Position numbers and translations under genes: made by a program | Assembly (NCBI GenBank): GCA_028711705.1 | Contig: JAQTRS010000001.1 | Coordinates: 30,581 to 94,580, forward strand | Reading direction: 5' to 3' | Length of the DNA: 64,000 bases | DNA from: Candidatus Moraniibacteriota bacterium | GTDB taxonomy: Bacteria > Patescibacteriota > Minisyncoccia > Moranbacterales > UBA1568 | Notes under the pieces: model-generated | The model's input: the letters and a program-made list of their open reading frames with translations, nothing else | Told to the model about the DNA's origin: nothing | The model's database searches: none | Shown here: positions 1-64,000 of the stretch, one piece after another | How the letters are laid out: the number at the start of each line of letters is the position of its first letter | Numbering within the stretch: the stretch's first letter is position 1

Positions 1-670
1 GCTCCACAAAGGAAACAAAGAAGCGGAAGCCCGTCTTAAAAACGGCACCCTGACTGGTAAGGATGCTTTCGAGCTTTTCACGACCTATGGATTCCCCTTG
101 GAAATGACGCAGGAAATCGCCATCGAGAACGGAGTGGATGTGAATATCGTCGAATTCGAAAAGGAATTCAAGAATCATCAGGACCTTTCCCGTGCCGGAA
201 GCGCCGGAAAATTCAAGGGAGGATTGGCGGATCACGGGGAGATGTCGGTGAAGTATCACACGACAACCCACTTGCTTCAGCAGGCCCTGCGCCAAGTCTT
301 GGGCGATCATGTGGCTCAGAAGGGAAGCAACATCACCGCCGAGCGTTTGCGTTTCGACTTCTCGCACCCGAGCAAAATGACGGAGGAGGAAATCAAACGG
401 ACGGAAAGTATCGTGAATGAGAAAATCAAAGAAGCGCTGCCAGTGAGTTATCAGGATATCCCATTGGAAGAAGCGAAGAAGCTCGGGGCGATCGGACTTT
501 TCGGCGAGAAGTATGGCGAGACCGTGCGGGTGTATAAAGTCGGCGACTTCAGCCTCGAATTCTGCGGGGGGCCACACGTGACCAATACTTCGGAGCTTGG
601 AACGTTTAAGATTACGAAGGAAGAGGCTTCGTCGGCCGGGGTGCGACGGATCAAGGCGGTGCTGGAATAA
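1..670 (+). CDS. alaS: Alanyl-tRNA synthetase, C-terminal portion (5'-partial). It ends shortly after the editing-domain CGGPHV motif with no C-Ala domain.
   Basis: The frame entering the window translates LHKGNKEAEARLKNGTLTGKDAFELFTTYGFPLEMTQEIA, continuing to HTTTHLLQQALRQVLG and EFCGGPHV. These are classic AlaRS editing-domain motifs. Confidence 0.85.
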   Translation, partial: LHKGNKEAEARLKNGTLTGKDAFELFTTYGFPLEMTQEIAIENGVDVNIVEFEKEFKNHQDLSRAGSAGKFKGGLADHGEMSVKYHTTTHLLQQALRQVLGDHVAQKGSNITAERLRFDFSHPSKMTEEEIKRTESIVNEKIKEALPVSYQDIPLEEAKKLGAIGLFGEKYGETVRVYKVGDFSLEFCGGPHVTNTSELGTFKITKEEASSAGVRRIKAVLE

Positions 671-724
671 ATAGCAAGCTTGTAAGGAATTTTTACAAGT
701 TCGAGGCTATCATTTTGTAAAAAA

Positions 725-834
725 GCAACTGTTTCCAAAATAGAAACAGTTGCAAGAGAAATAGTAGTGTGCGCAGATTTTGCACACACTGCCAATATAT
801 GGAGAGTCAACTGTTGCAAAATTTGCAACAGTTG
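725..834. repeat. Cluster of three near-perfect palindromes in an AT-rich spacer. Two share a CAACTGTT core: GCAACTGTTTC-N7-GAAACAGTTGC at 725-753, and CAACTGTTGCAAA-a-TTTGCAACAGTTG at 808-834. The third is an imperfect GTGTGCGCA/TGCACACAC pair at 767-789.
   Basis: Inverted repeats read directly from the sequence between the alaS stop and the ygjP-like start. Confidence 0.6.
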
Positions 835-933
835 AAAAATTAGTTACTATAACCGATTTTAAAATATATTGATGAAAAAGCAATATATAAAAAGTGCATA
901 TTGCATATTTCAATAAACTAGGTGCTTTGTCTC

Positions 934-1494
934 ATGAAAAAAGAAATCAAAACACATAGCGGAACCATCCCGTACACGATGAAATCGGTGCGGTGGTCCA
1001 AGTCGGTGCGGCTTATCGTGCATGGCGATGGGTCGCTCGTTTTGACGAAGCCGTTGTGGGTGAGCGTCAAAAGAGCGGAAGGCTTTCTTTCGGATAAGAT
1101 TGAGTGGATTATCGAGAAGGTGCGGCAGGCGAAAGAGAATCATCCGGCTCATTTGGCACGCCAGGGGACCAAGGAGGAATATGCGAGGCTCAAGAAGCAG
1201 GCGCTCCAATTCGTGACCGAGCGGGTACGTAGTATCAACCAGGCGCATTATGGGTTCGACTATGCCAAAGTTTCGGTGCGGAATCAGAAGACGAGATGGG
1301 GGAGTTGCTCCAAGGATGGCAATCTGAGCTTCAATTACCGCATCGTCCTCCTCCCGCCTCACTGCGCGGATTACCTCATCGCCCACGAACTCTGCCACCT
1401 CAAGCAATTCAACCACTCGGACAAGTTCTGGAATCTCGTATCCAAGGCCTGCCCCGATCACCGAAAGGTGAGAAGGGAGATGCGGGGGTTGTAG
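934..1494 (+). CDS. YgjP-like zinc metallopeptidase (DUF45/WLM, M48 family), a gene type commonly found inside type I RM loci.
   Basis: HELCHL zinc-binding motif in the C-terminal half. Size ~186 aa. Lies directly upstream of hsdM. An alternative GTG start is at 922. Confidence 0.7.
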   Translation: MKKEIKTHSGTIPYTMKSVRWSKSVRLIVHGDGSLVLTKPLWVSVKRAEGFLSDKIEWIIEKVRQAKENHPAHLARQGTKEEYARLKKQALQFVTERVRSINQAHYGFDYAKVSVRNQKTRWGSCSKDGNLSFNYRIVLLPPHCADYLIAHELCHLKQFNHSDKFWNLVSKACPDHRKVRREMRGL

Positions 1495-1657
1495 ATCAAT
1501 TTTTTTTACCTTACATAAAGAGAATTCCTGATAGAGTATCTATTTGGGAATTTTTTTATCAAACTACAAAGAAAATATAAAAAATGCGGGATTTACCCCT
1601 TGTAAAGCCAAGAATTTAGGAGTAGACTAAAGAAAATCAGTAAATTTCCATTCTGCT

Positions 1658-3202
1658 ATGGCAAAAAACAATACTCAGAAATCAGAATCGTTTGAAAAGA
1701 TACTTTTCAGATCGGCGGATAAGTTGAGAAAGAATATGGATGCAGCCGAGTATAAGCATATTGTACTTGGTCTTATTTTTCTCAAATATATCTCTGATTC
1801 TTTTGAGGAGTTGTACGAAAAAATAAAGTTGGGAGAAGGGGATTTTGCAGGAGCAAATCCTGAGGATGCGGACGAGTATCGCGCGGAGAATGTTTTCTTT
1901 GTTCCGCAGATTGCGCGATGGACATTTCTTCATACAAGAGCAAAGCAACCGACTATTGGCAAGGATCTTGATAATGCGATGGAAGCTATTGAAAAAGAAA
2001 ATCCAACACTCAAAGGAATTCTTCCGAAAGTATATGCTAGACCAAACCTTGATAAAACTGCACTTGGTGGACTTATCGACCTTGTGGGAAATATCGCCAT
2101 TGGAACAGAAGCAGCAAAAAGCAAAGATTTACTCGGAAGAGTATATGAGTATTTCCTCGGAGAATTTGCTAATGCCGAAGGAAAGAAGGGTGGCCAATTC
2201 TACACGCCAAAATCAATTGTTCGATTGATGGTAGAAATGGTCGAACCACACAATGGCCGAGTATATGATCCTGCCTGCGGAAGCGGCGGGATGTTTATTA
2301 TGAGTGAGAAATTTGTTCAAAGTCATCAGGGAAGAGTGGATGATATTTCCATCTATGGTCAAGAATCCAATCAGACAACATATCGTCTTTGTCGGATGAA
2401 TCTTGCTATCCGTGGTATTGATGGATCGCAAGTAAGATGGAATACTGAAGGATCCTTTCTTAACGATGTTCACAAAGACCTTAAAGCAGACTATATCCTT
2501 GCGAACCCCCCTTTTAACGATAGCGATTGGTCAGGACAGCTCCTTGTTAATGATCCTCGCTGGCAATATGGTACTCCACCAGCTGGCAACGCCAATTTTG
2601 CATGGCTTCAGCATATGTTGTATCATCTTTCTCCAAAAGGTGTGATGGCATGCGTACTTGCAAACGGATCACTTTCAAGTCAGACAAGCGGGGAAGGCGA
2701 AATTCGAAAATCACTTATCGAGCATGATGTTGTGGATTGTATCGTCGCACTTCCAAAGCAGCTTTTCTACAATACCGGTATCCCAGCGTGTATTTGGTTT
2801 CTTTCTCGAAAGCGTACGGGTAATGGCGATCGAAAGCGGACTGGAGAAATACTTTTTATCGACGCAAGCGAAGTTGGATATATGGCCGATCGCACTCACA
2901 AAGAATTTAGTGAGGATGATATGGCTATGATTGCCAATACGTATCACGAGTGGCGCAAAGAGGATGGGAAATATGAAGATAAAAAAGGTTTCTGTAAATC
3001 CGCTACGTTGGAAGAAATAGTCAAACATAATTTTGTCCTTACACCGGGGCGCTATGTGGGTATTCCAGATGAGATAGATGACGGAATCCCATTTGAAACC
3101 AAAATTTCCGCCCTTACCGCAACTCTCAAAAACCAGATGACACAGGAGGAAAAGTTGAATGCAGAGATACGAAAGCAGCTAGGGAAAATTAACATATTCT
3201 GA
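1658..3202 (+). CDS. hsdM: Type I restriction-modification system methyltransferase subunit HsdM (N6-adenine)
   Basis: N-terminal HsdM_N-like [25 protein letters not shown]. AdoMet motif DPACGSGG. Catalytic NPPFN motif. Confidence 0.92.
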
Positions 3203-3322
3203 TACCCCCCAACAAGAAATCATCACGGATAGTGCTTTAAATGAGCCATATTTACGACTATTTACATCTCTTGTATAGTATAGTATACTAGAAACATACA
3301 TTTGTAGATAAGTATACTCTCT

Positions 3323-4747
3323 ATGAACCAAGAACTCATTCATTATCTTCAACAGCAACTTCGAACAACTGATGAACGGTTGAAACGCTTTACGCATAGT
3401 TCAGATGGAAAAAAACATCCGAGCCGTTTTATGTTTGTGAAATTGAAACAATACATCGATGATTTTCTTGAAAAAAAATCCGAAAATAAAATGATTATCA
3501 TTCCAGGATTTCGAGGTGTTGGTAAAACGACATTGACAGCTCAAATGTGCGAGCACTACCAACGTCGCATAAAACACACCCTCTTTATTTCGATTGAGGA
3601 TGCAAAGAATCTTTTTGATGTCGGTATTGCTGAGATTATGAATGCTTACGAAAGTATTCTTGGGAAGGATCTTGAAAGTATTGATTATCCAATCCTTATT
3701 TTCCTCGATGAAGTTCAAACTGATCCAAAGTGGGCAATTACACTTAAATCACTTTTCGAAAAAACGACAAATGTGTTTTTTTGCTGCACCGGTTCATCTG
3801 CAGTAACGCTTCAAACAACAAGCAATCTTGCTCGTCGAGCTGTTTTTGAACGGATGCCGCCTATGTGTTTCACTGAGTACGAAATGGTGAAGAATAATAT
3901 TTTTCCGATAACTAAATTGAAAGATTTTATTCGACAGGCAGTGTATTTTTCTCAGGATGCCGATGCAGTTTATGCAAGTCTCCTTCGTATTCAGCCATCG
4001 GTCAATCAGTATTGGTCGAAAGTAAATCGAAATGATATTCGTCCTTATTTGGCATACGGCGCCTTACCCTTTTCTCTTATAATGCCAAATGAAACGGTAG
4101 TCTATGAATCGATCTCGTTGCTTTTGGATAAGATTATCAAATCAGATCTTTCGACGATCGGTAATTTCGATATTGAGACATTGGGAGCGGTCAAGCGAAT
4201 TCTCTTTGCTATTGCTGAGAATGACACAACGAGCCTCAAAACTCTCGAAGATCGTTTTGGCCTGAGTCGTCTCACTATTGCTAATATCTTTGATGCTTTA
4301 GAGAAAGCGGAATTACTTATCAAAATCCCAGCTTACGGATCAAATATGACTATTGCTAAAAAGGCGAATAAATACCTCTTTATGGCCCCGGCTATCCGAA
4401 TGTCTTTCTTTTATCTTACTGGTCTTGAGAGCACTTACCTTGTCAGGCAAGGAAAACTGCTTGAGGATTCTGTTGGCTCGCATCTCTATCGAGAATTTAT
4501 TCTCAGGGGCCAGGGCGCTATTCGTTATGATAGCGCTCAAGGGGGAGCAGATTTCATATTGCAGATTCAAAATAATCGACAAATCATCATTGAAGTTGGA
4601 ATGGGAAAGAAGGATAGAAAGCAAGTTGCTAACAGTGCGAAGAAAATCAATGCCGTTTACAATATTGTTTTTTCAGAATCAGAACTCAGGATTGATCATG
4701 ATTTGAAAACAGTATTTGTACCGTTAGATTATTATTTTTTGATGTAA
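3323..4747 (+). CDS. AAA+ ATPase of the AAA_14/DUF4143 (COG1373-like) type, nested between hsdM and hsdS.
   Basis: Walker A PGFRGVGKTT. Walker B ILIFLDEVQ. ~470 aa architecture typical of the AAA+DUF4143 family. Confidence 0.65.
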   Translation: MNQELIHYLQQQLRTTDERLKRFTHSSDGKKHPSRFMFVKLKQYIDDFLEKKSENKMIIIPGFRGVGKTTLTAQMCEHYQRRIKHTLFISIEDAKNLFDVGIAEIMNAYESILGKDLESIDYPILIFLDEVQTDPKWAITLKSLFEKTTNVFFCCTGSSAVTLQTTSNLARRAVFERMPPMCFTEYEMVKNNIFPITKLKDFIRQAVYFSQDADAVYASLLRIQPSVNQYWSKVNRNDIRPYLAYGALPFSLIMPNETVVYESISLLLDKIIKSDLSTIGNFDIETLGAVKRILFAIAENDTTSLKTLEDRFGLSRLTIANIFDALEKAELLIKIPAYGSNMTIAKKANKYLFMAPAIRMSFFYLTGLESTYLVRQGKLLEDSVGSHLYREFILRGQGAIRYDSAQGGADFILQIQNNRQIIIEVGMGKKDRKQVANSAKKINAVYNIVFSESELRIDHDLKTVFVPLDYYFLM

Positions 4748-4780
4748 GGAAAGAATTTTTAGTTTTTATGATTTTTTATT

Positions 4781-5311
4781 ATGGGACCGAAAGATATAAG
4801 AAAGAAAATTTTAGAGATGTTGTATTCTCAGAGATCAGGGTTTATGGTAAAAACTGATGATTTAATAAATAGCTTTAAACCTAAACTTGATGACCCAATT
4901 TTGCATCAAGAAATAGAGTATCTTAAAGGAAAGGGTTTTCTTGAGACCCAAGCTGAATTCATGGGGAGAGAGTATCTTTATTTTGCTGGCTTAAAAATTA
5001 CTCCTATTGGAATTGATCTTGTTGAAAATCCAGAAGAATTTGGAAAATTATTTAACGTACATATAAATAATTTTGGAAATATCTCACAAAGCAACGTTGT
5101 AGCTAGCTCTTCCAATATTAATCAAAGTATAAATGTTCAAACCAATGATATCTCTCCTGAAATTTTAGAATTGTTACAGCAGTTAAAAAAAGCGATTGAG
5201 GATGGCGACATTGAGAAGAAGGATTCTCTGCTACAGAAGCTGAGGAGCGGTGCTGAAAATGTATTTTGGAACCTCGTAGCAAGTGGTATTTATACGGTGA
5301 TTCAAAAATAA
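4781..5311 (+). CDS. Hypothetical protein with a probable N-terminal winged-helix DNA-binding domain, nested in the RM locus.
   Basis: The ORF starts 34 nt after the ATPase stop. The N-terminal KKILEMLYSQRSGFMVKTDDLINSF...EIEYLKGKGFLET resembles PadR/wHTH folds. The C-terminal half is Asn/Ser-rich and helical. Confidence 0.45.
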   Translation: MGPKDIRKKILEMLYSQRSGFMVKTDDLINSFKPKLDDPILHQEIEYLKGKGFLETQAEFMGREYLYFAGLKITPIGIDLVENPEEFGKLFNVHINNFGNISQSNVVASSSNINQSINVQTNDISPEILELLQQLKKAIEDGDIEKKDSLLQKLRSGAENVFWNLVASGIYTVIQK

Positions 5312-5331
5312 AGTGGGGTAAATTTACACAT

Positions 5332-5745
5332 ATGTTAAAAGTAAAGTACAAAGAAAGGCCAACGAAGGAGGCTATAGAAGGATATTGCAGAATGATTGAG
5401 GGTCTTTTGTCCGTTCATAAGTTGAAATTAGAAGTTGATATCTGGGATGGTCCTATGATTATCAAATCATATCAGGGCAATCAACATATAGAGGATGCAT
5501 ATGTTTGGATACGAGGTATTGCTGTTAAGATGCCTGGAAGGAAAGTTTTTTCTATATATCCAGCGCCAAGAGGCGGATTAGATGAAACCGTTTCAGATAA
5601 GGAAATATGGGATGATGCCTATATTATTCAAGATGAAATTTATCAGAAGTTGAATAGATTTTCTTATGTAGGAAATATGTCTGATCCATATTGGGAATTA
5701 TGGGATAACCTCCCCAAGGCGGTTAAGAAATTGAAAGGGGAATAA
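5332..5745 (+). CDS. Hypothetical protein (~137 aa), nested in the RM locus.
   Basis: ORF with an ATG 21 nt after the upstream stop, same strand, very AT-rich. No recognisable motif. Confidence 0.4.
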   Translation: MLKVKYKERPTKEAIEGYCRMIEGLLSVHKLKLEVDIWDGPMIIKSYQGNQHIEDAYVWIRGIAVKMPGRKVFSIYPAPRGGLDETVSDKEIWDDAYIIQDEIYQKLNRFSYVGNMSDPYWELWDNLPKAVKKLKGE

Positions 5746-5761
5746 ATTTTACAAGAAAGTT

Positions 5762-6406
5762 ATGTTTTCTAGCGAGATATTTGAGGTAATAAATCATGGG
5801 AGCGAAGAGGTAAACATCGAGTATAAAGATTCGATGGATTGGTCTTTGGATGAAACGAGATGGAAAATTATTCAGGCTGTTTTAGCGATGTCTAACACAA
5901 AAGATGGCGGATACATCGTTATTGGTGTAGAGGAAAGAGAAAAAGTTTTTTATGCAAAGGGTATGTCTGAGGAGTATTTTAAATCATTTAATCATGACCA
6001 TCTCTCAAATGTGTTAAGCGAATACTGTGATCCAAATATTCAGTTTCGCGTATTGTCAGATGTAGCGGAAATAGATGATGAGAAAAGGCTATTTATTGTG
6101 ATTGAGGTCTCGGAATCAATGCAACCTGTCATATGTAAAAAATTAGCACTACGGAGCAAAAAAGAAAAAGCGTTTCCAGAAAATATTGCATTAAGGAAAA
6201 ATGCTATTTACATACGTTCAAAAACACCTATTGAATCTCGCGAAATCGCATCAGCACATGAATGGCGCGAATTTATCGAGCGAATTGTTGAGAAAAATCG
6301 TGCAGAATTGATCAAAAGAATGCCTTGTTCCAGGTTTAAGTCAGAGATCTTAGTATCTGACAGTGATAAATTTAATAAGGATCAGGAAAGAGATAAGATT
6401 ATATAA
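5762..6406 (+). CDS. AlbA_2 / Schlafen-like putative DNA-binding domain protein, nested in the RM locus.
   Basis: EYKDSMDWSLDETRWKIIQAVLAMSNTKDGGYIVIGVEE matches the AlbA_2 (divergent Schlafen core) signature E.K...AfaNt.GG.l.iGV. Confidence 0.5.
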   Translation: MFSSEIFEVINHGSEEVNIEYKDSMDWSLDETRWKIIQAVLAMSNTKDGGYIVIGVEEREKVFYAKGMSEEYFKSFNHDHLSNVLSEYCDPNIQFRVLSDVAEIDDEKRLFIVIEVSESMQPVICKKLALRSKKEKAFPENIALRKNAIYIRSKTPIESREIASAHEWREFIERIVEKNRAELIKRMPCSRFKSEILVSDSDKFNKDQERDKII

Positions 6407-6411
6407 AACAT

Positions 6412-7146
6412 ATGTCAGATACTGATAAATTGTTGGCTAAGATTAAGTCACGCGGCCATTGGAAGGTGGTTATACGACCAACCGAGTATTCGGAGAATCT
6501 TATTCCATCCTTAGAAGATTGCAAAAGATTAATAGAGGAGAGTAGTGTTAGTCTAAGAGGGTGGGATTACCCTTATATTGATAGACATGGTAATGTGGGA
6601 AATGCAAGTGCAAATAGTGTTCATTCAATGTGTGATTGGGATGACATGTCATTTTTTGAATACTGGAGATTCTATAAAACGGGACAATTTGTTCATTATT
6701 TTTCAATGAGGGAAGATTGGGAAATTGATGAAAATAAAAAAGTAGAAATTCAAAGAAACCTTCGTACGAAATCCGATAAGTTTCTTGGTATTCTATCGAC
6801 ACTTTATTCAATAACGGAAATTTTTGAGTTCGGTTCGAGATTGTTTACAAAGTTAGAGCTTGTCAAGGGTGTTGAAATTATAATTGAATTACATGGAGTT
6901 AATGGAAGAACCTTATTTTTCTGGGATTCTTTCATGCGTATTCTCTATAAGGATTACACGTGCGTATATACTGATGACCTGGCTAAAATTTCACTGACAA
7001 TACCGCGAGAGGATTTAATAAGAAATTCGACAGACCTTGCGCTCCGAGAGTCAATTAAACTTTTCAGAGAAGCTTTCAATTGGAGTGGGGCTAACGAAGG
7101 TATTTTCAGGGAAGATCAGAAAAAGCTATTGGAACGTCGTTTGTAA
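6412..7146 (+). CDS. Hypothetical protein (244 aa), nested in the RM locus. It is possibly the functional partner of the preceding AlbA_2 protein.
   Basis: ORF starts 6 nt after the AlbA_2 gene stop. Trp/Phe-rich. No recognisable motif. Confidence 0.45.
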   Translation: MSDTDKLLAKIKSRGHWKVVIRPTEYSENLIPSLEDCKRLIEESSVSLRGWDYPYIDRHGNVGNASANSVHSMCDWDDMSFFEYWRFYKTGQFVHYFSMREDWEIDENKKVEIQRNLRTKSDKFLGILSTLYSITEIFEFGSRLFTKLELVKGVEIIIELHGVNGRTLFFWDSFMRILYKDYTCVYTDDLAKISLTIPREDLIRNSTDLALRESIKLFREAFNWSGANEGIFREDQKKLLERRL

Positions 7147-7169
7147 TTGAAAGTAAAATATTTCTCAGT

Positions 7170-8408
7170 ATGAAAAATTGGAAAGAAACAACTTTAGGAG
7201 AGGTGACTGATCTTATTATTGACCATAGGGGACTGACTCCAAAAAAGATTGGAGGAGATTGGTCTGATATTGGGTATCGGGCGATTTCTGCAAAGTCTAT
7301 TAAAAATGGTCAGCTTGTAAATGAGGAACAAATGAATATTCTTCCGGAAAACCTCTATAAAAAGTGGATGAAGGAGGAAATTCAATACGGCGATATTTTT
7401 CTGACTTCTGAGGCACCTCTGGGTGAACATATCGTTTGGAAGTCTGAGGAGAAGTTGGTATTGAGTCAAAGAATTTTTGGCATAAGAACCAAGAAAGAAA
7501 AACTTGATCCGTTTTTCTTTAATTATTTTATCGATAGCAAATTTTACCAACACGAACTAAAGAGCAAGGAATCCGGGTCTACTGTTACGGGCATAAAACA
7601 ATCGGAATTATTAAAGACTAGGGTTATTCTTCCACCTCTCGAAGAGCAGAAAGAAATTGCGGGGGTTTTGGGGAGTTTGGATGATAAGATCGAGCTTTTG
7701 CGAGAGGAGAACAAAACCTTGGAAGCAACCGCACAGACCATTTTCAAAGAATGGTTCGTCAATTTCAATTTCCCAAATATTGAAGGAAAACCCTACAAAT
7801 CATCCGGCGGAAAAATGATCAACTCCGAACTCGGCTTGATCCCAGATGGGTGGAGAGTTGGGAGACTATCAGAGATTGCGAATTTCCTGAATGGCTTGGC
7901 ATTACAGAAGTTTCCGCCAGAGAGTACCACTGAGTATTTACCTGTTATTAAAATTAAAGAACTGAATTCTGGAATTTCTAACCAAACCGATAAAGCAAGC
8001 GCGAAACTGGATAAGAAATATATTGTTGAGGATGGAGATATCTTATTTTCATGGTCAGGGAGCCTCATCGTAGATATTTGGAAATACGGAAGAGGGGCAT
8101 TGAATCAGCATTTGTTTAAGGTAGCATCTGACCAGTACCCAAAGTGGTTTTATTTATATTGGACGAAAGAGCATTTGGCGAACTTTCAGCAAATAGCAAC
8201 TGCAAAGGCCGTTACAATGGGGCATATTCAGAGACATCATTTGGATGATGCGCTTGTCACGATACCAATTGAAGAGTTTATGAAGATATCAGATGATGTA
8301 TTTGCACCGATGCTTGAAAAAATTATCAATAATAATTCTGAGATCCAGACTCTCTCAACTCTTCGCGATACTCTTTTACCAAAGTTGATGAGTGTTAATA
8401 ATAAGTAA
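7170..8408 (+). CDS. hsdS: Type I restriction-modification system specificity subunit HsdS (two target-recognition domains)
   Basis: Conserved central and C-terminal HsdS helices (LPPLEEQKEIAGVLGSLDDKIELLREENKTLEATAQTIFKEWF and LSTLRDTLLPKLMSV). ~410 aa. Confidence 0.88.
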   Translation: MKNWKETTLGEVTDLIIDHRGLTPKKIGGDWSDIGYRAISAKSIKNGQLVNEEQMNILPENLYKKWMKEEIQYGDIFLTSEAPLGEHIVWKSEEKLVLSQRIFGIRTKKEKLDPFFFNYFIDSKFYQHELKSKESGSTVTGIKQSELLKTRVILPPLEEQKEIAGVLGSLDDKIELLREENKTLEATAQTIFKEWFVNFNFPNIEGKPYKSSGGKMINSELGLIPDGWRVGRLSEIANFLNGLALQKFPPESTTEYLPVIKIKELNSGISNQTDKASAKLDKKYIVEDGDILFSWSGSLIVDIWKYGRGALNQHLFKVASDQYPKWFYLYWTKEHLANFQQIATAKAVTMGHIQRHHLDDALVTIPIEEFMKISDDVFAPMLEKIINNNSEIQTLSTLRDTLLPKLMSVNNK

Positions 8409-8415
8409 TTTATGT

Positions 8416-9393
8416 ATGGTGACAAGGCAACGAAAACTGGGATCAGTAAAAAATGAATTGATTCGAAAATCTATTGAGTCAATGCTTTCTGCTGTTCAAA
8501 TATTTAATAATCCCAGTATCCAATTTAAATCTGAATCTTTTATAGTTCTCTCTGTGATTGCATGGACATACCTCTTACATGCTCACTACAGAGAACAAAA
8601 AATCGAATACCGGTATTTTGAACAGAAAGGGAAGAGAAGAAAGTTTGATACAACGAAGAATGGAGCATATAAATATTGGGAACTTGAAAGATGTTTAAAT
8701 GATATTAAATCACCTATAGACAAAGTTACATCAAATAATTTAAAGTTTTTGATTGGGTTAAGACATGAGATAGAACATCAAATGACAACTAAAATTGATG
8801 ATTTATTGAGTGCTAGATTTCAAGCATGTTGTTTGAATTATAATAGTTACCTAAAGAAATTATTTCCAAAACAGGATGGGATTGAAAAGTATTTGTCTTT
8901 TAGTCTTCAGTTCTCATCTTTGAATGAAAAACAGATTGACCAATTGGTTGATTATGAAGATTTACCCCAAAACATTTCAATTTATATACAACAATTTGAT
9001 CAAGAACTACCGGATGAAGAATTTAATGATAGCAGATTTTCTTATAGGGTTTTATTTGTACCGAAAACAGCAAACAGAAAAGGTCAGGCGGACAAGGTTA
9101 TTGAATTTATTCCAGCTGATTCAGAAGTTGCCAAGGGAATGAATAAAGAATATGTATTAGTGAAAGAGAAAGAGAAAATGAAATATTCACCTAGTGAAAT
9201 TTGGAAGAAAATACAAAAAGACGGTTTTAAAAAATTTGGCGCATACCAACACACTCAACTGTGGCGGACTGAAAACGCAAAAGACCCCTCAAAGGGATTT
9301 GGTACTTTCGTTGTAAAAACTTGGTATTGGTATGATTCCTGGCTTGATTTTGTAAAAAAACATTGTGAGGAGAATAAATCAGAATATACCTAG
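8416..9393 (+). CDS. Hypothetical protein carrying an R-x4-H (RHEIEH) motif, a possible HEPN/Abi-like domain, nested between hsdS and hsdR.
   Basis: ATG at 8416 (MVTRQRK) overlaps the hsdS stop region. The motif GLRHEIEHQ is flanked by predicted helices. Confidence 0.5.
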   Translation: MVTRQRKLGSVKNELIRKSIESMLSAVQIFNNPSIQFKSESFIVLSVIAWTYLLHAHYREQKIEYRYFEQKGKRRKFDTTKNGAYKYWELERCLNDIKSPIDKVTSNNLKFLIGLRHEIEHQMTTKIDDLLSARFQACCLNYNSYLKKLFPKQDGIEKYLSFSLQFSSLNEKQIDQLVDYEDLPQNISIYIQQFDQELPDEEFNDSRFSYRVLFVPKTANRKGQADKVIEFIPADSEVAKGMNKEYVLVKEKEKMKYSPSEIWKKIQKDGFKKFGAYQHTQLWRTENAKDPSKGFGTFVVKTWYWYDSWLDFVKKHCEENKSEYT

Positions 9394-9436
9394 TTTTATG
9401 TGAATGAATACTCGCTCTAAGGATTGATATTAACGG

Positions 9437-10426
9437 ATGATTTTTATGAATGAAAATAGAGAATTTATAGGATATCTTAAGTATTCTGGAAAGTCTGTAG
9501 AGGGTGGATTTTTGGATGCTAGAAAATCTGCAGAAGCTCTACTTGGTTTTGATGAGGTGTTGCGATATTTTATTTCAGTAGGAAATCCAGATTTTAGAAA
9601 TGTTAATTATGAAATACCGGTAAGGGTTAAGAAGGGGTCATGGGGTATTTGGATTCCAATTGGAATAGCTCTCACTCAGTATTTAAACACGATTGCAAAA
9701 AAAGCTGGATCAGATGGTTTTTTTGAGACAGGACCATCAAAGGATATAGAGAAGATGTTTCGAGGTGCAGTTATTGCTGCACAATGGGTAATGAGAATTG
9801 GGATACATGTTGGCGACTTTGCAAAGAAAGAATTCGAGAAAACCGTGAGGATAAAACAAGTAGGTGATGATATAATTATTGGTGTACCAAATGCTGAAGG
9901 TAAAATATTGGATGTGCCAAAAAAATACTTTGATATATATGTTAAATGTCCCGAGAAGCTTTTTTCAAAGAATGCAAACCTTATAGAACAAGATCGGTAT
10001 TTAGAGATGGGCGTGTTTCAAAATAGTGAGGAAGAAAAGGTCCTCGTAACTGAAAAAGAGAAGAATATTTTTTATAAAAAAGATGATTCTGATAAGGATA
10101 TTTTGTTCCCGGAATTAGAACATGGTCAATTTGTTGAATTAGATGGCGAAATTACTAGAGCAACAGAGAGTACAAATACAATTGGATTTAGGTATAAAGA
10201 TCATACCTTGGTTTGTACTCCAGATAAAGATATAGCGATAGCGATATTCAAAAATAAAATGATTTCACAACAAAAGGAACATTTATTCCCCAGAGTAAAA
10301 ATTCGAGGCATTGTATCTAGAGTAGATAAAGATGGTTTCTTTAAAGAGAGAAGGCCCCAAATCATATTTTATGATATTGAATCGTTGGAGGTGGAAGCAA
10401 ATAATCGAAAGATGACACTTTTTTAA
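9437..10426 (+). CDS. Hypothetical protein (~326 aa), nested between hsdS and hsdR.
   Basis: ORF on the operon strand, AT-rich. An alternative start is at 9446. It ends 10 nt before hsdR. Confidence 0.45.
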   Translation: MIFMNENREFIGYLKYSGKSVEGGFLDARKSAEALLGFDEVLRYFISVGNPDFRNVNYEIPVRVKKGSWGIWIPIGIALTQYLNTIAKKAGSDGFFETGPSKDIEKMFRGAVIAAQWVMRIGIHVGDFAKKEFEKTVRIKQVGDDIIIGVPNAEGKILDVPKKYFDIYVKCPEKLFSKNANLIEQDRYLEMGVFQNSEEEKVLVTEKEKNIFYKKDDSDKDILFPELEHGQFVELDGEITRATESTNTIGFRYKDHTLVCTPDKDIAIAIFKNKMISQQKEHLFPRVKIRGIVSRVDKDGFFKERRPQIIFYDIESLEVEANNRKMTLF

Positions 10427-10435
10427 AGTTAAATT

Positions 10436-13400
10436 ATGACCAAAATATTTGAATCAACCATTGAGGAATTTGTAATCGAACTCTTGCAGAATCAAGGGTT
10501 TGAGTATCTATCACCCGAGGATCAAGAGAATGAACGGCCTGATCTGGGTGAAGTGGTATTGAAAGATCGTTTGAAGCGTGCCATCGATGCTATCAATTCG
10601 GGAATTCCGGAGGAAGCCAAGGAACAGGCTTTGAAGTTAGCTCTGAATCTTCCAAGTCAGAATTTGATGGATAATAATGAGATTTTCCATCGGATGCTTA
10701 CGGAAGGAATCGAGGTGGAAGTGATGGGTGTAGATGGTGTGAAAGGTGAGAAGGTTTGGCTTATAGATTTCTTGCATCCTGAGAATAATGAATTCCTTGT
10801 TTGTAATCAGTATACGGTTATTGAAAATGGAGTGAATAAAAGGCCGGATGTTGTGGTATTGGTGAATGGCTTGCCTTTGGTGGTGATAGAACTCAAGAAT
10901 CCTGCAGATGAAAATGCAACAGTGCAAAAAGCATTTACGCAGCTGCAGAATTACAAGAATGCTATTCCGAGCTTGTTTGGATATAATGCGCTTCTGGTGG
11001 CGTCGGACGGATTGGATGCGAAGGTCGGGACGATTTCTTCGGATATGTCGCGTTTTTTGGCGTGGAAGTCTCGTGATGGAGTGAAGGAGGATAGTGTAAC
11101 TGTTCCGCAAATTGAAACATTGGTGCGGGGTATGCTTGCTCAAGAAGTCTTGCTTGATTTGGTCAGGAATTTTATTGTCTTTGAGAAAGATAAAAAAGAA
11201 GATCCGGAAACGGGAATGATTTCAATAGTTACTATTAAGAAAATTGCAGCGTATCATCAATACTATGCAGTCAATAAAGCGATCACCTCGACAATGACTG
11301 CCTCGAGTGAAGAGGGGAATAGAAAAGCTGGTGTGGTATGGCATACGCAAGGATCCGGAAAATCGCTTTCGATGGTTTTCTATACTGGGAAAGTAGTATT
11401 GTCATTGAACAATCCTACGGTGGTAGTGATTACGGATCGAAATGATTTGGATGAGCAATTGTTTGATACATTTGCGAGTTGCGGACAGTTATTGCGACAA
11501 GATCCTGTGCAGGCAAAGAGTCGTGGTGAACTCAAAGATCTTTTGAGGGTTGCTGGCGGAGGGATTGTGTTTACGACGATTCAGAAGTTTTTTCCCGAGG
11601 ATGGATCGGCGGATTTTGATATGCTCTCGGAACGAAAAAATATTATCGTGGTTGCTGATGAAGCGCATCGTAGCCAATATGGATTTGGAGCAAAGACTCG
11701 TGAAAAAGATGGTGAAGTATCTACGAAATATGGATTTGCGAAGTATTTGCGCGACGCTTTGCCTCATGCGTCGTTTATAGGGTTTACGGGGACGCCGATT
11801 GAAAAGGAGGATGCTTCGACACCGGCAGTGTTTGGAAATTATGTGGATGTGTATGATATCGCGCAAGCGGTAGAGGATGGCGCGACGGTGCGCATATACT
11901 ATGAATCACGACTTGCTAAAGTGCATCTTGATGATGAGGAGAAGGCGCGATTGGATGAGGAGGTTTCTTCTATTACAGAAGGGGAAGAAAGTACGGCTGC
12001 CGAAAGAGCGAAAGCGAAGTGGGCACAGCTTGAAGCTATTGTCGGTCATCGGGATCGGTTGAAGGTTATCGCTTCGGATATCGTAGATCATTTTGAAAAG
12101 CGACAAGCAGTGATGGAGGGAAAAGGGATGATCGTTTGTATGAGTCGAAGAATTGCTGTTGAGCTTTATGAAGAGATTGTAAAGATTCGTCCGGATTGGC
12201 ATGATAGTGATTTGAAGAAAGGTGCGATAAAAGTAGTGATGACTTCGTCTTCTTCGGATCCTGAGAATTGGCAACCACATCATACAAGTAAGCAGGCACG
12301 TAAAGCGCTTGGTGATCGACTTAAGGATACGAATGATACTTTGAAGTTGGTGATCGTGCGGGATATGTGGCTTACGGGGTTTGATGCGCCGTGTTTGCAT
12401 ACGATGTATGTCGACAAGCCAATGCGTGGACATAATCTTATGCAGGCGATTGCCCGGGTGAATCGGGTGTTTAAGGATAAGTCTGGTGGTTTGATCGTGG
12501 ATTATATCGGTATTGCCTCAGATCTGAAGTCTGCTCTCGCAACATATACTGCAAGCGGTGGAAAAGGTGCGCCAACACTTGACCAGGAAGAAGCAGTCGC
12601 CGCTTTGCTTGAGAAGTTTGAAATCGTCGAGCAGATGTTCCATGGCTTTGATTATAGGCGATTCTTTTCTGTGGATACGAGAGAGAAATTGACATTAATT
12701 CTTGAAGCTCAGGAGTATGTATTTGGTTTGGATGATGGAAAGAATCGATTTACACGTCAGGTAGGATTGCTCTCGCAAGCCTTTGCTCTGTCGGTGCCGA
12801 ATCTGAAAGCTATGGCAATAAAAGATGAGGTAGGATTTTTTCAGGCAGTGAAGGCTCGTCTGACAAAATTTGAATCAATCGGAACAGGAAAATCGGATCT
12901 TGAAATTGAGACGGCTATTCGACAAATAGTTGATCGTGCTGTGGTATCGGAAGGCGTGATTGATGTGTTTGATGCTGCAGGAATTAAGAAACCGGATATT
13001 TCTATATTGTCGGATGAATTTTTGGAAGAGGTAAAGCATATGGAGCGGAAGAATCTTGCACTGGAGCTTTTGAAAAAGTTGTTGAATGATGAGATCAAGA
13101 TGCGGACGAGAAAGAATTTCATCCAGAGTAGGAAATTGTCCGAGATGCTTGAAAATGCTATCAAGAAATACCAGAACAATCTTTTGACAACAGCGCAGGT
13201 AATTGAAGAATTGATTGGATTGGCAAAGGAAATTCGTGAAGGTGATAAACGAGGAGAAGAACTTGATTTGAGTGAGGACGAGTTAGCGTTCTATGATGCT
13301 TTGGCAAATAATGACAGCGCCCGTGGTATTTTGGGAGACAAACAATTAGCAGTAATTGCAGTTGAGGTTTTCCGAAGCGTGAAAGGTAATGCAACAATAG

Positions 13401-13552
13401 ACTGGAACCTCAAAGAAACAGTACGTGCTCGATTACGTCGGGATGTGAAACGTATTCTTAATCGATATGGGTATCCACCAGATGAACAGTTAGTTGCGAC
13501 AGAGAATGTCTTGAAACAGGCTGAGTTGATGGCGAGTGAATTAGGGGAGTAA
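10436..13552 (+). CDS. hsdR: Type I restriction enzyme endonuclease/translocase subunit HsdR
   Basis: 1038 aa. The N-terminus [24 protein letters not shown] is typical of HsdR. A nuclease motif ([15 protein letters not shown]) is followed by SF2 helicase motifs (GSGKS..., DEAHRSQ). Confidence 0.92.
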
Positions 13553-13859
13553 TTTTTTAAAATATAGGAAGATTAAAATAATGCGTACTTGATAAGGATG
13601 AATGATTTGAATGAAAATGCGTAGAAGCTATATATTCACGCCACAATACCCGTATAACCCTATCAAAACGATTGCAGAAATAAACCCCCTGAAACCCGTT
13701 GACTTTCCCTTGCAGGCATGCTTCAATAGACGTGTTGTTTGCGTCGCGGTTTTTGCGGATCCAGGTCTTGCAGAGACGGGCAACAACCCATCGGCGCCCC
13801 ATAGGTGATGGGGTTCAAAGAATGATTCAGGTGGCTTTTGAATGGCGAGGAGTAGGAAG

Positions 13860-14174
13860 ATGAATAGGCTCGAAGTGGGTAGGGTGATTTCCTTTGATTC
13901 GGCAAAAGGAAAAAGATTCGGGTATCTCCAGCTGGAGAATGGGGAGAAAATGTGGTTTCATGAGGGTGATCACACCGCTCTTGTGACGGTAGATAAAGGG
14001 AGGCATCGTTTTGTGAAGCGGGTCGTCTGCCCGAAACCGATACGGCAGGGGGATGAAATCTGGTTTGTTCGAGGTTTCGGAAGCTCGGGCAAGGAAAGGG
14101 CGAGGTGTTGGTGTTACAGGAAGCGATCCAGACATACGGATTGCCGAACAAGACAAAAACCTACCGTCCATTGA
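13860..14174 (+). CDS. Hypothetical small protein with a cold-shock-domain-like N-terminus and a basic Cys-containing tail.
   Basis: GRVISFDSAKGKRFGYLQLENGEKMWFHEGD resembles the CSD pattern G.V.wF...KGfGFI...G.dvFvH. The alternative start at 13842 adds a basic leader. Confidence 0.3.
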   Translation: MNRLEVGRVISFDSAKGKRFGYLQLENGEKMWFHEGDHTALVTVDKGRHRFVKRVVCPKPIRQGDEIWFVRGFGSSGKERARCWCYRKRSRHTDCRTRQKPTVH

Positions 14175-14313
14175 AGAATATACGGCATGATTGGGAATAA
14201 CATTTTCCCATAGCCAAACAAGGTTTGCCAAGCATGCGTGCGTGGCAGACCTTTTGATTTTTATGAGGCAATCGATAATCCGTATGGCGAAGTTAGTTTT
14301 GAGCTGATATACT

Positions 14314-15024
14314 GTGAGTATGAGGCTTACGTTAAAAGAACAACGTGTCGCTGATGAAGCGAGGCAGTGGGTTAGATCTCATCAGTTGAATATTATCGAT
14401 CATTTCGTCGGAAGTGTCGAGCCGGTGGAATTTCCCGTATCGATTTTTATGGCAGGGTCTCCTGGCGCTGGAAAAACGGAATTTTCGAAACGATTGATCA
14501 AAAGGTTGGGCGGGAATATCGTACGTATCGATGCGGATGATATCCGAGATATGCTGCCGCAGTATCAGGGAAAGAATTCCTATGTTGTCCATGGTGCCGC
14601 AGCTCTTGGCGTTGAGAAAGTGTACGATTTCGTATTGAAAAAGCGATTACACGCCCTGCTCGATGGAACATTTCAAAAATATGAAAAAGCTACCGATAAT
14701 ATACGCCGTTCTCTGAAGTATGAGAGGAGTATCGATATCTTCTACGTGTATCAGGATCCTTTGGTCGCATGGGATTTTACGCAGAAGCGTGAGGTGGTTG
14801 AAGGCAGGAATATTTTGAAAGGAGTGTTCGTTGATGCATTTTTCGCTTCTTATGAGAATGTGAAAAGGGTAAAATTGGAATATGACGAGGCAGTGCGTCT
14901 CAATGTGGTGTTCAAGGATATTTCGAATCACGATGAAGAGATATGGTATAATGTAGATATCGATCAGATTGACTCGTATGTAAAAATAGGGTACACTCGC
15001 ACAGAACTAGAAAAACGCTTATGA
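14314..15024 (+). CDS. Zeta-toxin family P-loop kinase (PezT/zeta-like)
   Basis: Walker A FMAGSPGAGKT is followed by RIDADDIRDMLPQY, the typical zeta_toxin layout. ~235 aa. Confidence 0.65.
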   Translation: MSMRLTLKEQRVADEARQWVRSHQLNIIDHFVGSVEPVEFPVSIFMAGSPGAGKTEFSKRLIKRLGGNIVRIDADDIRDMLPQYQGKNSYVVHGAAALGVEKVYDFVLKKRLHALLDGTFQKYEKATDNIRRSLKYERSIDIFYVYQDPLVAWDFTQKREVVEGRNILKGVFVDAFFASYENVKRVKLEYDEAVRLNVVFKDISNHDEEIWYNVDIDQIDSYVKIGYTRTELEKRL

Positions 15025-15209
15025 GAAGCATTTTGAATATTTTCAAGAAGAAAGAACAGAAAGTCGATCGGGTATCGGAGTTTTTTCGACATACTTCGAA
15101 AGAGGAAAAGGTGCGGGTGCTGCGCGAGGTAGCCAAAGAGGCGAGCGATGATCAACGCAGGCTTTTGCGGGAGTATGATAAAAGGCTTGGAACGATGCGC
15201 GCCCGATAA
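15021..15209 (+). CDS. Small helical hypothetical protein (62 aa) whose start overlaps the zeta-like gene stop in ATGA. It is a candidate antitoxin-like partner.
   Basis: ATG at 15021 overlaps TGA 15022-15024. The protein is charged and helical (RVLREVAKEASDDQRRLLREYDKRL). Confidence 0.35.
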   Translation: MRSILNIFKKKEQKVDRVSEFFRHTSKEEKVRVLREVAKEASDDQRRLLREYDKRLGTMRAR

Positions 15210-15292
15210 GGTTTGTTTCGAGCGAAAAGATGCTTGGGATAGCGATTATGGCATAATGAAACGCCATATGACTGTGTTTTATGTGCTTTTCA

Positions 15293-15321
15293 TTGACAAT
15301 CGGCGCAAAAAAGGATAAGAT
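15293..15321 (+). promoter_or_regulatory. Sigma-70-like promoter for rplU (TTGACA-N17-TAAGAT)
   Basis: TTGACA at 15293-15298. A 17-nt spacer. TAAGAT at 15316-15321, about 35 nt upstream of the rplU start. Confidence 0.4.
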
Positions 15322-15356
15322 AAGTCTATTACTAAATTTTTGAGGAAAAAACCGTT

Positions 15357-15668
15357 ATGTTGGCTATTATTAAGACTGGTGGAAAGCAATACAAGGTTGC
15401 TGAAGGGGATATCTTGAAGGTTGAGAAATTGGAAGGCGAAGTCGGGGAGACGCTGACTTTTTCCGAAGTGCTTTTCACGGGCGATGACAAGGCTGTGGCT
15501 GTCGGGATGCCTCTTTTGGACGGCGTGACCGTTGAATCCAAGATTCTCAAGCAGGATCGCTCGAAGAAGGTGTGGGGCATCAAGCACAAGCCGAAGAAGC
15601 GCGAAAAGACCAAGTTCGGTCATCGCCAGCCGTATACCGAAGTCGAAATCACCAAGATCAACGCGTAA
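15357..15668 (+). CDS. rplU: 50S ribosomal protein L21
   Basis: MLAIIKTGGKQYKVAEGDILKVEKL is a canonical L21 N-terminus. 103 aa. Confidence 0.92.
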   Translation: MLAIIKTGGKQYKVAEGDILKVEKLEGEVGETLTFSEVLFTGDDKAVAVGMPLLDGVTVESKILKQDRSKKVWGIKHKPKKREKTKFGHRQPYTEVEITKINA

Positions 15669-15689
15669 TCGTTGGGATGGGACTTGAAA

Positions 15690-15717
15690 AAAACAGGGCA
15701 AGTGCCCTGTTTTTTTG
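15690..15717 (+). terminator. Rho-independent terminator after rplU
   Basis: Hairpin CAGGGCA-agt-GCCCTG followed by TTTTTTT. Confidence 0.6.
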
Positions 15718-15726
15718 CGGCCGCAA

Positions 15727-15755
15727 TTGACCGGAAGCGGTTTGTGTGCGATGCT
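15727..15755 (+). promoter_or_regulatory. Promoter of paralog-array unit 1 (TTGACC-N17-GATGCT)
   Basis: The same architecture recurs before each array unit: 16527-16555, 17313-17341 and 18115-18143. Confidence 0.4.
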
Positions 15756-15805
15756 TGGCAGCGTAGGGGCGCACCGTTTCGGTTGCGCGAAGGAAAGTTC
15801 TTTGT

Positions 15806-16465
15806 ATGGGGGTAGGTGTGATGAAAGGAAAAGTGGTGGCATTGGTGCCGGTGAAAGAGGGGAAGCTGTGGGCGGAGATGTTTGAGAATCCGGAGCAGCT
15901 GACGGTGGAAGATATTTTGGGGGTGACTTTCGATCAGAATAGGGATCTGGGCCACCTGCTGAGTTATCTGGATTTCAAGCCGGAGTTCTCCGGAATCCTA
16001 AGAGAGGTGGTTGAGGAATTCCTTGAAACGATGGTGAGGGACCTGTTGCCGGAAGCGATACTCTCGAGCGCATCGTTTGCACGATTGATGTCGGGAGATA
16101 TACGGAGGCTGTATGATCATGATGGCGGGGAGATTGTCCGTGACAGTCTGTATAGGTTTTTCAAAAGACTTGATGATGCCGGTACCGATATCGGCAAGCA
16201 GCCGGCATGCATGGACGACTGCCCATTTCTGGAGTTTGCGATAGTCGCGCATATAGAGTTCGGTCTGGAGGCGTATTCCGAAGCGTTCGGCGCAGGCTGT
16301 CTGGCTCTCAATGAGAATGATGTCGCGTCTTTTCCGCCTGATTCGGGTGAGAATGACCAAAAGCAGCTCGCCTCTCTTATATGCATAATGATGAGCGCTA
16401 CCGAGATCTTGCTCAAGAAGGCGGTCGATATGAAAAAGAAAGCTTCCGAAGCCTTCCCAGTGTAG
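15806..16465 (+). CDS. Paralog-array protein 1 (acidic hypothetical, ~215 aa)
   Basis: Shares the KVVALVPV...WAEMFENPE.LTV.D.L and PEFSGILREV.EEFLE....LPEAI blocks with the next two ORFs. An alternative start is at 15821. Confidence 0.6.
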   Translation: MGVGVMKGKVVALVPVKEGKLWAEMFENPEQLTVEDILGVTFDQNRDLGHLLSYLDFKPEFSGILREVVEEFLETMVRDLLPEAILSSASFARLMSGDIRRLYDHDGGEIVRDSLYRFFKRLDDAGTDIGKQPACMDDCPFLEFAIVAHIEFGLEAYSEAFGAGCLALNENDVASFPPDSGENDQKQLASLICIMMSATEILLKKAVDMKKKASEAFPV

Positions 16466-16484
16466 TTGAAATGGCTGAAATAGC

Positions 16485-16520
16485 GGCTGGCAATCGAAAC
16501 GATTGCCAGCCCATTTTTTT
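16485..16520 (+). terminator. Rho-independent terminator of array unit 1 (GCTGGCAATCG-aaa-CGATTGCCAGC + T-run)
   Basis: Perfect hairpin and an 8-T run. Homologous hairpins lie at 17271-17300 and 18075-18104. Confidence 0.6.
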
Positions 16521-16624
16521 TGCCCGATTGACAGGGAGCGGTTTTTGTGCGATGCTGATCAGGCGCGTGGCGCGCGAGCCTTTCTGGCCGCGCATAAGTT
16601 GGTTCTTTTTATGAGGTAGGTGTG

Positions 16625-17257
16625 ATGGTGAAAGTAGTTGCGTTGATACCGGTAGACGATGGTAAACGTTGGGCGGAGATGTTTCAAAATCCGAAGGACT
16701 TGACGGTGGATGATGTTTTGGACGTAACCGTGAAAAAAGGCTTGGATATAGATAGGCTGATATGGTATCTGAGTTTTAGGCCGGAACATTCCGGAATCTT
16801 GAAAGAGGTGACGGAAGAGTTTCTTGAAAGGGTGGCCAAGGAATATTTGCCGGAAGCGATAGTCTTGAGCGATCTGTTTGCGCAGGTGCTGTCCGGAGAG
16901 GCGGCGAAGGCGTATACGGACATCGATGCGGCCAATGCCTGGGATCGCCTCTATGAATCCCTTGAGGATATCGAAAAGCCGGATTTTGAGCAGTTGGTTT
17001 CGCCTCAGGCCTACGCTTTGCGGGAAAATGCGATCATTTCCTATACGAGTTTCGGTCTGGAGAAATATGAATGGGCGCTCGATGTGGCCAGATATATTTT
17101 CAGTGAAAAGAGCATACCTTTTTTCGCGGAGGAAGTTGAAGCGAGGAATCCGGAGGCGAGCCTTTCTGCGGTAGAGGCGACAAGAATCGTTGCCGAGATA
17201 CTCCTGCAAAAATCGATCGCAAGAACGGTAGGAGGGGGTGAAACCTTTTCCGCTTAG
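16625..17257 (+). CDS. Paralog-array protein 2 (~210 aa)
   Basis: MVKVVALIPVDDGKRWAEMFQNPKDLTVDDVLDV...PEHSGILKEVTEEFLERVAKEYLPEAI is homologous to unit 1. Confidence 0.6.
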   Translation: MVKVVALIPVDDGKRWAEMFQNPKDLTVDDVLDVTVKKGLDIDRLIWYLSFRPEHSGILKEVTEEFLERVAKEYLPEAIVLSDLFAQVLSGEAAKAYTDIDAANAWDRLYESLEDIEKPDFEQLVSPQAYALRENAIISYTSFGLEKYEWALDVARYIFSEKSIPFFAEEVEARNPEASLSAVEATRIVAEILLQKSIARTVGGGETFSA

Positions 17258-17270
17258 TTGAAATGAAGGA

Positions 17271-17300
17271 CTGGCAGCTGATAATCGCTGCCAGTTTTTT
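17271..17300 (+). terminator. Rho-independent terminator of array unit 2 (CTGGCAGC-tgataatc-GCTGCCAG + TTTTTT)
   Basis: Hairpin read from the sequence. Confidence 0.55.
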
Positions 17301-17390
17301 ACATCCCTCGCCTTGACTTTTCATTGCTATTGCGTAATGCTGTATGGCGTAGGGGCGCACTTTCTGAGTCGCGCAGGAACAGTTCTTTGT

Positions 17391-18053
17391 ATGGGGGTAA
17401 GTGTGATGAAGCTATATGTGCTGGAAAGAAAAGAGCCGACGCCGGAAGATCGCAGGCAGTTTATGTTAGAATTGTTTCGGAATCCGGAGGAGCTGACGAT
17501 ACGGAGACTTTCTGATGCTTCCTTCCGATGGAATATCACTTTTGATCAGATATTTCTGTGGTTGGATGCCACCCCGGAGTTTTCCGGGATTCTGCGGGAG
17601 GCGACCACGGAGTTTTTGGAAACGGAAATCAAGGGGATGATACCGGAATCGATACTTTCGAGCGATCTGTTTTCGAGTGTGGTGTCGGGGGTTGCGAAGG
17701 AATTATATGAGGATGATGAGGAAGAGGCTGTTCGTGACAGTCTTGTCGAATCCTTTATGATATTCGATGTTTTCGGTGCCGATGGCCGGTCGTTATTGCT
17801 TGATGAATGTCCGCAGATAGGGACCGCGATTATCGCGTATGTAGAACTTTATCTGGGGAATTATATCGAAGCGATCGGCGCGGCCGGCTTTGCTCTCGGC
17901 GAGAGAGACGATCCTGATTTTTCGGATAATTTTGACAATGGCAAACAGGAGTCGATCGATCGCCTGAGGCGAATCATGGCGGGCTTCATTGAAATATTTT
18001 TGCAGAAAGCTATGGCGAGGCACAAGGGGGTTACGGGAGTTTTTTTCGCGTAA
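17391..18053 (+). CDS. Paralog-array protein 3 (~220 aa)
   Basis: Homologous to units 1 and 2 (PEFSGILREATTEFLETEIKGMIPESI). The upstream 5' UTR is nearly identical to that of unit 1. The longer ORF from 17313 is probably an overextension. Confidence 0.6.
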   Translation: MGVSVMKLYVLERKEPTPEDRRQFMLELFRNPEELTIRRLSDASFRWNITFDQIFLWLDATPEFSGILREATTEFLETEIKGMIPESILSSDLFSSVVSGVAKELYEDDEEEAVRDSLVESFMIFDVFGADGRSLLLDECPQIGTAIIAYVELYLGNYIEAIGAAGFALGERDDPDFSDNFDNGKQESIDRLRRIMAGFIEIFLQKAMARHKGVTGVFFA

Positions 18054-18074
18054 CCGAAGAAGTTGAAATGGTGG

Positions 18075-18104
18075 CTGGCAATCATAATGGTTGCCAGTTT
18101 TTTG
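18075..18104 (+). terminator. Rho-independent terminator of array unit 3 (CTGGCAATC-ataatgg-TTGCCAG + TTTTTT)
   Basis: Hairpin read from the sequence. Confidence 0.55.
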
Positions 18105-18198
18105 CATCCCTCGCCTTGACTTTTCGGTATTTTTGTGCAATGCTTACGACATGGGGGCGCGCTTTTGAAGCTGCGTCGGGTTGGTTCCTTGATAAGGA

Positions 18199-18924
18199 GT
18201 GTGTGTGATGTCGGATAAAACGATGAATGCGATGAAGCGAAAGGCTGCTCCATTGAAGTTAAGGGCGGTTGCGGCGAGGCTGAGGAATGTGAAGCATGCG
18301 AAGAGGCTGGCTGCGGCGATGGAAAGATTGATGGCATCCAATGATAAGATGGACAAATTGGATGGGCTGATATGGAGTTTGGATGGAATGTATCCCGGGT
18401 TTGTAAAGCGGCTGGTGAAGTCGCTTCTGGAAAACCATATACGGGGGTTGCTTCCTGAAAAGATAGCCACGCACACCGACTTCGAGAGGATATTCTCGGG
18501 CGAGCGGTATTGCTTCGGGACCGAACCGGGCCAGATGCTGAAATACGACCTGCTGCAATGCCGGCAGCGTCGGATTATCCCGTTCGATGGGTTCATGCTG
18601 AGGTGTTATAACTGGGCCTATGAGCGGCCGACGCATGGCTATGTCAAAAAGGCGATGGCCGCGTATCTTCACTTTTGGTATCATGCGCATGTTCAGGCGC
18701 TTGCTGCCGCCAGGAATGCCCTGATGGACAGACGCGTTGCCGCATTCGATTATACGATGGATTGCCTTCGTGCTCGGGCCGCTTCCCCGGAGGATATTGC
18801 GGAGTTGGCGGCGGCCGCCGACGAGGCGAATGCGCTCGTTGCGGCGCTCGTACATGAGATGAAAAAGAAAATGGTGCAGGAAAAGCTGGTGAAAATAGCA
18901 CAAAATCATGCGGAACTCGCATGA
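18199..18924 (+). CDS. Paralog-array protein 4, a divergent member with an extended basic N-terminus.
   Basis: LDGLIWSLDGMYPGFVKRLVKSLLENHIRGLLPEKI aligns to the PEFSGIL...LPEAI block of units 1-3. It carries the same promoter, UTR and SD cassette upstream. Confidence 0.5.
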   Translation: MCVMSDKTMNAMKRKAAPLKLRAVAARLRNVKHAKRLAAAMERLMASNDKMDKLDGLIWSLDGMYPGFVKRLVKSLLENHIRGLLPEKIATHTDFERIFSGERYCFGTEPGQMLKYDLLQCRQRRIIPFDGFMLRCYNWAYERPTHGYVKKAMAAYLHFWYHAHVQALAAARNALMDRRVAAFDYTMDCLRARAASPEDIAELAAAADEANALVAALVHEMKKKMVQEKLVKIAQNHAELA

Positions 18925-18933
18925 AAAGCGGCG

Positions 18934-18969
18934 GACTGATCAATCGTATCGATTGACAGTCCGTTTTTC
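18934..18969 (+). terminator. Terminator closing the paralog array (imperfect GGACTGATCAATCG/CGATTGACAGTCC hairpin + GTTTTT)
   Basis: Read from the sequence. Confidence 0.5.
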
Positions 18970-19047
18970 TTTATCCGACCGCGCTTTGTCATTTGGGGGG
19001 CGGCACGGTATAATGGGGGTAATGAACCATATATAAACTACATCTCT

Positions 19048-20223
19048 ATGCGCGTGGGCATCAACGCATCGTTTTTGCGGAAGCCGTCGACCGGCATCGG
19101 CCAGGTGACGCGGCATTTCCTCGAAGAGCTCTCAAAAAATCCCGATGTCGTGTCCAAGCCGGAAGGGGAGGATGTCGAATTCATCGTGTATCTTGAGGAG
19201 GCTCTGCCTGCAGGGCTGCGATTATCCTCGAGGTTTTCGGTGCGGGCGTTCCTGCCGTTTCTGTGGAAGCGCGATGATCTGATCCGCAAGATGCTGTGGG
19301 AAAAGGTGTCGCTGCCGAGACGTGCCAAGGCGGACGGCTGCGATGTGCTACTCAGCCTGTATCAGTCCGCGACCGTGGCGCCCAAGGGGACGCGGCATGT
19401 CATGCTGGTGCACGATATCATCCCGCGGATCTTTCCGGAGTACCTGAACAATTCCCGCAAGCGGACGTATCAGCGCCTGATCGAGGCCGCCATCAAGAAA
19501 GCAGACAAAATCGCGGTAGTTTCGGCCTATACCCGCAACGACCTGGTGGCGCAGCTTGGCATCATGTCGCGCGACGTGTCCGTTTGCTATGTCGATGTCG
19601 ATCCGCTGTTTCGCAAGTCCGTTTCGATCGGCAGGGCGCATGACGTGATGCGGAAGTATCACCTGCATCCGGGATATATCTATCTGGGCGGCGGATTGGA
19701 GAAGCGCAAGAATGCGGAAGGATTGCTGTATGCCTATGCCGCGCTCCTCAAGACAAACAAGAAGCAGGAGTTCATCCACGATATGCCCAAGCTCGTGATT
19801 TCCGGGAAACTGATGCCAGAACTTGCGCCGCTTATCGTGGATGTGGAGGCGCTGGTCAAGCAGTTGAATCTGACGGGGCAAGTGAAGATTTTGGGATTCG
19901 TGCCGCAAGAGGAGCTGCCGGCGCTGTATAAGCAAGCCCTGTTTTTCGTGTTCCCGTCTTTGTATGAGGGGTTCGGCCTGCCGGTGCTCGAGGCGATGAG
20001 TCAGGGCACGCCGGTGCTTACCTCTCACACCACATCGCTTCCCGAGGTGGGCGCGGATACGGTGATGTACTGCGATCCGAGCGATGTGTCGGATATGGCG
20101 CGGGCCCTTCGGAAGCTGTTGCTCGACAAGGAGTATCGCGCCGCGCTGGGAGCCCGCGGCAAGGTTCGGTCTCAAGAGTTTTCTTGGGGGAAGTTCGCCA
20201 AAAGGATAGCGAGGATGGTCTAA
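19048..20223 (+). CDS. Glycosyltransferase family 4
   Basis: Contains FVFPSLYEGFGLPVLEAMSQGTPVLTS (the GT4 EX7E region). ~390 aa. Confidence 0.85.
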   Translation: MRVGINASFLRKPSTGIGQVTRHFLEELSKNPDVVSKPEGEDVEFIVYLEEALPAGLRLSSRFSVRAFLPFLWKRDDLIRKMLWEKVSLPRRAKADGCDVLLSLYQSATVAPKGTRHVMLVHDIIPRIFPEYLNNSRKRTYQRLIEAAIKKADKIAVVSAYTRNDLVAQLGIMSRDVSVCYVDVDPLFRKSVSIGRAHDVMRKYHLHPGYIYLGGGLEKRKNAEGLLYAYAALLKTNKKQEFIHDMPKLVISGKLMPELAPLIVDVEALVKQLNLTGQVKILGFVPQEELPALYKQALFFVFPSLYEGFGLPVLEAMSQGTPVLTSHTTSLPEVGADTVMYCDPSDVSDMARALRKLLLDKEYRAALGARGKVRSQEFSWGKFAKRIARMV

Positions 20224-20244
20224 TATATTTTCAGGGGAGTATGC

Positions 20245-21882
20245 ATGCGTATGCTGTATAGATTCTTACAATCGATCAACCCGATTAAGATCGCGCTCAT
20301 ATGCGGAAGCGTGCTCTTTTCGTGTGTGCTGATCGCGCTCAATACTATCGGGGTGCTGCCGCTTGCGCTCGGGGACTTTGTGTTCTTTTCCGGCGTCATA
20401 TTTTTGTGCGCCCTGTATCGTCCGGGGTGGGCTTTTCTGTTCTTTATCGGGCTGCTGCCGTTCGAGATCGTGTCCGTCGCGCCCAAAGAAATCGGGGTGC
20501 TGTTGCGGCCCTATCAGTGGGTGGGCACCCTGACGCTCGCAGCGACCATGACGCGCTTCCTTGGAGGGCGGCTTCCGTTCGCCCTGCCGCGAGTGCATCG
20601 TTTGGATATGCTGTTGCCCGTACTGTGGGTCGGGAGCGTGATCGCGGTTTTGGGCGCGCCGGATCGCGGCGTGAGCCTGAAGCAGTCCGCGGTGCTGCTT
20701 TCGTTCATCGCGTTGTATGCGCTGGTGCGGATCTTTATCCGCAATGCCTCGGATGTCAAAAATACCGTCGTGTTCTTCTTGGGTTCGGGGATGATCGTGT
20801 CGCTGTATGCGCTGTGGCAGAATATCCGTTTCGCGCAGGGCATGGACGCGTTCGAGGTGATGGCCGGCCGGCCCAACAGCGTCTTTGCCGAGCCGGATTG
20901 GCTGGGAGTTTTTCTGGCGATATGTATCAGCGCGGTCTATGCGATGCTCTTCGCCTATCGGAAGCCTCGGGTGTATGAGGGTGATGTCTTGAAGCTGTTG
21001 GGTATCGCATCTCCGATCGCCCTGAAGGCCCGCCATATCACCGTGGGCGCCTTGTATGCTCTGCTTGCGTTGCTGTACGTCGCGCTTCTCCTGTCGGTGG
21101 CTCGGAGTGCATGGCTGAGTGTGGCGCTCATTGCCATCGTCGCGACCTTCGCCGTCTTGACCGAAGGCGCCTGGCTGGATGTTTCGCAGTGGAAGTGGAA
21201 AAGAGGGTTTGTGTACGCCGTTGGTATCTTCGGGACATTCATCGCGAGTCTGCTCTTGGTCTTTTCTTTGCATCTCACTTCCTTCCGATTGCTTGATCGG
21301 GCGTCGAGCACAGCGTCGGGCCTGCAGCGGATAACCATCGCATGCCAGGGCGATATCGCTTTGCCGCAAAGCATCGCCTCGGCGGATGAGCTTGCCGCGT
21401 ATGGTTGCCGCCATATCGATCTGGAAGAGAAGGAAAGTGCGGCTTCGGCCGGCGAGGTGGTGAAGGAAATCGATAGGGATGATCCCAATGTCAGTATCCG
21501 CAAAAGCATTTATGCCAAGACGTTCTCGCTGATCAGGGAACACTTCTTTACCGGTATCGGTTTTGGGAGCGTGGCGACGTTTTTGGGGAATGACGAGCGC
21601 GGCACAGGACTCAATACGAGCAATATCTTTTTGGAGGTGTGGCTGGGGAGCGGACTGCTGGGTTTGATGGCGCTGCTCATCATCTGGCTTTCGATCGGCA
21701 TCGTTTCGTTCAGGCGTTTTGCGCTCCTGCGGGCAAGGCCCGATGTGGCGGCGGTGTATCTGTTCCTTTTCCTGTCCTGGCTCGGATTAAGCATCTTCAA
21801 TCTTTTTAATGCCGGCATCTTTTTGGGATTTTTCTGGGCGTGGCTTTCGGTGGCGGTGAGTTTCGTGCACAAGAGGCTCTAG
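20245..21882 (+). CDS. O-antigen ligase / Wzy-like polytopic membrane protein
   Basis: 545 aa with ≥10 hydrophobic segments and a central loop, sandwiched between glycosyltransferases. Confidence 0.5.
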   Translation: MRMLYRFLQSINPIKIALICGSVLFSCVLIALNTIGVLPLALGDFVFFSGVIFLCALYRPGWAFLFFIGLLPFEIVSVAPKEIGVLLRPYQWVGTLTLAATMTRFLGGRLPFALPRVHRLDMLLPVLWVGSVIAVLGAPDRGVSLKQSAVLLSFIALYALVRIFIRNASDVKNTVVFFLGSGMIVSLYALWQNIRFAQGMDAFEVMAGRPNSVFAEPDWLGVFLAICISAVYAMLFAYRKPRVYEGDVLKLLGIASPIALKARHITVGALYALLALLYVALLLSVARSAWLSVALIAIVATFAVLTEGAWLDVSQWKWKRGFVYAVGIFGTFIASLLLVFSLHLTSFRLLDRASSTASGLQRITIACQGDIALPQSIASADELAAYGCRHIDLEEKESAASAGEVVKEIDRDDPNVSIRKSIYAKTFSLIREHFFTGIGFGSVATFLGNDERGTGLNTSNIFLEVWLGSGLLGLMALLIIWLSIGIVSFRRFALLRARPDVAAVYLFLFLSWLGLSIFNLFNAGIFLGFFWAWLSVAVSFVHKRL

Positions 21883-21911
21883 GGCGACATAATATCATTT
21901 GAAACAAGAGC

Positions 21912-23057
21912 ATGAAAATAGGCATCGATATTCGTATGTTGGGAAGAAAACGGACGGGGGACGAGTCGGTGTTTTTCAACATCGTCAAAAATCTAGCCCT
22001 GGTGGACGAGGTGAACGAGTACAGCCTCTTCATCGACAAACGCTCTTCAGAGGAAATCACCGCCATCGTGCAGTCGCTGGGTATCGAGGGAAAGAATAAT
22101 TTCCGCCTGGTCATGCTGCCGGCCAAGAATAAGTTCACGTGGAATTTCTGGATGCTGCCCAGGTATCTGCGCAGGTATCCCGTGGATGTCTATCACACCC
22201 AGTATATCGTCCCGTTTTTCGTGCCTCGGGATATCAAGATTGTGACGCATATCCATGACGTTTCGTTTCACGCGTATCCGCAGTATATCAGCTGGAAGGA
22301 CCGGTTTTTTCTGGACGCCCTGATCCCGCGGAGCCTGAAGCGGGCGGATAAGATTATCGCCGTATCGGAGTTCACGAAACGAGAAATCATGGAGCGCTAT
22401 GCCATCGGGGAGGGCAAGATCTCGGTTGTCCTGAATGCGCTGTCGGATGATTTTCTGCGCTATGAGCCATGCGACCCGGAGCGATCGGCCAGGGTGCGCA
22501 GCAAGTACGCGCTTCCGGAGCGATACATCCTTTATGTCGGGACGCTGCAGCCGCGCAAGAATATCCCGGCGCTGATAGGGGCCTTCGCACGTATCTGTGA
22601 GAAACTTCCCGATATGCAGCTTGTGATTGTCGGCAATCGGAAGGGGCATCACTACGATACAGGCATCGATGCGGCCATCCGCGAGAACAATCTTTCGGAT
22701 CGCATCGTTTTTCCCGGATACGTGGATCAAGAGGATGTGTTTGCGGTGATGCAGGGGGCGTTGGCCTTCGTGTTCCCGTCTTTGTACGAGGGATTCGGCC
22801 TGCCGGTGCTCGAGGCGATGAGTCAGCGGGTGCCTGTGGTGGCTTCGGATATACCGCCGCTGCGCGAGGTTGCGGTCGATGCGGCATTGTTCGCCGATAC
22901 GCGAGACCTTGCCGAATTCTCTGAAATTTTGTATACTATCTCCACTGTGGCAAAAGTTCGCGAAGAACTGATTACCTCTGGAATAAAGCAAATGCAGCGT
23001 TTCTCCTGGCGTGCCAGTGCGAAGCGTTTGCGCGATGTATATGTGTCTTTGATATAA
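21912..23057 (+). CDS. Glycosyltransferase family 4 (paralog of 19048-20223)
   Basis: Contains FVFPSLYEGFGLPVLEAMSQRVPVVAS, a block identical to the first GT4. Confidence 0.85.
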   Translation: MKIGIDIRMLGRKRTGDESVFFNIVKNLALVDEVNEYSLFIDKRSSEEITAIVQSLGIEGKNNFRLVMLPAKNKFTWNFWMLPRYLRRYPVDVYHTQYIVPFFVPRDIKIVTHIHDVSFHAYPQYISWKDRFFLDALIPRSLKRADKIIAVSEFTKREIMERYAIGEGKISVVLNALSDDFLRYEPCDPERSARVRSKYALPERYILYVGTLQPRKNIPALIGAFARICEKLPDMQLVIVGNRKGHHYDTGIDAAIRENNLSDRIVFPGYVDQEDVFAVMQGALAFVFPSLYEGFGLPVLEAMSQRVPVVASDIPPLREVAVDAALFADTRDLAEFSEILYTISTVAKVREELITSGIKQMQRFSWRASAKRLRDVYVSLI

Positions 23058-23066
23058 TTTTTTAGC

Positions 23067-24284
23067 GTGGATATGTCTATGAATCTTTTTCCAAATCGAA
23101 GTAGGGGTGGAGTCGGCCCGATGCAAGGCGCTTCCGGGACAGTCGTCAAGAAAAAAGCCTGGGTGAAATGGGCACTTACCGGCGGGGCCGTGGTGCTTGT
23201 TGTTGGCGGTGCGTTTTTGTGGAAGACGGGATCCGTTCTGAATAAGATCTCTTCGAGCGGGAACATTTTCAGCAGCTTAGCGAAGTCTCTTCCGGGAGTG
23301 AATAAGACGCTCAAGGGTGAAGAGACCGGAAGGATCAATATCGCGCTGTTGGGAATGCGCGGCGAGCATATGGATGGCGGCGGGCTCTTGGCGGATACTA
23401 TCATGGTGATGAGTATCCATCCTTCCAAGGGAGAAGGCGACCAGCCGAAGGTTTCGCTCGTGTCCGTGCCGCGCGATCTGTATGTGACCATGCCGGGAAC
23501 ATCCGATCAGATGAAGATCAACGCCGTGCATGCGCTCAACGAAGAGAAGGGTAAGGGCCAGGGCATGAAGGGTATGGAAGCGATTCTTTCCGAAGTGACC
23601 GGCGTGCCGATCGACTACGCCATCAGCATCAGCTTCAAGGGCTTCACCGATCTGGTGAATGCGGTCGGCGGTATCGATGTGACGCTCAAGGAACCGTTCA
23701 ATGAAAGCGTGCAATTCCGTCAGCCGCATGTGTGTGATCCGTATGTGTTCAATGTGCCGACCAGTCCGCAACAGTTCGAGAACAAGTATCATGTACGCCA
23801 GGACGGTACGCGTTATGTCGCGAAGTCATACCCGCTCTGCTATAACAAGGATGTCGAATGCGGCGGTATGTTCGAGCTTCCCGCCGGAGTCAATCACCTT
23901 GCGGGGGATAGGGCTCTGTGTTTCGCTCGTGCCCGCTATACTTCCAACGACTTCGAACGCGCCCGCAGGCAGCAGCTCGTCTTGCAATCGCTCAAGGAAA
24001 AAGCGCTCAGTGCCGGAACCCTGACCGATTTCGGCAAGGTAAATGCCATCATCGATGCGCTCGGTGATAATGTGCGTACCGATATGGAAGGCTGGGAGCT
24101 CAAGCAATTGTTCGAAATTTATCAGAAAATGGGCAATGCCCCGCAATTGACGCAGAAGGTTCTGGAAGATTCCGAGGAAGGATTGCTTCACGCGCCGGAG
24201 GCTACTAAGGAAACCGGCTATATCCTCTTGCCGCGCGGCGACAACTATGATCGAATCCATGCATTGTTTAATTCATTGCCGTAA
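23067..24284 (+). CDS. LytR-CpsA-Psr (LCP) family protein
   Basis: N-terminal TM segment, then INIALLGMRGEHMDGGGLLADTIMVMSIHP...VSLVSVPRDLYV, the LCP signature. Confidence 0.8.
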   Translation: MDMSMNLFPNRSRGGVGPMQGASGTVVKKKAWVKWALTGGAVVLVVGGAFLWKTGSVLNKISSSGNIFSSLAKSLPGVNKTLKGEETGRINIALLGMRGEHMDGGGLLADTIMVMSIHPSKGEGDQPKVSLVSVPRDLYVTMPGTSDQMKINAVHALNEEKGKGQGMKGMEAILSEVTGVPIDYAISISFKGFTDLVNAVGGIDVTLKEPFNESVQFRQPHVCDPYVFNVPTSPQQFENKYHVRQDGTRYVAKSYPLCYNKDVECGGMFELPAGVNHLAGDRALCFARARYTSNDFERARRQQLVLQSLKEKALSAGTLTDFGKVNAIIDALGDNVRTDMEGWELKQLFEIYQKMGNAPQLTQKVLEDSEEGLLHAPEATKETGYILLPRGDNYDRIHALFNSLP

Positions 24285-24290
24285 TAGCAA

Positions 24291-25118
24291 GTGTTCTCTA
24301 TGCAGCCAGTCGATGTTTCCATCGCCATCAACAGTTACAAGAATACGGAGCTTCTCAGGCTCTGTATCGAGTCCATCAAAAGAAACGTGAAAGGCGTTTC
24401 TTTTGAGGTTATCGTCGTGGATGGGGAAACGGAAGAATCCACGGCCATGATGATGCGCGAGGATTTTCCGGATGTCCGGTTCTTTTCCTTCGCCGAGAAT
24501 GTCGGATTCCGGCGCCTGGTCCAGAAGGGGCTGGAGATGAGCCGGGGCTCATATGCGCTTTTGCTCAACAGCGATATCATCGTGACGCCGGGCGTGGTGG
24601 AAGAGATGTACGCCTTTTTGAAGGGTCGGCCGGATATCGGTATGGTGGGACCCAAGCTTTTGGGTTTCAATGAGCTGTTCCAGGAATCATGCTTCCGTTT
24701 CTATAAGCCGATAACCATACTCTACCGACGGACATTCTTGGGGCGCTTCGGTTTCGCCAAACGGCATATCGATTGGTTCTTGATGCGCGATTACGATCAT
24801 AAGCATCCGCAGGAAGTGGATTGGCTGATGGGATCGGCGATGATGGTGTCGCAAGCGTCCGTGCGGAAGGTGGGCTTTATGGACGAGCGGTTTTTCATGT
24901 ATATGGAGGATGTGGATTGGTGCCGAAGATTTTGGGAAAACGGGTACAAGGTGGTGTATTACCCGTATGCGCATATGTACCACTATCACGGCAAAGGAAG
25001 CGCTCGGGGAGGCTTTTTGCGTTCGCTTCTGTTCAATAAGCTGATGTGGTATCACATCGCGAGCGCATTCAAATATTTCAAGAAGTATCGAGGAAAGCCA
25101 TTGCCATCGCATGATTAA
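24291..25118 (+). CDS. Glycosyltransferase family 2
   Basis: VSIAINSYKNTELLRLCIESI...VIVVDGETEE, DXD-type motifs and the GT2 layout. Confidence 0.8.
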   Translation: MFSMQPVDVSIAINSYKNTELLRLCIESIKRNVKGVSFEVIVVDGETEESTAMMMREDFPDVRFFSFAENVGFRRLVQKGLEMSRGSYALLLNSDIIVTPGVVEEMYAFLKGRPDIGMVGPKLLGFNELFQESCFRFYKPITILYRRTFLGRFGFAKRHIDWFLMRDYDHKHPQEVDWLMGSAMMVSQASVRKVGFMDERFFMYMEDVDWCRRFWENGYKVVYYPYAHMYHYHGKGSARGGFLRSLLFNKLMWYHIASAFKYFKKYRGKPLPSHD

Positions 25119-25136
25119 ATAACATGAAGACACATT

Positions 25137-26429
25137 ATGGAAATGAACACTAAAGAAAACAATGCAGGTCCCAGGCGCGTTTCGAGAAAATCCCAGCTCG
25201 TGCCGCTCATCGTCATGATTCTTCTGATGACAGGGTCGTTTTGGGTCGGTTTCGAGCGGGGTGCTCAGAAGGCCTGTGTGGCCAAGGACGCTTCTTCGGC
25301 AAGCGATGCGGTCGTTTCTCCGCAGGGCGCGTTTATTTTGAATAAGAACGATGACCATGCCGTCGATTTCAGCCTGTTTTGGAAATCATGGGATCTGCTC
25401 AAGGACAAGTATGTCGATCGGGCAAAGCTTGATGCCAATGAGATGATGTATGGCGCCATCAAGGGCATGCTCGCTTCGACTGGGGATCCGTATACGACGT
25501 TTTTTGATCCGAAAGAGAACAAGGAATTCCAAGAGGAGATGACCGGAAGCTTCCAGGGCATCGGGGCCGAGATCGGCATGAAAGACAATGTCTTGACCAT
25601 CGTGGCGCCGCTGGATGATTCTCCGGCGCAGAAGGCCGGTCTTCAGGCAGGAGACAAGATCCTCAAGATTGACGATGTGACGACGATGGATATGGATTTG
25701 AACAAGGCGGTGAGCTTGATTCGTGGTGAAAAGGGAACCGAGGTGAAGCTGACGATTTTTCGTAATGGCAGCGATGAGCAGACCAAGGAGGTATCGGTCA
25801 AGCGCGACGTTATCAGCGTGAAAAGCGTGAAGACCGAAGTGAGGGATGACGGTATCGCGGTTATCAAAGTGAGCCGATTCGGCGACGATACCGCCGAGGC
25901 CTTCAATCAGGCTATCGCGGATGTCGCTGCGAAAAAAAGCCGCGGCCTAATTCTCGATCTGCGCAATAATCCTGGAGGATACCTGGATGCCGCCGTGTCT
26001 ATGGCGAGCCTCATGCTTCCCGAGGACAAGGTGGTCGTGATGGAGGAGAACAGCAAGGGTGATCGCAAGAAGATGTATGCCAAGGGCGGCGATAAGGTGA
26101 GCGGCATCGAGACGGTGGTGCTCATCAATGAAGGAAGCGCCAGTGCTTCGGAAATCCTTGCCGGTGCGCTTCAGGACAATCGCGCCAATGTGACGCTCAT
26201 AGGAAAGAAATCTTTCGGCAAAGGTTCGGTTCAGGAGCTGGTGCCGGTCACCAAGGATACGTCGGTCAAGATTACCGTAGCCAGGTGGCTGACTCCTAAT
26301 GGCAAGCAGATCAATCATGAAGGTATTGCACCGAGTGTCGATATCGAAATCAGCGAAGATGACAGAAAAGCGCAGAAAGATCCGCAATTCGACAAAGCGG
26401 TCGAGGTTTTGCAGGAAAAAATGCAATAA
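25137..26429 (+). CDS. ctpA: C-terminal processing peptidase, S41 family, with PDZ domain
   Basis: PDZ segment (DDSPAQKAGLQAGDKILKIDD). S41 motifs LILDLRNNPGGYL and GASASASEILAGAL. Confidence 0.85.
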   Translation: MEMNTKENNAGPRRVSRKSQLVPLIVMILLMTGSFWVGFERGAQKACVAKDASSASDAVVSPQGAFILNKNDDHAVDFSLFWKSWDLLKDKYVDRAKLDANEMMYGAIKGMLASTGDPYTTFFDPKENKEFQEEMTGSFQGIGAEIGMKDNVLTIVAPLDDSPAQKAGLQAGDKILKIDDVTTMDMDLNKAVSLIRGEKGTEVKLTIFRNGSDEQTKEVSVKRDVISVKSVKTEVRDDGIAVIKVSRFGDDTAEAFNQAIADVAAKKSRGLILDLRNNPGGYLDAAVSMASLMLPEDKVVVMEENSKGDRKKMYAKGGDKVSGIETVVLINEGSASASEILAGALQDNRANVTLIGKKSFGKGSVQELVPVTKDTSVKITVARWLTPNGKQINHEGIAPSVDIEISEDDRKAQKDPQFDKAVEVLQEKMQ

Positions 26430-26561
26430 AATAGCTTATCAGAGCCATTGTTCCGGTGTTTTTCGTGCGGGGTGTGAAAAGGAAGTAGCGGATACTTGAC
26501 AAAAACATAGAATATGTACTAATGTATATTGATAGTATCATTCAGTAAGCAATATGTTTCT

Positions 26562-27581
26562 ATGGAATCTTTTTACATTCAGTTCGAAAAACTCACCGGA
26601 AATCTGATGGAGCGCTCTCAGGACATATTGCGCGAGCGTTTCGGCGTGGTGGACGGCAAGGCGAAGACGCTCGAAGAGATCGGTAAGAAGTACCGTATCA
26701 CCAGGGAGCGGGTGCGTCAGATTATCCGCAGCTCGCTGAAGGACATCCAGGCCCGTAGTAAGAACCGTTTCCAGGAGGTGGCGCAGGTTTTCGAATCGAC
26801 GGTACGTGCGAGAAGCGGCATCATAAGCGAAGCCGACCTTGTGGCGGCCCTGGGCAAGGGGGATGCCAAGGAAGTGGCGGCACTCTCTTTCTTTTTGGAG
26901 TGCCTTTCTGTCGTGCGACTCATCAAGGAGGATAGGCGCATGAAGCGATCCTATGCCCTGAAGGGTTTTTCCGTGGAGGAATGGTCCGCATCGATGAAGA
27001 AGGTCGTGAGCGTGCTTGAGGAGGAGAATGGCGCTATCGAGAAGAAGGATCTGTTCAAGAAGTTTTCCCAGAAATATCCGAGCGATGGGAAGGAGCAGGA
27101 GTTTTTTGACTACATCGCCGTATCCAAGGAAGTGAAGCGCAATGCTTTCGGGAAATTCGGCCTCGTGTTCTGGAGCGATATCTCGCCCAAGGGTACCCGC
27201 GAAAAGGCGTATCTGGTGATGAAGGCCACGAACAAACCGCTTCATTTCCGTGAAATCACCACGCTGATCGACGAATACGGCCTCAATAAGAATAGCAAGA
27301 AGAAGACGCATCCGCAGACCGTGCACAACGAGCTTATCAAGGATAACCGTTTTATCCTCGTGGGACGCGGTATCTATGCGCTCTCCGAGTGGGGGTATGC
27401 CCAAGGGACGGTGCGCGAGGTGGTGGGTGAAGTGCTGCGCAAGCATGCCTCGCCTATGCAGCGGACCGATATCATCAAGGAGGTCTTGGCGCTCCGCCAG
27501 GTCAAGAAATCGACCATTGTCATCAATCTCAATACGTTCTTTGCCAAAGTCGGCAAGGACGCTTATACTTTAAAGAAGTAG
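26562..27581 (+). CDS. DNA-binding protein with an N-terminal sigma-70 region-4-like HTH and a C-terminal HARE-HTH-like domain
   Basis: [28 protein letters not shown] matches the sigma70_r4 pattern. The C-terminal [16 protein letters not shown] matches the HARE-HTH hallmark. No sigma region 2 is present. Confidence 0.5.
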
Positions 27582-27638
27582 TGCCCCTAAAAAAAGCGCT
27601 GCTTCTGAAATACAAAACTGTAAATTAAAAGCCACGCC

Positions 27639-28928
27639 ATGGACATTTTACTTGTAAGCTTCGCCAACATAGCGCACGCCTTCTCACAGATAGCCTTTAT
27701 CGGTGCGAACGTGTGGTTTTTTGTGTTGCCATCGATGCTGACGCCGTTGTTTTTGTACGTGTGGATGAACCATATCATCGGCAAATACGAATCTTCGGTG
27801 CCTCGCGTGATGCTCGAAATCATTCCGCCCAAGGACATCGAGAAGAGCCCGCAGCTCATGGAAGGGCTTTATGACGGTCTTTCGGGTACGGATAAGGCGT
27901 ATACCGTATTCGAACAGTATGTGCTCGGTATGGGCGCGCCGAAATTCAGTTTCGAGATCGTGGGAAGCGAGGGGCATGTCCACTTCTATATCCGCACCCC
28001 GGTCGTGACCCGTAACCTGATCGAAGCGCATTTGTATGCCCAGTATCCGGATGTCGAGATCACGGAGGTGGAGGACTATGTGAACGAGGTGCCCAAGAGC
28101 ATTCCGAATAAGGACTGGAATCTATGGGGGACCGACTTCAAGCTTCTCAAGGCCGATGCCTATCCGATCAAGACCTATCACTATTTCGAGGAGAGCGTGA
28201 CGGGCAAGATGATCGACCCTTTGGCGGGACTGATCGAAGTTATCGCCAAGCTTCCGCCGGGACAGAAAATCTGGCTGCAATACATCATCTCTCCCGAGCG
28301 TTCCAGCTGGGCCGATGCAGTGGGACGCGCGCTCATAGATGAGATCGTCAAGGGCAAAAAAGAAAAGCCTGCCGGTATCATGAGCATACTTTTTTCGCAT
28401 CTGAGCGATATCGTCGGAGGCGTTTTTCGCGGTATTTTCGGAGGCACGCCGCCCGAGGTCAAAAAGTCCGAGAGCAAGGCCGATCCGCTCGATCTGCGTT
28501 TGACGCCGGTGCAAAGGAAGGTCTTGGAGGCCATCGAAAACAATCTCGGAAAGAACGTCTTCCGCGTGAAGGCCCGCTTCATGTACCTCGGAAGGCGTGA
28601 GACCTATCATAGCGGCGCATTCTTGCCGGCTATTTTCGGCGCCATCATCAAGCCGTATGGCGATTCCAATCTCAATAGCATGATCCCGTACAATCCGACT
28701 AAGACGTCGGCGGAGTATGTGTTCATGAAATCCCGTCTGCTGTATCTGCAAAGGCGGCTCTACCGTCGTTACCGCGACCGCGACCGCGATCCGAGCGAGA
28801 ATATCTTCGTACTGAGCACTTCGGAATTGGCGACACTGTTCCACCTTCCGGATATGTCCGTGATTTCTCCGGCGCTTTCCCGCGTGGCTGCCAAGCGAGG
28901 CGGATCACCGTCTAATCTCCCTATATAG
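27639..28928 (+). CDS. Membrane-anchored hypothetical protein (two N-terminal TM helices), upstream partner of the VirD4-like ATPase.
   Basis: A 16-nt gap precedes the next gene, on the same strand. The C-terminus is RD-rich. Confidence 0.5.
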   Translation: MDILLVSFANIAHAFSQIAFIGANVWFFVLPSMLTPLFLYVWMNHIIGKYESSVPRVMLEIIPPKDIEKSPQLMEGLYDGLSGTDKAYTVFEQYVLGMGAPKFSFEIVGSEGHVHFYIRTPVVTRNLIEAHLYAQYPDVEITEVEDYVNEVPKSIPNKDWNLWGTDFKLLKADAYPIKTYHYFEESVTGKMIDPLAGLIEVIAKLPPGQKIWLQYIISPERSSWADAVGRALIDEIVKGKKEKPAGIMSILFSHLSDIVGGVFRGIFGGTPPEVKKSESKADPLDLRLTPVQRKVLEAIENNLGKNVFRVKARFMYLGRRETYHSGAFLPAIFGAIIKPYGDSNLNSMIPYNPTKTSAEYVFMKSRLLYLQRRLYRRYRDRDRDPSENIFVLSTSELATLFHLPDMSVISPALSRVAAKRGGSPSNLPI

Positions 28929-28943
28929 CCATAACGCAACAGT

Positions 28944-30926
28944 ATGCATCAGGAAATTACATTTTTCGCCAAAACCAACTTCCGCAATCAGCAGCGGGTG
29001 TTCGGCATCAAGACCGACGATCGGCGTCGGCATATGTATGTTATTGGAAAGACGGGAATGGGGAAGACGAACCTTCTGGAGAATCTCGTCATCCAAGACA
29101 TCCAGCATGGGCACGGGGTCGCTTTTATCGATCCTCACGGAGACACGGCCGAAAAGATCATCAAGGCCATCCCGGCGCACCGTATCAACGATGTGATCTA
29201 TTTCAATCCGGCCGACCAGGAATTTCCCCTCGCCTTCAATGTGATGGAAAGTGTCAGTCTGGAGCATCGCCATCTGGTGGCTTCCGGACTCGTGGGCGTG
29301 TTCAAGAAAATCTGGGCGGACTCGTGGGGGCCTCGTTTGGAATACATCCTCCGTAACGCTATTTTGGCCCTTCTGGAGTATCCGGGAAGCACGCTTTTGG
29401 GCGTGACCCGCATTTTGGTGGACAAGGAGTACCGCAAGCGCGTCGTGGACAAGGTGACGGACCCGGTGGTGAAGTCCTTCTGGGTGGATGAGTTCACCAA
29501 GTGGAATGACCGTGTTTTGCAGGAGGTGATCGCGCCTATTCAGAACAAGGTGGGGCAGTTCTTGTCGAGCTCGCTTATCCGTAATATCGTCGGACAGACC
29601 AAGTCGTCTTTCGATGTGCGTGAGGCGATGGATTCGCGCAAGATTATCGTCCTCAACCTTTCCAAGGGTCGCATCGGCGAGGACAATAGCGCCCTTTTGG
29701 GTGCCATGATGATCACCAAGATCCAATTGGCAGCCATGGGACGCGTGGATATCGAAGAGGATGAGCGCAAAGATTTCTACCTCTACGTCGACGAGTTTCA
29801 GAACTTCGCCACGGAATCGTTCGCCAATATCCTATCCGAAGCGCGAAAGTACCGCTTGAGCCTTATCTTGGCGAACCAGTATGTCTCCCAGATCGACGAG
29901 AAGGTGCGCGATGCCATTTTTGGAAACGCCGGAACGATTATCAGTTTCCGTATCGGTGCGGCCGATGCGGAATTCCTCGAGAAAGAATTCGAGCCGGTTT
30001 TCATGGTGAACGATCTGGTCAATTTGCCGAAATTCAATGTCTATCTGAAACTCATGATCGACGGTGTGGCGGGGGATGCCTTCAGTGCGACCGTGCTGCC
30101 ACCGATCGAGCTCAAGTCTACTGTTGAAAATATCGAAAAGGTTATCCGCATTTCACGCGAGCGCTATACTTCCAAAAAGCAGGATGTCGAAGACAAGATC
30201 AGGCGTTGGACGGGCATGCTGACTGAAGAAGAGAAAGCGGTCTTGATGGACAGGGTGGCAGCCAGCCGCGCAGCGCAGCAGACGGGCGCTCCAGTCGGTA
30301 CTCCAGTGGCGTATCCGAAGCCAGCCGTGTCCACTCCGATGGCGCACACTCCTCGAGCATCCGCACCAGCATATTCTGTCAGCGCCCCTGTAGCCGCTAC
30401 TATGGGTGCAGGCGTAAGTGCGACCGTGCTCCCGGGCACGTCCGATAAGCCGATGTATGTCGCGTATTGTGCTGTATGTGATACTGAAATCAACGTGCCG
30501 TTCAAACCGGATGGCAAGCGCCCGACATTTTGTCGCGACCACCTAAAGGAATATCAGCGCACCGCTGCCAAGGCCAAAGAGGAAATGGAACGAAATGCCG
30601 CCGCGCGTCCGGGAATGCAGCGCAGCATTCCAGTGCAGCCGCACCTGAAATCGCAGGCACCGATCGAAAATCCGCGAACCGTGAATGAACGATCGGGCGT
30701 CCGTATCTCAACTGAAAAACCGCTGTCTTTGTCTCAGATGGAATATATCGCTCCGAAAAAGTTCACCCAGAAGCCCTCGACAGAAAGATTACCAGCGCAG
30801 GAGAGTGTTACGATTGATGCGCCTGCCGCCCCCGTGGCCCCTATCGCTCCTGCCGTGTCGGCACCTTCACAGACAGAGGAAGCTTCCGCAGAATCTGTTT
30901 TGCCGACTACTCCGTCCCTATTTTGA
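28944..30926 (+). CDS. TraD/TrwB/VirD4-like (type IV coupling protein-like) P-loop ATPase with a Pro/Ala-rich C-terminal tail
   Basis: Walker A VIGKTGMGKTNLL is followed by VAFIDPHGD. Walker B FYLYVDEFQNF. SLILANQ. The C-terminal 200 aa are low-complexity A/P/T-rich and contain a CAVCDTEINVPFKPDGKRPTFCRDH motif. Confidence 0.7.
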   Translation: MHQEITFFAKTNFRNQQRVFGIKTDDRRRHMYVIGKTGMGKTNLLENLVIQDIQHGHGVAFIDPHGDTAEKIIKAIPAHRINDVIYFNPADQEFPLAFNVMESVSLEHRHLVASGLVGVFKKIWADSWGPRLEYILRNAILALLEYPGSTLLGVTRILVDKEYRKRVVDKVTDPVVKSFWVDEFTKWNDRVLQEVIAPIQNKVGQFLSSSLIRNIVGQTKSSFDVREAMDSRKIIVLNLSKGRIGEDNSALLGAMMITKIQLAAMGRVDIEEDERKDFYLYVDEFQNFATESFANILSEARKYRLSLILANQYVSQIDEKVRDAIFGNAGTIISFRIGAADAEFLEKEFEPVFMVNDLVNLPKFNVYLKLMIDGVAGDAFSATVLPPIELKSTVENIEKVIRISRERYTSKKQDVEDKIRRWTGMLTEEEKAVLMDRVAASRAAQQTGAPVGTPVAYPKPAVSTPMAHTPRASAPAYSVSAPVAATMGAGVSATVLPGTSDKPMYVAYCAVCDTEINVPFKPDGKRPTFCRDHLKEYQRTAAKAKEEMERNAAARPGMQRSIPVQPHLKSQAPIENPRTVNERSGVRISTEKPLSLSQMEYIAPKKFTQKPSTERLPAQESVTIDAPAAPVAPIAPAVSAPSQTEEASAESVLPTTPSLF

Positions 30927-31158
30927 AACCGCTCGATAATTTGATATACTGTAAAAGAATCTATCCGTATCACGCAGAGTAATCGGCGAGCGGGATGAAA
31001 CGATGGATTGCAACCATTATCCGTATATCTCTTTGTCATATGCAAAATTTTCAGAGGCGTCATAAAAAAATATACGCTATTTGGGTTGTCATATCGGTAC
31101 TGACCGGCATTTCCATGCTACTGTTTCTTGTCGCACCTCTTTTCATGTACTAATCCCT

Positions 31159-31554
31159 ATGATCGGAAAAGCCTTTCGTTTTCTTATCCCTAAACTCTTC
31201 GTGATAGCGTCGCTTGTTTTGGCGTTTTGGATCGGGGATGTCACGCTCAAAGAAATGGATCGTGGGAAACGCATCCAAGAGGAAATCGCGTCGCTCCGTG
31301 CTGAAGCCCAGAAGACACAGAAGGAAAACACCGTTCTCCGGGAAAAGATACAATATTTCCAGACGGATGATTTTAAGACACAGGAGGCTCGCACCAAGCT
31401 CAATTACCAAAGTGAGAATGAACGGGCGGTGGTGATCAAGTCCGGCGTGGCCGATGACGCTGCTAAGACGCAGGAGATCGTGCCTGTCGAGCCCAAGGCC
31501 CAGGATTTCTCACCGAATTACGAGAAATGGTTGAAGCAGTTCTTCGCGGCGTGA
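31159..31554 (+). CDS. FtsB/DivIC-like septum formation initiator
   Basis: Single N-terminal TM segment, then a coiled coil (IASLRAEAQKTQKENTVLREKIQYF...DFKTQEARTKLNY), the typical FtsB layout. Confidence 0.55.
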   Translation: MIGKAFRFLIPKLFVIASLVLAFWIGDVTLKEMDRGKRIQEEIASLRAEAQKTQKENTVLREKIQYFQTDDFKTQEARTKLNYQSENERAVVIKSGVADDAAKTQEIVPVEPKAQDFSPNYEKWLKQFFAA

Positions 31555-31582
31555 ATTTTTTACACATGATAAAACATATACT

Positions 31583-32641
31583 ATGAATGAGCAGGAAAAA
31601 ATAAAAAGCATCAGCGTGAAGACCCTCCTTGCCGGAGGCGCTATCGTCCTTGCGGCGCTGCTTGTCGTGACGGCCGCGCTGGTGTATTTTTTCCCTCAGA
31701 ATTCGTGGGCGATGCGTGTCCGCCATATCCTTCCGTATCCGGCCATCCTGGTCAACGGATCGCACCCTATTTTTTTCCGCGATACGGACGAAGACGTCGC
31801 CTCTATCCGCCGTTTCTATGAAAGCCAATCCGATGATCTCTCCAAGGCGGGCATGCGGGTGGATTTTTCGACACCGGATGGGCAAAGGCGTCTTATGATC
31901 CGTGAAAAGGAACTGCTCAACAAGATGATCGAGGATGCTGCGGTGCGGATACTGGCCGAGGAACGCCATATTTCTATCACGGAAGATATGGTCAGTCAGA
32001 CCGTCGATCAGAAGATAAGCGCGCTCGGCAATAATCGCGAGGAGGTTGCCAAGCAGCTCGACCGCCTGTATGGCTGGACGATCAGCGATTTCGAGGAGAA
32101 AATAGTGCAGCCCGAACTCTATAAGGAGGAATTGTCCAAGGTCTATGCGGACGGTATCGACACCTCTTCTTCGGCAAAAAAGAAGATCGAGGATGCTGAG
32201 CACGATCTGAAGCAGGGCGAGTCGTTTGCGGACACGGCGAAGAAATACTCCGAAGGCAATACGGCCCAAGATGGCGGGGAACTGGGTTTCATCCCGGTGT
32301 CGAGTCTGACGGAGGAGGTCAAGGCGGCCTCGCAGAAGCAGAAGCTCAATCAGGTGACCGATATCATCGAGAGTCCGCTCGGTTTCCACCTGATTGTGAT
32401 CGAGGAGAGGAAGCAAGAGCAAGGTCAGGATATGATCCGATTGAAGCAGATTTTCACAAGGAAGATCACCTTCGCCGATTGGCTGACGAGTCAGATGCAG
32501 CGGATGAATGTCACCGTATTGTTCAAGGGATATATGTGGGATAAGGGAACGGCCCGCATCGAGTTCAAACAGCCCGAAATGAAGGCCTTCGAGGAAAACC
32601 TCTTACAGAAATCACAAGGAGACGCCTCCGTACTCTTCTAA
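31583..32641 (+). CDS. Peptidyl-prolyl cis-trans isomerase, parvulin (PpiC) type, SurA/PrsA-like, membrane-anchored
   Basis: N-terminal TM segment. The parvulin core is DGGELGFIPVSSLTEEVKAA...SPLGFHLIVIEER. Confidence 0.7.
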   Translation: MNEQEKIKSISVKTLLAGGAIVLAALLVVTAALVYFFPQNSWAMRVRHILPYPAILVNGSHPIFFRDTDEDVASIRRFYESQSDDLSKAGMRVDFSTPDGQRRLMIREKELLNKMIEDAAVRILAEERHISITEDMVSQTVDQKISALGNNREEVAKQLDRLYGWTISDFEEKIVQPELYKEELSKVYADGIDTSSSAKKKIEDAEHDLKQGESFADTAKKYSEGNTAQDGGELGFIPVSSLTEEVKAASQKQKLNQVTDIIESPLGFHLIVIEERKQEQGQDMIRLKQIFTRKITFADWLTSQMQRMNVTVLFKGYMWDKGTARIEFKQPEMKAFEENLLQKSQGDASVLF

Positions 32642-32679
32642 TGTTCTCATTCATGTAAACAGCTCTTAATATCAACCAT

Positions 32680-34005
32680 ATGGAAAAGAATACTCATGAC
32701 GAGATAATTGCGCCTACCAACGAGCCCGCTTTCGATACGGCACCGAATGCGGAACGGACGCTCTGTCGGAGGCATCACCGGTCACACCAGCTCCTTTTCG
32801 GAGCGCTGTTTGGCATTATTTTCGGCTTCATCGGCGGCGGACTCGCGCTCTTGTATATGCCGAAGATTCAGAGCGGCCTGCCTATCCCGTTCATGCAGCG
32901 ATTCCTGAAACCGACGGCGGAGCAGCCTCAGGCGGTTCCGCTACCGCAGAATCTGACCGTGGAGGATGAGGCAGTGATCACGACCGTCGATAAGACATCG
33001 CCTGCGGTCGTGAGCGTGGTGATCAGCCGGGATGTGCCGAAACTGCAACGGGGAGGGATGAGCCCTTTCGGATTCCCATTTTTCATGATGCCCCAGGACC
33101 TTCAGGGCGGGGATGCGCCGGCAGCCGGCGATACGGAAAAGCAGACCGTGGGCCAGGGTTCCGGATTCATCGTCTCGGCCGATGGGCTTATCGTGACCAA
33201 TAAGCACGTGGTATCGGCGACCTCCGCGGACTATACCGTCATTACGACCGACGGCAAGGAATTTCAGGCCCAAGTGTTGGCGCGCGACCCGAATCGGGAC
33301 ATCGCCTTGCTCAAGATTGATGCCAAAGATCTGCCGTTTTTGGAGCTCGGTAATTCGGATGCCGTGAAGGTCGGTCAGACCGTGGTGGCTATCGGGAACT
33401 CTTTGGGCGAATTCAGCAACACGGTGAGCAAAGGTATCATATCGGGACTGAAGCGTAATCTGGTGGCGGGTTCGGACGGTGGCGGAAGCGAGCGCCTGAG
33501 CAATATCATCCAGACGGATGCAGCGATCAATCCAGGCAATTCCGGAGGACCGCTTTTGAATACGGACGGCCAGGTGATCGGCGTCAATGTGGCGATGGCA
33601 CAAGGGGCGCAGAGTATCGGTTTTGCGCTGCCGGCGAATCAGATCAAGAAAATCATCGACCAGGTCCGGTCGACGGGAAAGATAACCACCGCCTTCCTCG
33701 GTGTCCGTTATATCATGCTGACTCCGGAAATCCAGAAGGAGAATGCCCTGCCGCTCGATCATGGCGCACTTATCTTGCGCGGGGATAAGATGACGGATTT
33801 TGCGGTTATTCCGGGTTCTCCGGCGGACAAGGCGGGGATTATGGAAAACGATATCATAGTGGAAATCAACGGTACGAAGATCGACAATGACCGACAGATA
33901 GCGGATATTGTTGCCGACAATCAGCCGGGCGATACGATGCAAGTCACGGTGTGGCATAAGGGCGAGACCAAAACTATAGCAGTCACGCTGGAGGAGAAAA
34001 AATAA
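32680..34005 (+). CDS. htrA: HtrA/DegP-family serine protease with PDZ domain (catalytically intact)
   Basis: Catalytic His in TNKHVV, Asp in DIALLKI, Ser in GNSGGPLLN. A C-terminal PDZ domain. Confidence 0.85.
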   Translation: MEKNTHDEIIAPTNEPAFDTAPNAERTLCRRHHRSHQLLFGALFGIIFGFIGGGLALLYMPKIQSGLPIPFMQRFLKPTAEQPQAVPLPQNLTVEDEAVITTVDKTSPAVVSVVISRDVPKLQRGGMSPFGFPFFMMPQDLQGGDAPAAGDTEKQTVGQGSGFIVSADGLIVTNKHVVSATSADYTVITTDGKEFQAQVLARDPNRDIALLKIDAKDLPFLELGNSDAVKVGQTVVAIGNSLGEFSNTVSKGIISGLKRNLVAGSDGGGSERLSNIIQTDAAINPGNSGGPLLNTDGQVIGVNVAMAQGAQSIGFALPANQIKKIIDQVRSTGKITTAFLGVRYIMLTPEIQKENALPLDHGALILRGDKMTDFAVIPGSPADKAGIMENDIIVEINGTKIDNDRQIADIVADNQPGDTMQVTVWHKGETKTIAVTLEEKK

Positions 34006-34051
34006 AAACGCGTTTTGAGGTGGATTTGTTTTGATTATTATCGACACCCCT

Positions 34052-36700
34052 ATGAATATCAATCAATTTACATCGAAAAGTCAGGAGGCATTGAGAAATG
34101 CTCAGGAGATCGCGTTGTCACGAGGGACGCAGCAGGTGGATATCCCGCACCTGCTTTATGCCCTGATTATCCAGGAAGACTCGGTGGTCCCGACGGTCAT
34201 GCGTAAGCTGCAGGCGGATGTCGAAAAAGTGAAGGGGGCGATTTTGGGGATCATCGAGAGCCTGCCGCAAGGGGGTGCCGGAGGTGCTGCCGGGCAGATC
34301 TATGTTGCGCCGCATTTGGGCAAGGTGATCGATCAGGCGGAAAAAGAAATGAAGAAAATCGGCGATACGTTCATCTCGACCGAGCATCTCTTATTGGCGA
34401 TACTGAGTAATGCTTCCTCATCCAAAACGGCGCTGGAAAAAGCCGGCATCACCTATGATACGGTATTGAAGACCCTCTCGCAGGTGCGAGGAAGCCAGCG
34501 CGTGGAGAGCGCGGAACCCGAGCAGAGCTATCATTCGCTGGAAAAGTATACGGTCAATATGACTGAGCTTGCCCGTAATGAGAAGATCGATCCGGTAATC
34601 GGGCGCGATGAGGAGATTAGGCGCGTGATGCAGGTGCTCAGCCGTCGCACCAAAAATAACCCGGTGCTGATCGGTGAGGCAGGAACAGGCAAAACGGCCA
34701 TCGTCGAGGGATTGGCACAACGTATTGTTGCGGGCGATGTTCCGGACAATCTTAAGAATAAGGAATTAGTCCTGCTCGATCTGGCATCGATTCTGGCGGG
34801 AGCCAAGTTTCGCGGCGAATTCGAAGAGCGGCTCAAGGCGATTCTGAAAGAAGTGGATGCGGCGGCCGACAAATATATTTTGTTTATCGATGAACTTCAT
34901 ACTCTCGTGGGCGCCGGCGCTACGGAAGGGTCTTTGGACGCGTCCAATATGCTCAAACCCGCCCTGGCCCGCGGGAAATTGCGTACCATCGGCGCTACGA
35001 CACTCAAGGAATATCAGAAGTATATCGAAAAAGACGCGGCTCTGGAACGGCGCTTCCAACCGGTCATGGTAAGTGAACCGTCCGAGGAAGATTCTTTGGC
35101 GATGCTTCGTGGCATCAAGGAGAAATACGAATTGCATCACGGCGTGCGTATCACCGACGATGCCCTGGTGGCGGCGGTGAAACTTTCGAAGCGATACATC
35201 ACGGATCGATTTTTGCCGGACAAGGCGATCGATTTGGTGGACGAGGCAGCGTCGCTTCGTCGTATCGAAATCAACTCCTTGCCAACCGATATCGACCAAT
35301 TGGAGCGTTCTATCCGCCGTTTGGAAATCGAGCGTCGGGCCCTGGAAAAAGAAACGGATGAAGCGGGCGTTACGGAAAAGCTTCGGGATATCAATAAGGA
35401 ACTGGCCGATCTGAAGGAGCGTTCGCAAAAGCAGACCCTGCAGTGGAAGACGGAACGGGATCTTATCACGGCCATCCGCGGTCATAAGGAGAAAATCGAT
35501 GCTTTGAAGTCGGAATCGGAAGTGGCCGAGCGCGAAGGACGATTGGATCGTGTGGCAGAAATCCGCTACGGGGATATCCCGACTTTGGAAAAGCAGATTA
35601 AGGTGGAGGGGAAGAAATTGAACAAGGCTCAGAAGAACGGTTTCATCCTTCGCGAAGAAGTGACGGAAGAGGATATCGCGATCATCGTGTCCAAATGGAC
35701 GAATGTGCCGGTCTCCAAAATGCTGGCGGGCGAGATGGAAAGGCTGACGCATATGGAAACCGAGCTCTCCAAACGGGTCATCGGGCAAAAAGATGCGATC
35801 GCATCGGTCTCCAATGCGATCCGGCGTTCACGCTCAGGACTTGCGGAGGAAGGCAAGCCGATTGGGTCCTTCATTTTCCTGGGCATGACCGGGGTTGGTA
35901 AGACGGAGCTCGCGAAAGCCCTGGCCGAGTTTTTGTTCGATGATGAAAAGGCGCTTATTCGTATCGATATGAGCGAATATATGGAAGCGCATTCGACCGC
36001 CAAGTTCATCGGATCACCTCCGGGATACATCGGGTATGACGAGGGCGGGCAGTTGACCGAGATGGTCCGCAGGCGTCCGTATAGCGTGATTCTCTTTGAC
36101 GAAATCGAGAAGGCGCATCCGGATGTCTTCAATAGTATGCTGCAAATCCTTGATGACGGGCGATTGACGGATGCCCGGGGACGAGTAGTCAATTTCAAGA
36201 ACACGGTGATCATCATGACATCCAATGTCGGTTCCGATCTGCTCTCCAGTCCGACGCAGGAGCTGGGCTTCCGGGAGGAAGCGGACAGACAGGCCGAGGA
36301 GAACGAGCGGGAACTTCGGGAGAAAGTATTCAAGAGTCTGCGTGAAACATTTAAGCCAGAATTCCTGAATCGCATCGACGAGATCATCATGTTTCATCCG
36401 CTGACGCCCGAGATGCTCGCCAGAATCGCCGACATCCAGCTGCAGAAAGTGATCGACCGCCTCAAAGAAAGGAGTATCGGATTAAGCATTACAGAGGAAG
36501 CCAAAGCGTATATCGCGAAAATAGGGTATGATCCATTATACGGCGCTCGACCGCTCAAGCGCGTCATTCAGAGCCAGGTGCTGGACATACTCTCGATGAA
36601 GGTGCTCTCCAAGGAAATCGCGGAGGGCGATCGCGTGCGTATGGATGCAGTGCAAGAGAAGCTCATCTTTACTAAGGAACGTACCAAAACAAGAAAATAA
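34052..36700 (+). CDS. clpB: ATP-dependent chaperone ClpB
   Basis: Clp N-domain at the N-terminus. Two AAA modules ([15 protein letters not shown] and [15 protein letters not shown]). A long middle coiled-coil domain. ~880 aa. Confidence 0.9.
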
Positions 36701-36703
36701 CCT

Positions 36704-37444
36704 ATGCTTTTCAATTTTTCTATTTTGTTTTCATCGCTGCTCTTTTTGGGCGGACTTGAGTTGGTTATTTTCCAATCCGAGCACGTGATTGCCTCGGCCA
36801 TGCTCATCACCGTCCTGACGCTCCATGCCTCGCACCGTATCGGCAAGGGCCTGTTTTCGGGCGTAATCCCTCTTACCTTCGCGCTTTCCGCGGTGATGCT
36901 GCTGTATCTGGTCGATTCCATGATGCAACGCCAGTGGCTGATCGGACTGAGCTTCGGGGTCTATTACCTTGCTTTTTTGGGCATATATAGGTTACGATAC
37001 TATGAGCGGGATAAGACAGCCCGCGGTATGGTGTCTTTCGTGGTGATGGCCACCATGTTCCTTTTTTATGCGAGCATTTACGGACTGTACCTCAATTTCG
37101 CTGTCCCGATATGGGGATTTATGCTGGCATACTGTGCTGTAACCGCGTTGCTCAGCTATCAGTATTTTCTGCTTTTCGACCAGACACAAACGCGTCGGGT
37201 GCGCATATATAGCCTCATACTGGGACTTTCCATGGCGGAAGTCGCCTGGATCATCAATTTCTGGCCGTTCGGCTATCTGACTACCGGCGTCGTAGTGCTT
37301 ATGTTCTACTACATCCTCTGGGATTTGGTTCAGAGCTATTTTTTGAAGGATCTCTCCAAGAAGCGCATTTTCGTACACCTTGTACTCTTCGGTTTTCTGA
37401 TCGGCATGGTGCTGACGAGTACGCGATGGGTTCCGGTGGCGTAA
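36704..37444 (+). CDS. Polytopic membrane protein, hypothetical
   Basis: ORF starts 4 nt after the clpB stop. 6-7 hydrophobic helices. Confidence 0.5.
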   Translation: MLFNFSILFSSLLFLGGLELVIFQSEHVIASAMLITVLTLHASHRIGKGLFSGVIPLTFALSAVMLLYLVDSMMQRQWLIGLSFGVYYLAFLGIYRLRYYERDKTARGMVSFVVMATMFLFYASIYGLYLNFAVPIWGFMLAYCAVTALLSYQYFLLFDQTQTRRVRIYSLILGLSMAEVAWIINFWPFGYLTTGVVVLMFYYILWDLVQSYFLKDLSKKRIFVHLVLFGFLIGMVLTSTRWVPVA

Positions 37445-37469
37445 TTATTATTTCTAAGGCACATATTCT

Positions 37470-38648
37470 ATGAACGTTGTGAAGAAAATCGGATGGATCT
37501 TATTGCTCATACTGTTCGTCGCGTTTTTCGGCGGCGTCGGTTCCGTCGTCATCGATCGCTATCTGATTCCGAAGTTCGCAGGATCCTCCATATTCTATCG
37601 TTTCGCCTTCCTCAAGAAAGCCACTGAAAACACGACCATTATCAATAAGACGGAGCAGGTGGTGGTGCGCGAAGATGACTCGGTGGAGAAGATCGCGTCC
37701 CAAGCGACGACCGCCGTGGTCAAGATCGTGAGCGTGTCGGACAATAAGGCGCTGAAGACGACGGATAATTTGGCGGACACGCAAACGAACGCACCGGCAT
37801 TCGTGGTGGGGTCGGGCGTTTTGGTGACCAATGACGGGTTCATCGTGACCTACCGCAAGGCGATCACGGAAAAGAGCGCGACCTATACCGTGATGCTCTT
37901 CAATGGCGCGACACATGAAGCACGGCTTCTGGGTATCGATCCTTTGACCAATCTGGCCTACCTGAAAATCCAGGCCGACAATGTCCCGGCCATCTCGTTC
38001 TCCAATTCCGGCGATGTCCGCTCGGGCAAGAAATTGATCGCGCTCGCCGCATCTTCCCAGGGTTATCAGAATCAGTTCTCGACAGCGCTCCTCAATACTA
38101 TCGACAAGACCTTCAACCTGTCGGAAAAGACAGTCTCTTCTTCCGAGAAGTTGGAAGGCGTTTTCACGATGGATTTTCCGAATCAGAAGGACTATGTCGG
38201 CGGACCGGTCATCAACTACAACGGCGAGATGGTGGGTCTTGTCGGATGGACCGAGATGGACAATCAGAAACAGTATTTTGTCTTGCCGTCCAACACCATC
38301 AAGTCATCCTTGGACTTGGCATTGAGGGATGAATTAAGCAATCGTCCGGTGCTCGGATTGTACTACCTCTCCATCACCAAGGAGATGAGCCTCGCATATC
38401 GTTTTGAACGCGATTACGGCGCCCTGGTCTATTCTCCTTCGGGAAAATCGAGTTTGGCGGTCATCGCCGGCTCTCCCGCGGACCAGGCGAACTTCTCGGT
38501 GAATGACATCATCCTTGCGGTCAATGGCAAGGAGATCAACCTCGACAATCCGCTTTCCGTCGTAGTTAGCCAATTGAAGAAAGGAGACACTGCCGAATTC
38601 CTCGTCTTGCGTAACAAGGAGGAAATAAAGATTTCGGTGACGCTGTAA
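37470..38648 (+). CDS. HtrA-like trypsin-fold/PDZ protein with all three catalytic residues replaced, a probable pseudoprotease.
   Basis: It aligns to the upstream HtrA, but His becomes Lys (TYRKAI), Asp becomes Asn (NLAYLKI) and Ser becomes Val (YVGGPVIN). The PDZ domain is retained. Confidence 0.65.
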   Translation: MNVVKKIGWILLLILFVAFFGGVGSVVIDRYLIPKFAGSSIFYRFAFLKKATENTTIINKTEQVVVREDDSVEKIASQATTAVVKIVSVSDNKALKTTDNLADTQTNAPAFVVGSGVLVTNDGFIVTYRKAITEKSATYTVMLFNGATHEARLLGIDPLTNLAYLKIQADNVPAISFSNSGDVRSGKKLIALAASSQGYQNQFSTALLNTIDKTFNLSEKTVSSSEKLEGVFTMDFPNQKDYVGGPVINYNGEMVGLVGWTEMDNQKQYFVLPSNTIKSSLDLALRDELSNRPVLGLYYLSITKEMSLAYRFERDYGALVYSPSGKSSLAVIAGSPADQANFSVNDIILAVNGKEINLDNPLSVVVSQLKKGDTAEFLVLRNKEEIKISVTL

Positions 38649-38674
38649 AGCTACTGATTTTACAAGTATCTACG

Positions 38675-38701
38675 ATTAGCACCCGTCCTTGACGAGTGCT
38701 A
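38675..38701 (+). promoter_or_regulatory. CIRCE element (HrcA operator) overlapping a TTGACG-N17-TATAAT promoter in front of groES.
   Basis: TTAGCACCC-N9-GAGTGCTAA matches the CIRCE consensus TTAGCACTC-N9-GAGTGCTAA. The -35 box is at 38688-38693 and the -10 at 38711-38716. Confidence 0.75.
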
Positions 38702-38747
38702 AGTTTTTTCTTATAATTGAGGTATAAACAGTAATAGCGAATCCCTT

Positions 38748-39023
38748 ATGAATACCGTACACGTAAAGCCGCTCGGCAAGAATATCCTGGTCCTCCCGCA
38801 GCAGGCGGAGAAGAAAACGGACACCGGCATTTTCCTCCCGGACACCGCCACTCAGGAACGCCCCCAGCAGGGGAAAGTCATCGCCGTGGGGGAAAGTGAC
38901 AAGATCACCGTCAAGCCCGGTCAGACGGTCATTTACACCCGCTACGGCGGTACCGAAGTCAAGATCGATGACCAAGAGTACCTGATCGTGAAAAACGAGG
39001 ATGTCTTGGCGGTCATCGGGTAG
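38748..39023 (+). CDS. groES: Co-chaperonin GroES
   Basis: 91 aa. VKPLGKNILVLPQQAEKKTDTGIFLPD...GKVIAVGE is typical of Cpn10. Confidence 0.9.
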   Translation: MNTVHVKPLGKNILVLPQQAEKKTDTGIFLPDTATQERPQQGKVIAVGESDKITVKPGQTVIYTRYGGTEVKIDDQEYLIVKNEDVLAVIG

Positions 39024-39064
39024 GGGTAGATTGAGTGGTTCAAGTTCTATCATTGGAGCATAGG

Positions 39065-39097
39065 AAAAAAACAGGACTTTATTCAGTTCTGTTTTTC
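39065..39097 (+). terminator. Weak rho-independent terminator after groES
   Basis: AAAACAG...CTGTTTT stem flanked by an A-run and a T-run. Confidence 0.35.
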
Positions 39098-39237
39098 GTT
39101 ACTGAGAACAAGATTCAAACCTTTTGTCTATTGCATTGGCTTGCATAAAATACATGATTCGGTGAAATAATGGTACTATATATTCAAAGAGGGTGGGTGT
39201 TGAATCGAGGCAGGATTTTCCCATATATATTAAACCT

Positions 39238-40614
39238 ATGAGTAAAGTGGAGAAAGATTTCATCGAGGAGATGGCGGAGGCCCCGGCAATCATCTTGGAG
39301 AAGACGCTCAAGACGACCGGTGAGGCCATCGCGAGCCTCCCGGGAAAAACATCGCTCAAGAAGGCGCGCCGCTATTGGGACACCTTGGGGCCGGGACTGA
39401 CGACCGGAGCATCCGACGATGATCCGTCGGGCATCGCGACCTATTCGCAGACGGGTGCCCAATACGGCTTCCAGCTTCTGTGGCTGGCGCCGTTCACGTT
39501 CCCGCTCATGGCCACGATCCAGGAAATGTGCGCCCGCATCGGGATGCAGACCGGCAACGGGCTGGCATCCAATATCCGGCAGAACTTCTCAAAGAAAATC
39601 CTCTATGGCACAGCCGGGCTGCTCCTTGCGGCAAACGCCTTCAATATCGGTGCGGATCTGGGCGCGATGGCACAGGGAGTGAGGCTGCTCATCCCTTCGA
39701 TGAATGCCGGATTACTCGTCATCTTCTTTACGCTCCTCAGTATCGGGCTGCAGATCTTCGTTTCGTATGCGCGCTATGCCCAATACCTCAAATACCTCGC
39801 GCTCGTTTTGCTCGCATACATCGTGTCGGCGATTTTGGCCGGCCTGGATTGGCGACAGGTCGCGCATGCCGCCGTGGTCCCGTCGATCACGTTTTCCAAG
39901 GACCAGGTCATACTGATCTGCGCCATTTTGGGAACGACCATCTCCCCATACCTTTTCTTCTGGCAGTCCTCGCAGGAAGTGGAGGAGGAAATCAGCAAGG
40001 GAAAAACGTCGCCCCAATCGCGCAAGGGTATGGCAAAGAAAGAGATCCGTGAAATGCGCGTCGATGTCTGGTCGGGCATGTTCCTCTCCAATGCCGTCAT
40101 GTTCTTCATTATCGCCGCCTGCGCCGCTGTTTTGTATTCGCGCGGCATCACCACCATCACCAGCGCTGCCGAGGCTGCCGAGGCGCTGCGTCCGTTCGCG
40201 GGCGACTCGACCTATTTCTTATTCGCGCTCGGGATTATAGGGACGGGGCTTTTGGCGATACCGGTGCTGGCAGGATCGGCCGCCTATGTCATAGCGGAGA
40301 GTTTCGATTGGAAGACCGGCCTTTCGAAAACCCTCAAGCAGGCGCGCGCTTTCTACGGCGTGATCATCATCGCCATGTGCGCCGGCCTTGCGATGAACTT
40401 CGTCGGACTGGACCCTATCAAGGCCCTGATCTATTCCGCTGTCTTAAACGGGCTCATCGCGCCGGTCATCTTGGTGCTCATCGTGCGTCTCAGCAGCAGC
40501 AAACTCGTCATGGGCAAACGCACTAATGGCCCCTTAACCACTGCCGTCGGCTGGTTTACGGTCACCCTTATGGTCTTTGTCGGACTGGCAACCATCTCTG
40601 CTTTGTTCGTGTAA
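39238..40614 (+). CDS. mntH: Nramp-family divalent metal transporter (MntH-like)
   Basis: GPGLTTGASDDDPSGIATYSQTGAQYGFQLLWL is the Nramp signature. ~11 TM helices. An upstream alternative start exists at 39193. Confidence 0.85.
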   Translation: MSKVEKDFIEEMAEAPAIILEKTLKTTGEAIASLPGKTSLKKARRYWDTLGPGLTTGASDDDPSGIATYSQTGAQYGFQLLWLAPFTFPLMATIQEMCARIGMQTGNGLASNIRQNFSKKILYGTAGLLLAANAFNIGADLGAMAQGVRLLIPSMNAGLLVIFFTLLSIGLQIFVSYARYAQYLKYLALVLLAYIVSAILAGLDWRQVAHAAVVPSITFSKDQVILICAILGTTISPYLFFWQSSQEVEEEISKGKTSPQSRKGMAKKEIREMRVDVWSGMFLSNAVMFFIIAACAAVLYSRGITTITSAAEAAEALRPFAGDSTYFLFALGIIGTGLLAIPVLAGSAAYVIAESFDWKTGLSKTLKQARAFYGVIIIAMCAGLAMNFVGLDPIKALIYSAVLNGLIAPVILVLIVRLSSSKLVMGKRTNGPLTTAVGWFTVTLMVFVGLATISALFV

Positions 40615-40729
40615 GCAATGAGTACTGGACAAAATAGGAAGGTTGCGCTATTATACACAGTCCGATCGTGGACCACATATTTTTTGCTACGAGAGTAGTT
40701 CCTTTCCAACATGATTGAGGAGAATGGGT

Positions 40730-40957
40730 ATGCAAAGCTTGATGAAAAATTTGGTGGAAATGCTTAGAATAACCACCGAATTTACGGAAGACTATATACT
40801 GGAAAAATTCAAAGAGTTCAGACTGCTCGAACAACACAAAGATGTTGATTTTGAAGGAGATGTTTCCAATTTTCCAGTTACCACGCAGCTTCCATTATTG
40901 CACCAACTGGAAACTTTCATTATAAACGGTATGGATGGCCAGCATCTTCGGGATTGA
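40730..40957 (+). CDS. Small hypothetical protein (~75 aa)
   Basis: ORF with GAGGAG about 10 nt upstream. No recognisable motif. Confidence 0.3.
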   Translation: MQSLMKNLVEMLRITTEFTEDYILEKFKEFRLLEQHKDVDFEGDVSNFPVTTQLPLLHQLETFIINGMDGQHLRD

Positions 40958-41020
40958 AGTAAAAAAAGCGGCGAGACTTAAGAAGTCGAACCGCTTTTAT
41001 CATACCCGAAAGGGGAGTAT

Positions 41021-41845
41021 TTACTTCTGTGCCTCAAAGCCCTTATCCTTCCAGGCAGAGAAGCCGCCCTTGAGGACTTCGGTCGAGAAGAAGCCCAAGT
41101 CGAACAGTCTCACGCCGGACTGGAAATCCTCGAGCTCCGAATTGCCATAGGAAACGATTTTCGCGGCCGCCGGTATTTTCCCGTAGAAGGTTTCGAGCTG
41201 ATCGAAGGGGAGGTTGACGGCGCCAGGGACATGGCCTTGGTCGTAATCGTCCTTGGAGCGCATATCGATGATGAAGTAAGACTGTCTGGCACTCAGGTTG
41301 CCCTTGAGCTTTTCCGGGGTGATGTAATTGACCTTGGATTGATCGGTTACCGATTCCGGATCTCCGAAGGTGATGGTTTTCCCGCCGGAATTTTTCCACC
41401 CGTCGAATCCGCCGCGCAGGATAAATATCGGCGCCGTATCATTCTTTTCCTGTAGGGCTTGGAGGGCCATGATGCCGATGCCCTGCTCATTGCCGGAGGC
41501 GGTGATCAGCACGAAGGTGAAACCCTCCTTTATATTGAGCGCATCGATGAGCTCGAAGGGGATATTGGTGGACTGCGGGACATGCTCGGAGGAGAAGAGC
41601 TCGTTGGAGCGGATATCGATCAGGATGATTTTCGACGGATCCTGCTGCCTCTTTTCAAGGACGCCCTCGTAGGAGATGAAGCTCTCGTCATCGGCGACAG
41701 GCGCGCTCTCTATTTGGGTGGAGAGCATCGACTGCGCCTTATGTTTTTTGAAATAGCTGTTTCCATAGAAGACGACAATGCCTATGATGCCGAAAAACCC
41801 GATAAAGAAGATGACGGATTCTTTGCGAGGTCGAAATAGGGACAT
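41021..41845 (-). CDS. Membrane-anchored tandem rhodanese-domain sulfurtransferase
   Basis: Two rhodanese modules (ILIDIRSNELFSSEHVPQSTNIPF and FIIDMRSKDDYDQGHVPGAVNLPF) after an N-terminal TM segment. Confidence 0.75.
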   Translation of the reverse strand: MSLFRPRKESVIFFIGFFGIIGIVVFYGNSYFKKHKAQSMLSTQIESAPVADDESFISYEGVLEKRQQDPSKIILIDIRSNELFSSEHVPQSTNIPFELIDALNIKEGFTFVLITASGNEQGIGIMALQALQEKNDTAPIFILRGGFDGWKNSGGKTITFGDPESVTDQSKVNYITPEKLKGNLSARQSYFIIDMRSKDDYDQGHVPGAVNLPFDQLETFYGKIPAAAKIVSYGNSELEDFQSGVRLFDLGFFSTEVLKGGFSAWKDKGFEAQK

Positions 41846-41862
41846 AGTTTTTGTTTTAATGA

Positions 41863-42843
41863 CTACTGCAGGACGCTCCCGATAAATTGCGGATACCCTT
41901 TGACGAATTCCTTGATAGGCGCGACAGTTTTTCCTTCCAGATGGACCTCCTCAAGGAGTATGACACCCGAGGAAGTCTGTACGCCGATTTTTTCGCCCAG
42001 CTCGAACACCTCTCCGAGGCGATGCGTCGTCTGAGGGCTTTGCTTTTGGCAGGCGATGCGTATCAGTTTGATTCTCAGGCGCTGGCCGTCCTCGCGATGC
42101 CAGATGCTGTACATGCCCGGCCAAGGATAGAGCGCGCGGTAGGCATTGTATATCGTCACGGCATCCGTGTTCCAGAGGATATGCCCGTCTTCGCGTTCGA
42201 TGAGCTGGCACAGCGTGGCCTGCGACGCATCCTGGCTTTGCGAGGTGATCCTACGCTCTATCCATGCCGGGAGCGTTTCCAAAAGCAAGGCGGCGCTTTC
42301 GTTGGCCAGTGTTTCGGCAAGTTCCGGGTAGCGTTCGTCCGCATCGATAGCGACGACTTTCTGCGCGATGATGTCGCCGCTGTCCACGCCCTCGTCCATC
42401 AGCATGATAGTGGTACCGGTAGTTTCTTCGCCGGAAATCAGGGCATTTTGGATAGGGGATGGCCCGCGGAATTTCGGAAGCAGGGATGGGTGGATATTGA
42501 TGCAACCAAAGCCGGGTATCTTGAGGACCGATAGCGGAAGGATCTTGCCATACGCCACCACGACGATCATATCGGGCTTATATTCCTTGAGCTTCCGGAG
42601 CGTTTCCTCGTCGAATCGCTCCGGCTGTTCGACAGGGATAGCGTGCTTCCCGGCGAGCTGTTTCACGGGACTTTCCTGGATTTCCTGCTTGCGTCCGATA
42701 GCCTTGTCCGGGCGCGTGTAGGCGGCCACGATGTTATAGCGCCTATCGATCAAGGACGCGAGGATGGACTGCGCGAAGGCGGGCGTTCCCATGAAAACGA
42801 CGCGGATTTTCGGAGCCTCGGAGTTTGTCTTTTGTGTATCCAT
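41863..42843 (-). CDS. fmt: Methionyl-tRNA formyltransferase
   Basis: IRVVFMGTPAFAQSILASL...AYTRPDK is a typical Fmt N-terminus. ~325 aa. Confidence 0.9.
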   Translation of the reverse strand: MDTQKTNSEAPKIRVVFMGTPAFAQSILASLIDRRYNIVAAYTRPDKAIGRKQEIQESPVKQLAGKHAIPVEQPERFDEETLRKLKEYKPDMIVVVAYGKILPLSVLKIPGFGCINIHPSLLPKFRGPSPIQNALISGEETTGTTIMLMDEGVDSGDIIAQKVVAIDADERYPELAETLANESAALLLETLPAWIERRITSQSQDASQATLCQLIEREDGHILWNTDAVTIYNAYRALYPWPGMYSIWHREDGQRLRIKLIRIACQKQSPQTTHRLGEVFELGEKIGVQTSSGVILLEEVHLEGKTVAPIKEFVKGYPQFIGSVLQ

Positions 42844-42867
42844 AATGGTTTTGTGTTTCGTAACGGT

Positions 42868-43350
42868 TTAGCGCCACACCGGAGTTTTCGGATTGATCTT
42901 CTGCTTCTTGTAGCGGTCGATGATCAAGGTCCCTTCGAGGTGGTCGATTTCGTGCTGTATGGCGATGGCCATGATGCCGGACATCTTCGCTTTCACGTCT
43001 TCACCGAATTCATTCTGGTAGCGCACAGTGACCTGTTCGGAACGCTCGATCCAAAAGAACTGCCCCGGCAGGCTCAAGCAACCTTCCTCGAACAGGACCT
43101 TCTCTTTGGAGAGCGAGGTGAGTGTCGGGTTGATATATACGCTGCGTTTCTCCTCGTATTCGATAACGGCGACACGCACGGATCGGTTGATCTGCGGTGC
43201 GGCAAGGCCCATGCCTTCGGCGGCATGCATCGAATCGAACATATCCTCAATCAACTGCTTGATTTCCAGACTGTTCGGGTCTTTGACTTTCTGGGCTTTT
43301 TTGTGGAGCACTTCGGTCTGGGCTCCGGTAACGATGGGGATGACTGACAT
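42868..43350 (-). CDS. def: Peptide deformylase
   Basis: GMGLAAPQI, EGCLSLPG and HEIDHLEG motifs. Confidence 0.92.
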   Translation of the reverse strand: MSVIPIVTGAQTEVLHKKAQKVKDPNSLEIKQLIEDMFDSMHAAEGMGLAAPQINRSVRVAVIEYEEKRSVYINPTLTSLSKEKVLFEEGCLSLPGQFFWIERSEQVTVRYQNEFGEDVKAKMSGIMAIAIQHEIDHLEGTLIIDRYKKQKINPKTPVWR

Positions 43351-43377
43351 ATACGTGATTCTAGGTCTTTATGATTT

Positions 43378-45408
43378 TTAAATGAGGCTGATCGGATCGA
43401 TGTCGATAATGCAGTCCTTGGCTATTGTGAGAAAAAAATCCGAAAGTTCGGTCGGGAGCTTTTGCTCTTTGCAGCGGATAATGATCTGTTTACGGTAGTT
43501 CTCTCGAACCTTGGCGATGATCGGATGCTGCGGTTCGGATATGCGGAGCGCTCGGTTGCGTCCGGCGATTCCTGTGAGTTTGGTGTGGATTTTCTGCGTC
43601 TCTTTTTCGACCTTCTTGCTCTCTTCGTGTTGGAAGATGATTTTGATCAGGCGCCCGAACGGGGGATAGAAAAGCATCTCCCGCTGCTCCGCCGTCTCTT
43701 TATAAAAAGTAGGGAAGTCCCTGATTTGTATTTTTTGCAGCGTCGGATTCTCGGGATAGAAAGTCTGAATGAGTGCTGTTCCGTGGGAGCGGCTTCCGAT
43801 ACGCGCCATGCGGCCCGCCGCCTGAAGGATGTGTTGGAATGCGTTCTCATCGGTCTTGAAATCGGCCCACGCAAACAAACTATCCGCATCAATCATACCA
43901 ACAAGAGCTACATTCGGCAAGTCCCAGCCTTTGGTCGCCATCTGTGTTCCGATGAGGATATCGATGTTTCCCTGGGCGAAATTTCGGAAGACCTTCTCCT
44001 GTGCACCTTTCTTCTGCATGGTCTGCCGGTCGATGCGAGCAACCTTGCTATACGGGAAGCGTTTCAGGACATCGCGCTCTATTTTTTGCGTTCCGGTGCC
44101 GACATTTTTGAAGTTGACGCCGCCGCACGAGACGCATGCGGGAGTGGCCGAGCTTTTGTGCGAACAGTGGAGGCAGCGATAAATACTAAGCGACGCGTCG
44201 AAGACAAGCGCGCGTTCGCAGGAGGGGCATTTCAGGATAGTCTTGCAGTGATCGCATACCGAAAATGAGCTTGCTCCCTGGCGATTGATAAACAGGAAAA
44301 TTTGGCGCTTGGCTTTGAGCGTAAGCGTCATCTCGGCCATGAGTTCCTCGGAGAGCGACCCGAAGTTTTTGTTATGGCGTTCGAAACGGAGATTGACGAG
44401 TTTGATATCGTAATGCGGCTGCATCGGAAGCGCCGAGAGTTTGAGGAGGGTGTAGGTACGCTCATGCGCCTTGTGGAAACGCTCGATGGAAGGGGTGGCG
44501 GATCCGAAGACGAGATTGGCATGGTGGATGGCGGCAAGCTTTTCTGCCACGTCGCGCCCGTCATAGCGCGGGCTCATATCCCATTGCTTATACGCATCGT
44601 CTTGTTCCTCATCCACGACCACGAAACGAAGGTTCTTGAAGGGTGCGAAGAGCGCCTGTCTTGTCCCGATAATCACTTGCGCTTCGCCGCGCGCGATACG
44701 TGCCCAGGTTTCATAGAAGGTGCCGGTCGTGAGGTGACTGTGGATGATAGCGATATTCTCCTTGCCGAAGGCCTCGCCGTAGCGGCCGATCTCTTGGGGG
44801 ATGAGCGTGAGTTCGGGAACGAGGACGAGCGCCTGTTCTCCCGCTTCGAGCTTCGCCTTGATGGAACGGATATACACCTCGGTTTTGCCGGAGGATGCAG
44901 GACCGAACAGATAGAACGGTTTTGTGCTCGGGCGGCTGATCTTTTCGATGGCTGAAAGCTGCTCTTGCGTCGGATGGATACGCTTGGCGGACATTGGTGC
45001 TTGTTGCATGGCAGGCAGTCCTGTCTTGGCGCGCGCCTTGGCGACCTGCGGGATGAAGTGAACAAGCGTCCGGCCCAACGAGGTGAAGTAGCGCTTGGAG
45101 ATGAAGATAGCAAGCTGCAACTGTTCGGGCGTCAGGAAATCCTCGCGTATGACGGAGAGGATAGGCTTGACCCTGAAGGGCGGCATCTTGTGTTTGCCGG
45201 TACTCATATTGCGCGAGGCGAAAACGACTCCCTTGAGGGTGCGTGTCGTCACCGGGATAGAGACAAGCGCCCCCGGCCGAACCTCGACATCGGAGGCATA
45301 GGTAAAAAATTGCCCGCGCGTGAGCGGAAGGCTGGTGAGGGGCGCGACTTCCACATGCCACACGGAAGCTTTGCCTGAAGTTGCGGAGACTGATTTTTGA
45401 GTGGTCAT
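43378..45408 (-). CDS. priA: Primosomal protein N' (replication restart helicase PriA)
   Basis: Helicase motifs GPASSGKTEVY and DEEQD. A Cys-rich zinc insertion (CDHCKTILKCPSCE...CLHCSH...CVSCGG). The longer ORF to 45522 probably overextends the N-terminus. Confidence 0.85.
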   Translation of the reverse strand: MTTQKSVSATSGKASVWHVEVAPLTSLPLTRGQFFTYASDVEVRPGALVSIPVTTRTLKGVVFASRNMSTGKHKMPPFRVKPILSVIREDFLTPEQLQLAIFISKRYFTSLGRTLVHFIPQVAKARAKTGLPAMQQAPMSAKRIHPTQEQLSAIEKISRPSTKPFYLFGPASSGKTEVYIRSIKAKLEAGEQALVLVPELTLIPQEIGRYGEAFGKENIAIIHSHLTTGTFYETWARIARGEAQVIIGTRQALFAPFKNLRFVVVDEEQDDAYKQWDMSPRYDGRDVAEKLAAIHHANLVFGSATPSIERFHKAHERTYTLLKLSALPMQPHYDIKLVNLRFERHNKNFGSLSEELMAEMTLTLKAKRQIFLFINRQGASSFSVCDHCKTILKCPSCERALVFDASLSIYRCLHCSHKSSATPACVSCGGVNFKNVGTGTQKIERDVLKRFPYSKVARIDRQTMQKKGAQEKVFRNFAQGNIDILIGTQMATKGWDLPNVALVGMIDADSLFAWADFKTDENAFQHILQAAGRMARIGSRSHGTALIQTFYPENPTLQKIQIRDFPTFYKETAEQREMLFYPPFGRLIKIIFQHEESKKVEKETQKIHTKLTGIAGRNRALRISEPQHPIIAKVRENYRKQIIIRCKEQKLPTELSDFFLTIAKDCIIDIDPISLI

Positions 45409-45639
45409 ACCTCTATTGTAACAGCCCCGGCCCATTTGCGGAACGGACGTCATTTGGAGCTGTTTTGCTAGCGAATGCATGAAAAAACGCGCAACAGGGG
45501 TGGGTATATGAAAGACTGTCAAAGACCATTGACACTTTGTCTCTTTTGTACTATATTGGGTAGGTCACGGCGGAGAAATCCCTCTCAATGCCGGAGACAC
45601 AATTTAGGTTGATTTAACAAATAGAGGAAGAGGTGTACG

Positions 45640-46086
45640 ATGAAGAGCAACAGTCTCGGTGGTAATCTTGAATTAACCACAGAAATACTAGCGACCACGC
45701 CCATATATTTCGCGGGTCTCTACGGTAAGATCGTGACAAGAATTCAGTCGCCCGAGCAACTGCAAACGCTCGCGGATTTGGTATCGACACTCCATAATGC
45801 GGGGTGTACGGAAGAAACCATCGAAACACTGTGTGTTTATGGTGAATTTACCAGTCTGAGTGAACTGGCAAACGGACGGTATGCATTCAGGGATTATCGC
45901 GATTTGGGCATTTCTGTTGATCAGGCATGGTTTCTGATTGAAGAAATGAAGCAGATTAGAAAACAAATGGAGCAGGCACGACAAAAGTCTGCCTATAGAC
46001 TTCAATTAATAAAAACTGCTTACCAAAAAATCATACAACGCAATAACGAAGCCCAAGCCCAAGAAAAAGTAACGGCCGGGGCTTAG
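45640..46086 (+). CDS. Hypothetical protein (148 aa)
   Basis: Preceded by TTGACA-N17-TATATT (about 45569-45597) and followed by a strong terminator. Confidence 0.5.
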   Translation: MKSNSLGGNLELTTEILATTPIYFAGLYGKIVTRIQSPEQLQTLADLVSTLHNAGCTEETIETLCVYGEFTSLSELANGRYAFRDYRDLGISVDQAWFLIEEMKQIRKQMEQARQKSAYRLQLIKTAYQKIIQRNNEAQAQEKVTAGA

Positions 46087-46115
46087 GGAAAGGCGGTGTA
46101 TTCCTAAACGTGAAG

Positions 46116-46153
46116 GGCAGTGAAAAAGTTAAAAACTTATCACTGCCTTTTAT
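46116..46153 (+). terminator. Rho-independent terminator (GGCAGTGA-loop-TCACTGCC + TTTTAT)
   Basis: Perfect 8-bp stem read from the sequence. Confidence 0.6.
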
Positions 46154-46257
46154 AATACCCACATACACAAACCTCCATTGCCTAGAATTTCTTTACAGAT
46201 ACCTGAAGATGGTGTATGGTGAGGGATACGCGAGTATGTATATTTCAGCGCTAATAG

Positions 46258-46581
46258 ATGATCATTATGCCTAAGGTATTCGAGGTGAAGGGGGAAGTGA
46301 AGAAACATGAAGGCAAGGCTGGCTGGCTTTTTATCCATATCGATAAGGAGATTTCGGCGGAAATCTTCAGACTGACGAAGGGCATGAAAAAAGTCGGTTT
46401 CGGCTTCATTCCAGTGCAGGCAAAACTCAGGACAAGCACGTGGGATACCGCCATCTTCCCAGGCAGGGATCATCGATATCTTTTGGCTATCAAAAGGTCT
46501 ATCGGGAGGGTGGAAAATACCAATGAGGGTGATCGTATCGATGTCCGATTGACCCTGATCCCGCCGCAAGGCAAGGAGTGA
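46258..46581 (+). CDS. DUF1905-like small beta-rich protein
   Basis: ~100 aa. KHEGKAGWLFIHIDKEISAEIF...VRLTLIP resembles the DUF1905 pattern. Confidence 0.45.
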   Translation: MIIMPKVFEVKGEVKKHEGKAGWLFIHIDKEISAEIFRLTKGMKKVGFGFIPVQAKLRTSTWDTAIFPGRDHRYLLAIKRSIGRVENTNEGDRIDVRLTLIPPQGKE

Positions 46582-46782
46582 TCTTGCAGCATATCAGAAA
46601 ATGAGCATGAAAAAACAATGGATACGGATATGCGCTACTATTTTTGTTGTGTCTCAGGATACCCTCTTGTATTCTTTGTCGCACTCAAAACGAAGAGCTT
46701 ATGATGACTGTAGTTTTCGTTTATGCGTTCAACCTCTTGAAACTCTTTACAACGCATGACAAAAAGAGTATGGTAGAAGTAT

Positions 46783-47436
46783 ATGATGCACACAACCCAA
46801 CAACGTATCCTCGATGCTGCTAAAAACCATAATCTGGCCAAGATGACGCTGCGCGAAGTGGCGGATGTTATCGGTATGCAAGGGACAGCGCCGCAAACCA
46901 TCAAGCATCATCTGGCGCAGCTTGAGAAGAAAGGATTTCTGAAAATCGACACGCGGAAGGGGAGTATGAAACGATCGACGAAAGTATCGCTGCAATCCGC
47001 CGCATCAAATATCCTGGCGATACCGATCATCGGGACGGCGAATTGCGGACCGGCCGATGTGTTCGCTGAGGAAAATTTCCATGGTTTCCTCCATGTTTCC
47101 GCCCGTCTCGTGCAGCGCGCGCAGGCCTTCGGATTATTCGCGATCAAGGCGGACGGATCATCCATGAATCGTGCGACGATCAAGGGGAAGCGGATAGAGG
47201 ATGGGGACTATATCGTTGTGGACAGCGAGGATAAAAGCGCTTCCAACAACGATATCGTCTTGGTCATCATCGACGGCAAAGCGACGATCAAGCGCTTCAT
47301 CGATGACCGGGCCAACGGACAGATCGTGCTCAAGGCCGATTCCTCCTATGACTACGCTCCGATGTTTTTACATCCGCAGGACGACTTCAGTATCAATGGT
47401 AAGGTGATCGGCGTGATCAAGAAACCAAAGACGTGA
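46783..47436 (+). CDS. lexA: LexA-like S24 repressor
   Basis: N-terminal wHTH (LTLREVADVIGMQGTAPQTIKHHLAQLEKKGFL). The C-terminal S24 domain has the Ser-Lys dyad (ADGSSM ... ATIKRF). Confidence 0.8.
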   Translation: MMHTTQQRILDAAKNHNLAKMTLREVADVIGMQGTAPQTIKHHLAQLEKKGFLKIDTRKGSMKRSTKVSLQSAASNILAIPIIGTANCGPADVFAEENFHGFLHVSARLVQRAQAFGLFAIKADGSSMNRATIKGKRIEDGDYIVVDSEDKSASNNDIVLVIIDGKATIKRFIDDRANGQIVLKADSSYDYAPMFLHPQDDFSINGKVIGVIKKPKT

Positions 47437-47523
47437 AGGCTGCAGTGACCATGTGACATATAAATGAAAAGCGGGCAGTATTGAACTGTCCGCTTCTTGT
47501 TTTTTCAAGCTTTGCCAGAGTTG

Positions 47524-48048
47524 TTAGAGTTTACTTTCGATTTCCACTTGAACACCACTTCGCATGTTTCCAAGTAATCGAAGCATGTCATCATGTGCCG
47601 CTTGAGCGCTTCCGGACTTCATGCCATCGAGCAACAAGGCTATGTTTTCGGATATGTGTCCAAGCTTTCTGCGTGCGAGCGTAAAGAACACTATGATCGC
47701 TTGCTCCGTATTTTTCGTTATCCGCGCGACGCGTCGCCGGATAAGAGCGAGCCTTTTCTTATGATGCTTATGGTGCGATGCATGATGCTTTCCTTTGCGA
47801 AGAAGCACCTCTTTGCGCTTACAGTGGAATGAAAGCCTGAATATTCCTGGATCGAAAGAACTATTGAAATTGCCCAGTAGCTTTTGGATACTTTTGTGGA
47901 TTTCCTGCTCGGCTTCCTCGACATAACATAATGGGATGCTTTGCATGCGATGTTCTATGATGAGCATCTCTTCAGAGAAGTCATCATTGATGCCTATGTG
48001 GTAACATATTTTGACCCTAAGACGGACGTGCGGTTGTACCTTTGGCAT
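47524..48048 (-). CDS. Hypothetical protein with a His/Lys-rich segment (HHASHHKHHKK)
   Basis: ORF convergent with lexA. A longer version runs to 48105. Confidence 0.35.
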   Translation of the reverse strand: MPKVQPHVRLRVKICYHIGINDDFSEEMLIIEHRMQSIPLCYVEEAEQEIHKSIQKLLGNFNSSFDPGIFRLSFHCKRKEVLLRKGKHHASHHKHHKKRLALIRRRVARITKNTEQAIIVFFTLARRKLGHISENIALLLDGMKSGSAQAAHDDMLRLLGNMRSGVQVEIESKL

Positions 48049-48142
48049 AATTGCCTCCTGTATATGTTTGAGACCTATCACATCGATAGGTCTCAAACAT
48101 AGCATATTTCAGTTGAAAAGTCAATGTTTTACGCATAGATCT

Positions 48143-48177
48143 AAAAAAGAATCCAGTATGGCATTCCGTACTGGATT
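48143..48177 (-). terminator. Rho-independent terminator of the SDR gene (AATCCAGTA-loop-TACTGGATT followed by a T-run on the minus strand)
   Basis: Perfect 9-bp inverted repeat and an adjacent A6 run on the plus strand. Confidence 0.6.
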
Positions 48178-48206
48178 ATGAAGGATACACATGGATCGAT
48201 GGCCAG

Positions 48207-48983
48207 CTACAGCAGGAAACCGCCGCCATCGACCACGATATTGCTGCCGGTGACGAAGTCATTTTCTATGACGCAGAGGACCGCCTTGACAATGCTGTCA
48301 TTGCCGCCCTCGTGCCCGAGCGGGACGGTCCGCAAGACATGCTGGTGATGAGTATCGCTTTTCCCGGATGCCTTCAGTATGGCTCCGGGGCTGATGCGTA
48401 CCACGCGGATATTCCGACCGGCGAGCGCGAGCGCGATGGAGGTGCTGGCTTCCGAAAGCGCCGCCTTGGCCATGGCATAGGAGTAGTGATCGGGGTACGG
48501 GCGATTGCCGATACGGGAATCGATGATATTGATAATCACGCCCCCGGTGCCATTGGGTATCGCCTTGACCATCGACTGCATGAGTAGGGATGGGCCGATG
48601 CTCATGATCTTGAGGGTCTGGATGGTTTTCTGCGCGTCGAAGGAGAGGATATCGTCCGTAGGGAATATCGCAGCGCTATTGATGAGGATGCGTACCGGCG
48701 CACCGAAACGTCCGATCGCTTCCGAAACGATTTTTTCGCCGACGTTTTCATCGGCAAGATCCGCTTGGAATGCGAATGCCTCGCCACCGAAATTCCTGAT
48801 AGTCGCGACAGTGCTTTCCGCGCCCTCTTTCGAGGAACTGTAATGCACCAAAACACGCGCCTTACGCATAGCGAGCGCGAGCGCGATCGCATTGCCGATG
48901 CGAGGATTTCCTGTATCATCGACCCTTCCGGCACCGGTTACTATGGCGACTGCGTTGTGAATGTCCATGCTGTTTCTCCACAA
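48207..48983 (-). CDS. SDR-family oxidoreductase (FabI/FabL-like)
   Basis: AIVTGAG...IGNAIALALA Rossmann motif. ~258 aa. Confidence 0.8.
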   Translation of the reverse strand: MWRNSMDIHNAVAIVTGAGRVDDTGNPRIGNAIALALAMRKARVLVHYSSSKEGAESTVATIRNFGGEAFAFQADLADENVGEKIVSEAIGRFGAPVRILINSAAIFPTDDILSFDAQKTIQTLKIMSIGPSLLMQSMVKAIPNGTGGVIINIIDSRIGNRPYPDHYSYAMAKAALSEASTSIALALAGRNIRVVRISPGAILKASGKSDTHHQHVLRTVPLGHEGGNDSIVKAVLCVIENDFVTGSNIVVDGGGFLL

Positions 48984-49106
48984 AGATTAGAGTGATAGGC
49001 TCCCTTTCGGGAGTCGTTCCGAGTATGACAAAGAACCGCTTTCCTCTGTATACTTATTTTCCCGCGCATAACTTTCAGGAGGAGCTCTCTACCTTTCGGT
49101 CGCGCT

Positions 49107-49895
49107 GTGCAAAGGTGGTATAATAGGGCTATGTCCGGATGGATTCGGGCGCATCGGTATATGTATAATAAATCCTTCCGTATGGTTGATAGAATCAAAC
49201 AGGAACTGCGTCGACTCGGTACAAAGGAGCGGGCGATGGCTTCGCAACGATATTTCAAGACGGGCGTCGGACAGTATGGCGAGGGTGATGTGTTCATCGG
49301 ACTTACCATGCCGGAGCAACGGCGTATCGCCAAGCAGCATCTCGGTCTTGGTCTTCCGGATATACGAAAGCTGCTCGAATCAAAAGAGCATGAATTCCGC
49401 ATGGTGGCGCTCCTGATCATGACCTATCAGTACGCCACGGCCTCCGATGCGAAGAGGAAGCGACTGTATGATTTTTATCTGACGCATACCAAATGGATCA
49501 ATAACTGGGATCTGGTGGATGTGACCGCGCACAAAATCGTCGGCGCGTATCTGCAGGACAAGGATCACTCCATCCTCTTGCGACTGGCACGGTCCGAATC
49601 CTTATGGGAACGCCGTATCGCTATCGTGTCGACATTCTCGTTTATCGCCAAAGGTGAATCGAAGACGGCCCTGAGTATCGCGGAGATGCTGTTGCAGGAC
49701 ACTCATGATCTTATTCACAAGGCGGTCGGTTGGATGCTGCGCGAGGTAGGGAAGTGCTGCGGCGAGTCGGTGGAGAAAGGGTTTCTTAAGCTCTACGCGC
49801 CATCGATGCCGCGCACTATGCTTCGCTATGCCATCGAGCGATTCGATGCGGATACCAGGATGCGGTATATGCATATGCATAAGTATGTAATATGA
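49107..49895 (+). CDS. DNA alkylation repair protein (AlkD-like HEAT-repeat glycosylase family)
   Basis: RYFKTGVGQYGEGDVFIGLTMPEQRRIAK and INNWDLVDV motifs of the DNA_alkylation family. Confidence 0.75.
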   Translation: MQRWYNRAMSGWIRAHRYMYNKSFRMVDRIKQELRRLGTKERAMASQRYFKTGVGQYGEGDVFIGLTMPEQRRIAKQHLGLGLPDIRKLLESKEHEFRMVALLIMTYQYATASDAKRKRLYDFYLTHTKWINNWDLVDVTAHKIVGAYLQDKDHSILLRLARSESLWERRIAIVSTFSFIAKGESKTALSIAEMLLQDTHDLIHKAVGWMLREVGKCCGESVEKGFLKLYAPSMPRTMLRYAIERFDADTRMRYMHMHKYVI

Positions 49896-50482
49896 ACCCT
49901 ATGTCGGAAAAATTTCTGCTGCACGTCTGTTGCGCTCCCTGCAGTATCGCGGTGATCGATGAATTACGCACACAGTACGATCTTTCTATTTTGTTTTTCA
50001 ATCCGAATATCCACCCAAAAGAGGAATACCTGCGGCGTAAGCACGAGGTCATCCGTATCTGTAAGGAATGGGATATCCCGATGCTCGATCAGGATTATAG
50101 TACCGAAGAATGGGATTTCGCGACGAAAGGACTGGAGGAGCAGCCCGAAGGCGGGTTCCGGTGCAACGCCTGCTTTCGCGTGAGGCTATCTTGGACGGCC
50201 CAGGTGGCTGCAGAAGGAGGGTTTTCGCGCTTCGGTTCGACACTCACCACCGGGCGCTACAAGAAGGCGGCCATTATCAATCCTATCGGTGAAGCGGCGG
50301 CCAATCGTTTCGGCAGTCGATTCCATGCCGAGGACTGGAAGAAAAAAGGTCGTGAGGCGCTCTCACGGAGGATGGTCAAAGATCGCGCTATGTATGAACA
50401 AAACTATTGCGGATGCCGGTATTCGCTGCGGGATATGCACAGGCGCGAGGAACGGAAAAAAGCCCTGCAAAAAGAGGCCTGA
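49892..50482 (+). CDS. queH: Epoxyqueuosine reductase QueH
   Basis: LLHVCCAPCS ... RCNACF, a Cys motif typical of DUF208/QueH. Confidence 0.85.
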   Translation: MNPMSEKFLLHVCCAPCSIAVIDELRTQYDLSILFFNPNIHPKEEYLRRKHEVIRICKEWDIPMLDQDYSTEEWDFATKGLEEQPEGGFRCNACFRVRLSWTAQVAAEGGFSRFGSTLTTGRYKKAAIINPIGEAAANRFGSRFHAEDWKKKGREALSRRMVKDRAMYEQNYCGCRYSLRDMHRREERKKALQKEA

Positions 50483-50645
50483 TAACTCATTTTAAGGCTT
50501 TATTGTGCCACACTCTGCCACTAACCATTGACAGAGTGTTTAAAATATGCTAGGATGAGCGGTTGATTTGAAATGAGGTGATCGAATATCTCTTCATGCC
50601 TGTCAGCATTCCATCTTTAAAACACAACAAGAAAAGGGGATTACG

Positions 50646-50951
50646 ATGACACTGTTCATATCTGAAGTAGAAGCAAGATTACAAGAAGAGGCAGCTGGAA
50701 GAAAATCAGGAAAAGGAAGGCACCAAACGAGGACTCCCGGAAAAACCCCCCTTGTGACTTGGGGCTTACCGGTGCAGCAATTGAAAGAATATGTTGCAAA
50801 AAGGCCTGCGGCGGCTACTAAGACAGTAAGGATCATGAATACCGAAGACACTTTTCAGCAAAGTCATAAAGGGCGCGGTGCCGGTCTGCGTTTGAGAAAT
50901 AATGTTAAATCTTGGTATAATAATTATTCTGATTGTAAGAATCACTTATAA
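50646..50951 (+). CDS. Small basic hypothetical protein (101 aa)
   Basis: AAAGGGG Shine-Dalgarno 7 nt upstream. TTGACA-N17-TAGGAT at about 50543-50571. Confidence 0.4.
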   Translation: MTLFISEVEARLQEEAAGRKSGKGRHQTRTPGKTPLVTWGLPVQQLKEYVAKRPAAATKTVRIMNTEDTFQQSHKGRGAGLRLRNNVKSWYNNYSDCKNHL

Positions 50952-51118
50952 TATAAGTGGTCAAAAAGCTTCGATGAATCCACAGGATTCGGCGGAGCTT
51001 TTTTAATATTTTTTCCGTACTGAAATTGAAGGCCGTGACTGGTGTATACTGTAAAGAGAGGGCGCTCTCGCTACGATGTTTAGATTGTTTGGCATAAATA
51101 AGATCAAGAAAGGGTACA

Positions 51119-51859
51119 ATGAAACAGATAAAGCATACGTACATGGAATACATACTTCACAAAGCAGAAAATCGCGGGCGAGCGGAACACAGCTGGCTTC
51201 ATACCAGGTTCAGTTTCAGTTTCGCAGAGTGGTACGATCCGGATCGCATGGGCTTCGGAACGCTGCGGGTGATCAACGATGACGTAATCGATCCTGACTC
51301 CGGTTTCGACTTGCATCCGCACAGCAATATGGAAATTATCACGATCGTCATGGAAGGCGCCGTGACGCATGGGGATAGCATGGGCAATCAGGAAGTGGTT
51401 CCGGCCGGAGATGTGCAGGTGATGTCTGCAGGCACGGGCGTGGTCCATTCGGAGCGCAATACATCCCTGGACGAGACGCTCAAACTTTTCCAGATATGGA
51501 TTCATCCGAAAGTTCGCAATGTCGTGCCACGCTATGGTCAGAAATCATTCGGGGTCGATTGGAAACCCAATGTTTTGCGGTTGCTCGTATCGCCAGATGG
51601 ACGCGAGGACTCGCTTTCGATACATCAGGACGCCTTCATATCGAAAGGCTCTCTTGAGGCAGAGCAAACGCACATATACATGCTCCGCGATGCGCGCAAG
51701 AACGGCGTCTATGTGTTCGTAGTCGATGGCAGCGTGACGGTGAACGATCATCATCTGACAAAGCGGGATGCTCTGGGTATTACTGGTGCGGATGTGATCG
51801 CTTTTGTGGCCGATCAACATTCCCGCTATCTGGTGTTTGAGGTGCCCATGGCAGTATGA
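51119..51859 (+). CDS. Pirin-family cupin protein
   Basis: HPHSNMEIITIVMEGAVTHGDSMGN...GDVQVMSAGTGVVHSE. Confidence 0.85.
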   Translation: MKQIKHTYMEYILHKAENRGRAEHSWLHTRFSFSFAEWYDPDRMGFGTLRVINDDVIDPDSGFDLHPHSNMEIITIVMEGAVTHGDSMGNQEVVPAGDVQVMSAGTGVVHSERNTSLDETLKLFQIWIHPKVRNVVPRYGQKSFGVDWKPNVLRLLVSPDGREDSLSIHQDAFISKGSLEAEQTHIYMLRDARKNGVYVFVVDGSVTVNDHHLTKRDALGITGADVIAFVADQHSRYLVFEVPMAV

Positions 51860-51896
51860 TTGACTTTTTGGCTTTCTTTGGCTATACTGAGTCCAT

Positions 51897-52451
51897 ATGA
51901 AACAACGGAAAATATTTTTAGGCGTGTCGATCCCCAAAGATGTCTCGAAGCGATTGGCAAGGAAAATGGAGCGATGGCAACATCTTCCATTCCGCTTTAC
52001 CAAAGAGGGCAATATGCATATCACATTGCTTTTTTTGGGGCATGTGCTTGACGAATCGGTAGCCAAGATATGTATGCAGGTGGAAGAGGTGTGCCGGAAC
52101 ATACACGCGTTCGATGTGGATCTTAACACGATCACTCTGGTGCCGGAGCAGGGAAGGGAAGCCAAGCAGCTTTGGTATATGGGCGAAGCCAATGAGGAAT
52201 TGAAGCAGCTCCGCATGGCGCTCGAACAGGAACTGGGTATGTTCAGTGTGGAGAAAAAAGTCTTCCGTCCGCATGTGACCTTGGGCCGCGCAAGGCAACA
52301 CCTCTGGCAGGAACTTTCAGAAATACCGGAAATGAAGGACAGCCTCTCAGTATTTTTACCGGTCGACAGCGTCATTGTCTATGAAAGCGTCTTTCAGAAA
52401 GGGGAGGGGCTGGCCTATGAAGTCTTGGCCGAATGCCCTCTTGTGTATTAG
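51897..52451 (+). CDS. thpR: RNA 2',3'-cyclic phosphodiesterase (2H family, ThpR/LigT)
   Basis: Two H-x-T/S-x motifs (HITLLFLG and HVTLGR). Confidence 0.8.
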   Translation: MKQRKIFLGVSIPKDVSKRLARKMERWQHLPFRFTKEGNMHITLLFLGHVLDESVAKICMQVEEVCRNIHAFDVDLNTITLVPEQGREAKQLWYMGEANEELKQLRMALEQELGMFSVEKKVFRPHVTLGRARQHLWQELSEIPEMKDSLSVFLPVDSVIVYESVFQKGEGLAYEVLAECPLVY

Positions 52452-52454
52452 CTT

Positions 52455-53192
52455 ATGGTTCAAAATAGTTTTATTTTCAATACCCGCGTCGATAATCTTA
52501 AGAAGCAGGATATTTTCCGTATTATAGATGATTCTCTGCAAAGCGATTCCTTTCATCAGATAGCCACAATCAATCCGGAATTCCTTTTGCTGGCTCGGAA
52601 AAACAGCGCGTTCCGAGACATCCTCAACGGCTGCGATCTTAATGTGTCCGATGGCGTCGGGGTGCATGTCGCGTTTTGGAGGCAAGGAGAGAGGCTTTGG
52701 GCGCGTATGGCGGGTGCGGATTTGATGGCATATATTTTGCAGCAAGCTCAAGAGAAGCATCTCAGCGTGATGTGTATCATACGAAAAGACGGCTTGAGCA
52801 TCTGGAAAGATATCCGGCGCGCCCTGAAGAAATTCTATCCAACGCTGCACGTCGAAGGTATGGATATCGGGCACGCCATGTCGATAGACATGCTTCGTGC
52901 GGAAACGCAGCAGCGTATAAGCGGGTCCAATATACTCCTGTGCAATTTTGGTGTCCCATATCAGGAAGTATTTTTGGCGGGATTGCGAAAGAATCAGAGC
53001 GCTATCCGTGTGGCGATGGGCGTGGGCGGCAGCTTCGATTTCCTAACAGGCAAATTAAAACGCGCTCCGAAGTGGATGCGCGATACGGGTCTTGAATGGC
53101 TCTGGAGACTGCTTCTGCAACCCAAGCGTTTCAAGCGAATCTGGAAGGCGGTTGTTATTTTTCCTTTGAGAGTGATTCTTAGAATAAAATAA
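52455..53192 (+). CDS. WecB/TagA/CpsF-family glycosyltransferase
   Basis: LLCNFGVPYQEVFL ... WRLLLQPKRFKRIW, the family C-terminal signature. Confidence 0.8.
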   Translation: MVQNSFIFNTRVDNLKKQDIFRIIDDSLQSDSFHQIATINPEFLLLARKNSAFRDILNGCDLNVSDGVGVHVAFWRQGERLWARMAGADLMAYILQQAQEKHLSVMCIIRKDGLSIWKDIRRALKKFYPTLHVEGMDIGHAMSIDMLRAETQQRISGSNILLCNFGVPYQEVFLAGLRKNQSAIRVAMGVGGSFDFLTGKLKRAPKWMRDTGLEWLWRLLLQPKRFKRIWKAVVIFPLRVILRIK

Positions 53193-53247
53193 GACCCTGG
53201 CTACAATATTGCAGTAACCAGGGATTTTACTCTATTTAAGTAAGCTT

Positions 53248-53721
53248 TTAATTCTGTTTTCCGCCTACTTCTTGATTTGCTAGGCGGAAATATTTTAAAA
53301 CATTTTCCGTGTAATCATCCTGATCTTTATAATGTGAGACAAAAAATGTCTGGCTATCTACAAAACTACTCACATTTGTGCACATTATCTTCGTATCAGA
53401 ATACATTGTTGTCCGATCACCCGCATGCATGACGCAAGTAATTTTCGATTTTTGGTCAAGTGAAGGTGCTAATTCAAAATTATCATTTTCGAAAGCGTCC
53501 ATGAAATCTGTAAAGCTTTTTCCAGGAAGACCAACCACTTTGATAGATGTTTCACTATTTGAAAGAAAAAAACTCACCTGATGGATTTGGTGGTAGTCGA
53601 TGTTTTTAAATGTTGCTCTCGCTGCAAGCCAGATGAACATAACAAGGGAAGTGGAGAGGACCCACACTATTATCCAGAGCATTTTTTCTTGGGATGTACT
53701 TTGATTTTGGCTCATGACCAT
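53248..53721 (-). CDS. Membrane-anchored hypothetical protein (157 aa)
   Basis: ORF with an N-terminal TM segment. No motif. Confidence 0.4.
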   Translation of the reverse strand: MVMSQNQSTSQEKMLWIIVWVLSTSLVMFIWLAARATFKNIDYHQIHQVSFFLSNSETSIKVVGLPGKSFTDFMDAFENDNFELAPSLDQKSKITCVMHAGDRTTMYSDTKIMCTNVSSFVDSQTFFVSHYKDQDDYTENVLKYFRLANQEVGGKQN

Positions 53722-53883
53722 TTCCTCCAGAGGAAAGTGTTATTGAAAAATTAAGGAACTGTTTTTCCGAAAGACATCGCTGTATCTTCGGATGCTCCAT
53801 AATAGCATATCCACATAATATTGTCAAGACTTCCCAGAATGCTGAAAAAAAGCTAAACTAAGGGTAATTAATATATACATCGT

Positions 53884-55464
53884 ATGATTTCTTCCTCAAA
53901 TATCCGTGTCCGTTTCGCCCCATCACCGACAGGCTATGTCCATATCGGCAGCCTTCGCACCGCTTTGTACAACTATCTCTTCGCTAAAAAGCAGGGTGGC
54001 GAGTATTTATTGCGTCTCGAAGACACCGATAAGAAGCGTTTTGTCTCAGGTGCCACTGAGAACCTTCTGTCCGTTTTGGAAACGATGGGTCTTTTGCATA
54101 GCGAAGGACCCTTTATCAGTCAGCAATTAACAGTCAACAGCCTGCCCGAATCGCCACGCGAAACGTTGCGGGCGGGTCAACAGCAAACTATCGAGTCAGT
54201 GAAGTATCCTGGTATCGTAGAGGTTGGCGACTACGGCCCGTATATCCAGTCGGAGCGATTGGAACTCTATCGGAAATACGCTCAGGAATTGATCGATAGC
54301 AAGAAAGCGTACTACTGTTTCTGTTCACCTGAAAGACTCGACGCGATGCGCAAAGAACAGATGACGAATAAGCAGATGCCGAAATATGATCGTTTGTGTT
54401 GCCAGCTTTCTTCCGAGGAAATCCAAAAAAATCTCGATGCCAAACTTCCCGATACCACTATCCGTTTTAAGTTGCCCGACAATGAAACCGTGTGGTTTAC
54501 TGATATGGTTCGCGGAGAGGTTTCTTTCAATACCGCTTCTATGGCAGATGCTGTACTTCTTAAGTCAGACGGTTATCCGACGTATCATTTGGCGATGGCG
54601 GTTGATGATCACTTTATGCGCATCAGTCATGTGATACGTTCCGAAGAATGGCTTCCAAGCCTACCGCTGCATGTGCTCCTGTATCGCGCTTTCGGTTGGG
54701 ATGCGCCGCAGTTCGCGCATCTCCCCCTCATTATCAATGCTGACAAAAGCAAGCTTTCAAAACGACAAGGTGATGTGGCAGTAGAAGATTATCTGAAGAA
54801 AGGCTACCTTAAAGAAGCTTTGATAAACTTTGTTGCCATGCTTGGCTGGAATCCGGGCGAAGGCAGTATGCAGGAACTCTTCTCAATGGATGAATTGATC
54901 GAGAAATTCGATTTCGAACATGTCCACAAGGCCGGCGCGGTCTTTGATATGAAAAAACTCGATTGGATCAATGCACAGTATATCAAAAGACTTTCTGTGG
55001 ACGAACTCTATGAAAAATCCCTTCCATTTTGGCAGGAAAAAGATTTTTATAAAGCCGCAAAACCGGAGCAGCAATCAGAAGAATACCTGAAAAAGGTACT
55101 CTTTATCGAGCGCGACCGCTTGAATCGCCTGGACGCAGTGGGGGAGAGTAACGCATTCTTCTTTATCGATACCCTCGAGTACGACAAAGAGCTGCTCCGA
55201 TGGAAGAAAAACACTGATGACGAGATTATCACCGCTCTTACGAAAGCTCAGGAAGTTCTGACGGCCCTCGATGAGCAGGATTGGACGCAGGATAACTTGT
55301 CGGAAAAACTTATGGCAGCGGCAGGGGAGAAGAGAGGGGATCTGCTCTGGCCGCTCCGTGTCGCCCTGACCGGCGCCAAGCAATCGCCATCCCCTTTCGA
55401 AGTCGCTTTCGTGCTCGGAAAAATTGAGTCATTGAAGCGGATAGGAAAAGCGCTCTCAAAGTAG
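53884..55464 (+). CDS. gltX: Glutamyl-tRNA synthetase
   Basis: IRVRFAPSPTGYVHIGSLRTALYNYLFAKK (HIGH region) and KLSKRQG (KMSKS). Confidence 0.92.
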   Translation: MISSSNIRVRFAPSPTGYVHIGSLRTALYNYLFAKKQGGEYLLRLEDTDKKRFVSGATENLLSVLETMGLLHSEGPFISQQLTVNSLPESPRETLRAGQQQTIESVKYPGIVEVGDYGPYIQSERLELYRKYAQELIDSKKAYYCFCSPERLDAMRKEQMTNKQMPKYDRLCCQLSSEEIQKNLDAKLPDTTIRFKLPDNETVWFTDMVRGEVSFNTASMADAVLLKSDGYPTYHLAMAVDDHFMRISHVIRSEEWLPSLPLHVLLYRAFGWDAPQFAHLPLIINADKSKLSKRQGDVAVEDYLKKGYLKEALINFVAMLGWNPGEGSMQELFSMDELIEKFDFEHVHKAGAVFDMKKLDWINAQYIKRLSVDELYEKSLPFWQEKDFYKAAKPEQQSEEYLKKVLFIERDRLNRLDAVGESNAFFFIDTLEYDKELLRWKKNTDDEIITALTKAQEVLTALDEQDWTQDNLSEKLMAAAGEKRGDLLWPLRVALTGAKQSPSPFEVAFVLGKIESLKRIGKALSK

Positions 55465-55524
55465 GCGACCGTTTCCTCTTTTGTTGATTTTGAGCTATAC
55501 TGGGAATGTGGAAAAACTTTCTTT

Positions 55525-56796
55525 ATGGATCAGACGATGGATCAAAAACACAATAAACGAAGCCATTTGCATCCGTTGTACTCGAAACTCGCCAAGAGCT
55601 TGTTTCTTGGCGCGTTCATCGCCGGTTACTGCGCATACCCGGCATCCCTCGTTATCGCTGCCGACAGCGCGAATTCTTTACAGGATGAGCTTGATGCGAT
55701 TAACAACAAGATCAAATCATACAACAGCCTCGTCAATCAGACCCAGCAGCAGCGTGTGATGCTTGCCAATGAAATCAAGATACTCGAGGCGAATGCCGCC
55801 GCGCTGGAGAAAAAAATCAGTGACAATACCCAGCAGATCCAAAGTCTTGATAGCGAAATAACCGGGATACGCAGTAAAATAGACGAAAAAGAAAGGATCA
55901 TCATAGCGCAGAAAGACCTGCTCAAACAGCTGATGCGCTCATATTACGAAAATACCGAGCGCACGAAGATTCAATTGCTCCTTTCGACGCAGGAATCGAA
56001 TCAGCTGCTCGATCAGAACGATTGGACGGTTGAGACCGGGGACAAAATAAAGGAACTCCTTGCAGATATGCAGTCCACGAAAGCCGGCCTTGCCACGCAG
56101 CATGACAGCCTGCAGGATAAGAAGCAGCAGGCCGACGCCTTACGCGCGCAGCTTGAGCGACGATCTGGATATCTGGAAACCACTAAGCAATCCAAAGAAT
56201 CTTTGGTGGTAAAGACTCAGGTACAGGAAAAGAAATACAACAATATCATCGACGATCTCGAGGAAAAGCGAAACGAGATCGAAGATGAAATCAATCAGTT
56301 GGAAGCTGCCAAGACGAGCAATCTTGACCTCAGCAAGCTTCCTGCATTCCGGAAAAGCACGCTGTATTTTCCGGTTGCGAATCCCCACAAGAGCCAAGGC
56401 TATGGCAAGGCTACATGGACAAAGCAGTACTCATTCCACAATGGTATAGACTTTTCCGACAGTACAGGTACGCCGATCATCGCAGCAGGGGATGGTAAGG
56501 TTTTGGCGACTGGAAATAACGGTAAGTATGCCTATGGAAAATGGATCGCCATCGATCACGGCAACGGATTGGTGACTATGTATGGCCACTTAAGCGTGCA
56601 GAAGGTCTCGAAGGGGGAGAGCGTTAAAAGGGGAGGTGTTATCGGGCTGATGGGTAATACGGGATTTTCGACCGGGCCCCATGTCCACTTCAGTGTCTTC
56701 GCCAAAAATTCATTCGACATAGTCCCCTCCACCAAAGTTTCTGGATTGATGCTGCCTACCGGCGCTCACGTCAATCCGGCGAACTACCTTCCTTGA
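55525..56796 (+). CDS. M23-family peptidoglycan metalloendopeptidase with an N-terminal coiled coil (EnvC-like)
   Basis: Long coiled coil, then HNGIDFSDSTGTPIIAAGDG ... GNTGFSTGPHVHF. Confidence 0.85.
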   Translation: MDQTMDQKHNKRSHLHPLYSKLAKSLFLGAFIAGYCAYPASLVIAADSANSLQDELDAINNKIKSYNSLVNQTQQQRVMLANEIKILEANAAALEKKISDNTQQIQSLDSEITGIRSKIDEKERIIIAQKDLLKQLMRSYYENTERTKIQLLLSTQESNQLLDQNDWTVETGDKIKELLADMQSTKAGLATQHDSLQDKKQQADALRAQLERRSGYLETTKQSKESLVVKTQVQEKKYNNIIDDLEEKRNEIEDEINQLEAAKTSNLDLSKLPAFRKSTLYFPVANPHKSQGYGKATWTKQYSFHNGIDFSDSTGTPIIAAGDGKVLATGNNGKYAYGKWIAIDHGNGLVTMYGHLSVQKVSKGESVKRGGVIGLMGNTGFSTGPHVHFSVFAKNSFDIVPSTKVSGLMLPTGAHVNPANYLP

Positions 56797-57560
56797 TCTT
56801 TATAGATAGACGCGCACCCCGTCCTATCGCTCGTATTGTGCGCTGTGACGAATATTTGATGCCACGGATGTATGCGAAAGTCTATCGATACTTTTTCACG
56901 TCTTCATTTGCAAAATAACGGGCACGTTTGTGGAAATTATCGGCTCGTAATGACCGAATTTCGGCCAAAAACACCATCATTTTGACACTCTATTTAAGGC
57001 TTATATAAACCATAAAATGACGCTCAAAATTGACCTGTGCGGGGTTTTTCTTCCGAAATGGTACACGTATACCACCAAAATAGGCTCAAATGAGGGAGTG
57101 CTGCGAGAAACGGGGATTATTGGAAAATGGAAGAGTGTATCTCGTGTACAAGATAAGGATTGGGGGTATGAGATAAACGCCGCATGTCGGGGTAAGGAAA
57201 CGTTCCTGCGAATCCGTGTGTTGTTTGCCGTATGTAATATCTGTAAACTACAATCAGATTGAAAATTGATGCACTTGTACTTATGTGTGTAAAAAACGCG
57301 TCTGAGAGGAAAGTGCTAGCAGGTGATGTCTATTGGTATGCTATCTGTATGAGAATTTATATGGACCACGTATAGAGGTCGATACATTTTTCATATCTGA
57401 ATGTGTTTATGTCGCATAAGTTACATTATGCGACATTGTACATACCGCTTGAAATAAGGTATTTCTATCAATTTGTCTCACTTCAGTATCTTCTGCGATA
57501 TACGTAGCTTCTCATTCAGCAAAACCCACTCCTCTTCCCCTTAACCGGTCCGATTACAAA

Positions 57561-57610
57561 TGTAAAAGCCGTACAAAAAGAAATTCATTGAAATTCTTTT
57601 CGCACGGCTT
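57561..57610 (-). terminator. Terminator hairpin downstream of the GGDEF-like gene (AAAGCCGTGCG...GTACGGCTTT)
   Basis: Imperfect ~9-bp stem read on the minus strand. Confidence 0.4.
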
Positions 57611-57645
57611 TATATTCGTTTATGCTTCCGGCATTTTCTCAGCCT

Positions 57646-58368
57646 TCAGACATAGGACGACTGGGAACGTGTTTTCTCACTCTTTTTATGTAAAGCATTC
57701 GATATCCAGGCCCATGTCGATACGACTTCCTGCTCCGCTTCATTTTCTTCTTCCTGAGCAACATCAAAGGATATGTCTATTGTCTCGTGCAATGTATGCT
57801 CGGCAAGCTCTACCCATGATAGCATGGTGGTTGATACGACGCTTTCAAGCGCGGGATAGATAAGGATAGTATCATCCGCCGCTGTCTGTATGGTTTGCAG
57901 GAATTGATCACTCTCTTCCTTGCGAACTTTTTTTCGAGTAATGATGATGCGGAATACGCCTTTATCGATCCTGAAACATTGATCGGCCGGGTGGAGCAGA
58001 TATTTCTTAATATTCGCAGCCAAAAGTCTGACGAGTATATCTTGCTCTACCTTTTTCAGGCTTTCGATTCTATTCAGTTTTACCTGAATAAAATGTATCG
58101 CTTCATCTTTGCCATCGCCATCAGCCTCGATGCAGGCTTCAAGCAACAGCTGCGGTAGGAACACCTCGTCCAAAAACCGCTTATTCCCCCACTTGGTCAA
58201 TGGGTCGAAGAAAGCGACCGATGAAAGCTGCGCGTTTGTCTTGCAGGTCATCACCAGCATTGTGATCATACCTACTACAAGTATAAGGAGCGCGATCAGT
58301 ATTTCGTTAGTGTGGAGCGTTACGAACTTGGCTAGATATAACATAAAAACACCTCTTTGTTGTTGCAA
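57646..58368 (-). CDS. Membrane-anchored degenerate GGDEF-domain protein (GGDEF replaced by DKGVF)
   Basis: FDPLTKWGNKRFLDE resembles the GGDEF domain start. The A-site position reads CFRIDKGVFRIII instead of RYGGDEF. Confidence 0.45.
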   Translation of the reverse strand: MQQQRGVFMLYLAKFVTLHTNEILIALLILVVGMITMLVMTCKTNAQLSSVAFFDPLTKWGNKRFLDEVFLPQLLLEACIEADGDGKDEAIHFIQVKLNRIESLKKVEQDILVRLLAANIKKYLLHPADQCFRIDKGVFRIIITRKKVRKEESDQFLQTIQTAADDTILIYPALESVVSTTMLSWVELAEHTLHETIDISFDVAQEEENEAEQEVVSTWAWISNALHKKSEKTRSQSSYV

Positions 58369-58491
58369 TAAAGAAAATTGTTAAGGTATGCGATAAGTGA
58401 ATTACTTATCAAAGCATATTAACATATCTTTACAAAAAAGTCAAGTGTTTTTATGATGATATTCGGTTGCTTCGCTTCAGAAATACCGTTA

Positions 58492-58842
58492 CTAAGCCTT
58501 TCTAAATTTGACGGCGAAGAGGGGTTCGTAGCGGTTCTGATACTCATCCACCACTTCGACGGTTTTGCCGTCCATGAGGGTGGTGATAGCGATATCGTTG
58601 AGCATCTCTTGCTCGCTTTCGATCTCGTCTTTCAGGTCTTCAAGTTCGGCGTAGCGTTTTCCCATCTGCTCTTGGGTGCGGATCTCGATCTGTTTTTTGC
58701 GCTCCTTGAGTTTCTTGAGTTCCTCCAGAATCAATTCATGATCATCAGCATTGGCAAGCGTATCGGCGTATTCTTTCTTAATGGTCTTCATTTCCTTTTT
58801 CATCTCTTGGATGTGGTTGAAAATCGATTGCAGGTCCTTCAT
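58492..58842 (-). CDS. Hypothetical coiled-coil protein (116 aa)
   Basis: Lys/Glu-rich heptad-like ORF. Confidence 0.4.
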   Translation of the reverse strand: MKDLQSIFNHIQEMKKEMKTIKKEYADTLANADDHELILEELKKLKERKKQIEIRTQEQMGKRYAELEDLKDEIESEQEMLNDIAITTLMDGKTVEVVDEYQNRYEPLFAVKFRKA

Positions 58843-58970
58843 AGCATTTCTTTTTATATGATGAGTTAAAATGTATCCCCCGCCCCCTTTTTAAATAAAC
58901 AAAAAGAGCACCGGAAAGAATGTCTATACATAGTATAGCACATACCTCGGCCACCCTTCTTTCAGGTGCT

Positions 58971-60110
58971 TTATTCGAACAGATAAAGGTATTTACTGTA
59001 GCCTTTGGCTTCCATTTCTTCCTTCGGGATGAAGAAGAGGGCGGCGGAATTCATGCAGTAGCGTTTGCCGCCGCGATCCTTAGGGCCGTCATCGAAGACA
59101 TGCCCGAGATGGGAGTCGGCGTGTTTGGACCGCACCTCGATTCGGGTCGTGAACAACCCCTTGTCCTCGTGGAGTGTGACATCATCGTTTTCGATCGGCT
59201 TGACGAAGGATGGCCAACCGGTGCCAGAGTCATATTTGTCTTTGGACGAGAAAAGCGGTTCTCCGGAAATTCGGTCAACATAGATACCGTCGGCCTTATT
59301 GGTATCGTATTCGTTATTGAAGGGCGGCTCGGTGCCTTCTTGCTGGGTCACTTTGTATTGGAGCGGGGTCAGCGTCTGCTTGAGCATCTCGTCGGATGGC
59401 TTCTGATAGTTTTCAAAATCCGTCGCGCCGGATATTTGAGGCATCGGTGTTTCGGCTACGGATCCCTTTCCTTTGTGCTGTTCGATAAAATCGCTCCGAC
59501 CGGATCTGCTTCGATAGAAGTTATAGCGAACCGGGTTTTTCTTCGCGTAGTCCTGATGGTATTCTTCCGCCGGCCAAAACTTCACGCGTGGGATCACGAC
59601 GATAGCGATCGGCTTGGCATACACCTCTTCCGCGTCTATTTTGGCGATCACTTTCTGTGCGATGATTTTTTCCTCATCGGTGTCATAGTAGATGGCCGGT
59701 GCATACTGCTTTCCGCGGTCATTGAAGGAGCCCGTAGCGTCTGTCGGGTCACTGTAGCGCATGATGTGCTCCACAAGGCTCTCATAGGTCGTTTTTGAGG
59801 GGTCATAGGTGACCTCAACGACTTCGCGGTGTCCGCCTTGGGCGTAGTTTTCATAGGTCGGGTTTTCCGTTGAGCCGCCGGCATAACCGGAAACGACGTT
59901 CACGATTCCGCTCAGCTTCTCAAAATCCGCTTCGACGCACCAAAAACACCCTCCCGCAAAAAGAGCGGTCTTTGTTCCCTCTGTAGTGGTTGATGGCATA
60001 GGCGTGATGTTAGATGATGATTGATTACGCGACAAAAACGCTGCCAGAGAGATGACCGCGAGTAGGATAAGGATTCCGGCGAGTACCATAGGTTGTTTGT
60101 AGTTATACAT
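58971..60110 (-). CDS. msrAB: Bifunctional methionine sulfoxide reductase MsrA-MsrB, N-terminally membrane-anchored
   Basis: TM segment ([17 protein letters not shown]). MsrA motif GGCFWCVE. MsrB motifs [17 protein letters not shown] and CMNSAAL. The longer ORF to 60332 overextends. Confidence 0.85.
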
Positions 60111-60112
60111 AG

Positions 60113-60481
60113 TTATTTCCATAGAGTGAGCCATACGCCGATATAGTGTACTACGACGTAGAGGAAGAAAATATATCCGAGGACACCGACGATGAGGGTC
60201 AACGCGATCGTATTGATAATCTCGTTGCGCTGGCGTTTCGCGGCGTCGAGCGAGCAGATGTTTTTGGTCCGACGGAAGTAGAGCACGAGTGCGATGGCCA
60301 TGACGATCAGACCTGCCAGACGAAAATACCATTTATATTCCCCATAGAGCGTATCAGCAAGCGAGGAGGCGAAACTGACCGTCCCGATACCGAAAACGAC
60401 CAATATGACCGGCGACAAGCAGCAAAGCGATGCGATCAGTACCGGTATCCCGCTCAGTTTGAGGATTTCCTTTATATTCAT
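60113..60481 (-). CDS. Small 3-TM membrane protein with a vicinal Cys pair (SLCCLSPV) in TM1, MerT-like. Its stop lies 2 nt from the msrAB start.
   Basis: The architecture (CC in the first TM, a Cys in a cytoplasmic loop, ~120 aa) resembles MerT. Confidence 0.5.
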
Positions 60482-60492
60482 ACGTGGAACTT

Positions 60493-60882
60493 TTAATATA
60501 CTTTTGCGGAATTAAAGAGCACTCCGAATGCCTTACACCAGATGAGCACATACGGGTACTCGCGAGGATTGATATTCTCTGGGATTTCATAGTTGATATT
60601 CCCCTCCGTTGCGCGGACACGACCGATTTCGACATATTCTTTCGCATCAAAATCTTTCGAAAGATAGACATAAATATCCGGGCCGTTGATAGTTTGCAAC
60701 TCCTCGTAACGTACGAACGATTTGCCACCCGACCGGATAATGCGTACAAAGCCGCTTCCAGGATGAGCCGGGGTCGCGATTATCGCTACCCGATTACTGA
60801 TCGTTTCTTCTGCTACGTCCTGCGGAAGCGTATCCGTAACAGACCGGTCTAATGATGCCGGTGCGCCTTTGGAAGAAGGCAT
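60493..60882 (-). CDS. DM13-like domain protein. The N-terminal signal/TM segment appears to lie in another frame upstream (possible frameshift).
   Basis: NGPDIYVYLSKD, YEIPENI and YPYVLIWCKAFGVLFNSA resemble DM13 domain motifs. An out-of-frame MNTQRIIIICVGVAAAGFAYYAI ORF starts at 60992. Confidence 0.4.
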   Translation of the reverse strand: MPSSKGAPASLDRSVTDTLPQDVAEETISNRVAIIATPAHPGSGFVRIIRSGGKSFVRYEELQTINGPDIYVYLSKDFDAKEYVEIGRVRATEGNINYEIPENINPREYPYVLIWCKAFGVLFNSAKVY

Positions 60883-61071
60883 CGGTAGGGCTCATCGACA
60901 CGCACATTGCGAAACAAAGGCGAGATGGCATAGTAAGCAAAACCCGCCGCCGCTACACCAACACAGATGATAATGATTCGTTGCGTATTCATAGTAGTAG
61001 TATATACCACTTTAGGATTAAAACCAGCTCCGAAATCATACCCTTTCAGTCCTACTACGAAAAGAGCGCCG

Positions 61072-61527
61072 TTATTTTTCCAAAGCGGATGATGCCTGTC
61101 CTATCATGCGGCTGAGTGTTTGTAAAAAACTTGCTGCCCCGGCCACGGAAAGGAGGATGAGGAGTATGAAATACTCGGGCAGTGTCGTATAAAAAACCAT
61201 AACTCCGAAACCGAACCATATCCCCGCACACCACGGACAGCTTGTGATGTGACCCAAAGAACGCATGAGGGCATTCCCGCGCGTCAGCCATTCACGGATA
61301 AACTGCGTGATGGAATCATACACGAAAAGACGGATAATCCGATACGTCGCCAAAATCAATATCGACATATCCAGCATGGGAATCCTCGTCGGCAGAGCCC
61401 CGATGAAATGCTGAAAATAATATGCCATCCCAAAAGAAAGGACTGGAAAAAAGAAGAAAAGGAAGACGCTCCATCTTTCTGCGCCTGTATCCCCTTTGTG
61501 TATGTGGCACCCAAGGTGTTGGTTCAT
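61072..61527 (-). CDS. DUF1360-like membrane protein
   Basis: The CPWCAGIW motif after hydrophobic helices is typical of DUF1360. Confidence 0.5.
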   Translation of the reverse strand: MNQHLGCHIHKGDTGAERWSVFLFFFFPVLSFGMAYYFQHFIGALPTRIPMLDMSILILATYRIIRLFVYDSITQFIREWLTRGNALMRSLGHITSCPWCAGIWFGFGVMVFYTTLPEYFILLILLSVAGAASFLQTLSRMIGQASSALEK

Positions 61528-61570
61528 AAACGTTAACGCTTATCGCCATCGAGTATGCGGAATATATTCT

Positions 61571-63028
61571 CTACAGACTTCCCAAATCCAAGACCTCGTC
61601 GATACGGATCTGCGACCAGAAGTCCGGGACGTGGCTCACGAGAATCATCGTGCCCTTGTACTGATCGAGCGCTTCGGCGATAACAGGAATGTGACGGAAG
61701 TTGATGTGATTGGTCGGCTCATCAAGAATCAGGAGGCCCGGTTTTTCCAAGACGAGCCTGGCGAATGCTAAAAGCCCCTTCTGTCCTTCGGAAAGGCTGC
61801 CGACCGTTTTGGCCAAAAGGTCACCGGTCAAAAGGAACTGCGCCGCGGTTTTGCGGATTTCTTCTTCCGCACCGAAATTGGATGCCTGTTTCAAAATATC
61901 ATAGGCCGTAGCATCGAAATCCAGGTTGGAAAAGTCCTGACGATAATAACCGACGATAACGCCTTCGGTGATGACGGTGCGTTCCGAGCTGCCGCCGGTC
62001 AGGGATTCCAAGAAGGTTGTTTTACCGATACCGTTGGGTCCGGAAATAAGGAGATGCTGATTTTTCTTAAGCGTCATATTGACCGGGCATATGGTCGGTT
62101 CATGGTCTTTCATGACGGAGACGGTCTTGATCTGCAGTACCGGCCCGATGATCTCTTGGGCCTGGATAGTGAAGGGGCGGATGGTTTTGTCTTCACGGCG
62201 CACATCGGCTTTGTTTTCTTCAAGGTCTTCAATCGTATCGCGCATTTTCTTGGCGACATTACGCAGCTTGCCTCCCTTTTGCGCGAAGAAGTTGGCCTGC
62301 TCCTTGCGATGCTTGATATCTTTTTCCAAACGGGCGTTCTTGCGCTCTTCTTGTTCGATGCGGCGAGCCACTTCTTCCATCACATCATAATAATTGCCGC
62401 TGTATTGATCTGTTTTATGCGTGAATACATCAAGGTAGACGACGCCATCGGTGAAGGCATTGAGGAAATCGGCATCGTGAGAAATAACGATACAGGTGTT
62501 CGGGTAATTGAGGATGAATTGCGTGAGGTGTTCGATACCGGCATGATCGAGGTTATTGGTCGGCTCATCGAGCAAAAGGATATCCGGATTCTGGATGAGG
62601 GCGTGGGCCAGCAAAAGACGTGCCTGTTGACCGCCTGAAAATGACGAAATCTTTTTCTCGATAGGGTCTTTGACGGTGAGGTGCACGATTTCGAGAGCCT
62701 CTTTGATTTTTCCAACGATATTTCCCGGGACTTCCCGGAATGCGGTTTCAAAGAATTCTTGCACGGTAAGCTCGAGCTGTTCGCGCGCGAATACCTGCTT
62801 GGCGATAGCGACGGTTTCATCCCGATCGATAGAAATCCGGCCGCCTTCCGGTTTGTTTTCTCCGGTAATCAGCTTGAAAAGGGAGCTCTTCCCTGCCCCG
62901 TTCTGACCCATGAGGGTGATTTTCGATCCGCGGCGTATCGAAAAGCTTGCCTCATCCAAGATGGGCTTTTTGTGGTCATACTCGAAGGAAACCTCATCGA
63001 ATCTCAGGATTACATCGTCTTTCGCCAT
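61571..63028 (-). CDS. ABC-F family ATPase (two ABC domains, no TMD)
   Basis: Two Walker A motifs (GQNGAGKSSL and GPNGIGKTTF). Two signature motifs (FSGGQQARL and LSEGQKGLL). Confidence 0.85.
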   Translation of the reverse strand: MAKDDVILRFDEVSFEYDHKKPILDEASFSIRRGSKITLMGQNGAGKSSLFKLITGENKPEGGRISIDRDETVAIAKQVFAREQLELTVQEFFETAFREVPGNIVGKIKEALEIVHLTVKDPIEKKISSFSGGQQARLLLAHALIQNPDILLLDEPTNNLDHAGIEHLTQFILNYPNTCIVISHDADFLNAFTDGVVYLDVFTHKTDQYSGNYYDVMEEVARRIEQEERKNARLEKDIKHRKEQANFFAQKGGKLRNVAKKMRDTIEDLEENKADVRREDKTIRPFTIQAQEIIGPVLQIKTVSVMKDHEPTICPVNMTLKKNQHLLISGPNGIGKTTFLESLTGGSSERTVITEGVIVGYYRQDFSNLDFDATAYDILKQASNFGAEEEIRKTAAQFLLTGDLLAKTVGSLSEGQKGLLAFARLVLEKPGLLILDEPTNHINFRHIPVIAEALDQYKGTMILVSHVPDFWSQIRIDEVLDLGSL

Positions 63029-63154
63029 AGCTTTTTCACATTTATCTAGTAGTATGCTTTATTGTTACATAAAAACCGGCCTTTTGCAACCGGATAAGTA
63101 TGCTTCAGATATTTTAAAGAGCCCTCTGGTTTTCAGTAGAGCTCTTTAGGATTG

Positions 63155-63694
63155 TTATTTTACCGCTGCTTCGATAGAAAGCTCTGACGGTAAGTTTTTG
63201 ACGATCTTAAACATCGGCTTGAGCGACCTGGCTTCATATGCCACAAAAAGGAATCGGGCATCATTTGCCAAAATAGCGAACAAATGAAGTTTTATTTCCT
63301 GAATCACCTGATTGCCTTCGGTACGCCTTAATCCTCGAGCGAAGCTGTCAAACGTGAGGTCGCTGGGGTTTGATGAGGTAGTGGTAGCTTTTCTAGAAAC
63401 CAGCTCCCGTGTGAGATGCATGTGACTCAGTACTCCACTATCAGACTCCTTCCACAGAGTAATCGGCAATTCCTTGACACTATCGGTCATTGAATCTGTA
63501 AAAGTAAGTCCTTCAAAAAGCAATAATGGCGGTATTTTTTTGAACTTATCGATATGCGGGTATTCGAATGTTAGGACACGACTACCTGGCAGCGCCGTTT
63601 GATAGCGGCATGATTCTTTATCGATAAGGATTGCTTCATATTTTTTCAAGGCGCTTTGACCGTGAAAATAAGTGCATAGAATGAGTTTATCCAC
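63155..63694 (-). CDS. Hypothetical protein (179 aa)
   Basis: ORF only. Confidence 0.35.
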   Translation of the reverse strand: MDKLILCTYFHGQSALKKYEAILIDKESCRYQTALPGSRVLTFEYPHIDKFKKIPPLLLFEGLTFTDSMTDSVKELPITLWKESDSGVLSHMHLTRELVSRKATTTSSNPSDLTFDSFARGLRRTEGNQVIQEIKLHLFAILANDARFLFVAYEARSLKPMFKIVKNLPSELSIEAAVK

Positions 63695-63847
63695 GAGAAA
63701 TTCTCCATTGTTATGAGAGGAACTGTTATGTCACAGGGTGACACCGTATTTAAGCATAAAGAACACATCCTGTCAATGACATCAAAAAGCCCCGACGAGA
63801 AACATCAGGGCTTTTGAAAATGGCGAGTGGTACTGGCGCACGGTTAT

Positions 63848-64000
63848 TGCCCTGTCCAGCGGGTCAGAAGAATGATCTGCATGACCACCATAATCCAAAA
63901 GGATGCGAGAAAGAACGTGCGGCCTTTCGCGATAAGGTTCGGATCCGAAGCGATTTCCTTGCTTGAAAGACCGGGGTTCTTGAAAAGGAAAACGGATTCA
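63848..64000 (-). CDS. 3' end of a membrane protein gene whose upstream part lies beyond the window end
   Basis: Minus-strand frame open to the window edge, ending ...FLASFWIMVVMQIILLTRWTGQ*. Confidence 0.25.

What the first reader, a model, noticed from the sequence alone, without database searches (positions are those of the whole stretch)
37470..38648. Catalytically dead HtrA paralog (His to Lys, Asp to Asn, Ser to Val) retained next to an active HtrA and ClpB
The protein keeps the HtrA signal/TM anchor, trypsin fold and PDZ domain, but all three triad positions are substituted. These changes were read by direct alignment with the intact HtrA at 32680-34005. Losing all three catalytic residues while keeping the fold intact points to a pseudoprotease. 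It may act as a regulatory or chaperone-only DegP-like scaffold, or as a substrate-delivery adaptor for the active paralog.
Basis: seen in the sequence. Interest (0 to 1): 0.6.

Follow-up and report, generated by a model that had tools for sequence, protein, structure and literature searches.

The report
Dead HtrA protease with membrane partner
A protease-like gene in a Moranbacteria (candidate phyla radiation) genome has lost all three catalytic residues, yet it is kept under strong selection in well over a hundred species, almost always right after an uncharacterised 9-helix membrane protein, so it is a repurposed 'pseudoprotease' and not a broken gene.

Summary
ORF 37470-38648 encodes a 392-aa membrane-anchored HtrA-fold protein with one PDZ domain, and its triad positions read K130/N161/V243.

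The loss is family-wide. In 120 database homologues and 80 species-representative genomes, none has His. Ser appears in 1 of the 120 database homologues and in none of the 81 genome copies. dN/dS is 0.03-0.09, the same as for the active HtrA.

- **Conserved partner:** this is the DUF5656 membrane protein directly upstream (36704-37444), present in 69 of 70 informative loci. ClpB lies between in 28 of 58 loci and GroES follows in 4 of 72. GroES also has its own CIRCE promoter.
- **Relationship to the active HtrA:** the dead gene is not a recent copy of the neighbouring active HtrA. Its nearest triad-intact relatives are HtrAs of other Patescibacteria that also sit directly downstream of DUF5656. 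It therefore looks like a degenerate descendant of an ancestral DUF5656-linked HtrA.
- **What each copy kept:** the dead copy keeps the PDZ carboxylate-binding Arg, which the local active HtrA has lost.

The most likely function is a non-catalytic, ligand-binding envelope factor working with DUF5656. HtrA pseudoproteases are already known (MamO, PflC). This is a new, undescribed family with a new partner.

The parts
37470..38648 (+). Dead HtrA-family gene (392 aa): TM anchor, degenerate trypsin-fold domain, one PDZ domain
   Evidence: ORF. Pfam Trypsin_2 and PDZ_2. HtrA fold by Foldseek, E about 1e-24. Identical protein in NCBI named 'S1C family serine protease [Candidatus Moranbacteria bacterium]'.
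37491..37553 (+). N-terminal signal-anchor/TM helix (aa 8-28, GWILLLILFVAFFGGVGSVVI) with conserved GG.GG motif
   Evidence: AF2 helix 2-37. K5K6 precede the hydrophobic stretch. G21 is nearly invariant and P34 is invariant.
37632..37658 (+). Conserved linker motif T.INKTEQ (aa 55-63) between the TM helix and the protease domain
   Evidence: T56, I58, N59, K60, T61, E62 and Q63 are at least 90% conserved. The monomer model has low pLDDT here. Weaker versions occur in outgroup active HtrAs.
37857..37859 (+). Ex-His codon (K130, AAG), preceded by the family-specific Y128 (Asn in all active HtrAs)
   Evidence: The position is unconstrained across the family (E/N/D/S/K/T/G).
37950..37952 (+). Ex-Asp codon (N161, AAT)
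   Evidence: Asn in 110 of 120 homologues.
38118..38165 (+). L3-loop-position motif LSEKTVSSSEKLEGVF (aa 217-232), with invariant K227, E229 and G230
   Evidence: More conserved than in active HtrAs. K227 sits where actives have R/K (the DegS Arg178-like position; assigned by position relative to the QTD motif, which is an inference).
38196..38198 (+). Ex-Ser codon (V243, GTC) within Y-V-G-G-P (active HtrAs: N-S-G-G-P)
   Evidence: L/V/I in 117 of 120. G244 is invariant and G245/P246 are nearly invariant (retained).
38337..38645 (+). PDZ domain (aa 290-392) with an intact carboxylate-binding loop R292-P-V-L-G296-L297 (38343-38360)
   Evidence: Pfam PDZ_2. R292 in 13 of 13 sampled and G296 invariant. 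Fits the R/K-xxx-G-phi motif described in PMC11642142.
36704..37444 (+). DUF5656 (PF18900) 9-helix membrane protein, the conserved upstream partner; 25-nt gap to the dead HtrA start
   Evidence: Pfam 41 bits. Directly upstream in 69 of 70 informative loci. AF2 pLDDT 90. No PDB fold match. Median gap 76 nt.
37418..37441 (+). DUF5656 C-terminal tail (STRWVPVA-COOH), fixed length across the family and predicted to be extracytoplasmic
   Evidence: Trp at -5 in 78 of 78 and in 71 of the 72 loci. Terminal V/I in 71 of 78. Positive-inside topology.
32680..34005 (+). Catalytically intact HtrA (H176, D207, S288), the probable first gene of the same transcription unit
   Evidence: Upstream of the dead gene in 44 of 54 informative loci. 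Lacks the PDZ carboxylate-loop Arg.
34031..36700 (+). ClpB, a variable insert between the active HtrA and DUF5656 and not a conserved partner
   Evidence: Present in 28 of 58 informative loci.
31081..32641 (+). DivIC/FtsB-like gene and PpiC/SurA-like PPIase gene, the conserved upstream part of the envelope block
   Evidence: Pfam. PPIase upstream in 42 of 52 loci.
38676..38717 (+). CIRCE operator overlapping a promoter-like site. It marks the start of the separate groES unit and so the downstream boundary of the dead-HtrA unit.
   Evidence: CIRCE with 1 mismatch, 0 expected by chance. TTGACG-17-TATAAT, 11 of 12 matches.

Best explanation
The gene encodes a non-catalytic, membrane-anchored HtrA-fold/PDZ protein facing the outside of the cell. 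It works as a binding module, not a cleaving one, together with the DUF5656 membrane protein encoded just upstream.

**Shown:**
- All three triad residues are lost family-wide.
- The fold, the TM anchor and the PDZ domain with its carboxylate-binding Arg loop are retained.
- Purifying selection is as strong as on the active HtrA.
- The gene is almost always coupled to DUF5656.
- In other Patescibacteria, a triad-intact HtrA occupies the same position after DUF5656.

**Inferred:**
- The ancestor was an active DUF5656-linked HtrA.
- In Moranbacteria a second, active HtrA took over proteolysis, and the DUF5656-linked copy kept only its non-catalytic job. That job would be binding C-termini or unfolded segments of envelope or secreted proteins, or binding DUF5656 itself, through the PDZ domain and the highly conserved L3-position loop.
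- The local active HtrA has in turn lost the PDZ Arg. That looks like a division of labour between a binding copy and a cutting copy.

Whether the two HtrAs touch each other is not known.
For: **Triad loss and intact fold.**

**Selection.** dN/dS is 0.03-0.09 for the dead copy, 0.015-0.18 for the active copy and 0.025-0.07 for DUF5656. Mean pairwise identity over 55 genomes is 0.49, 0.57 and 0.43 respectively.

**Coupling to DUF5656.** DUF5656 is directly upstream in 69 of 70 loci, with a median gap of 76 nt.

**Outgroup arrangement.** An active (TNKHV / GNSGGP) HtrA lies directly after DUF5656 in L081, L082/L083, L086 and L087.

**Relationship.**
- The dead profile scores linked actives at 292-309 bits and local actives at 184-220 bits.
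- The dead clade is monophyletic in 200 of 200 bootstraps, and dead plus local-active group in 0 of 200.
- Residues shared by the dead family and the outgroup but not the local active copy: R292, Q200, E229, R381.

**Retained binding elements.** The PDZ loop R-xxx-G-phi is intact, and K227/E229/G230 in the L3-position loop are invariant (motif definition from PMC11642142).

**DUF5656 surface.** Its invariant residues cluster on the predicted outer face, and its C-terminus has a fixed length.

**Published support.** Inactive HtrA variants retain protective, chaperone-like function (PMC11642142). Pseudoprotease precedents are MamO and PflC.
Against: - No biochemical, expression or interaction data exist. 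Everything functional is inferred from sequence, synteny and models.
- 86 alignment columns conserved in active HtrAs, including the L2/S1-pocket region and AAINPGNSGG, are no longer conserved in the dead family. Canonical substrate-cleft binding may therefore be lost too, which weakens a simple 'DegP-S210A-like holdase' picture.
- Covariation between the DUF5656 tail class and the dead HtrA shows no PDZ enrichment (3 of 22 tracking sites against 105 of 379 scored) and is confounded by phylogeny.
- The sister-group relation to DUF5656-linked actives is not resolved by the NJ tree (dead+linked in 1 of 200; dead+linked+unlinked in 50 of 200). The dead clade sits on a long branch.
- 2 of 6 sampled outgroup actives are not next to DUF5656.
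- One Moranbacteria locus (L021) lacks DUF5656 upstream.
Confidence: 0.6

Rival explanations
1. MamO-like regulator. The dead HtrA's main job is to activate or deliver substrates to the active HtrA encoded upstream. It would do this either in mixed trimers (its L3-position loop contacting the LD loop of an active neighbour) or through trans contacts. It would act as the PDZ 'sensor' that the active copy has lost.
For: - The active HtrA is upstream in 44 of 54 informative loci, probably in the same operon. No strong + strand promoter or terminator lies between 34005 and 37470.
- Degeneration is complementary. The dead copy keeps the PDZ carboxylate Arg (13 of 13). The local active copy has T or I there (10 of 10 sampled).
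- The basic residue at the L3 position is invariant. L3-to-LD' trans-activation is the standard HtrA mechanism (PMC11642142).
- MamO activates MamE-dependent proteolysis without being catalytic (PMC4794232).
Against: - 10 of 54 loci with at least 6.5 kb of upstream DNA have no active HtrA nearby, yet they keep the DUF5656-dead pair.
- The two proteins are only 28% identical and belong to different HtrA lineages. That makes mixed trimers less likely than for recent duplicates.
- Coupling to DUF5656 is much tighter (69 of 70 loci).
- No multimer modelling was possible.
Confidence: 0.22
2. Structural scaffold, like PflC. The HtrA oligomerisation tendency has been co-opted to build a fixed envelope structure anchored by DUF5656, for example a lattice or ring associated with cell division or with surface-polymer or pilus machinery.
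For: - PflC is an HtrA-derived, triad-less lattice protein (PMC12222027).
- The neighbourhood is rich in envelope and division genes: DivIC, PPIase, Wzy, LytR-CpsA-Psr, a CtpB-like S41 protease and a T4CP-like ATPase.
- New conserved surfaces, the linker motif and the L3-position loop, lie in regions that are disordered in the monomer model.
Against: - There is no evidence for any higher-order assembly.
- The PDZ peptide-binding loop and the L3 sensor position are kept, which suggests ligand binding and not only packing.
- Unlike PflC, the active-site region has not atrophied structurally. The His-bearing strand and the GGP turn are retained.
Confidence: 0.1
3. It is still a hydrolase and uses non-canonical catalytic residues, for example a Ser/Lys dyad from the conserved SSEK motif or S180/K187.
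For: Several Ser and Lys residues are invariant or nearly invariant (S180, S224, S225, K187, K188, K220, K227).
Against: - No conserved His exists anywhere.
- K130 at the ex-His site is not conserved.
- The ex-Ser is always aliphatic.
- S180 and the E226-K/R227 pair are shared with active HtrAs, where they are structural or regulatory.
- The SSEK motif lies in a low-confidence flexible loop.
- The L2/S1-pocket columns are no longer conserved.
Confidence: 0.04
4. Decaying relic. The gene is a non-functional remnant of a duplicated protease on its way to loss.
For: All three catalytic residues are substituted, and the Trypsin_2 score is less than half that of the active copy (56 versus 133 bits).
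Against: - The ORF is intact in 80 of 80 species-representative genomes, and 139 species matched.
- dN/dS is 0.03-0.09.
- 18 columns are invariant and about 65 are nearly invariant.
- New family-specific conserved motifs have appeared.
Confidence: 0.01

Closest known systems
DUF5656-linked, triad-intact HtrA of other Patescibacteria (e.g. P0274, P0390, P0391, P0414; uncharacterised)
   Same: Same architecture (TM anchor, protease domain, one PDZ). Same position directly downstream of DUF5656. Shared lineage residues (R292, Q200, E229, R381, K60/E62). Best-scoring active relatives of the dead profile.
   Different: They keep TNKHV, D and GNSGGP. Their DUF5656 partners end in ...QW[VI]PR...KWTLG or ...VIAIR and not in a hydrophobic V/I. 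Only about 25-30% identity.
MamO (magnetosome HtrA-family pseudoprotease; PMC4794232)
   Same: A trypsin/HtrA-fold protein with a degenerate active site, kept alongside an active HtrA (MamE) whose proteolysis it promotes. It arose where two proteases were redundant.
   Different: MamO keeps His and Asp, with Thr as the nucleophile. It binds metal through a di-His motif (H148/H263), carries a C-terminal transporter domain and has no PDZ. Here no His is conserved, a PDZ is present, and the NCBIfam MamO score is 49 bits against a cut-off of 800.
PflC (Campylobacter jejuni flagellar medial-disk protein; PMC12222027)
   Same: An HtrA-derived protease-plus-PDZ architecture lacking the triad (Asp to Asn there too), co-opted for a non-catalytic envelope role.
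   Different: PflC is soluble and periplasmic, has two PDZ-like domains, has lost the His-bearing loop and forms a motor lattice. Here there is a TM anchor, a single PDZ, a preserved core around the ex-active site and no flagellar context.
DegS / single-PDZ membrane-anchored HtrAs, and proteolytically inactive DegP variants (S210A)
   Same: DegS-like layout: N-terminal anchor, protease domain, one PDZ with a carboxylate-binding loop, and a basic residue at the L3 position. Inactive DegP/HtrA variants still protect cells in a chaperone-like way (PMC11642142).
   Different: DegS and DegP are active enzymes, and S210A is a laboratory mutant. Here the loss is natural, complete and ancient. TIGR02038 (DegS) scores 76 bits against 423, and TIGR02037 (DegP/HtrA/Do) 121 against 416.

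Membership tests
HtrA / MEROPS S1C (Do family serine endopeptidase) | Chymotrypsin-fold protease domain | tested here: met
   Pfam Trypsin_2 56 bits (cut-off 27.6). Foldseek to DegP, MucD and M. tuberculosis HtrA, E about 1e-24, probability 1.00.
HtrA / MEROPS S1C (Do family serine endopeptidase) | At least one C-terminal PDZ domain with a carboxylate-binding loop | tested here: met
   PDZ_2 49 bits. R292-PVL-G296-L297 conserved.
HtrA / MEROPS S1C (Do family serine endopeptidase) | His-Asp-Ser catalytic triad and GNSGGP motif | tested here: not met
   K130/N161/V243, with YVGGP in place of NSGGP. 0 of 81 genome copies have His or Ser.
HtrA / MEROPS S1C (Do family serine endopeptidase) | Reaches the curated NCBIfam score (TIGR02037 degP_htrA_DO, 416.2 bits) | tested here: not met
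   120.7 bits. The intact neighbour also falls short (303.3 bits), so this cut-off is strict for CPR sequences.
HtrA / MEROPS S1C (Do family serine endopeptidase) | Homotrimer as the basic unit | not testable with these tools
   No multimer prediction was available.
MamO-type pseudoprotease | Surface di-His metal site, C-terminal transporter domain, monophyly with MamO | tested here: not met
   No conserved His. The C-terminus is a PDZ domain. NF040961 scores 49 bits against 800.
DegS (sigma-E stress sensor protease) | Equivalog score, catalytic triad | tested here: not met
   TIGR02038 76 bits against 423. Triad absent.
PflC-type HtrA-derived scaffold | Two PDZ-like domains, loss of the His loop, flagellar motor context | tested here: not met
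   One PDZ. The strand carrying the ex-His is retained (T127-Y128-R129 conserved). No flagellar genes were found among the window ORFs scanned with Pfam. No direct sequence comparison with PflC was made.
DUF5656 (PF18900), for the partner gene 36704-37444 | Pfam gathering score | tested here: met
   41.4 bits against 23.3, covering profile positions 60-240 of 242.

The most novel reading that the evidence does not exclude
DUF5656 and the dead HtrA form a dedicated two-protein membrane machine held together by a PDZ-tail latch.

**Proposed mechanism.** The fixed-length, outward-facing C-terminus of DUF5656 (...[RK]W[LIM]PxV-COOH or ...PW[RH]I[LV]V-COOH, Trp always at -5) would be the cognate ligand of the pseudoprotease's PDZ domain. 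That PDZ still carries its carboxylate-binding Arg loop. The conserved L3-position loop would convert tail binding or release into a conformational signal for envelope or secreted-protein biogenesis.

**Supporting correlation.** The hydrophobic terminal residue is found in Moranbacteria (dead HtrA) but not in four outgroup DUF5656 proteins that are paired with active HtrAs. This suggests the latch arose together with loss of catalysis.

**Second part.** The two Moranbacteria HtrAs would then have split an ancestral sensor-protease into a sensor-only copy and a protease-only copy.
Probability: 0.18. Interest if true: 0.7.

Novelty: new variant of a known kind. Interest (0 to 1): 0.5.

Why it matters
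HtrA proteases are the main extracytoplasmic quality-control enzymes of bacteria. Only a few natural, non-catalytic HtrA descendants have been described (MamO, PflC), and each revealed an unexpected new function.

This work defines a large pseudo-HtrA family:
- It is found in 139 or more species-level genomes, and the top 36 of the 50%-identity cluster representatives ranked by the family profile all lack the triad.
- It occurs in an uncultivated, reduced-genome CPR phylum where almost nothing is known about envelope biology.
- Public annotation calls every member a 'serine protease' or '2-alkenal reductase'.

It also gives the first functional handle on DUF5656, a confidently modelled 9-helix protein with no solved structural relative. 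DUF5656 is an HtrA-coupled membrane protein across Patescibacteria.

The natural contrast between an active DUF5656-linked HtrA in some lineages and a dead one in Moranbacteria is a ready-made comparative system. It allows the proteolytic and non-proteolytic roles of HtrA to be separated, a question still debated for DegP.

Tried and rejected
1. **Alternative triad.** I looked for a conserved His, or for Ser/Asp positions able to rebuild a triad. No His is conserved, and K130 is not conserved. Rejected.
2. **Heat-shock operon with ClpB and GroES.** ClpB is a variable insert (28 of 58 loci). GroES is rarely adjacent (4 of 72) and has its own CIRCE operator and promoter. Rejected as a functional unit.
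3. **Recent tandem paralog of the active HtrA.** Rejected by profile scores, distances and bootstraps and by lineage-specific residues.
4. **Covariation between the DUF5656 tail and the PDZ groove.**
   - Per-position MI was dominated by phylogenetic noise.
   - A tail-class test ranked PDZ site S327 top, with V364 and K370 on helix alpha-B also tracking. There was no PDZ enrichment overall (3 of 22). Inconclusive.
6. **MamO-like metal binding.** No conserved His pair. Rejected.
7. **Literature.** No paper in the searchable library mentions DUF5656, or an HtrA catalytic triad in Patescibacteria. The primary HtrA-PDZ specificity paper (PMC2211686) is not held. My recollection that human HtrA PDZ domains prefer Trp-rich peptides ending in Val therefore remains an uncited lead.
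8. **Rfam scan of the window.** No hits.
9. **First tree script.** It timed out and was redone with a faster distance calculation.
Full report
**1.

The + strand ORF 37470..38648 encodes 392 aa. It aligns with the intact HtrA at 32680..34005 over 380 columns (28% identity, E 5e-44). It carries Pfam Trypsin_2 (56 bits) and PDZ_2 (49 bits) domains.

An AlphaFold2 model built on 85 homologues is confident (mean pLDDT 81, above 90 through both beta-barrels and the PDZ). It matches DegP, MucD, DegQ, DegS and M. tuberculosis HtrA structures at Foldseek E about 1e-24. A helix spanning residues 2-37 contains the hydrophobic stretch 8-28 preceded by K5K6. This is the usual signal-anchor of DegS-like HtrAs.

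The catalytic H176/D207/S288 of the active copy align with K130, N161 and V243. The same equivalences appear against human HTRA1.

**2. The loss is ancient, family-wide and selected.**

The identical protein is in NCBI as 'S1C family serine protease [Candidatus Moranbacteria bacterium]'.

- Among the 120 best homologues (47-100% identity, same architecture), the ex-His column is never His (D30, T26, K24, S22, G10 and others). The ex-Asp column is Asn in 110. The ex-Ser column is Leu, Val or Ile in 117.
- A scan of one genome per GTDB species found 139 species with a relative. In the 80 loci kept, 0 of 81 dead-type copies have His or Ser. All 53 complete active-type neighbours have H-D-S.
- Nei-Gojobori dN/dS on eight close genome pairs is 0.03-0.09 for the dead gene, 0.015-0.18 for the active HtrA and 0.025-0.07 for DUF5656.

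The gene is therefore not decaying. The window's Lys130 is not itself conserved, so it cannot be a substitute catalytic base. No His is conserved anywhere in the family.

**3. What was kept, lost and gained**.

- *Kept:* the core glycines, T127, the GGP turn after the ex-Ser, D235, the PDZ carboxylate-binding loop R292-xxx-G296-phi, and an invariant basic residue (K227) in the L3-position loop.
- *Lost:* 86 columns that are at least 90% conserved in the active copies are not conserved in the dead family. These include AAINPGNS and the L2/S1-pocket stretch.
- *Gained or tightened:*
  - Y128 (Asn in every active HtrA) and F/Y242 (Asn in actives), flanking the ex-active site.
  - A linker motif T.INKTEQ (residues 55-63).
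  - An L3-position motif SSEK.EG (224-230).
  - PDZ residues Y298, S324-G325, L358 and P361.
  - Both motifs lie in regions of low confidence in the monomer model, as expected for interaction surfaces.

**4. The conserved partner is DUF5656, not ClpB or GroES.**

I located homologues of each window neighbour in the 80 loci.

| Neighbour | Position relative to the dead gene | Informative loci |
|---|---|---|
| DUF5656 (36704-37444, PF18900) | directly upstream | 69 of 70 |
| Active HtrA | upstream, within 11 kb | 44 of 54 |
| ClpB | between the two | 28 of 58 |
| GroES | within 2 kb downstream | 4 of 72 |

The median gap from the DUF5656 stop to the dead HtrA start is 76 nt, and 25 nt in the window. 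The single exception is a rearranged locus, L021.

In the window, groES is preceded by a CIRCE operator (38676-38702, 1 mismatch, none expected by chance). It overlaps the best promoter-like site in the region. groES is therefore a separate HrcA-type unit.

The conserved block is T4CP-like ATPase, DivIC, PpiC/SurA-like PPIase, HtrA, [ClpB], DUF5656, dead HtrA.

**5. DUF5656.**

- The AF2 model is confident (pLDDT 90, pTM 0.87) and shows nine helices. It has no significant fold match in the PDB (best E 0.9). No paper in the library mentions the family.
- Loops 2, 4, 6 and 8 carry about 3 Lys+Arg each, against 0-0.8 in loops 1, 3, 5 and 7. This gives an N-in, C-out topology.
- The invariant residues (Y126, G127, N131; W187-P188-F189-G190-Y191, T193; W242) lie in or next to the predicted outer loops and tail. 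That is the side where the HtrA ectodomain sits.
- The C-terminus has a fixed length. Trp is at -5 in 78 of 78 database homologues and in 71 of the 72 loci. The last residue is Val or Ile in 71 of 78. There are two sequence classes, [RK]W[LIM]PxV and PW[RH]I[LV]V.
- A conserved, outward-facing, hydrophobic C-terminus next to a PDZ protein suggests a PDZ-tail contact. A covariation test was inconclusive and multimer modelling was not possible. I therefore carry this only as the novel reading.

**6. Origin.**

An exhaustive profile search of 1.84 billion cluster representatives ranks 36 triad-less representatives first. The first H-D-S protein, P0274, is at rank 37. Partial states (SDS, QDS, EDS, HDT) occur further down.

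P0274 and its relatives are ordinary active HtrAs of other Patescibacteria. In 4 of 6 sampled, DUF5656 lies directly upstream: L081, L082/L083, L086 and L087. All four have TNKHV and GNSGGP. The other two are preceded by a DUF5665 gene and by an RseP-type M50 protease.

- The dead-family profile scores these linked actives at 292-309 bits. Moranbacteria's own active copies score 184-220 bits, and background HtrAs score 204-249 bits.
- In an NJ tree the dead clade is monophyletic in 200 of 200 bootstraps and never groups with the local active copies (0 of 200). Corrected distances are 1.49 to the linked actives and 1.86 to the local actives. The exact sister group is unresolved and the dead clade sits on a long branch.
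- Residues R292, Q200, E229, G230 and R381 are shared by the dead family and the outgroup but not by the local active copy.

The simplest reading is that the DUF5656-HtrA pair is ancestral in this part of Patescibacteria. In Moranbacteria the DUF5656-linked copy lost catalysis while a second, divergent HtrA supplies it.

The local active copy has lost the PDZ carboxylate-binding Arg (T or I in 10 of 10 sampled), which the dead copy keeps (13 of 13). That pattern looks like complementary degeneration.

**7. Mechanism.**

*Most likely (about 0.6).* The protein is a non-catalytic binding module. It is anchored in the membrane and faces outward. It works with DUF5656 through its PDZ domain and L3-position loop.

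*Rivals.*
- MamO-like activator or adaptor of the active HtrA (about 0.2, and not exclusive of the above). It is supported by the complementary degeneration and the operon layout. It is weakened by 10 of 54 loci without a nearby active HtrA and by the distant relationship.
- PflC-like structural scaffold (about 0.1).
- Non-canonical hydrolase (about 0.04).
- Decaying relic (about 0.01, refuted by the selection data).

Proteolytically inactive HtrA variants are known to retain protective, chaperone-like effects, and L3-to-LD' signalling is the standard HtrA relay (PMC11642142).

**8. Comparison with known systems, and novelty.**

HtrA pseudoproteases are an established kind.
- MamO has a degenerate site, activates MamE and binds metal through two His residues (PMC4794232).
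- PflC is a triad-less HtrA-derived lattice in the C. jejuni flagellar motor (PMC12222027).

The present family shares the principle but none of their defining features. It has no conserved His pair or transporter domain (MamO model 49 bits against 800). It has a single PDZ and a TM anchor, and no flagellar genes were found among the window ORFs I scanned.

It is a homologue of S1C proteases but fails the family's defining catalytic feature. Public annotations ('S1C family serine protease', 'serine protease Do', '2-alkenal reductase') are therefore functionally misleading.

I rate it a new variant of a known kind. It is a new, large, undescribed pseudo-HtrA family with a new obligate-looking membrane partner. 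Interest is moderate (0.5). A specialist would not be surprised that a dead HtrA exists. The DUF5656 coupling, the natural contrast between active and dead copies across lineages, and the possible split into sensor and protease copies are new and directly testable.

**9. Limits.**

- Everything functional rests on sequence, synteny and single-chain models.
- Whole-genome content could not be checked, for example whether any Moranbacteria genome lacks an active HtrA.
- The tree is distance-based.
- The topology is inferred from the positive-inside rule alone.

Noticed in passing
window 38676-39023: groES (38748-39023) is preceded by a near-perfect CIRCE operator (TTAGCACCC-N9-GAGTGCTAA) overlapping a strong promoter-like site. 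No groEL follows: the next gene is an Nramp transporter (39193-40614), and none of the window ORFs scanned with Pfam is a Cpn60. An orphan, HrcA-controlled groES is unusual.
   Followed up: partly
window 32680-34005 (PDZ loop around residue 337) and active copies in L001-L080: The catalytically intact Moranbacteria HtrA has lost the conserved Arg of the PDZ carboxylate-binding loop (T or I in 10 of 10 sampled). The dead copy, 6 of 6 outgroup actives and 11 of 13 background HtrAs keep it. This is a possible complementary degeneration between the two copies.
   Followed up: partly
window 1658-13552: Low-GC block (34-44% against about 52% elsewhere) encoding a Type I restriction-modification system (HsdM 1658, HsdS 7170, HsdR 10436). 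It is interrupted by an AAA_14/DUF4143 ATPase (3323) and a DUF3644 protein (8392). It is probably a horizontally acquired defence island.
   Followed up: partly
window 28944-30926: 660-aa protein with a TrwB/TraG-type type IV coupling-protein ATPase domain, a C-terminal treble-clef zinc finger and a long Ala/Pro/Ser/Thr/Val-rich low-complexity region. It is syntenic upstream of DivIC in 28 of the related loci. Its role in a CPR genome is unclear.
   Followed up: no
window 19048-26429; L082, L086, L087: Envelope-polymer genes lie about 9-18 kb upstream of the pair in the window: two GT4 glycosyltransferases, a Wzy_C O-antigen ligase-like gene, LytR-CpsA-Psr and a CtpB-like S41 protease with PDZ. 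The same gene kinds (Wzz/GNVR, Wzy_C, GTs, LytR, sortase, CtpB) directly flank the DUF5656-active HtrA pair in outgroup Patescibacteria.
   Followed up: partly
proteins P0251, P0259, P0300, P0308, P0319, P0323, P0339: Cluster representatives near the dead family show partial triads (SDS, QDS, SES, EDS, HDT, QNS, QDS), some with an intact NSGGP motif. HtrA active-site decay in Patescibacteria seems to have occurred to different degrees, or several times.
   Followed up: no
window 36704-37444 (DUF5656): One conserved acidic residue sits inside each of helices 1, 7 and 8 (E19, E179, D207), and the motif NFWPFGYLTTG (residues 185-195) is nearly invariant. Buried charges hint at transport or catalysis and not a purely structural role.
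   Followed up: no
loci L001, L004-L007 and about 35 others: Many of the source MAG records are titled 'uncultured Bdellovibrionales bacterium'. Their gene content and closest proteins are Moraniibacteriota/Patescibacteria, so the record taxonomy looks wrong.
   Followed up: no
proteins P0045, P0048, P0050, P0071: Several orthologues of the dead HtrA are annotated '2-alkenal reductase' in NCBI. This is a propagated misannotation unrelated to the fold.
   Followed up: no
L021:1-5055: This is the only informative locus where the dead HtrA is not preceded by DUF5656. A KH-domain protein gene lies upstream, and there is neither DUF5656 nor an active HtrA within 3.9 kb.
   Followed up: partly
L085:6618-9311: In one outgroup Patescibacterium the active HtrA sits directly after an RseP-type M50 site-2 protease with PDZ domains. 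This recalls the DegS-RseP cascade.
   Followed up: no

Follow-up and report, generated by a model that had tools for sequence, protein, structure and literature searches.

Reductant is known to reach extracytoplasmic Msr enzymes by two routes, from CcdA/DsbD acting with thioredoxin-like proteins or from the haem protein MsrQ. The precedent for reduction of an exported Msr is the CcdA-Etrx-MsrAB2 system of S. pneumoniae (PMC3914529). In this system, as in the DsbD-PilB, S. gordonii and F. nucleatum systems, the gene for an exported or surface MsrAB adjoins that of a small integral membrane protein bearing cysteines (PMC3914529, PMC7034828, PMC9239216), and the same arrangement is seen at the locus described here. 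The membrane cysteines of those CcdA/DsbD systems are essential and cytoplasmic reducing equivalents are needed, as would also hold in the mechanism proposed below. In MsrPQ too, a dedicated membrane protein gene adjoins that of an extracytoplasmic Msr, and MsrQ supplies the electrons of MsrP. However, MsrP is a molybdoenzyme and MsrQ a haem protein, whereas the enzyme at the present locus consists of PMSR and SelR domains and its membrane partner has conserved cysteines. An MsrPQ-type reading was rejected, as the enzyme is a thiol-based MsrA/MsrB and the membrane partner matches no haem-protein family. The partner is instead related to MerT, for which a model of sequential hand-over between Cys pairs across the membrane has been described (PMC5715351). 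The pairing of a MerT-like protein with MsrAB may be an undescribed way to pass reducing power across the membrane. Literature searches on MerT with Msr, on 'MerT-like' proteins and on Msr in Patescibacteria retrieved no prior description, and no curated family for the pairing was found.

The analysed window is the whole 64-kb stretch of DNA, and the neighbourhood survey covered 80 species-representative Patescibacteria loci carrying the MerT-like gene. The four co-directional minus-strand genes with short gaps reported in the initial annotation were all found (Table 1). Read from the sequence, 79 nt separate DUF1360 from the DM13 ATG at 60992; the next gap is 11 nt, and 2 nt lie between the MerT-like stop codon and the msrAB ATG. 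Directly 3′ of the msrAB stop codon lies a terminator-like hairpin followed by a U-run (-23.3 kcal/mol, z -2.63; equally stable structures in 2 of 200 shuffles). Promoter and terminator consensus scans gave matches at chance level only.

Table 1. Positions of the genes and signals of the locus within the 64-kb window.
Feature	Position	Strand	Basis
msrAB	58971..60110	-	Pfam PMSR + SelR; NCBIfam MsrA, MsrB domain models
MerT-like gene, 122 aa, 3 TM	60113..60481	-	PF02411, below cut-off
DM13 domain ORF, 129 aa	60493..60882	-	PF10517
Detached 5′ part of DM13 gene (TM anchor), different frame	60849..60992	-	ORF list; three-frame translation; homologue comparison
DM13 frameshift site, CCC run	60888..60890	-	In-silico repair; comparison with L033
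DUF1360 membrane protein gene, 151 aa	61072..61527	-	PF07098
Terminator-like hairpin (58907-58970) and U-rich tail	58895..58970	-	RNA fold, shuffles

The msrAB gene encodes a 379-aa fused MsrA-MsrB, which matches PMSR (PF01625; 181 bits, E 1.8e-53) and SelR (PF01641; 160 bits, E 2.7e-47) in Pfam and exceeds the cut-offs of the NCBIfam MsrA and MsrB domain models. Both domains have catalytic cysteines, in GCFWC at the MsrA active site and in the MsrB catalytic motif RYCMNS, and the whole protein contains 3 Cys in total. The motif of the MsrB half is GTGWPSF, and hence the canonical resolving Cys is absent; the CxxC pairs of a Zn site are absent as well. A signal anchor or signal peptide is predicted at the N-terminus, where mean Kyte-Doolittle hydropathy reaches its maximum of 2.9 over residues 8-26. 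The initial annotation placed MsrAB probably outside the cytoplasm, and export is likewise predicted here, from this hydrophobic segment and from natural fusions in which MsrAB is joined to the MerT-like module at what is predicted to be its C-out end. MerT-linked MsrABs of other loci carry the same set of motifs. Since these linked enzymes are predicted to be exported and combine a CxxC MsrA with an MsrB devoid of the canonical resolving Cys, an external thiol donor would be needed.

The protein encoded next to msrAB had been described as a 3-TM protein with a CC pair in TM1, like MerT. Its match to PF02411 (E 6.3e-6, 26.7 bits) lies under the gathering score of 32.9 and spans positions 14-109 of 116; against the NCBIfam MerT model (NF010314) it scores 28.3 bits where the cut-off is 150. 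All 29 aligned family members match PF02411 at E<=0.01 (best 2.8e-8), and none of the 29 matches DsbD_TM or DsbD_2 (PF02683, PF13386). Because the scores are below the curated thresholds, yet every aligned relative matches PF02411, the protein is a distant relative within the MerT superfamily and no member by curated criteria. Two high-GC relatives from outside the Patescibacteria were also seen, on contigs too short to give informative context. PDB sequence searches gave no match, either for DM13 or for the MerT-like profile.

The three hydrophobic segments of the protein agree with the description, and its predicted topology is N-in, C-out. In 29 sequences, mean K+R is 2.5 at the N-terminus and 6.6 in loop 2, as against 2.0 in loop 1 and 0.5 at the C-terminus, giving 9.1 inside vs 2.5 outside. 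The cysteines are the vicinal pair C20-C21 (LCCLSP) in TM1 and the single C76 in the basic TM2-TM3 loop. All three are invariant in the 80 loci, and H112 in TM3 is kept in 77 of them. Further invariant motifs are specific to the family, namely YGxYKWxFR in the outer loop, N90 and VVHY in TM3, and the proteins are 61-87% identical across classes. MerT is resembled in length (about 116 vs 122 aa), in the three TM segments with the N-terminus inside, in a CC-x-x-P at the same depth of TM1 and in a Cys at position 76. The vicinal pair of MerT is Cys24-Cys25 (PMC5715351), to which C20-C21 corresponds. The loop of MerT, however, has a Cys76/Cys82 pair, whereas C76 stands alone here. Metal-type MerT relatives fused to HMA or cupredoxin domains mostly keep the loop Cys pair, in contrast to the one Cys of the MsrAB-linked clade.

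These features bear on whether the protein could be a true transporter of a thiophilic metal (Hg, Cu, Cd or Zn), which would remove or import surface metal that poisons or loads the catalytic cysteines of MsrAB. The homology to MerT extends over nearly the full length, CC(L/V)xP in TM1 is the motif used by MerT for Hg(II) binding (PMC5715351), and the HMA and cupredoxin fusions occur among more distant relatives. Against transport, a single Cys remains of the cytoplasmic pair found in MerT, the fusion partners of the clade itself are MsrAB and thioredoxin with no metal-binding domain among them, and the linked MsrB has no Zn site. MerT works with MerP and MerA, whereas the partners here are MsrAB and thioredoxin, outside any mer operon context. 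No merR, merP, merA or HMA gene recurs in the 80 neighbourhoods and the 64-kb window contains no HMA-type GMxCxxC motif; a mer-operon reading was rejected on these grounds. Taken together, metal transport appears quite improbable. The single loop Cys of the clade is better fitted by mixed-disulfide chemistry than by bidentate metal binding.

The association with Msr was followed across genomes. The MerT-like gene adjoins msrAB or msrB in 50 of the 80 Patescibacteria species loci, lying upstream in 24 (fused in 4 of these), downstream in 17 and divergently in 3, while the partner is MsrB only in 6. The neighbourhoods of the pair are otherwise variable. No Msr gene was found within 6 kb of 30 of the 80 MerT-like genes, and only 6 of 47 evaluable metagenomic relatives of MsrAB have a MerT-like neighbour. 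In the syntenic locus of a close relative (L172), ABC-F, MerT-like and MsrAB genes are present without DUF1360 and without DM13. The conserved unit is best read as a two-gene core comprising a MerT-superfamily 3-TM protein and a thiol-dependent MsrAB that is predicted to be exported.

Natural MerT-like::MsrA::MsrB fusions were found at loci L003, L005, L006 and L011, and MerT-like::MsrAB fusions make up at least 23 protein clusters (P0121-P0143). The fusions are single polypeptides of about 420 aa, in which TM3 takes the place of MsrAB's own anchor and GCFWC follows some 20 residues after the end of TM3. This layout fits a C-out topology and would be compatible with close contact between the MerT-like part and MsrAB. 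An AF2 model of a natural fusion had a mean pLDDT of 82, but this fell to 51-57 across TM1 and to less than 50 for the CC pair and for the linker. Owing to this low confidence, the geometry between the cysteines and the active site in the fusion is not supported structurally. A further family member (P0252), found on 7 contigs with no Msr nearby, has an exported WCPTC thioredoxin domain as its fusion partner.

From the observed homology, invariant cysteines, adjacency and fusions, together with the predicted topology, we infer a relay and its direction. The MerT-like protein would serve as a membrane conduit that keeps MsrAB reduced. With the N-terminus in the cytoplasm, C20-C21 would lie inside TM1, C76 on a strongly basic cytoplasmic loop and the C-terminus outside. 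Reducing power would enter from thioredoxin in the cytoplasm, which would reduce a disulfide in which C76 and the TM1 cysteines take part. At the outer face, these TM1 cysteines would next act on the MsrA CxxC disulfide and on the sulfenic acid formed by the 1-Cys MsrB, reducing both. Such a relay would resemble the way in which MerT passes Hg(II) between thiol ligands, with disulfide exchange in place of metal transfer. That a protein of the MerT fold feeds reductant to MsrAB through thiol-disulfide exchange, in a two-gene core to which DM13 is optional and DUF1360 an insertion, is a reading drawn from sequence, and we consider the case for and against it evenly balanced.

The thioredoxin fusion is a point for the conduit, since it mirrors the CcdA::Trx and DsbD architectures; a membrane module is joined to an exported thioredoxin both in CcdA::Trx, as at L037, and in the MerT-like::Trx fusion. 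Coupling and fusion to Msr and thioredoxin substrates would thus parallel CcdA/DsbD as a functional analogy only. CcdA/DsbD have 6 TM segments with one Cys each in TM1 and TM4, whereas the MerT-like protein has 3 TM segments, CC in TM1 and one loop Cys, and it matches PF02411 rather than DsbD_TM. Unlike CcdA-Etrx-MsrAB2, most MerT-like loci lack an intermediate thioredoxin-like protein, and direct fusion of MsrAB to the membrane module occurs. Against the conduit count the 30 MerT-like genes without an Msr gene within 6 kb and the small share of metagenomic MsrAB relatives with a MerT-like neighbour. We know of no MerT-family protein that performs disulfide exchange. In addition, a vicinal disulfide is strained, and the reduced CC pair is for this reason expected to be a poor reductant.

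A different role is suggested by the distribution of CcdA. In at least 5 loci (L033, L037, L039, L044 and L075) genes for thioredoxin, CcdA::Trx, MsrAB and the MerT-like protein are present in one operon, and three MsrAB loci have CcdA::Trx with the MerT-like gene absent. The canonical route thus exists in this group and the MerT-like protein could act otherwise. It might assist MsrAB without carrying electrons, as a membrane scaffold or anchor or as a thiol redox sensor or regulator, while reductant comes from a CcdA-thioredoxin system whose genes lie elsewhere or, in some genomes, within the operon itself. The co-occurrence of CcdA::Trx and an anchored thioredoxin with the pair, the loci in which CcdA::Trx occurs without a MerT-like gene, and the fusions, where the MerT-like part does stand in for the MsrAB anchor, agree with such a role. 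Three invariant cysteines and the high identity across classes would, however, be needless in a simple anchor, and the fusion to an exported thioredoxin away from Msr points to redox chemistry. The 64-kb window yielded no gene for a thioredoxin-like protein, CcdA or DsbB, and tblastn of CcdA::Trx, anchored thioredoxin, DsbB and an HTH/TM pair against it gave no match. This is a point for the conduit but, as the genome extends beyond the window, counts little against the non-electron role. We consider a role of this kind unlikely, though less so than metal transport. The initial annotation had held that a relay of a MerT-like protein and DM13 would be a different solution from the CcdA/DsbD-TlpA and MsrQ systems. 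As regards CcdA this was not established, since the operons containing both sets of genes indicate that the two routes coexist in some genomes.

A broader form of the conduit reading can be put forward tentatively and with less assurance than the conduit itself. The MerT-fold, three-Cys 3-TM protein would be a new and unusually small transmembrane thiol-disulfide conduit, widespread in Patescibacteria and independent of CcdA/DsbD, which directly reduces exported MsrA and 1-Cys MsrB, or a tethered thioredoxin in some lineages, with DM13 as an extracytoplasmic redox accessory. If a MerT-superfamily protein does supply the reductant, it would be a third transmembrane reductant conduit, structurally unrelated to the others and much smaller, and the Hg(II) thiol-relay scaffold would have found a second use in disulfide chemistry. 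Repair of oxidised surface proteins in genome-reduced Patescibacteria attached to other cells would then be explained as well. The natural MerT-like::MsrAB fusions provide ready-made constructs for testing the conduit.

The DUF1360 protein was called correctly as a membrane protein with a CPWC motif. It matches PF07098 (E 5.1e-16, 59 bits, cut-off 21), and SCPWC, which includes C97-P98-W99-C100, is invariant in 21 aligned relatives (alignment A3). DUF1360 occurs in none of the 80 MerT-like loci, and its relatives elsewhere are located beside multicopper oxidase, Y1 transposase or ribosomal genes. When this locus is compared with the syntenic L172, DUF1360 and DM13 together make up a 1.1-kb indel. 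DUF1360 is best explained as a lineage-specific insertion that adjoins the module and lies outside the conserved unit, and in this it shares the balanced standing of the whole reading. The original suggestion was of one extracytoplasmic redox operon in which DUF1360 (CPWC), DM13, the MerT-like protein and MsrAB form a four-component relay. The genes are indeed co-directional with short gaps, all four proteins have conserved cysteines and, independently of this operon, DM13 occurs in fusions with MsrAB. The set was not found to co-occur elsewhere, however: DUF1360 is absent from all surveyed loci and its relatives have unrelated contexts, DM13 is present in 5 of 80, the syntenic locus has neither, and DM13 is frameshifted in the window. 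As an obligatory set the four-gene relay is largely refuted by the DUF1360 and DM13 counts and by L172, and it is highly improbable as an account of the locus.

To our knowledge, the DM13 domain is uncharacterised from bacteria to insects. The DM13 call was confirmed by a match to PF10517 that covers the ORF almost end to end and is well above the gathering score (E 2.2e-15, 57.6 bits, cut-off 25); of the two profile calls, DM13 therefore passed its cut-off, while MerT held as a relative but not at the curated threshold. The conserved HP, NGPD and WC motifs are shared with animal Knickkopf and Skeletor-type and with bacterial secreted DM13 proteins, and W115-C116 is invariant in comparison with five DM13::MsrAB fusion homologues. 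The AF2 model shows an all-beta fold, and its pLDDT exceeds 90 across the domain. In these loci DM13 differs from other DM13 proteins in being a single-domain, membrane-anchored form whose gene adjoins the MerT-like and MsrAB genes, or one fused to the N-terminus of MsrAB. In the DM13::MsrAB fusions DM13 is N-terminal, and each is followed by a MerT-like gene. DM13 as a partner of MsrAB thus gains from these fusions, but it is found in only 5 of the 80 MerT-like loci and is frameshifted here. It is best explained as an extracytoplasmic accessory to MsrAB, optional and present in some lineages, a component of the same evenly balanced reading. A literature search on DM13 with Msr found no description of an association. 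The recurrent link to MsrAB offers a way to test what DM13 does, and a role as redox accessory, if true, would be the first concrete biochemical context for the domain.

The initial annotation overlooked that in the window a 1-nt frameshift within a run of C interrupts the DM13 gene and parts the membrane anchor from the domain. The TM anchor MNTQRIIIICVGVAAAGFAYYAISPLFRNVRVDEP lies in another frame (ORF 60849-61010), and as sequenced the domain ORF consequently has no export signal. The frameshift could reflect either a pseudogene or an assembly error. Addition of one C to the CCC run yields a 166-aa anchored DM13 protein (…VDEPLPMPSS…) that is collinear with the intact homologues compared (L033, L036, L042 and P0151), of which L033 has VDEPLP at the position of the repair.

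All four genes listed in the initial annotation were found on the minus strand of 58971-61527, and Pfam matches assigned them to families (table). The gaps from DUF1360 through DM13 and the MerT-like gene to msrAB are 79, 11 and 2 nt, and a terminator-like hairpin with a U-tail lies 3′ of msrAB. In NCBIfam, MsrA and MsrB domains were clearly matched in the last gene, and the MerT-like protein gave MerT matches only, far sub-threshold.

Features in and around the msr module (window positions)
Feature	Position	Strand	Match or remark
ABC-F type ATPase	61571-63028	minus	2 ABC_tran and ABC_tran_Xtn; directly upstream, co-directional
DUF1360	61072-61527	minus	PF07098, E 5e-16
ORF with DM13 membrane anchor	60849-61010		MNTQRIIIICVGVAAAGFAYYAISPLFRNVRVDEP
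DM13 domain ORF	60493-60882	minus	PF10517, E 2e-15
MerT-like, 122 aa	60113-60481	minus	PF02411, E 6e-6, 26.7 bits (gathering score 32.9)
MsrAB	58971-60110	minus	PMSR E 2e-53, SelR E 3e-47
116-aa coiled-coil-like protein	58492-58842	minus	module flank
Stretch without counterpart in L172	57157-58492		second indel beside the module
ORF, 240 aa, within this stretch	57646-58368	minus	N-terminal TM segment; no family match
M23 peptidase	55525-56796	plus	other flank; long coiled-coil N-terminal region

With the MerT-like family profile, 80 species-representative Patescibacteria loci were retrieved, and in 50 of them MsrAB or MsrB directly adjoins the MerT-like gene. The latter lies upstream of MsrAB, as in the window, in 24, downstream in 17 and divergent in 3, the partner being an exported MsrB alone in 6. 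Since the remaining neighbours across the 80 loci are weakly conserved, this adjacency is not mere inherited synteny. Four loci encode MerT-like, MsrA and MsrB as a single polypeptide, and a search with one of these as query yielded 23 clusters of full-length fusions (421-502 aa). The fusions are missing the anchor of MsrAB itself, and GCFWC lies about 20 residues past TM3, a layout that agrees with a C-out topology and would bring the active site of MsrA close to the outer face of the membrane. In a modelled fusion the Msr domains were confident and TM1 was not. In the database entry P0252, found on seven contigs, a WCPTC thioredoxin domain is fused behind TM3 of the MerT-like module. The family-linked MsrABs have an MsrA of CxxC type and an MsrB without canonical resolving Cys or Zn site, and most carry an N-terminal hydrophobic segment. 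Adjacency and fusions thus strongly support a functional linkage, the best-supported reading being that the MerT-like protein is a dedicated membrane partner of exported MsrAB.

The MerT-like family is tight, with 1280 matches in a large protein database, only 320 representatives at 50% clustering (E<=1e-3), and source-named best matches that are all from Patescibacteria. All 29 aligned members and all 80 loci have C20 and C21 (LCCLSP, TM1) and C76 without exception, and H112 is conserved in 77/80 loci. From hydropathy and the K+R count (9.1 inside, 2.5 outside), the protein is predicted to be N-in and C-out with C76 on a cytoplasmic loop. All 29 aligned members match the MerT model, which upholds the initial assignment for the family, although the window protein itself falls under the gathering score. 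Pfam matches, the TM1 cysteines and predicted topology indicate that architecture and TM1 motif are shared with MerT. The second cysteine of the cytoplasmic Cys76/Cys82 pair in the MerT model (PMC5715351) is missing, and no mer-operon context surrounds the genes. In the more distant relatives with an HMA or cupredoxin fusion, the loop Cys pair is mostly retained. No curated family in Pfam or NCBIfam covers the protein beyond sub-threshold MerT matches, and a PDB sequence search with its profile gave no relatives. One relative with an extra C-terminal TM helix (P0249, high-GC, probably non-Patescibacteria) is encoded at L179:675-1550 on a contig of only 2.5 kb, with OsmC and GFA (glutathione-dependent formaldehyde-activating) genes in divergent orientation; this may be a further context related to thiols or oxidative stress.

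As a partner of MsrAB, the MerT-like protein most probably passes reducing equivalents outward via thiol-disulfide exchange. Cytoplasmic thioredoxin would reduce C76, C76 would reduce C20/C21, and these would in turn reduce the disulfide of MsrA and the sulfenate of MsrB. Such a relay would mechanistically echo the Cys-to-Cys Hg(II) hand-over by MerT. Functionally, the protein would be an analogue of CcdA in the CcdA-Etrx-MsrAB2 pathway (PMC3914529). No CcdA, Trx or DsbB gene was found within the 64-kb window. The idea that the MerT-like protein replaces CcdA is nevertheless opposed by five loci (L033, L037, L039, L044, L075) in which one operon encodes, in this order, a TM protein, an anchored thioredoxin, a CcdA::TlpA-like fusion, MsrAB and the MerT-like protein, and by three metagenomic MsrAB loci with the CcdA::Trx set and no MerT-like gene. 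Counted from MsrAB, a MerT-like neighbour is present in only 6/47 evaluable metagenomic relatives, though in 5/9 of the closest. In rival readings, CcdA would do the work and the MerT-like protein would be a scaffold or sensor without electron transport, or the protein would be a genuine thiophilic-metal transporter. An extracytoplasmic Msr served by its own membrane protein is a known kind of system, built here on a different membrane scaffold, and the MerT-like protein has a realistic chance of being a transmembrane reductant conduit of a new class. A full-text literature search gave no link of MerT-type proteins or DM13 to methionine sulfoxide reductases.

Understood as an obligatory set, the four-component relay proposed initially is largely refuted, DUF1360 being present in 0/80 and DM13 in 5/80 MerT-like loci. 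In the closest syntenic relative, L172 (MerT-like 87%, MsrAB 80% identical), the order is ABC-F, 99 nt, MerT-like, MsrAB, 116-aa protein and M23 peptidase; the window has an additional 1.1 kb carrying DUF1360 and DM13. The DM13 assignment is confirmed, but the gene is broken, a point missed in the initial annotation: the membrane anchor is out of frame with the domain, which as sequenced is without export signal. Intact homologues read uninterrupted (…YYAISPLFR..VDEPLP…), and one C inserted in the CCC run at 60888-60890 gives a 166-aa anchored protein; the frameshift reflects either a pseudogene or an assembly error. Among the five DM13 loci, three have it immediately adjacent or fused and one has it heading an msr operon. 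DM13::MsrAB fusions occur in P0151, P0173, P0179, P0202, P0221 and L066, with the MerT-like gene next in L066 and in P0151 and P0179, the two looked up. DM13 is thus a genuine but optional MsrAB associate. Its predicted structure is a confident beta-sandwich; no significantly similar solved structure was found, nor any relative by PDB sequence search. The SCPWC motif is invariant in DUF1360, whose relatives adjoin multicopper oxidase, Y1-transposase or ribosomal genes. In L081-L086, from other Patescibacteria, SCPWC-bearing DUF1360 genes adjoin a Y1-type (IS200-like) transposase and, in some, multicopper oxidase too, which hints at a separate, different redox or metal context for DUF1360.

The 116-aa protein and M23 peptidase are both kept in L172. 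An ABC-F homologue lies <=6 kb from the MerT-like gene in 16/80 loci, probably as conserved synteny rather than function. In the family member P0264 (598 aa), the MerT-like module forms the C-terminal end of a large polytopic membrane protein without Pfam match, and P0194 is a Trx/redoxin::MsrAB fusion of PilB type; the two show several alternative ways to tether redox partners in this group. Directly upstream of msrAB or MerT-like operons, an XRE-type HTH_3 regulator of ~70 aa followed by a multi-TM ~120-aa protein without Pfam match recurs (L033:1600-2177, L088:4367-4931, L091:124-697; also L025, L037, L039, L040, L070, L075, L101, L107). This pair, absent from the window and occurring with or without CcdA::Trx, may be a regulator pair of the operon.
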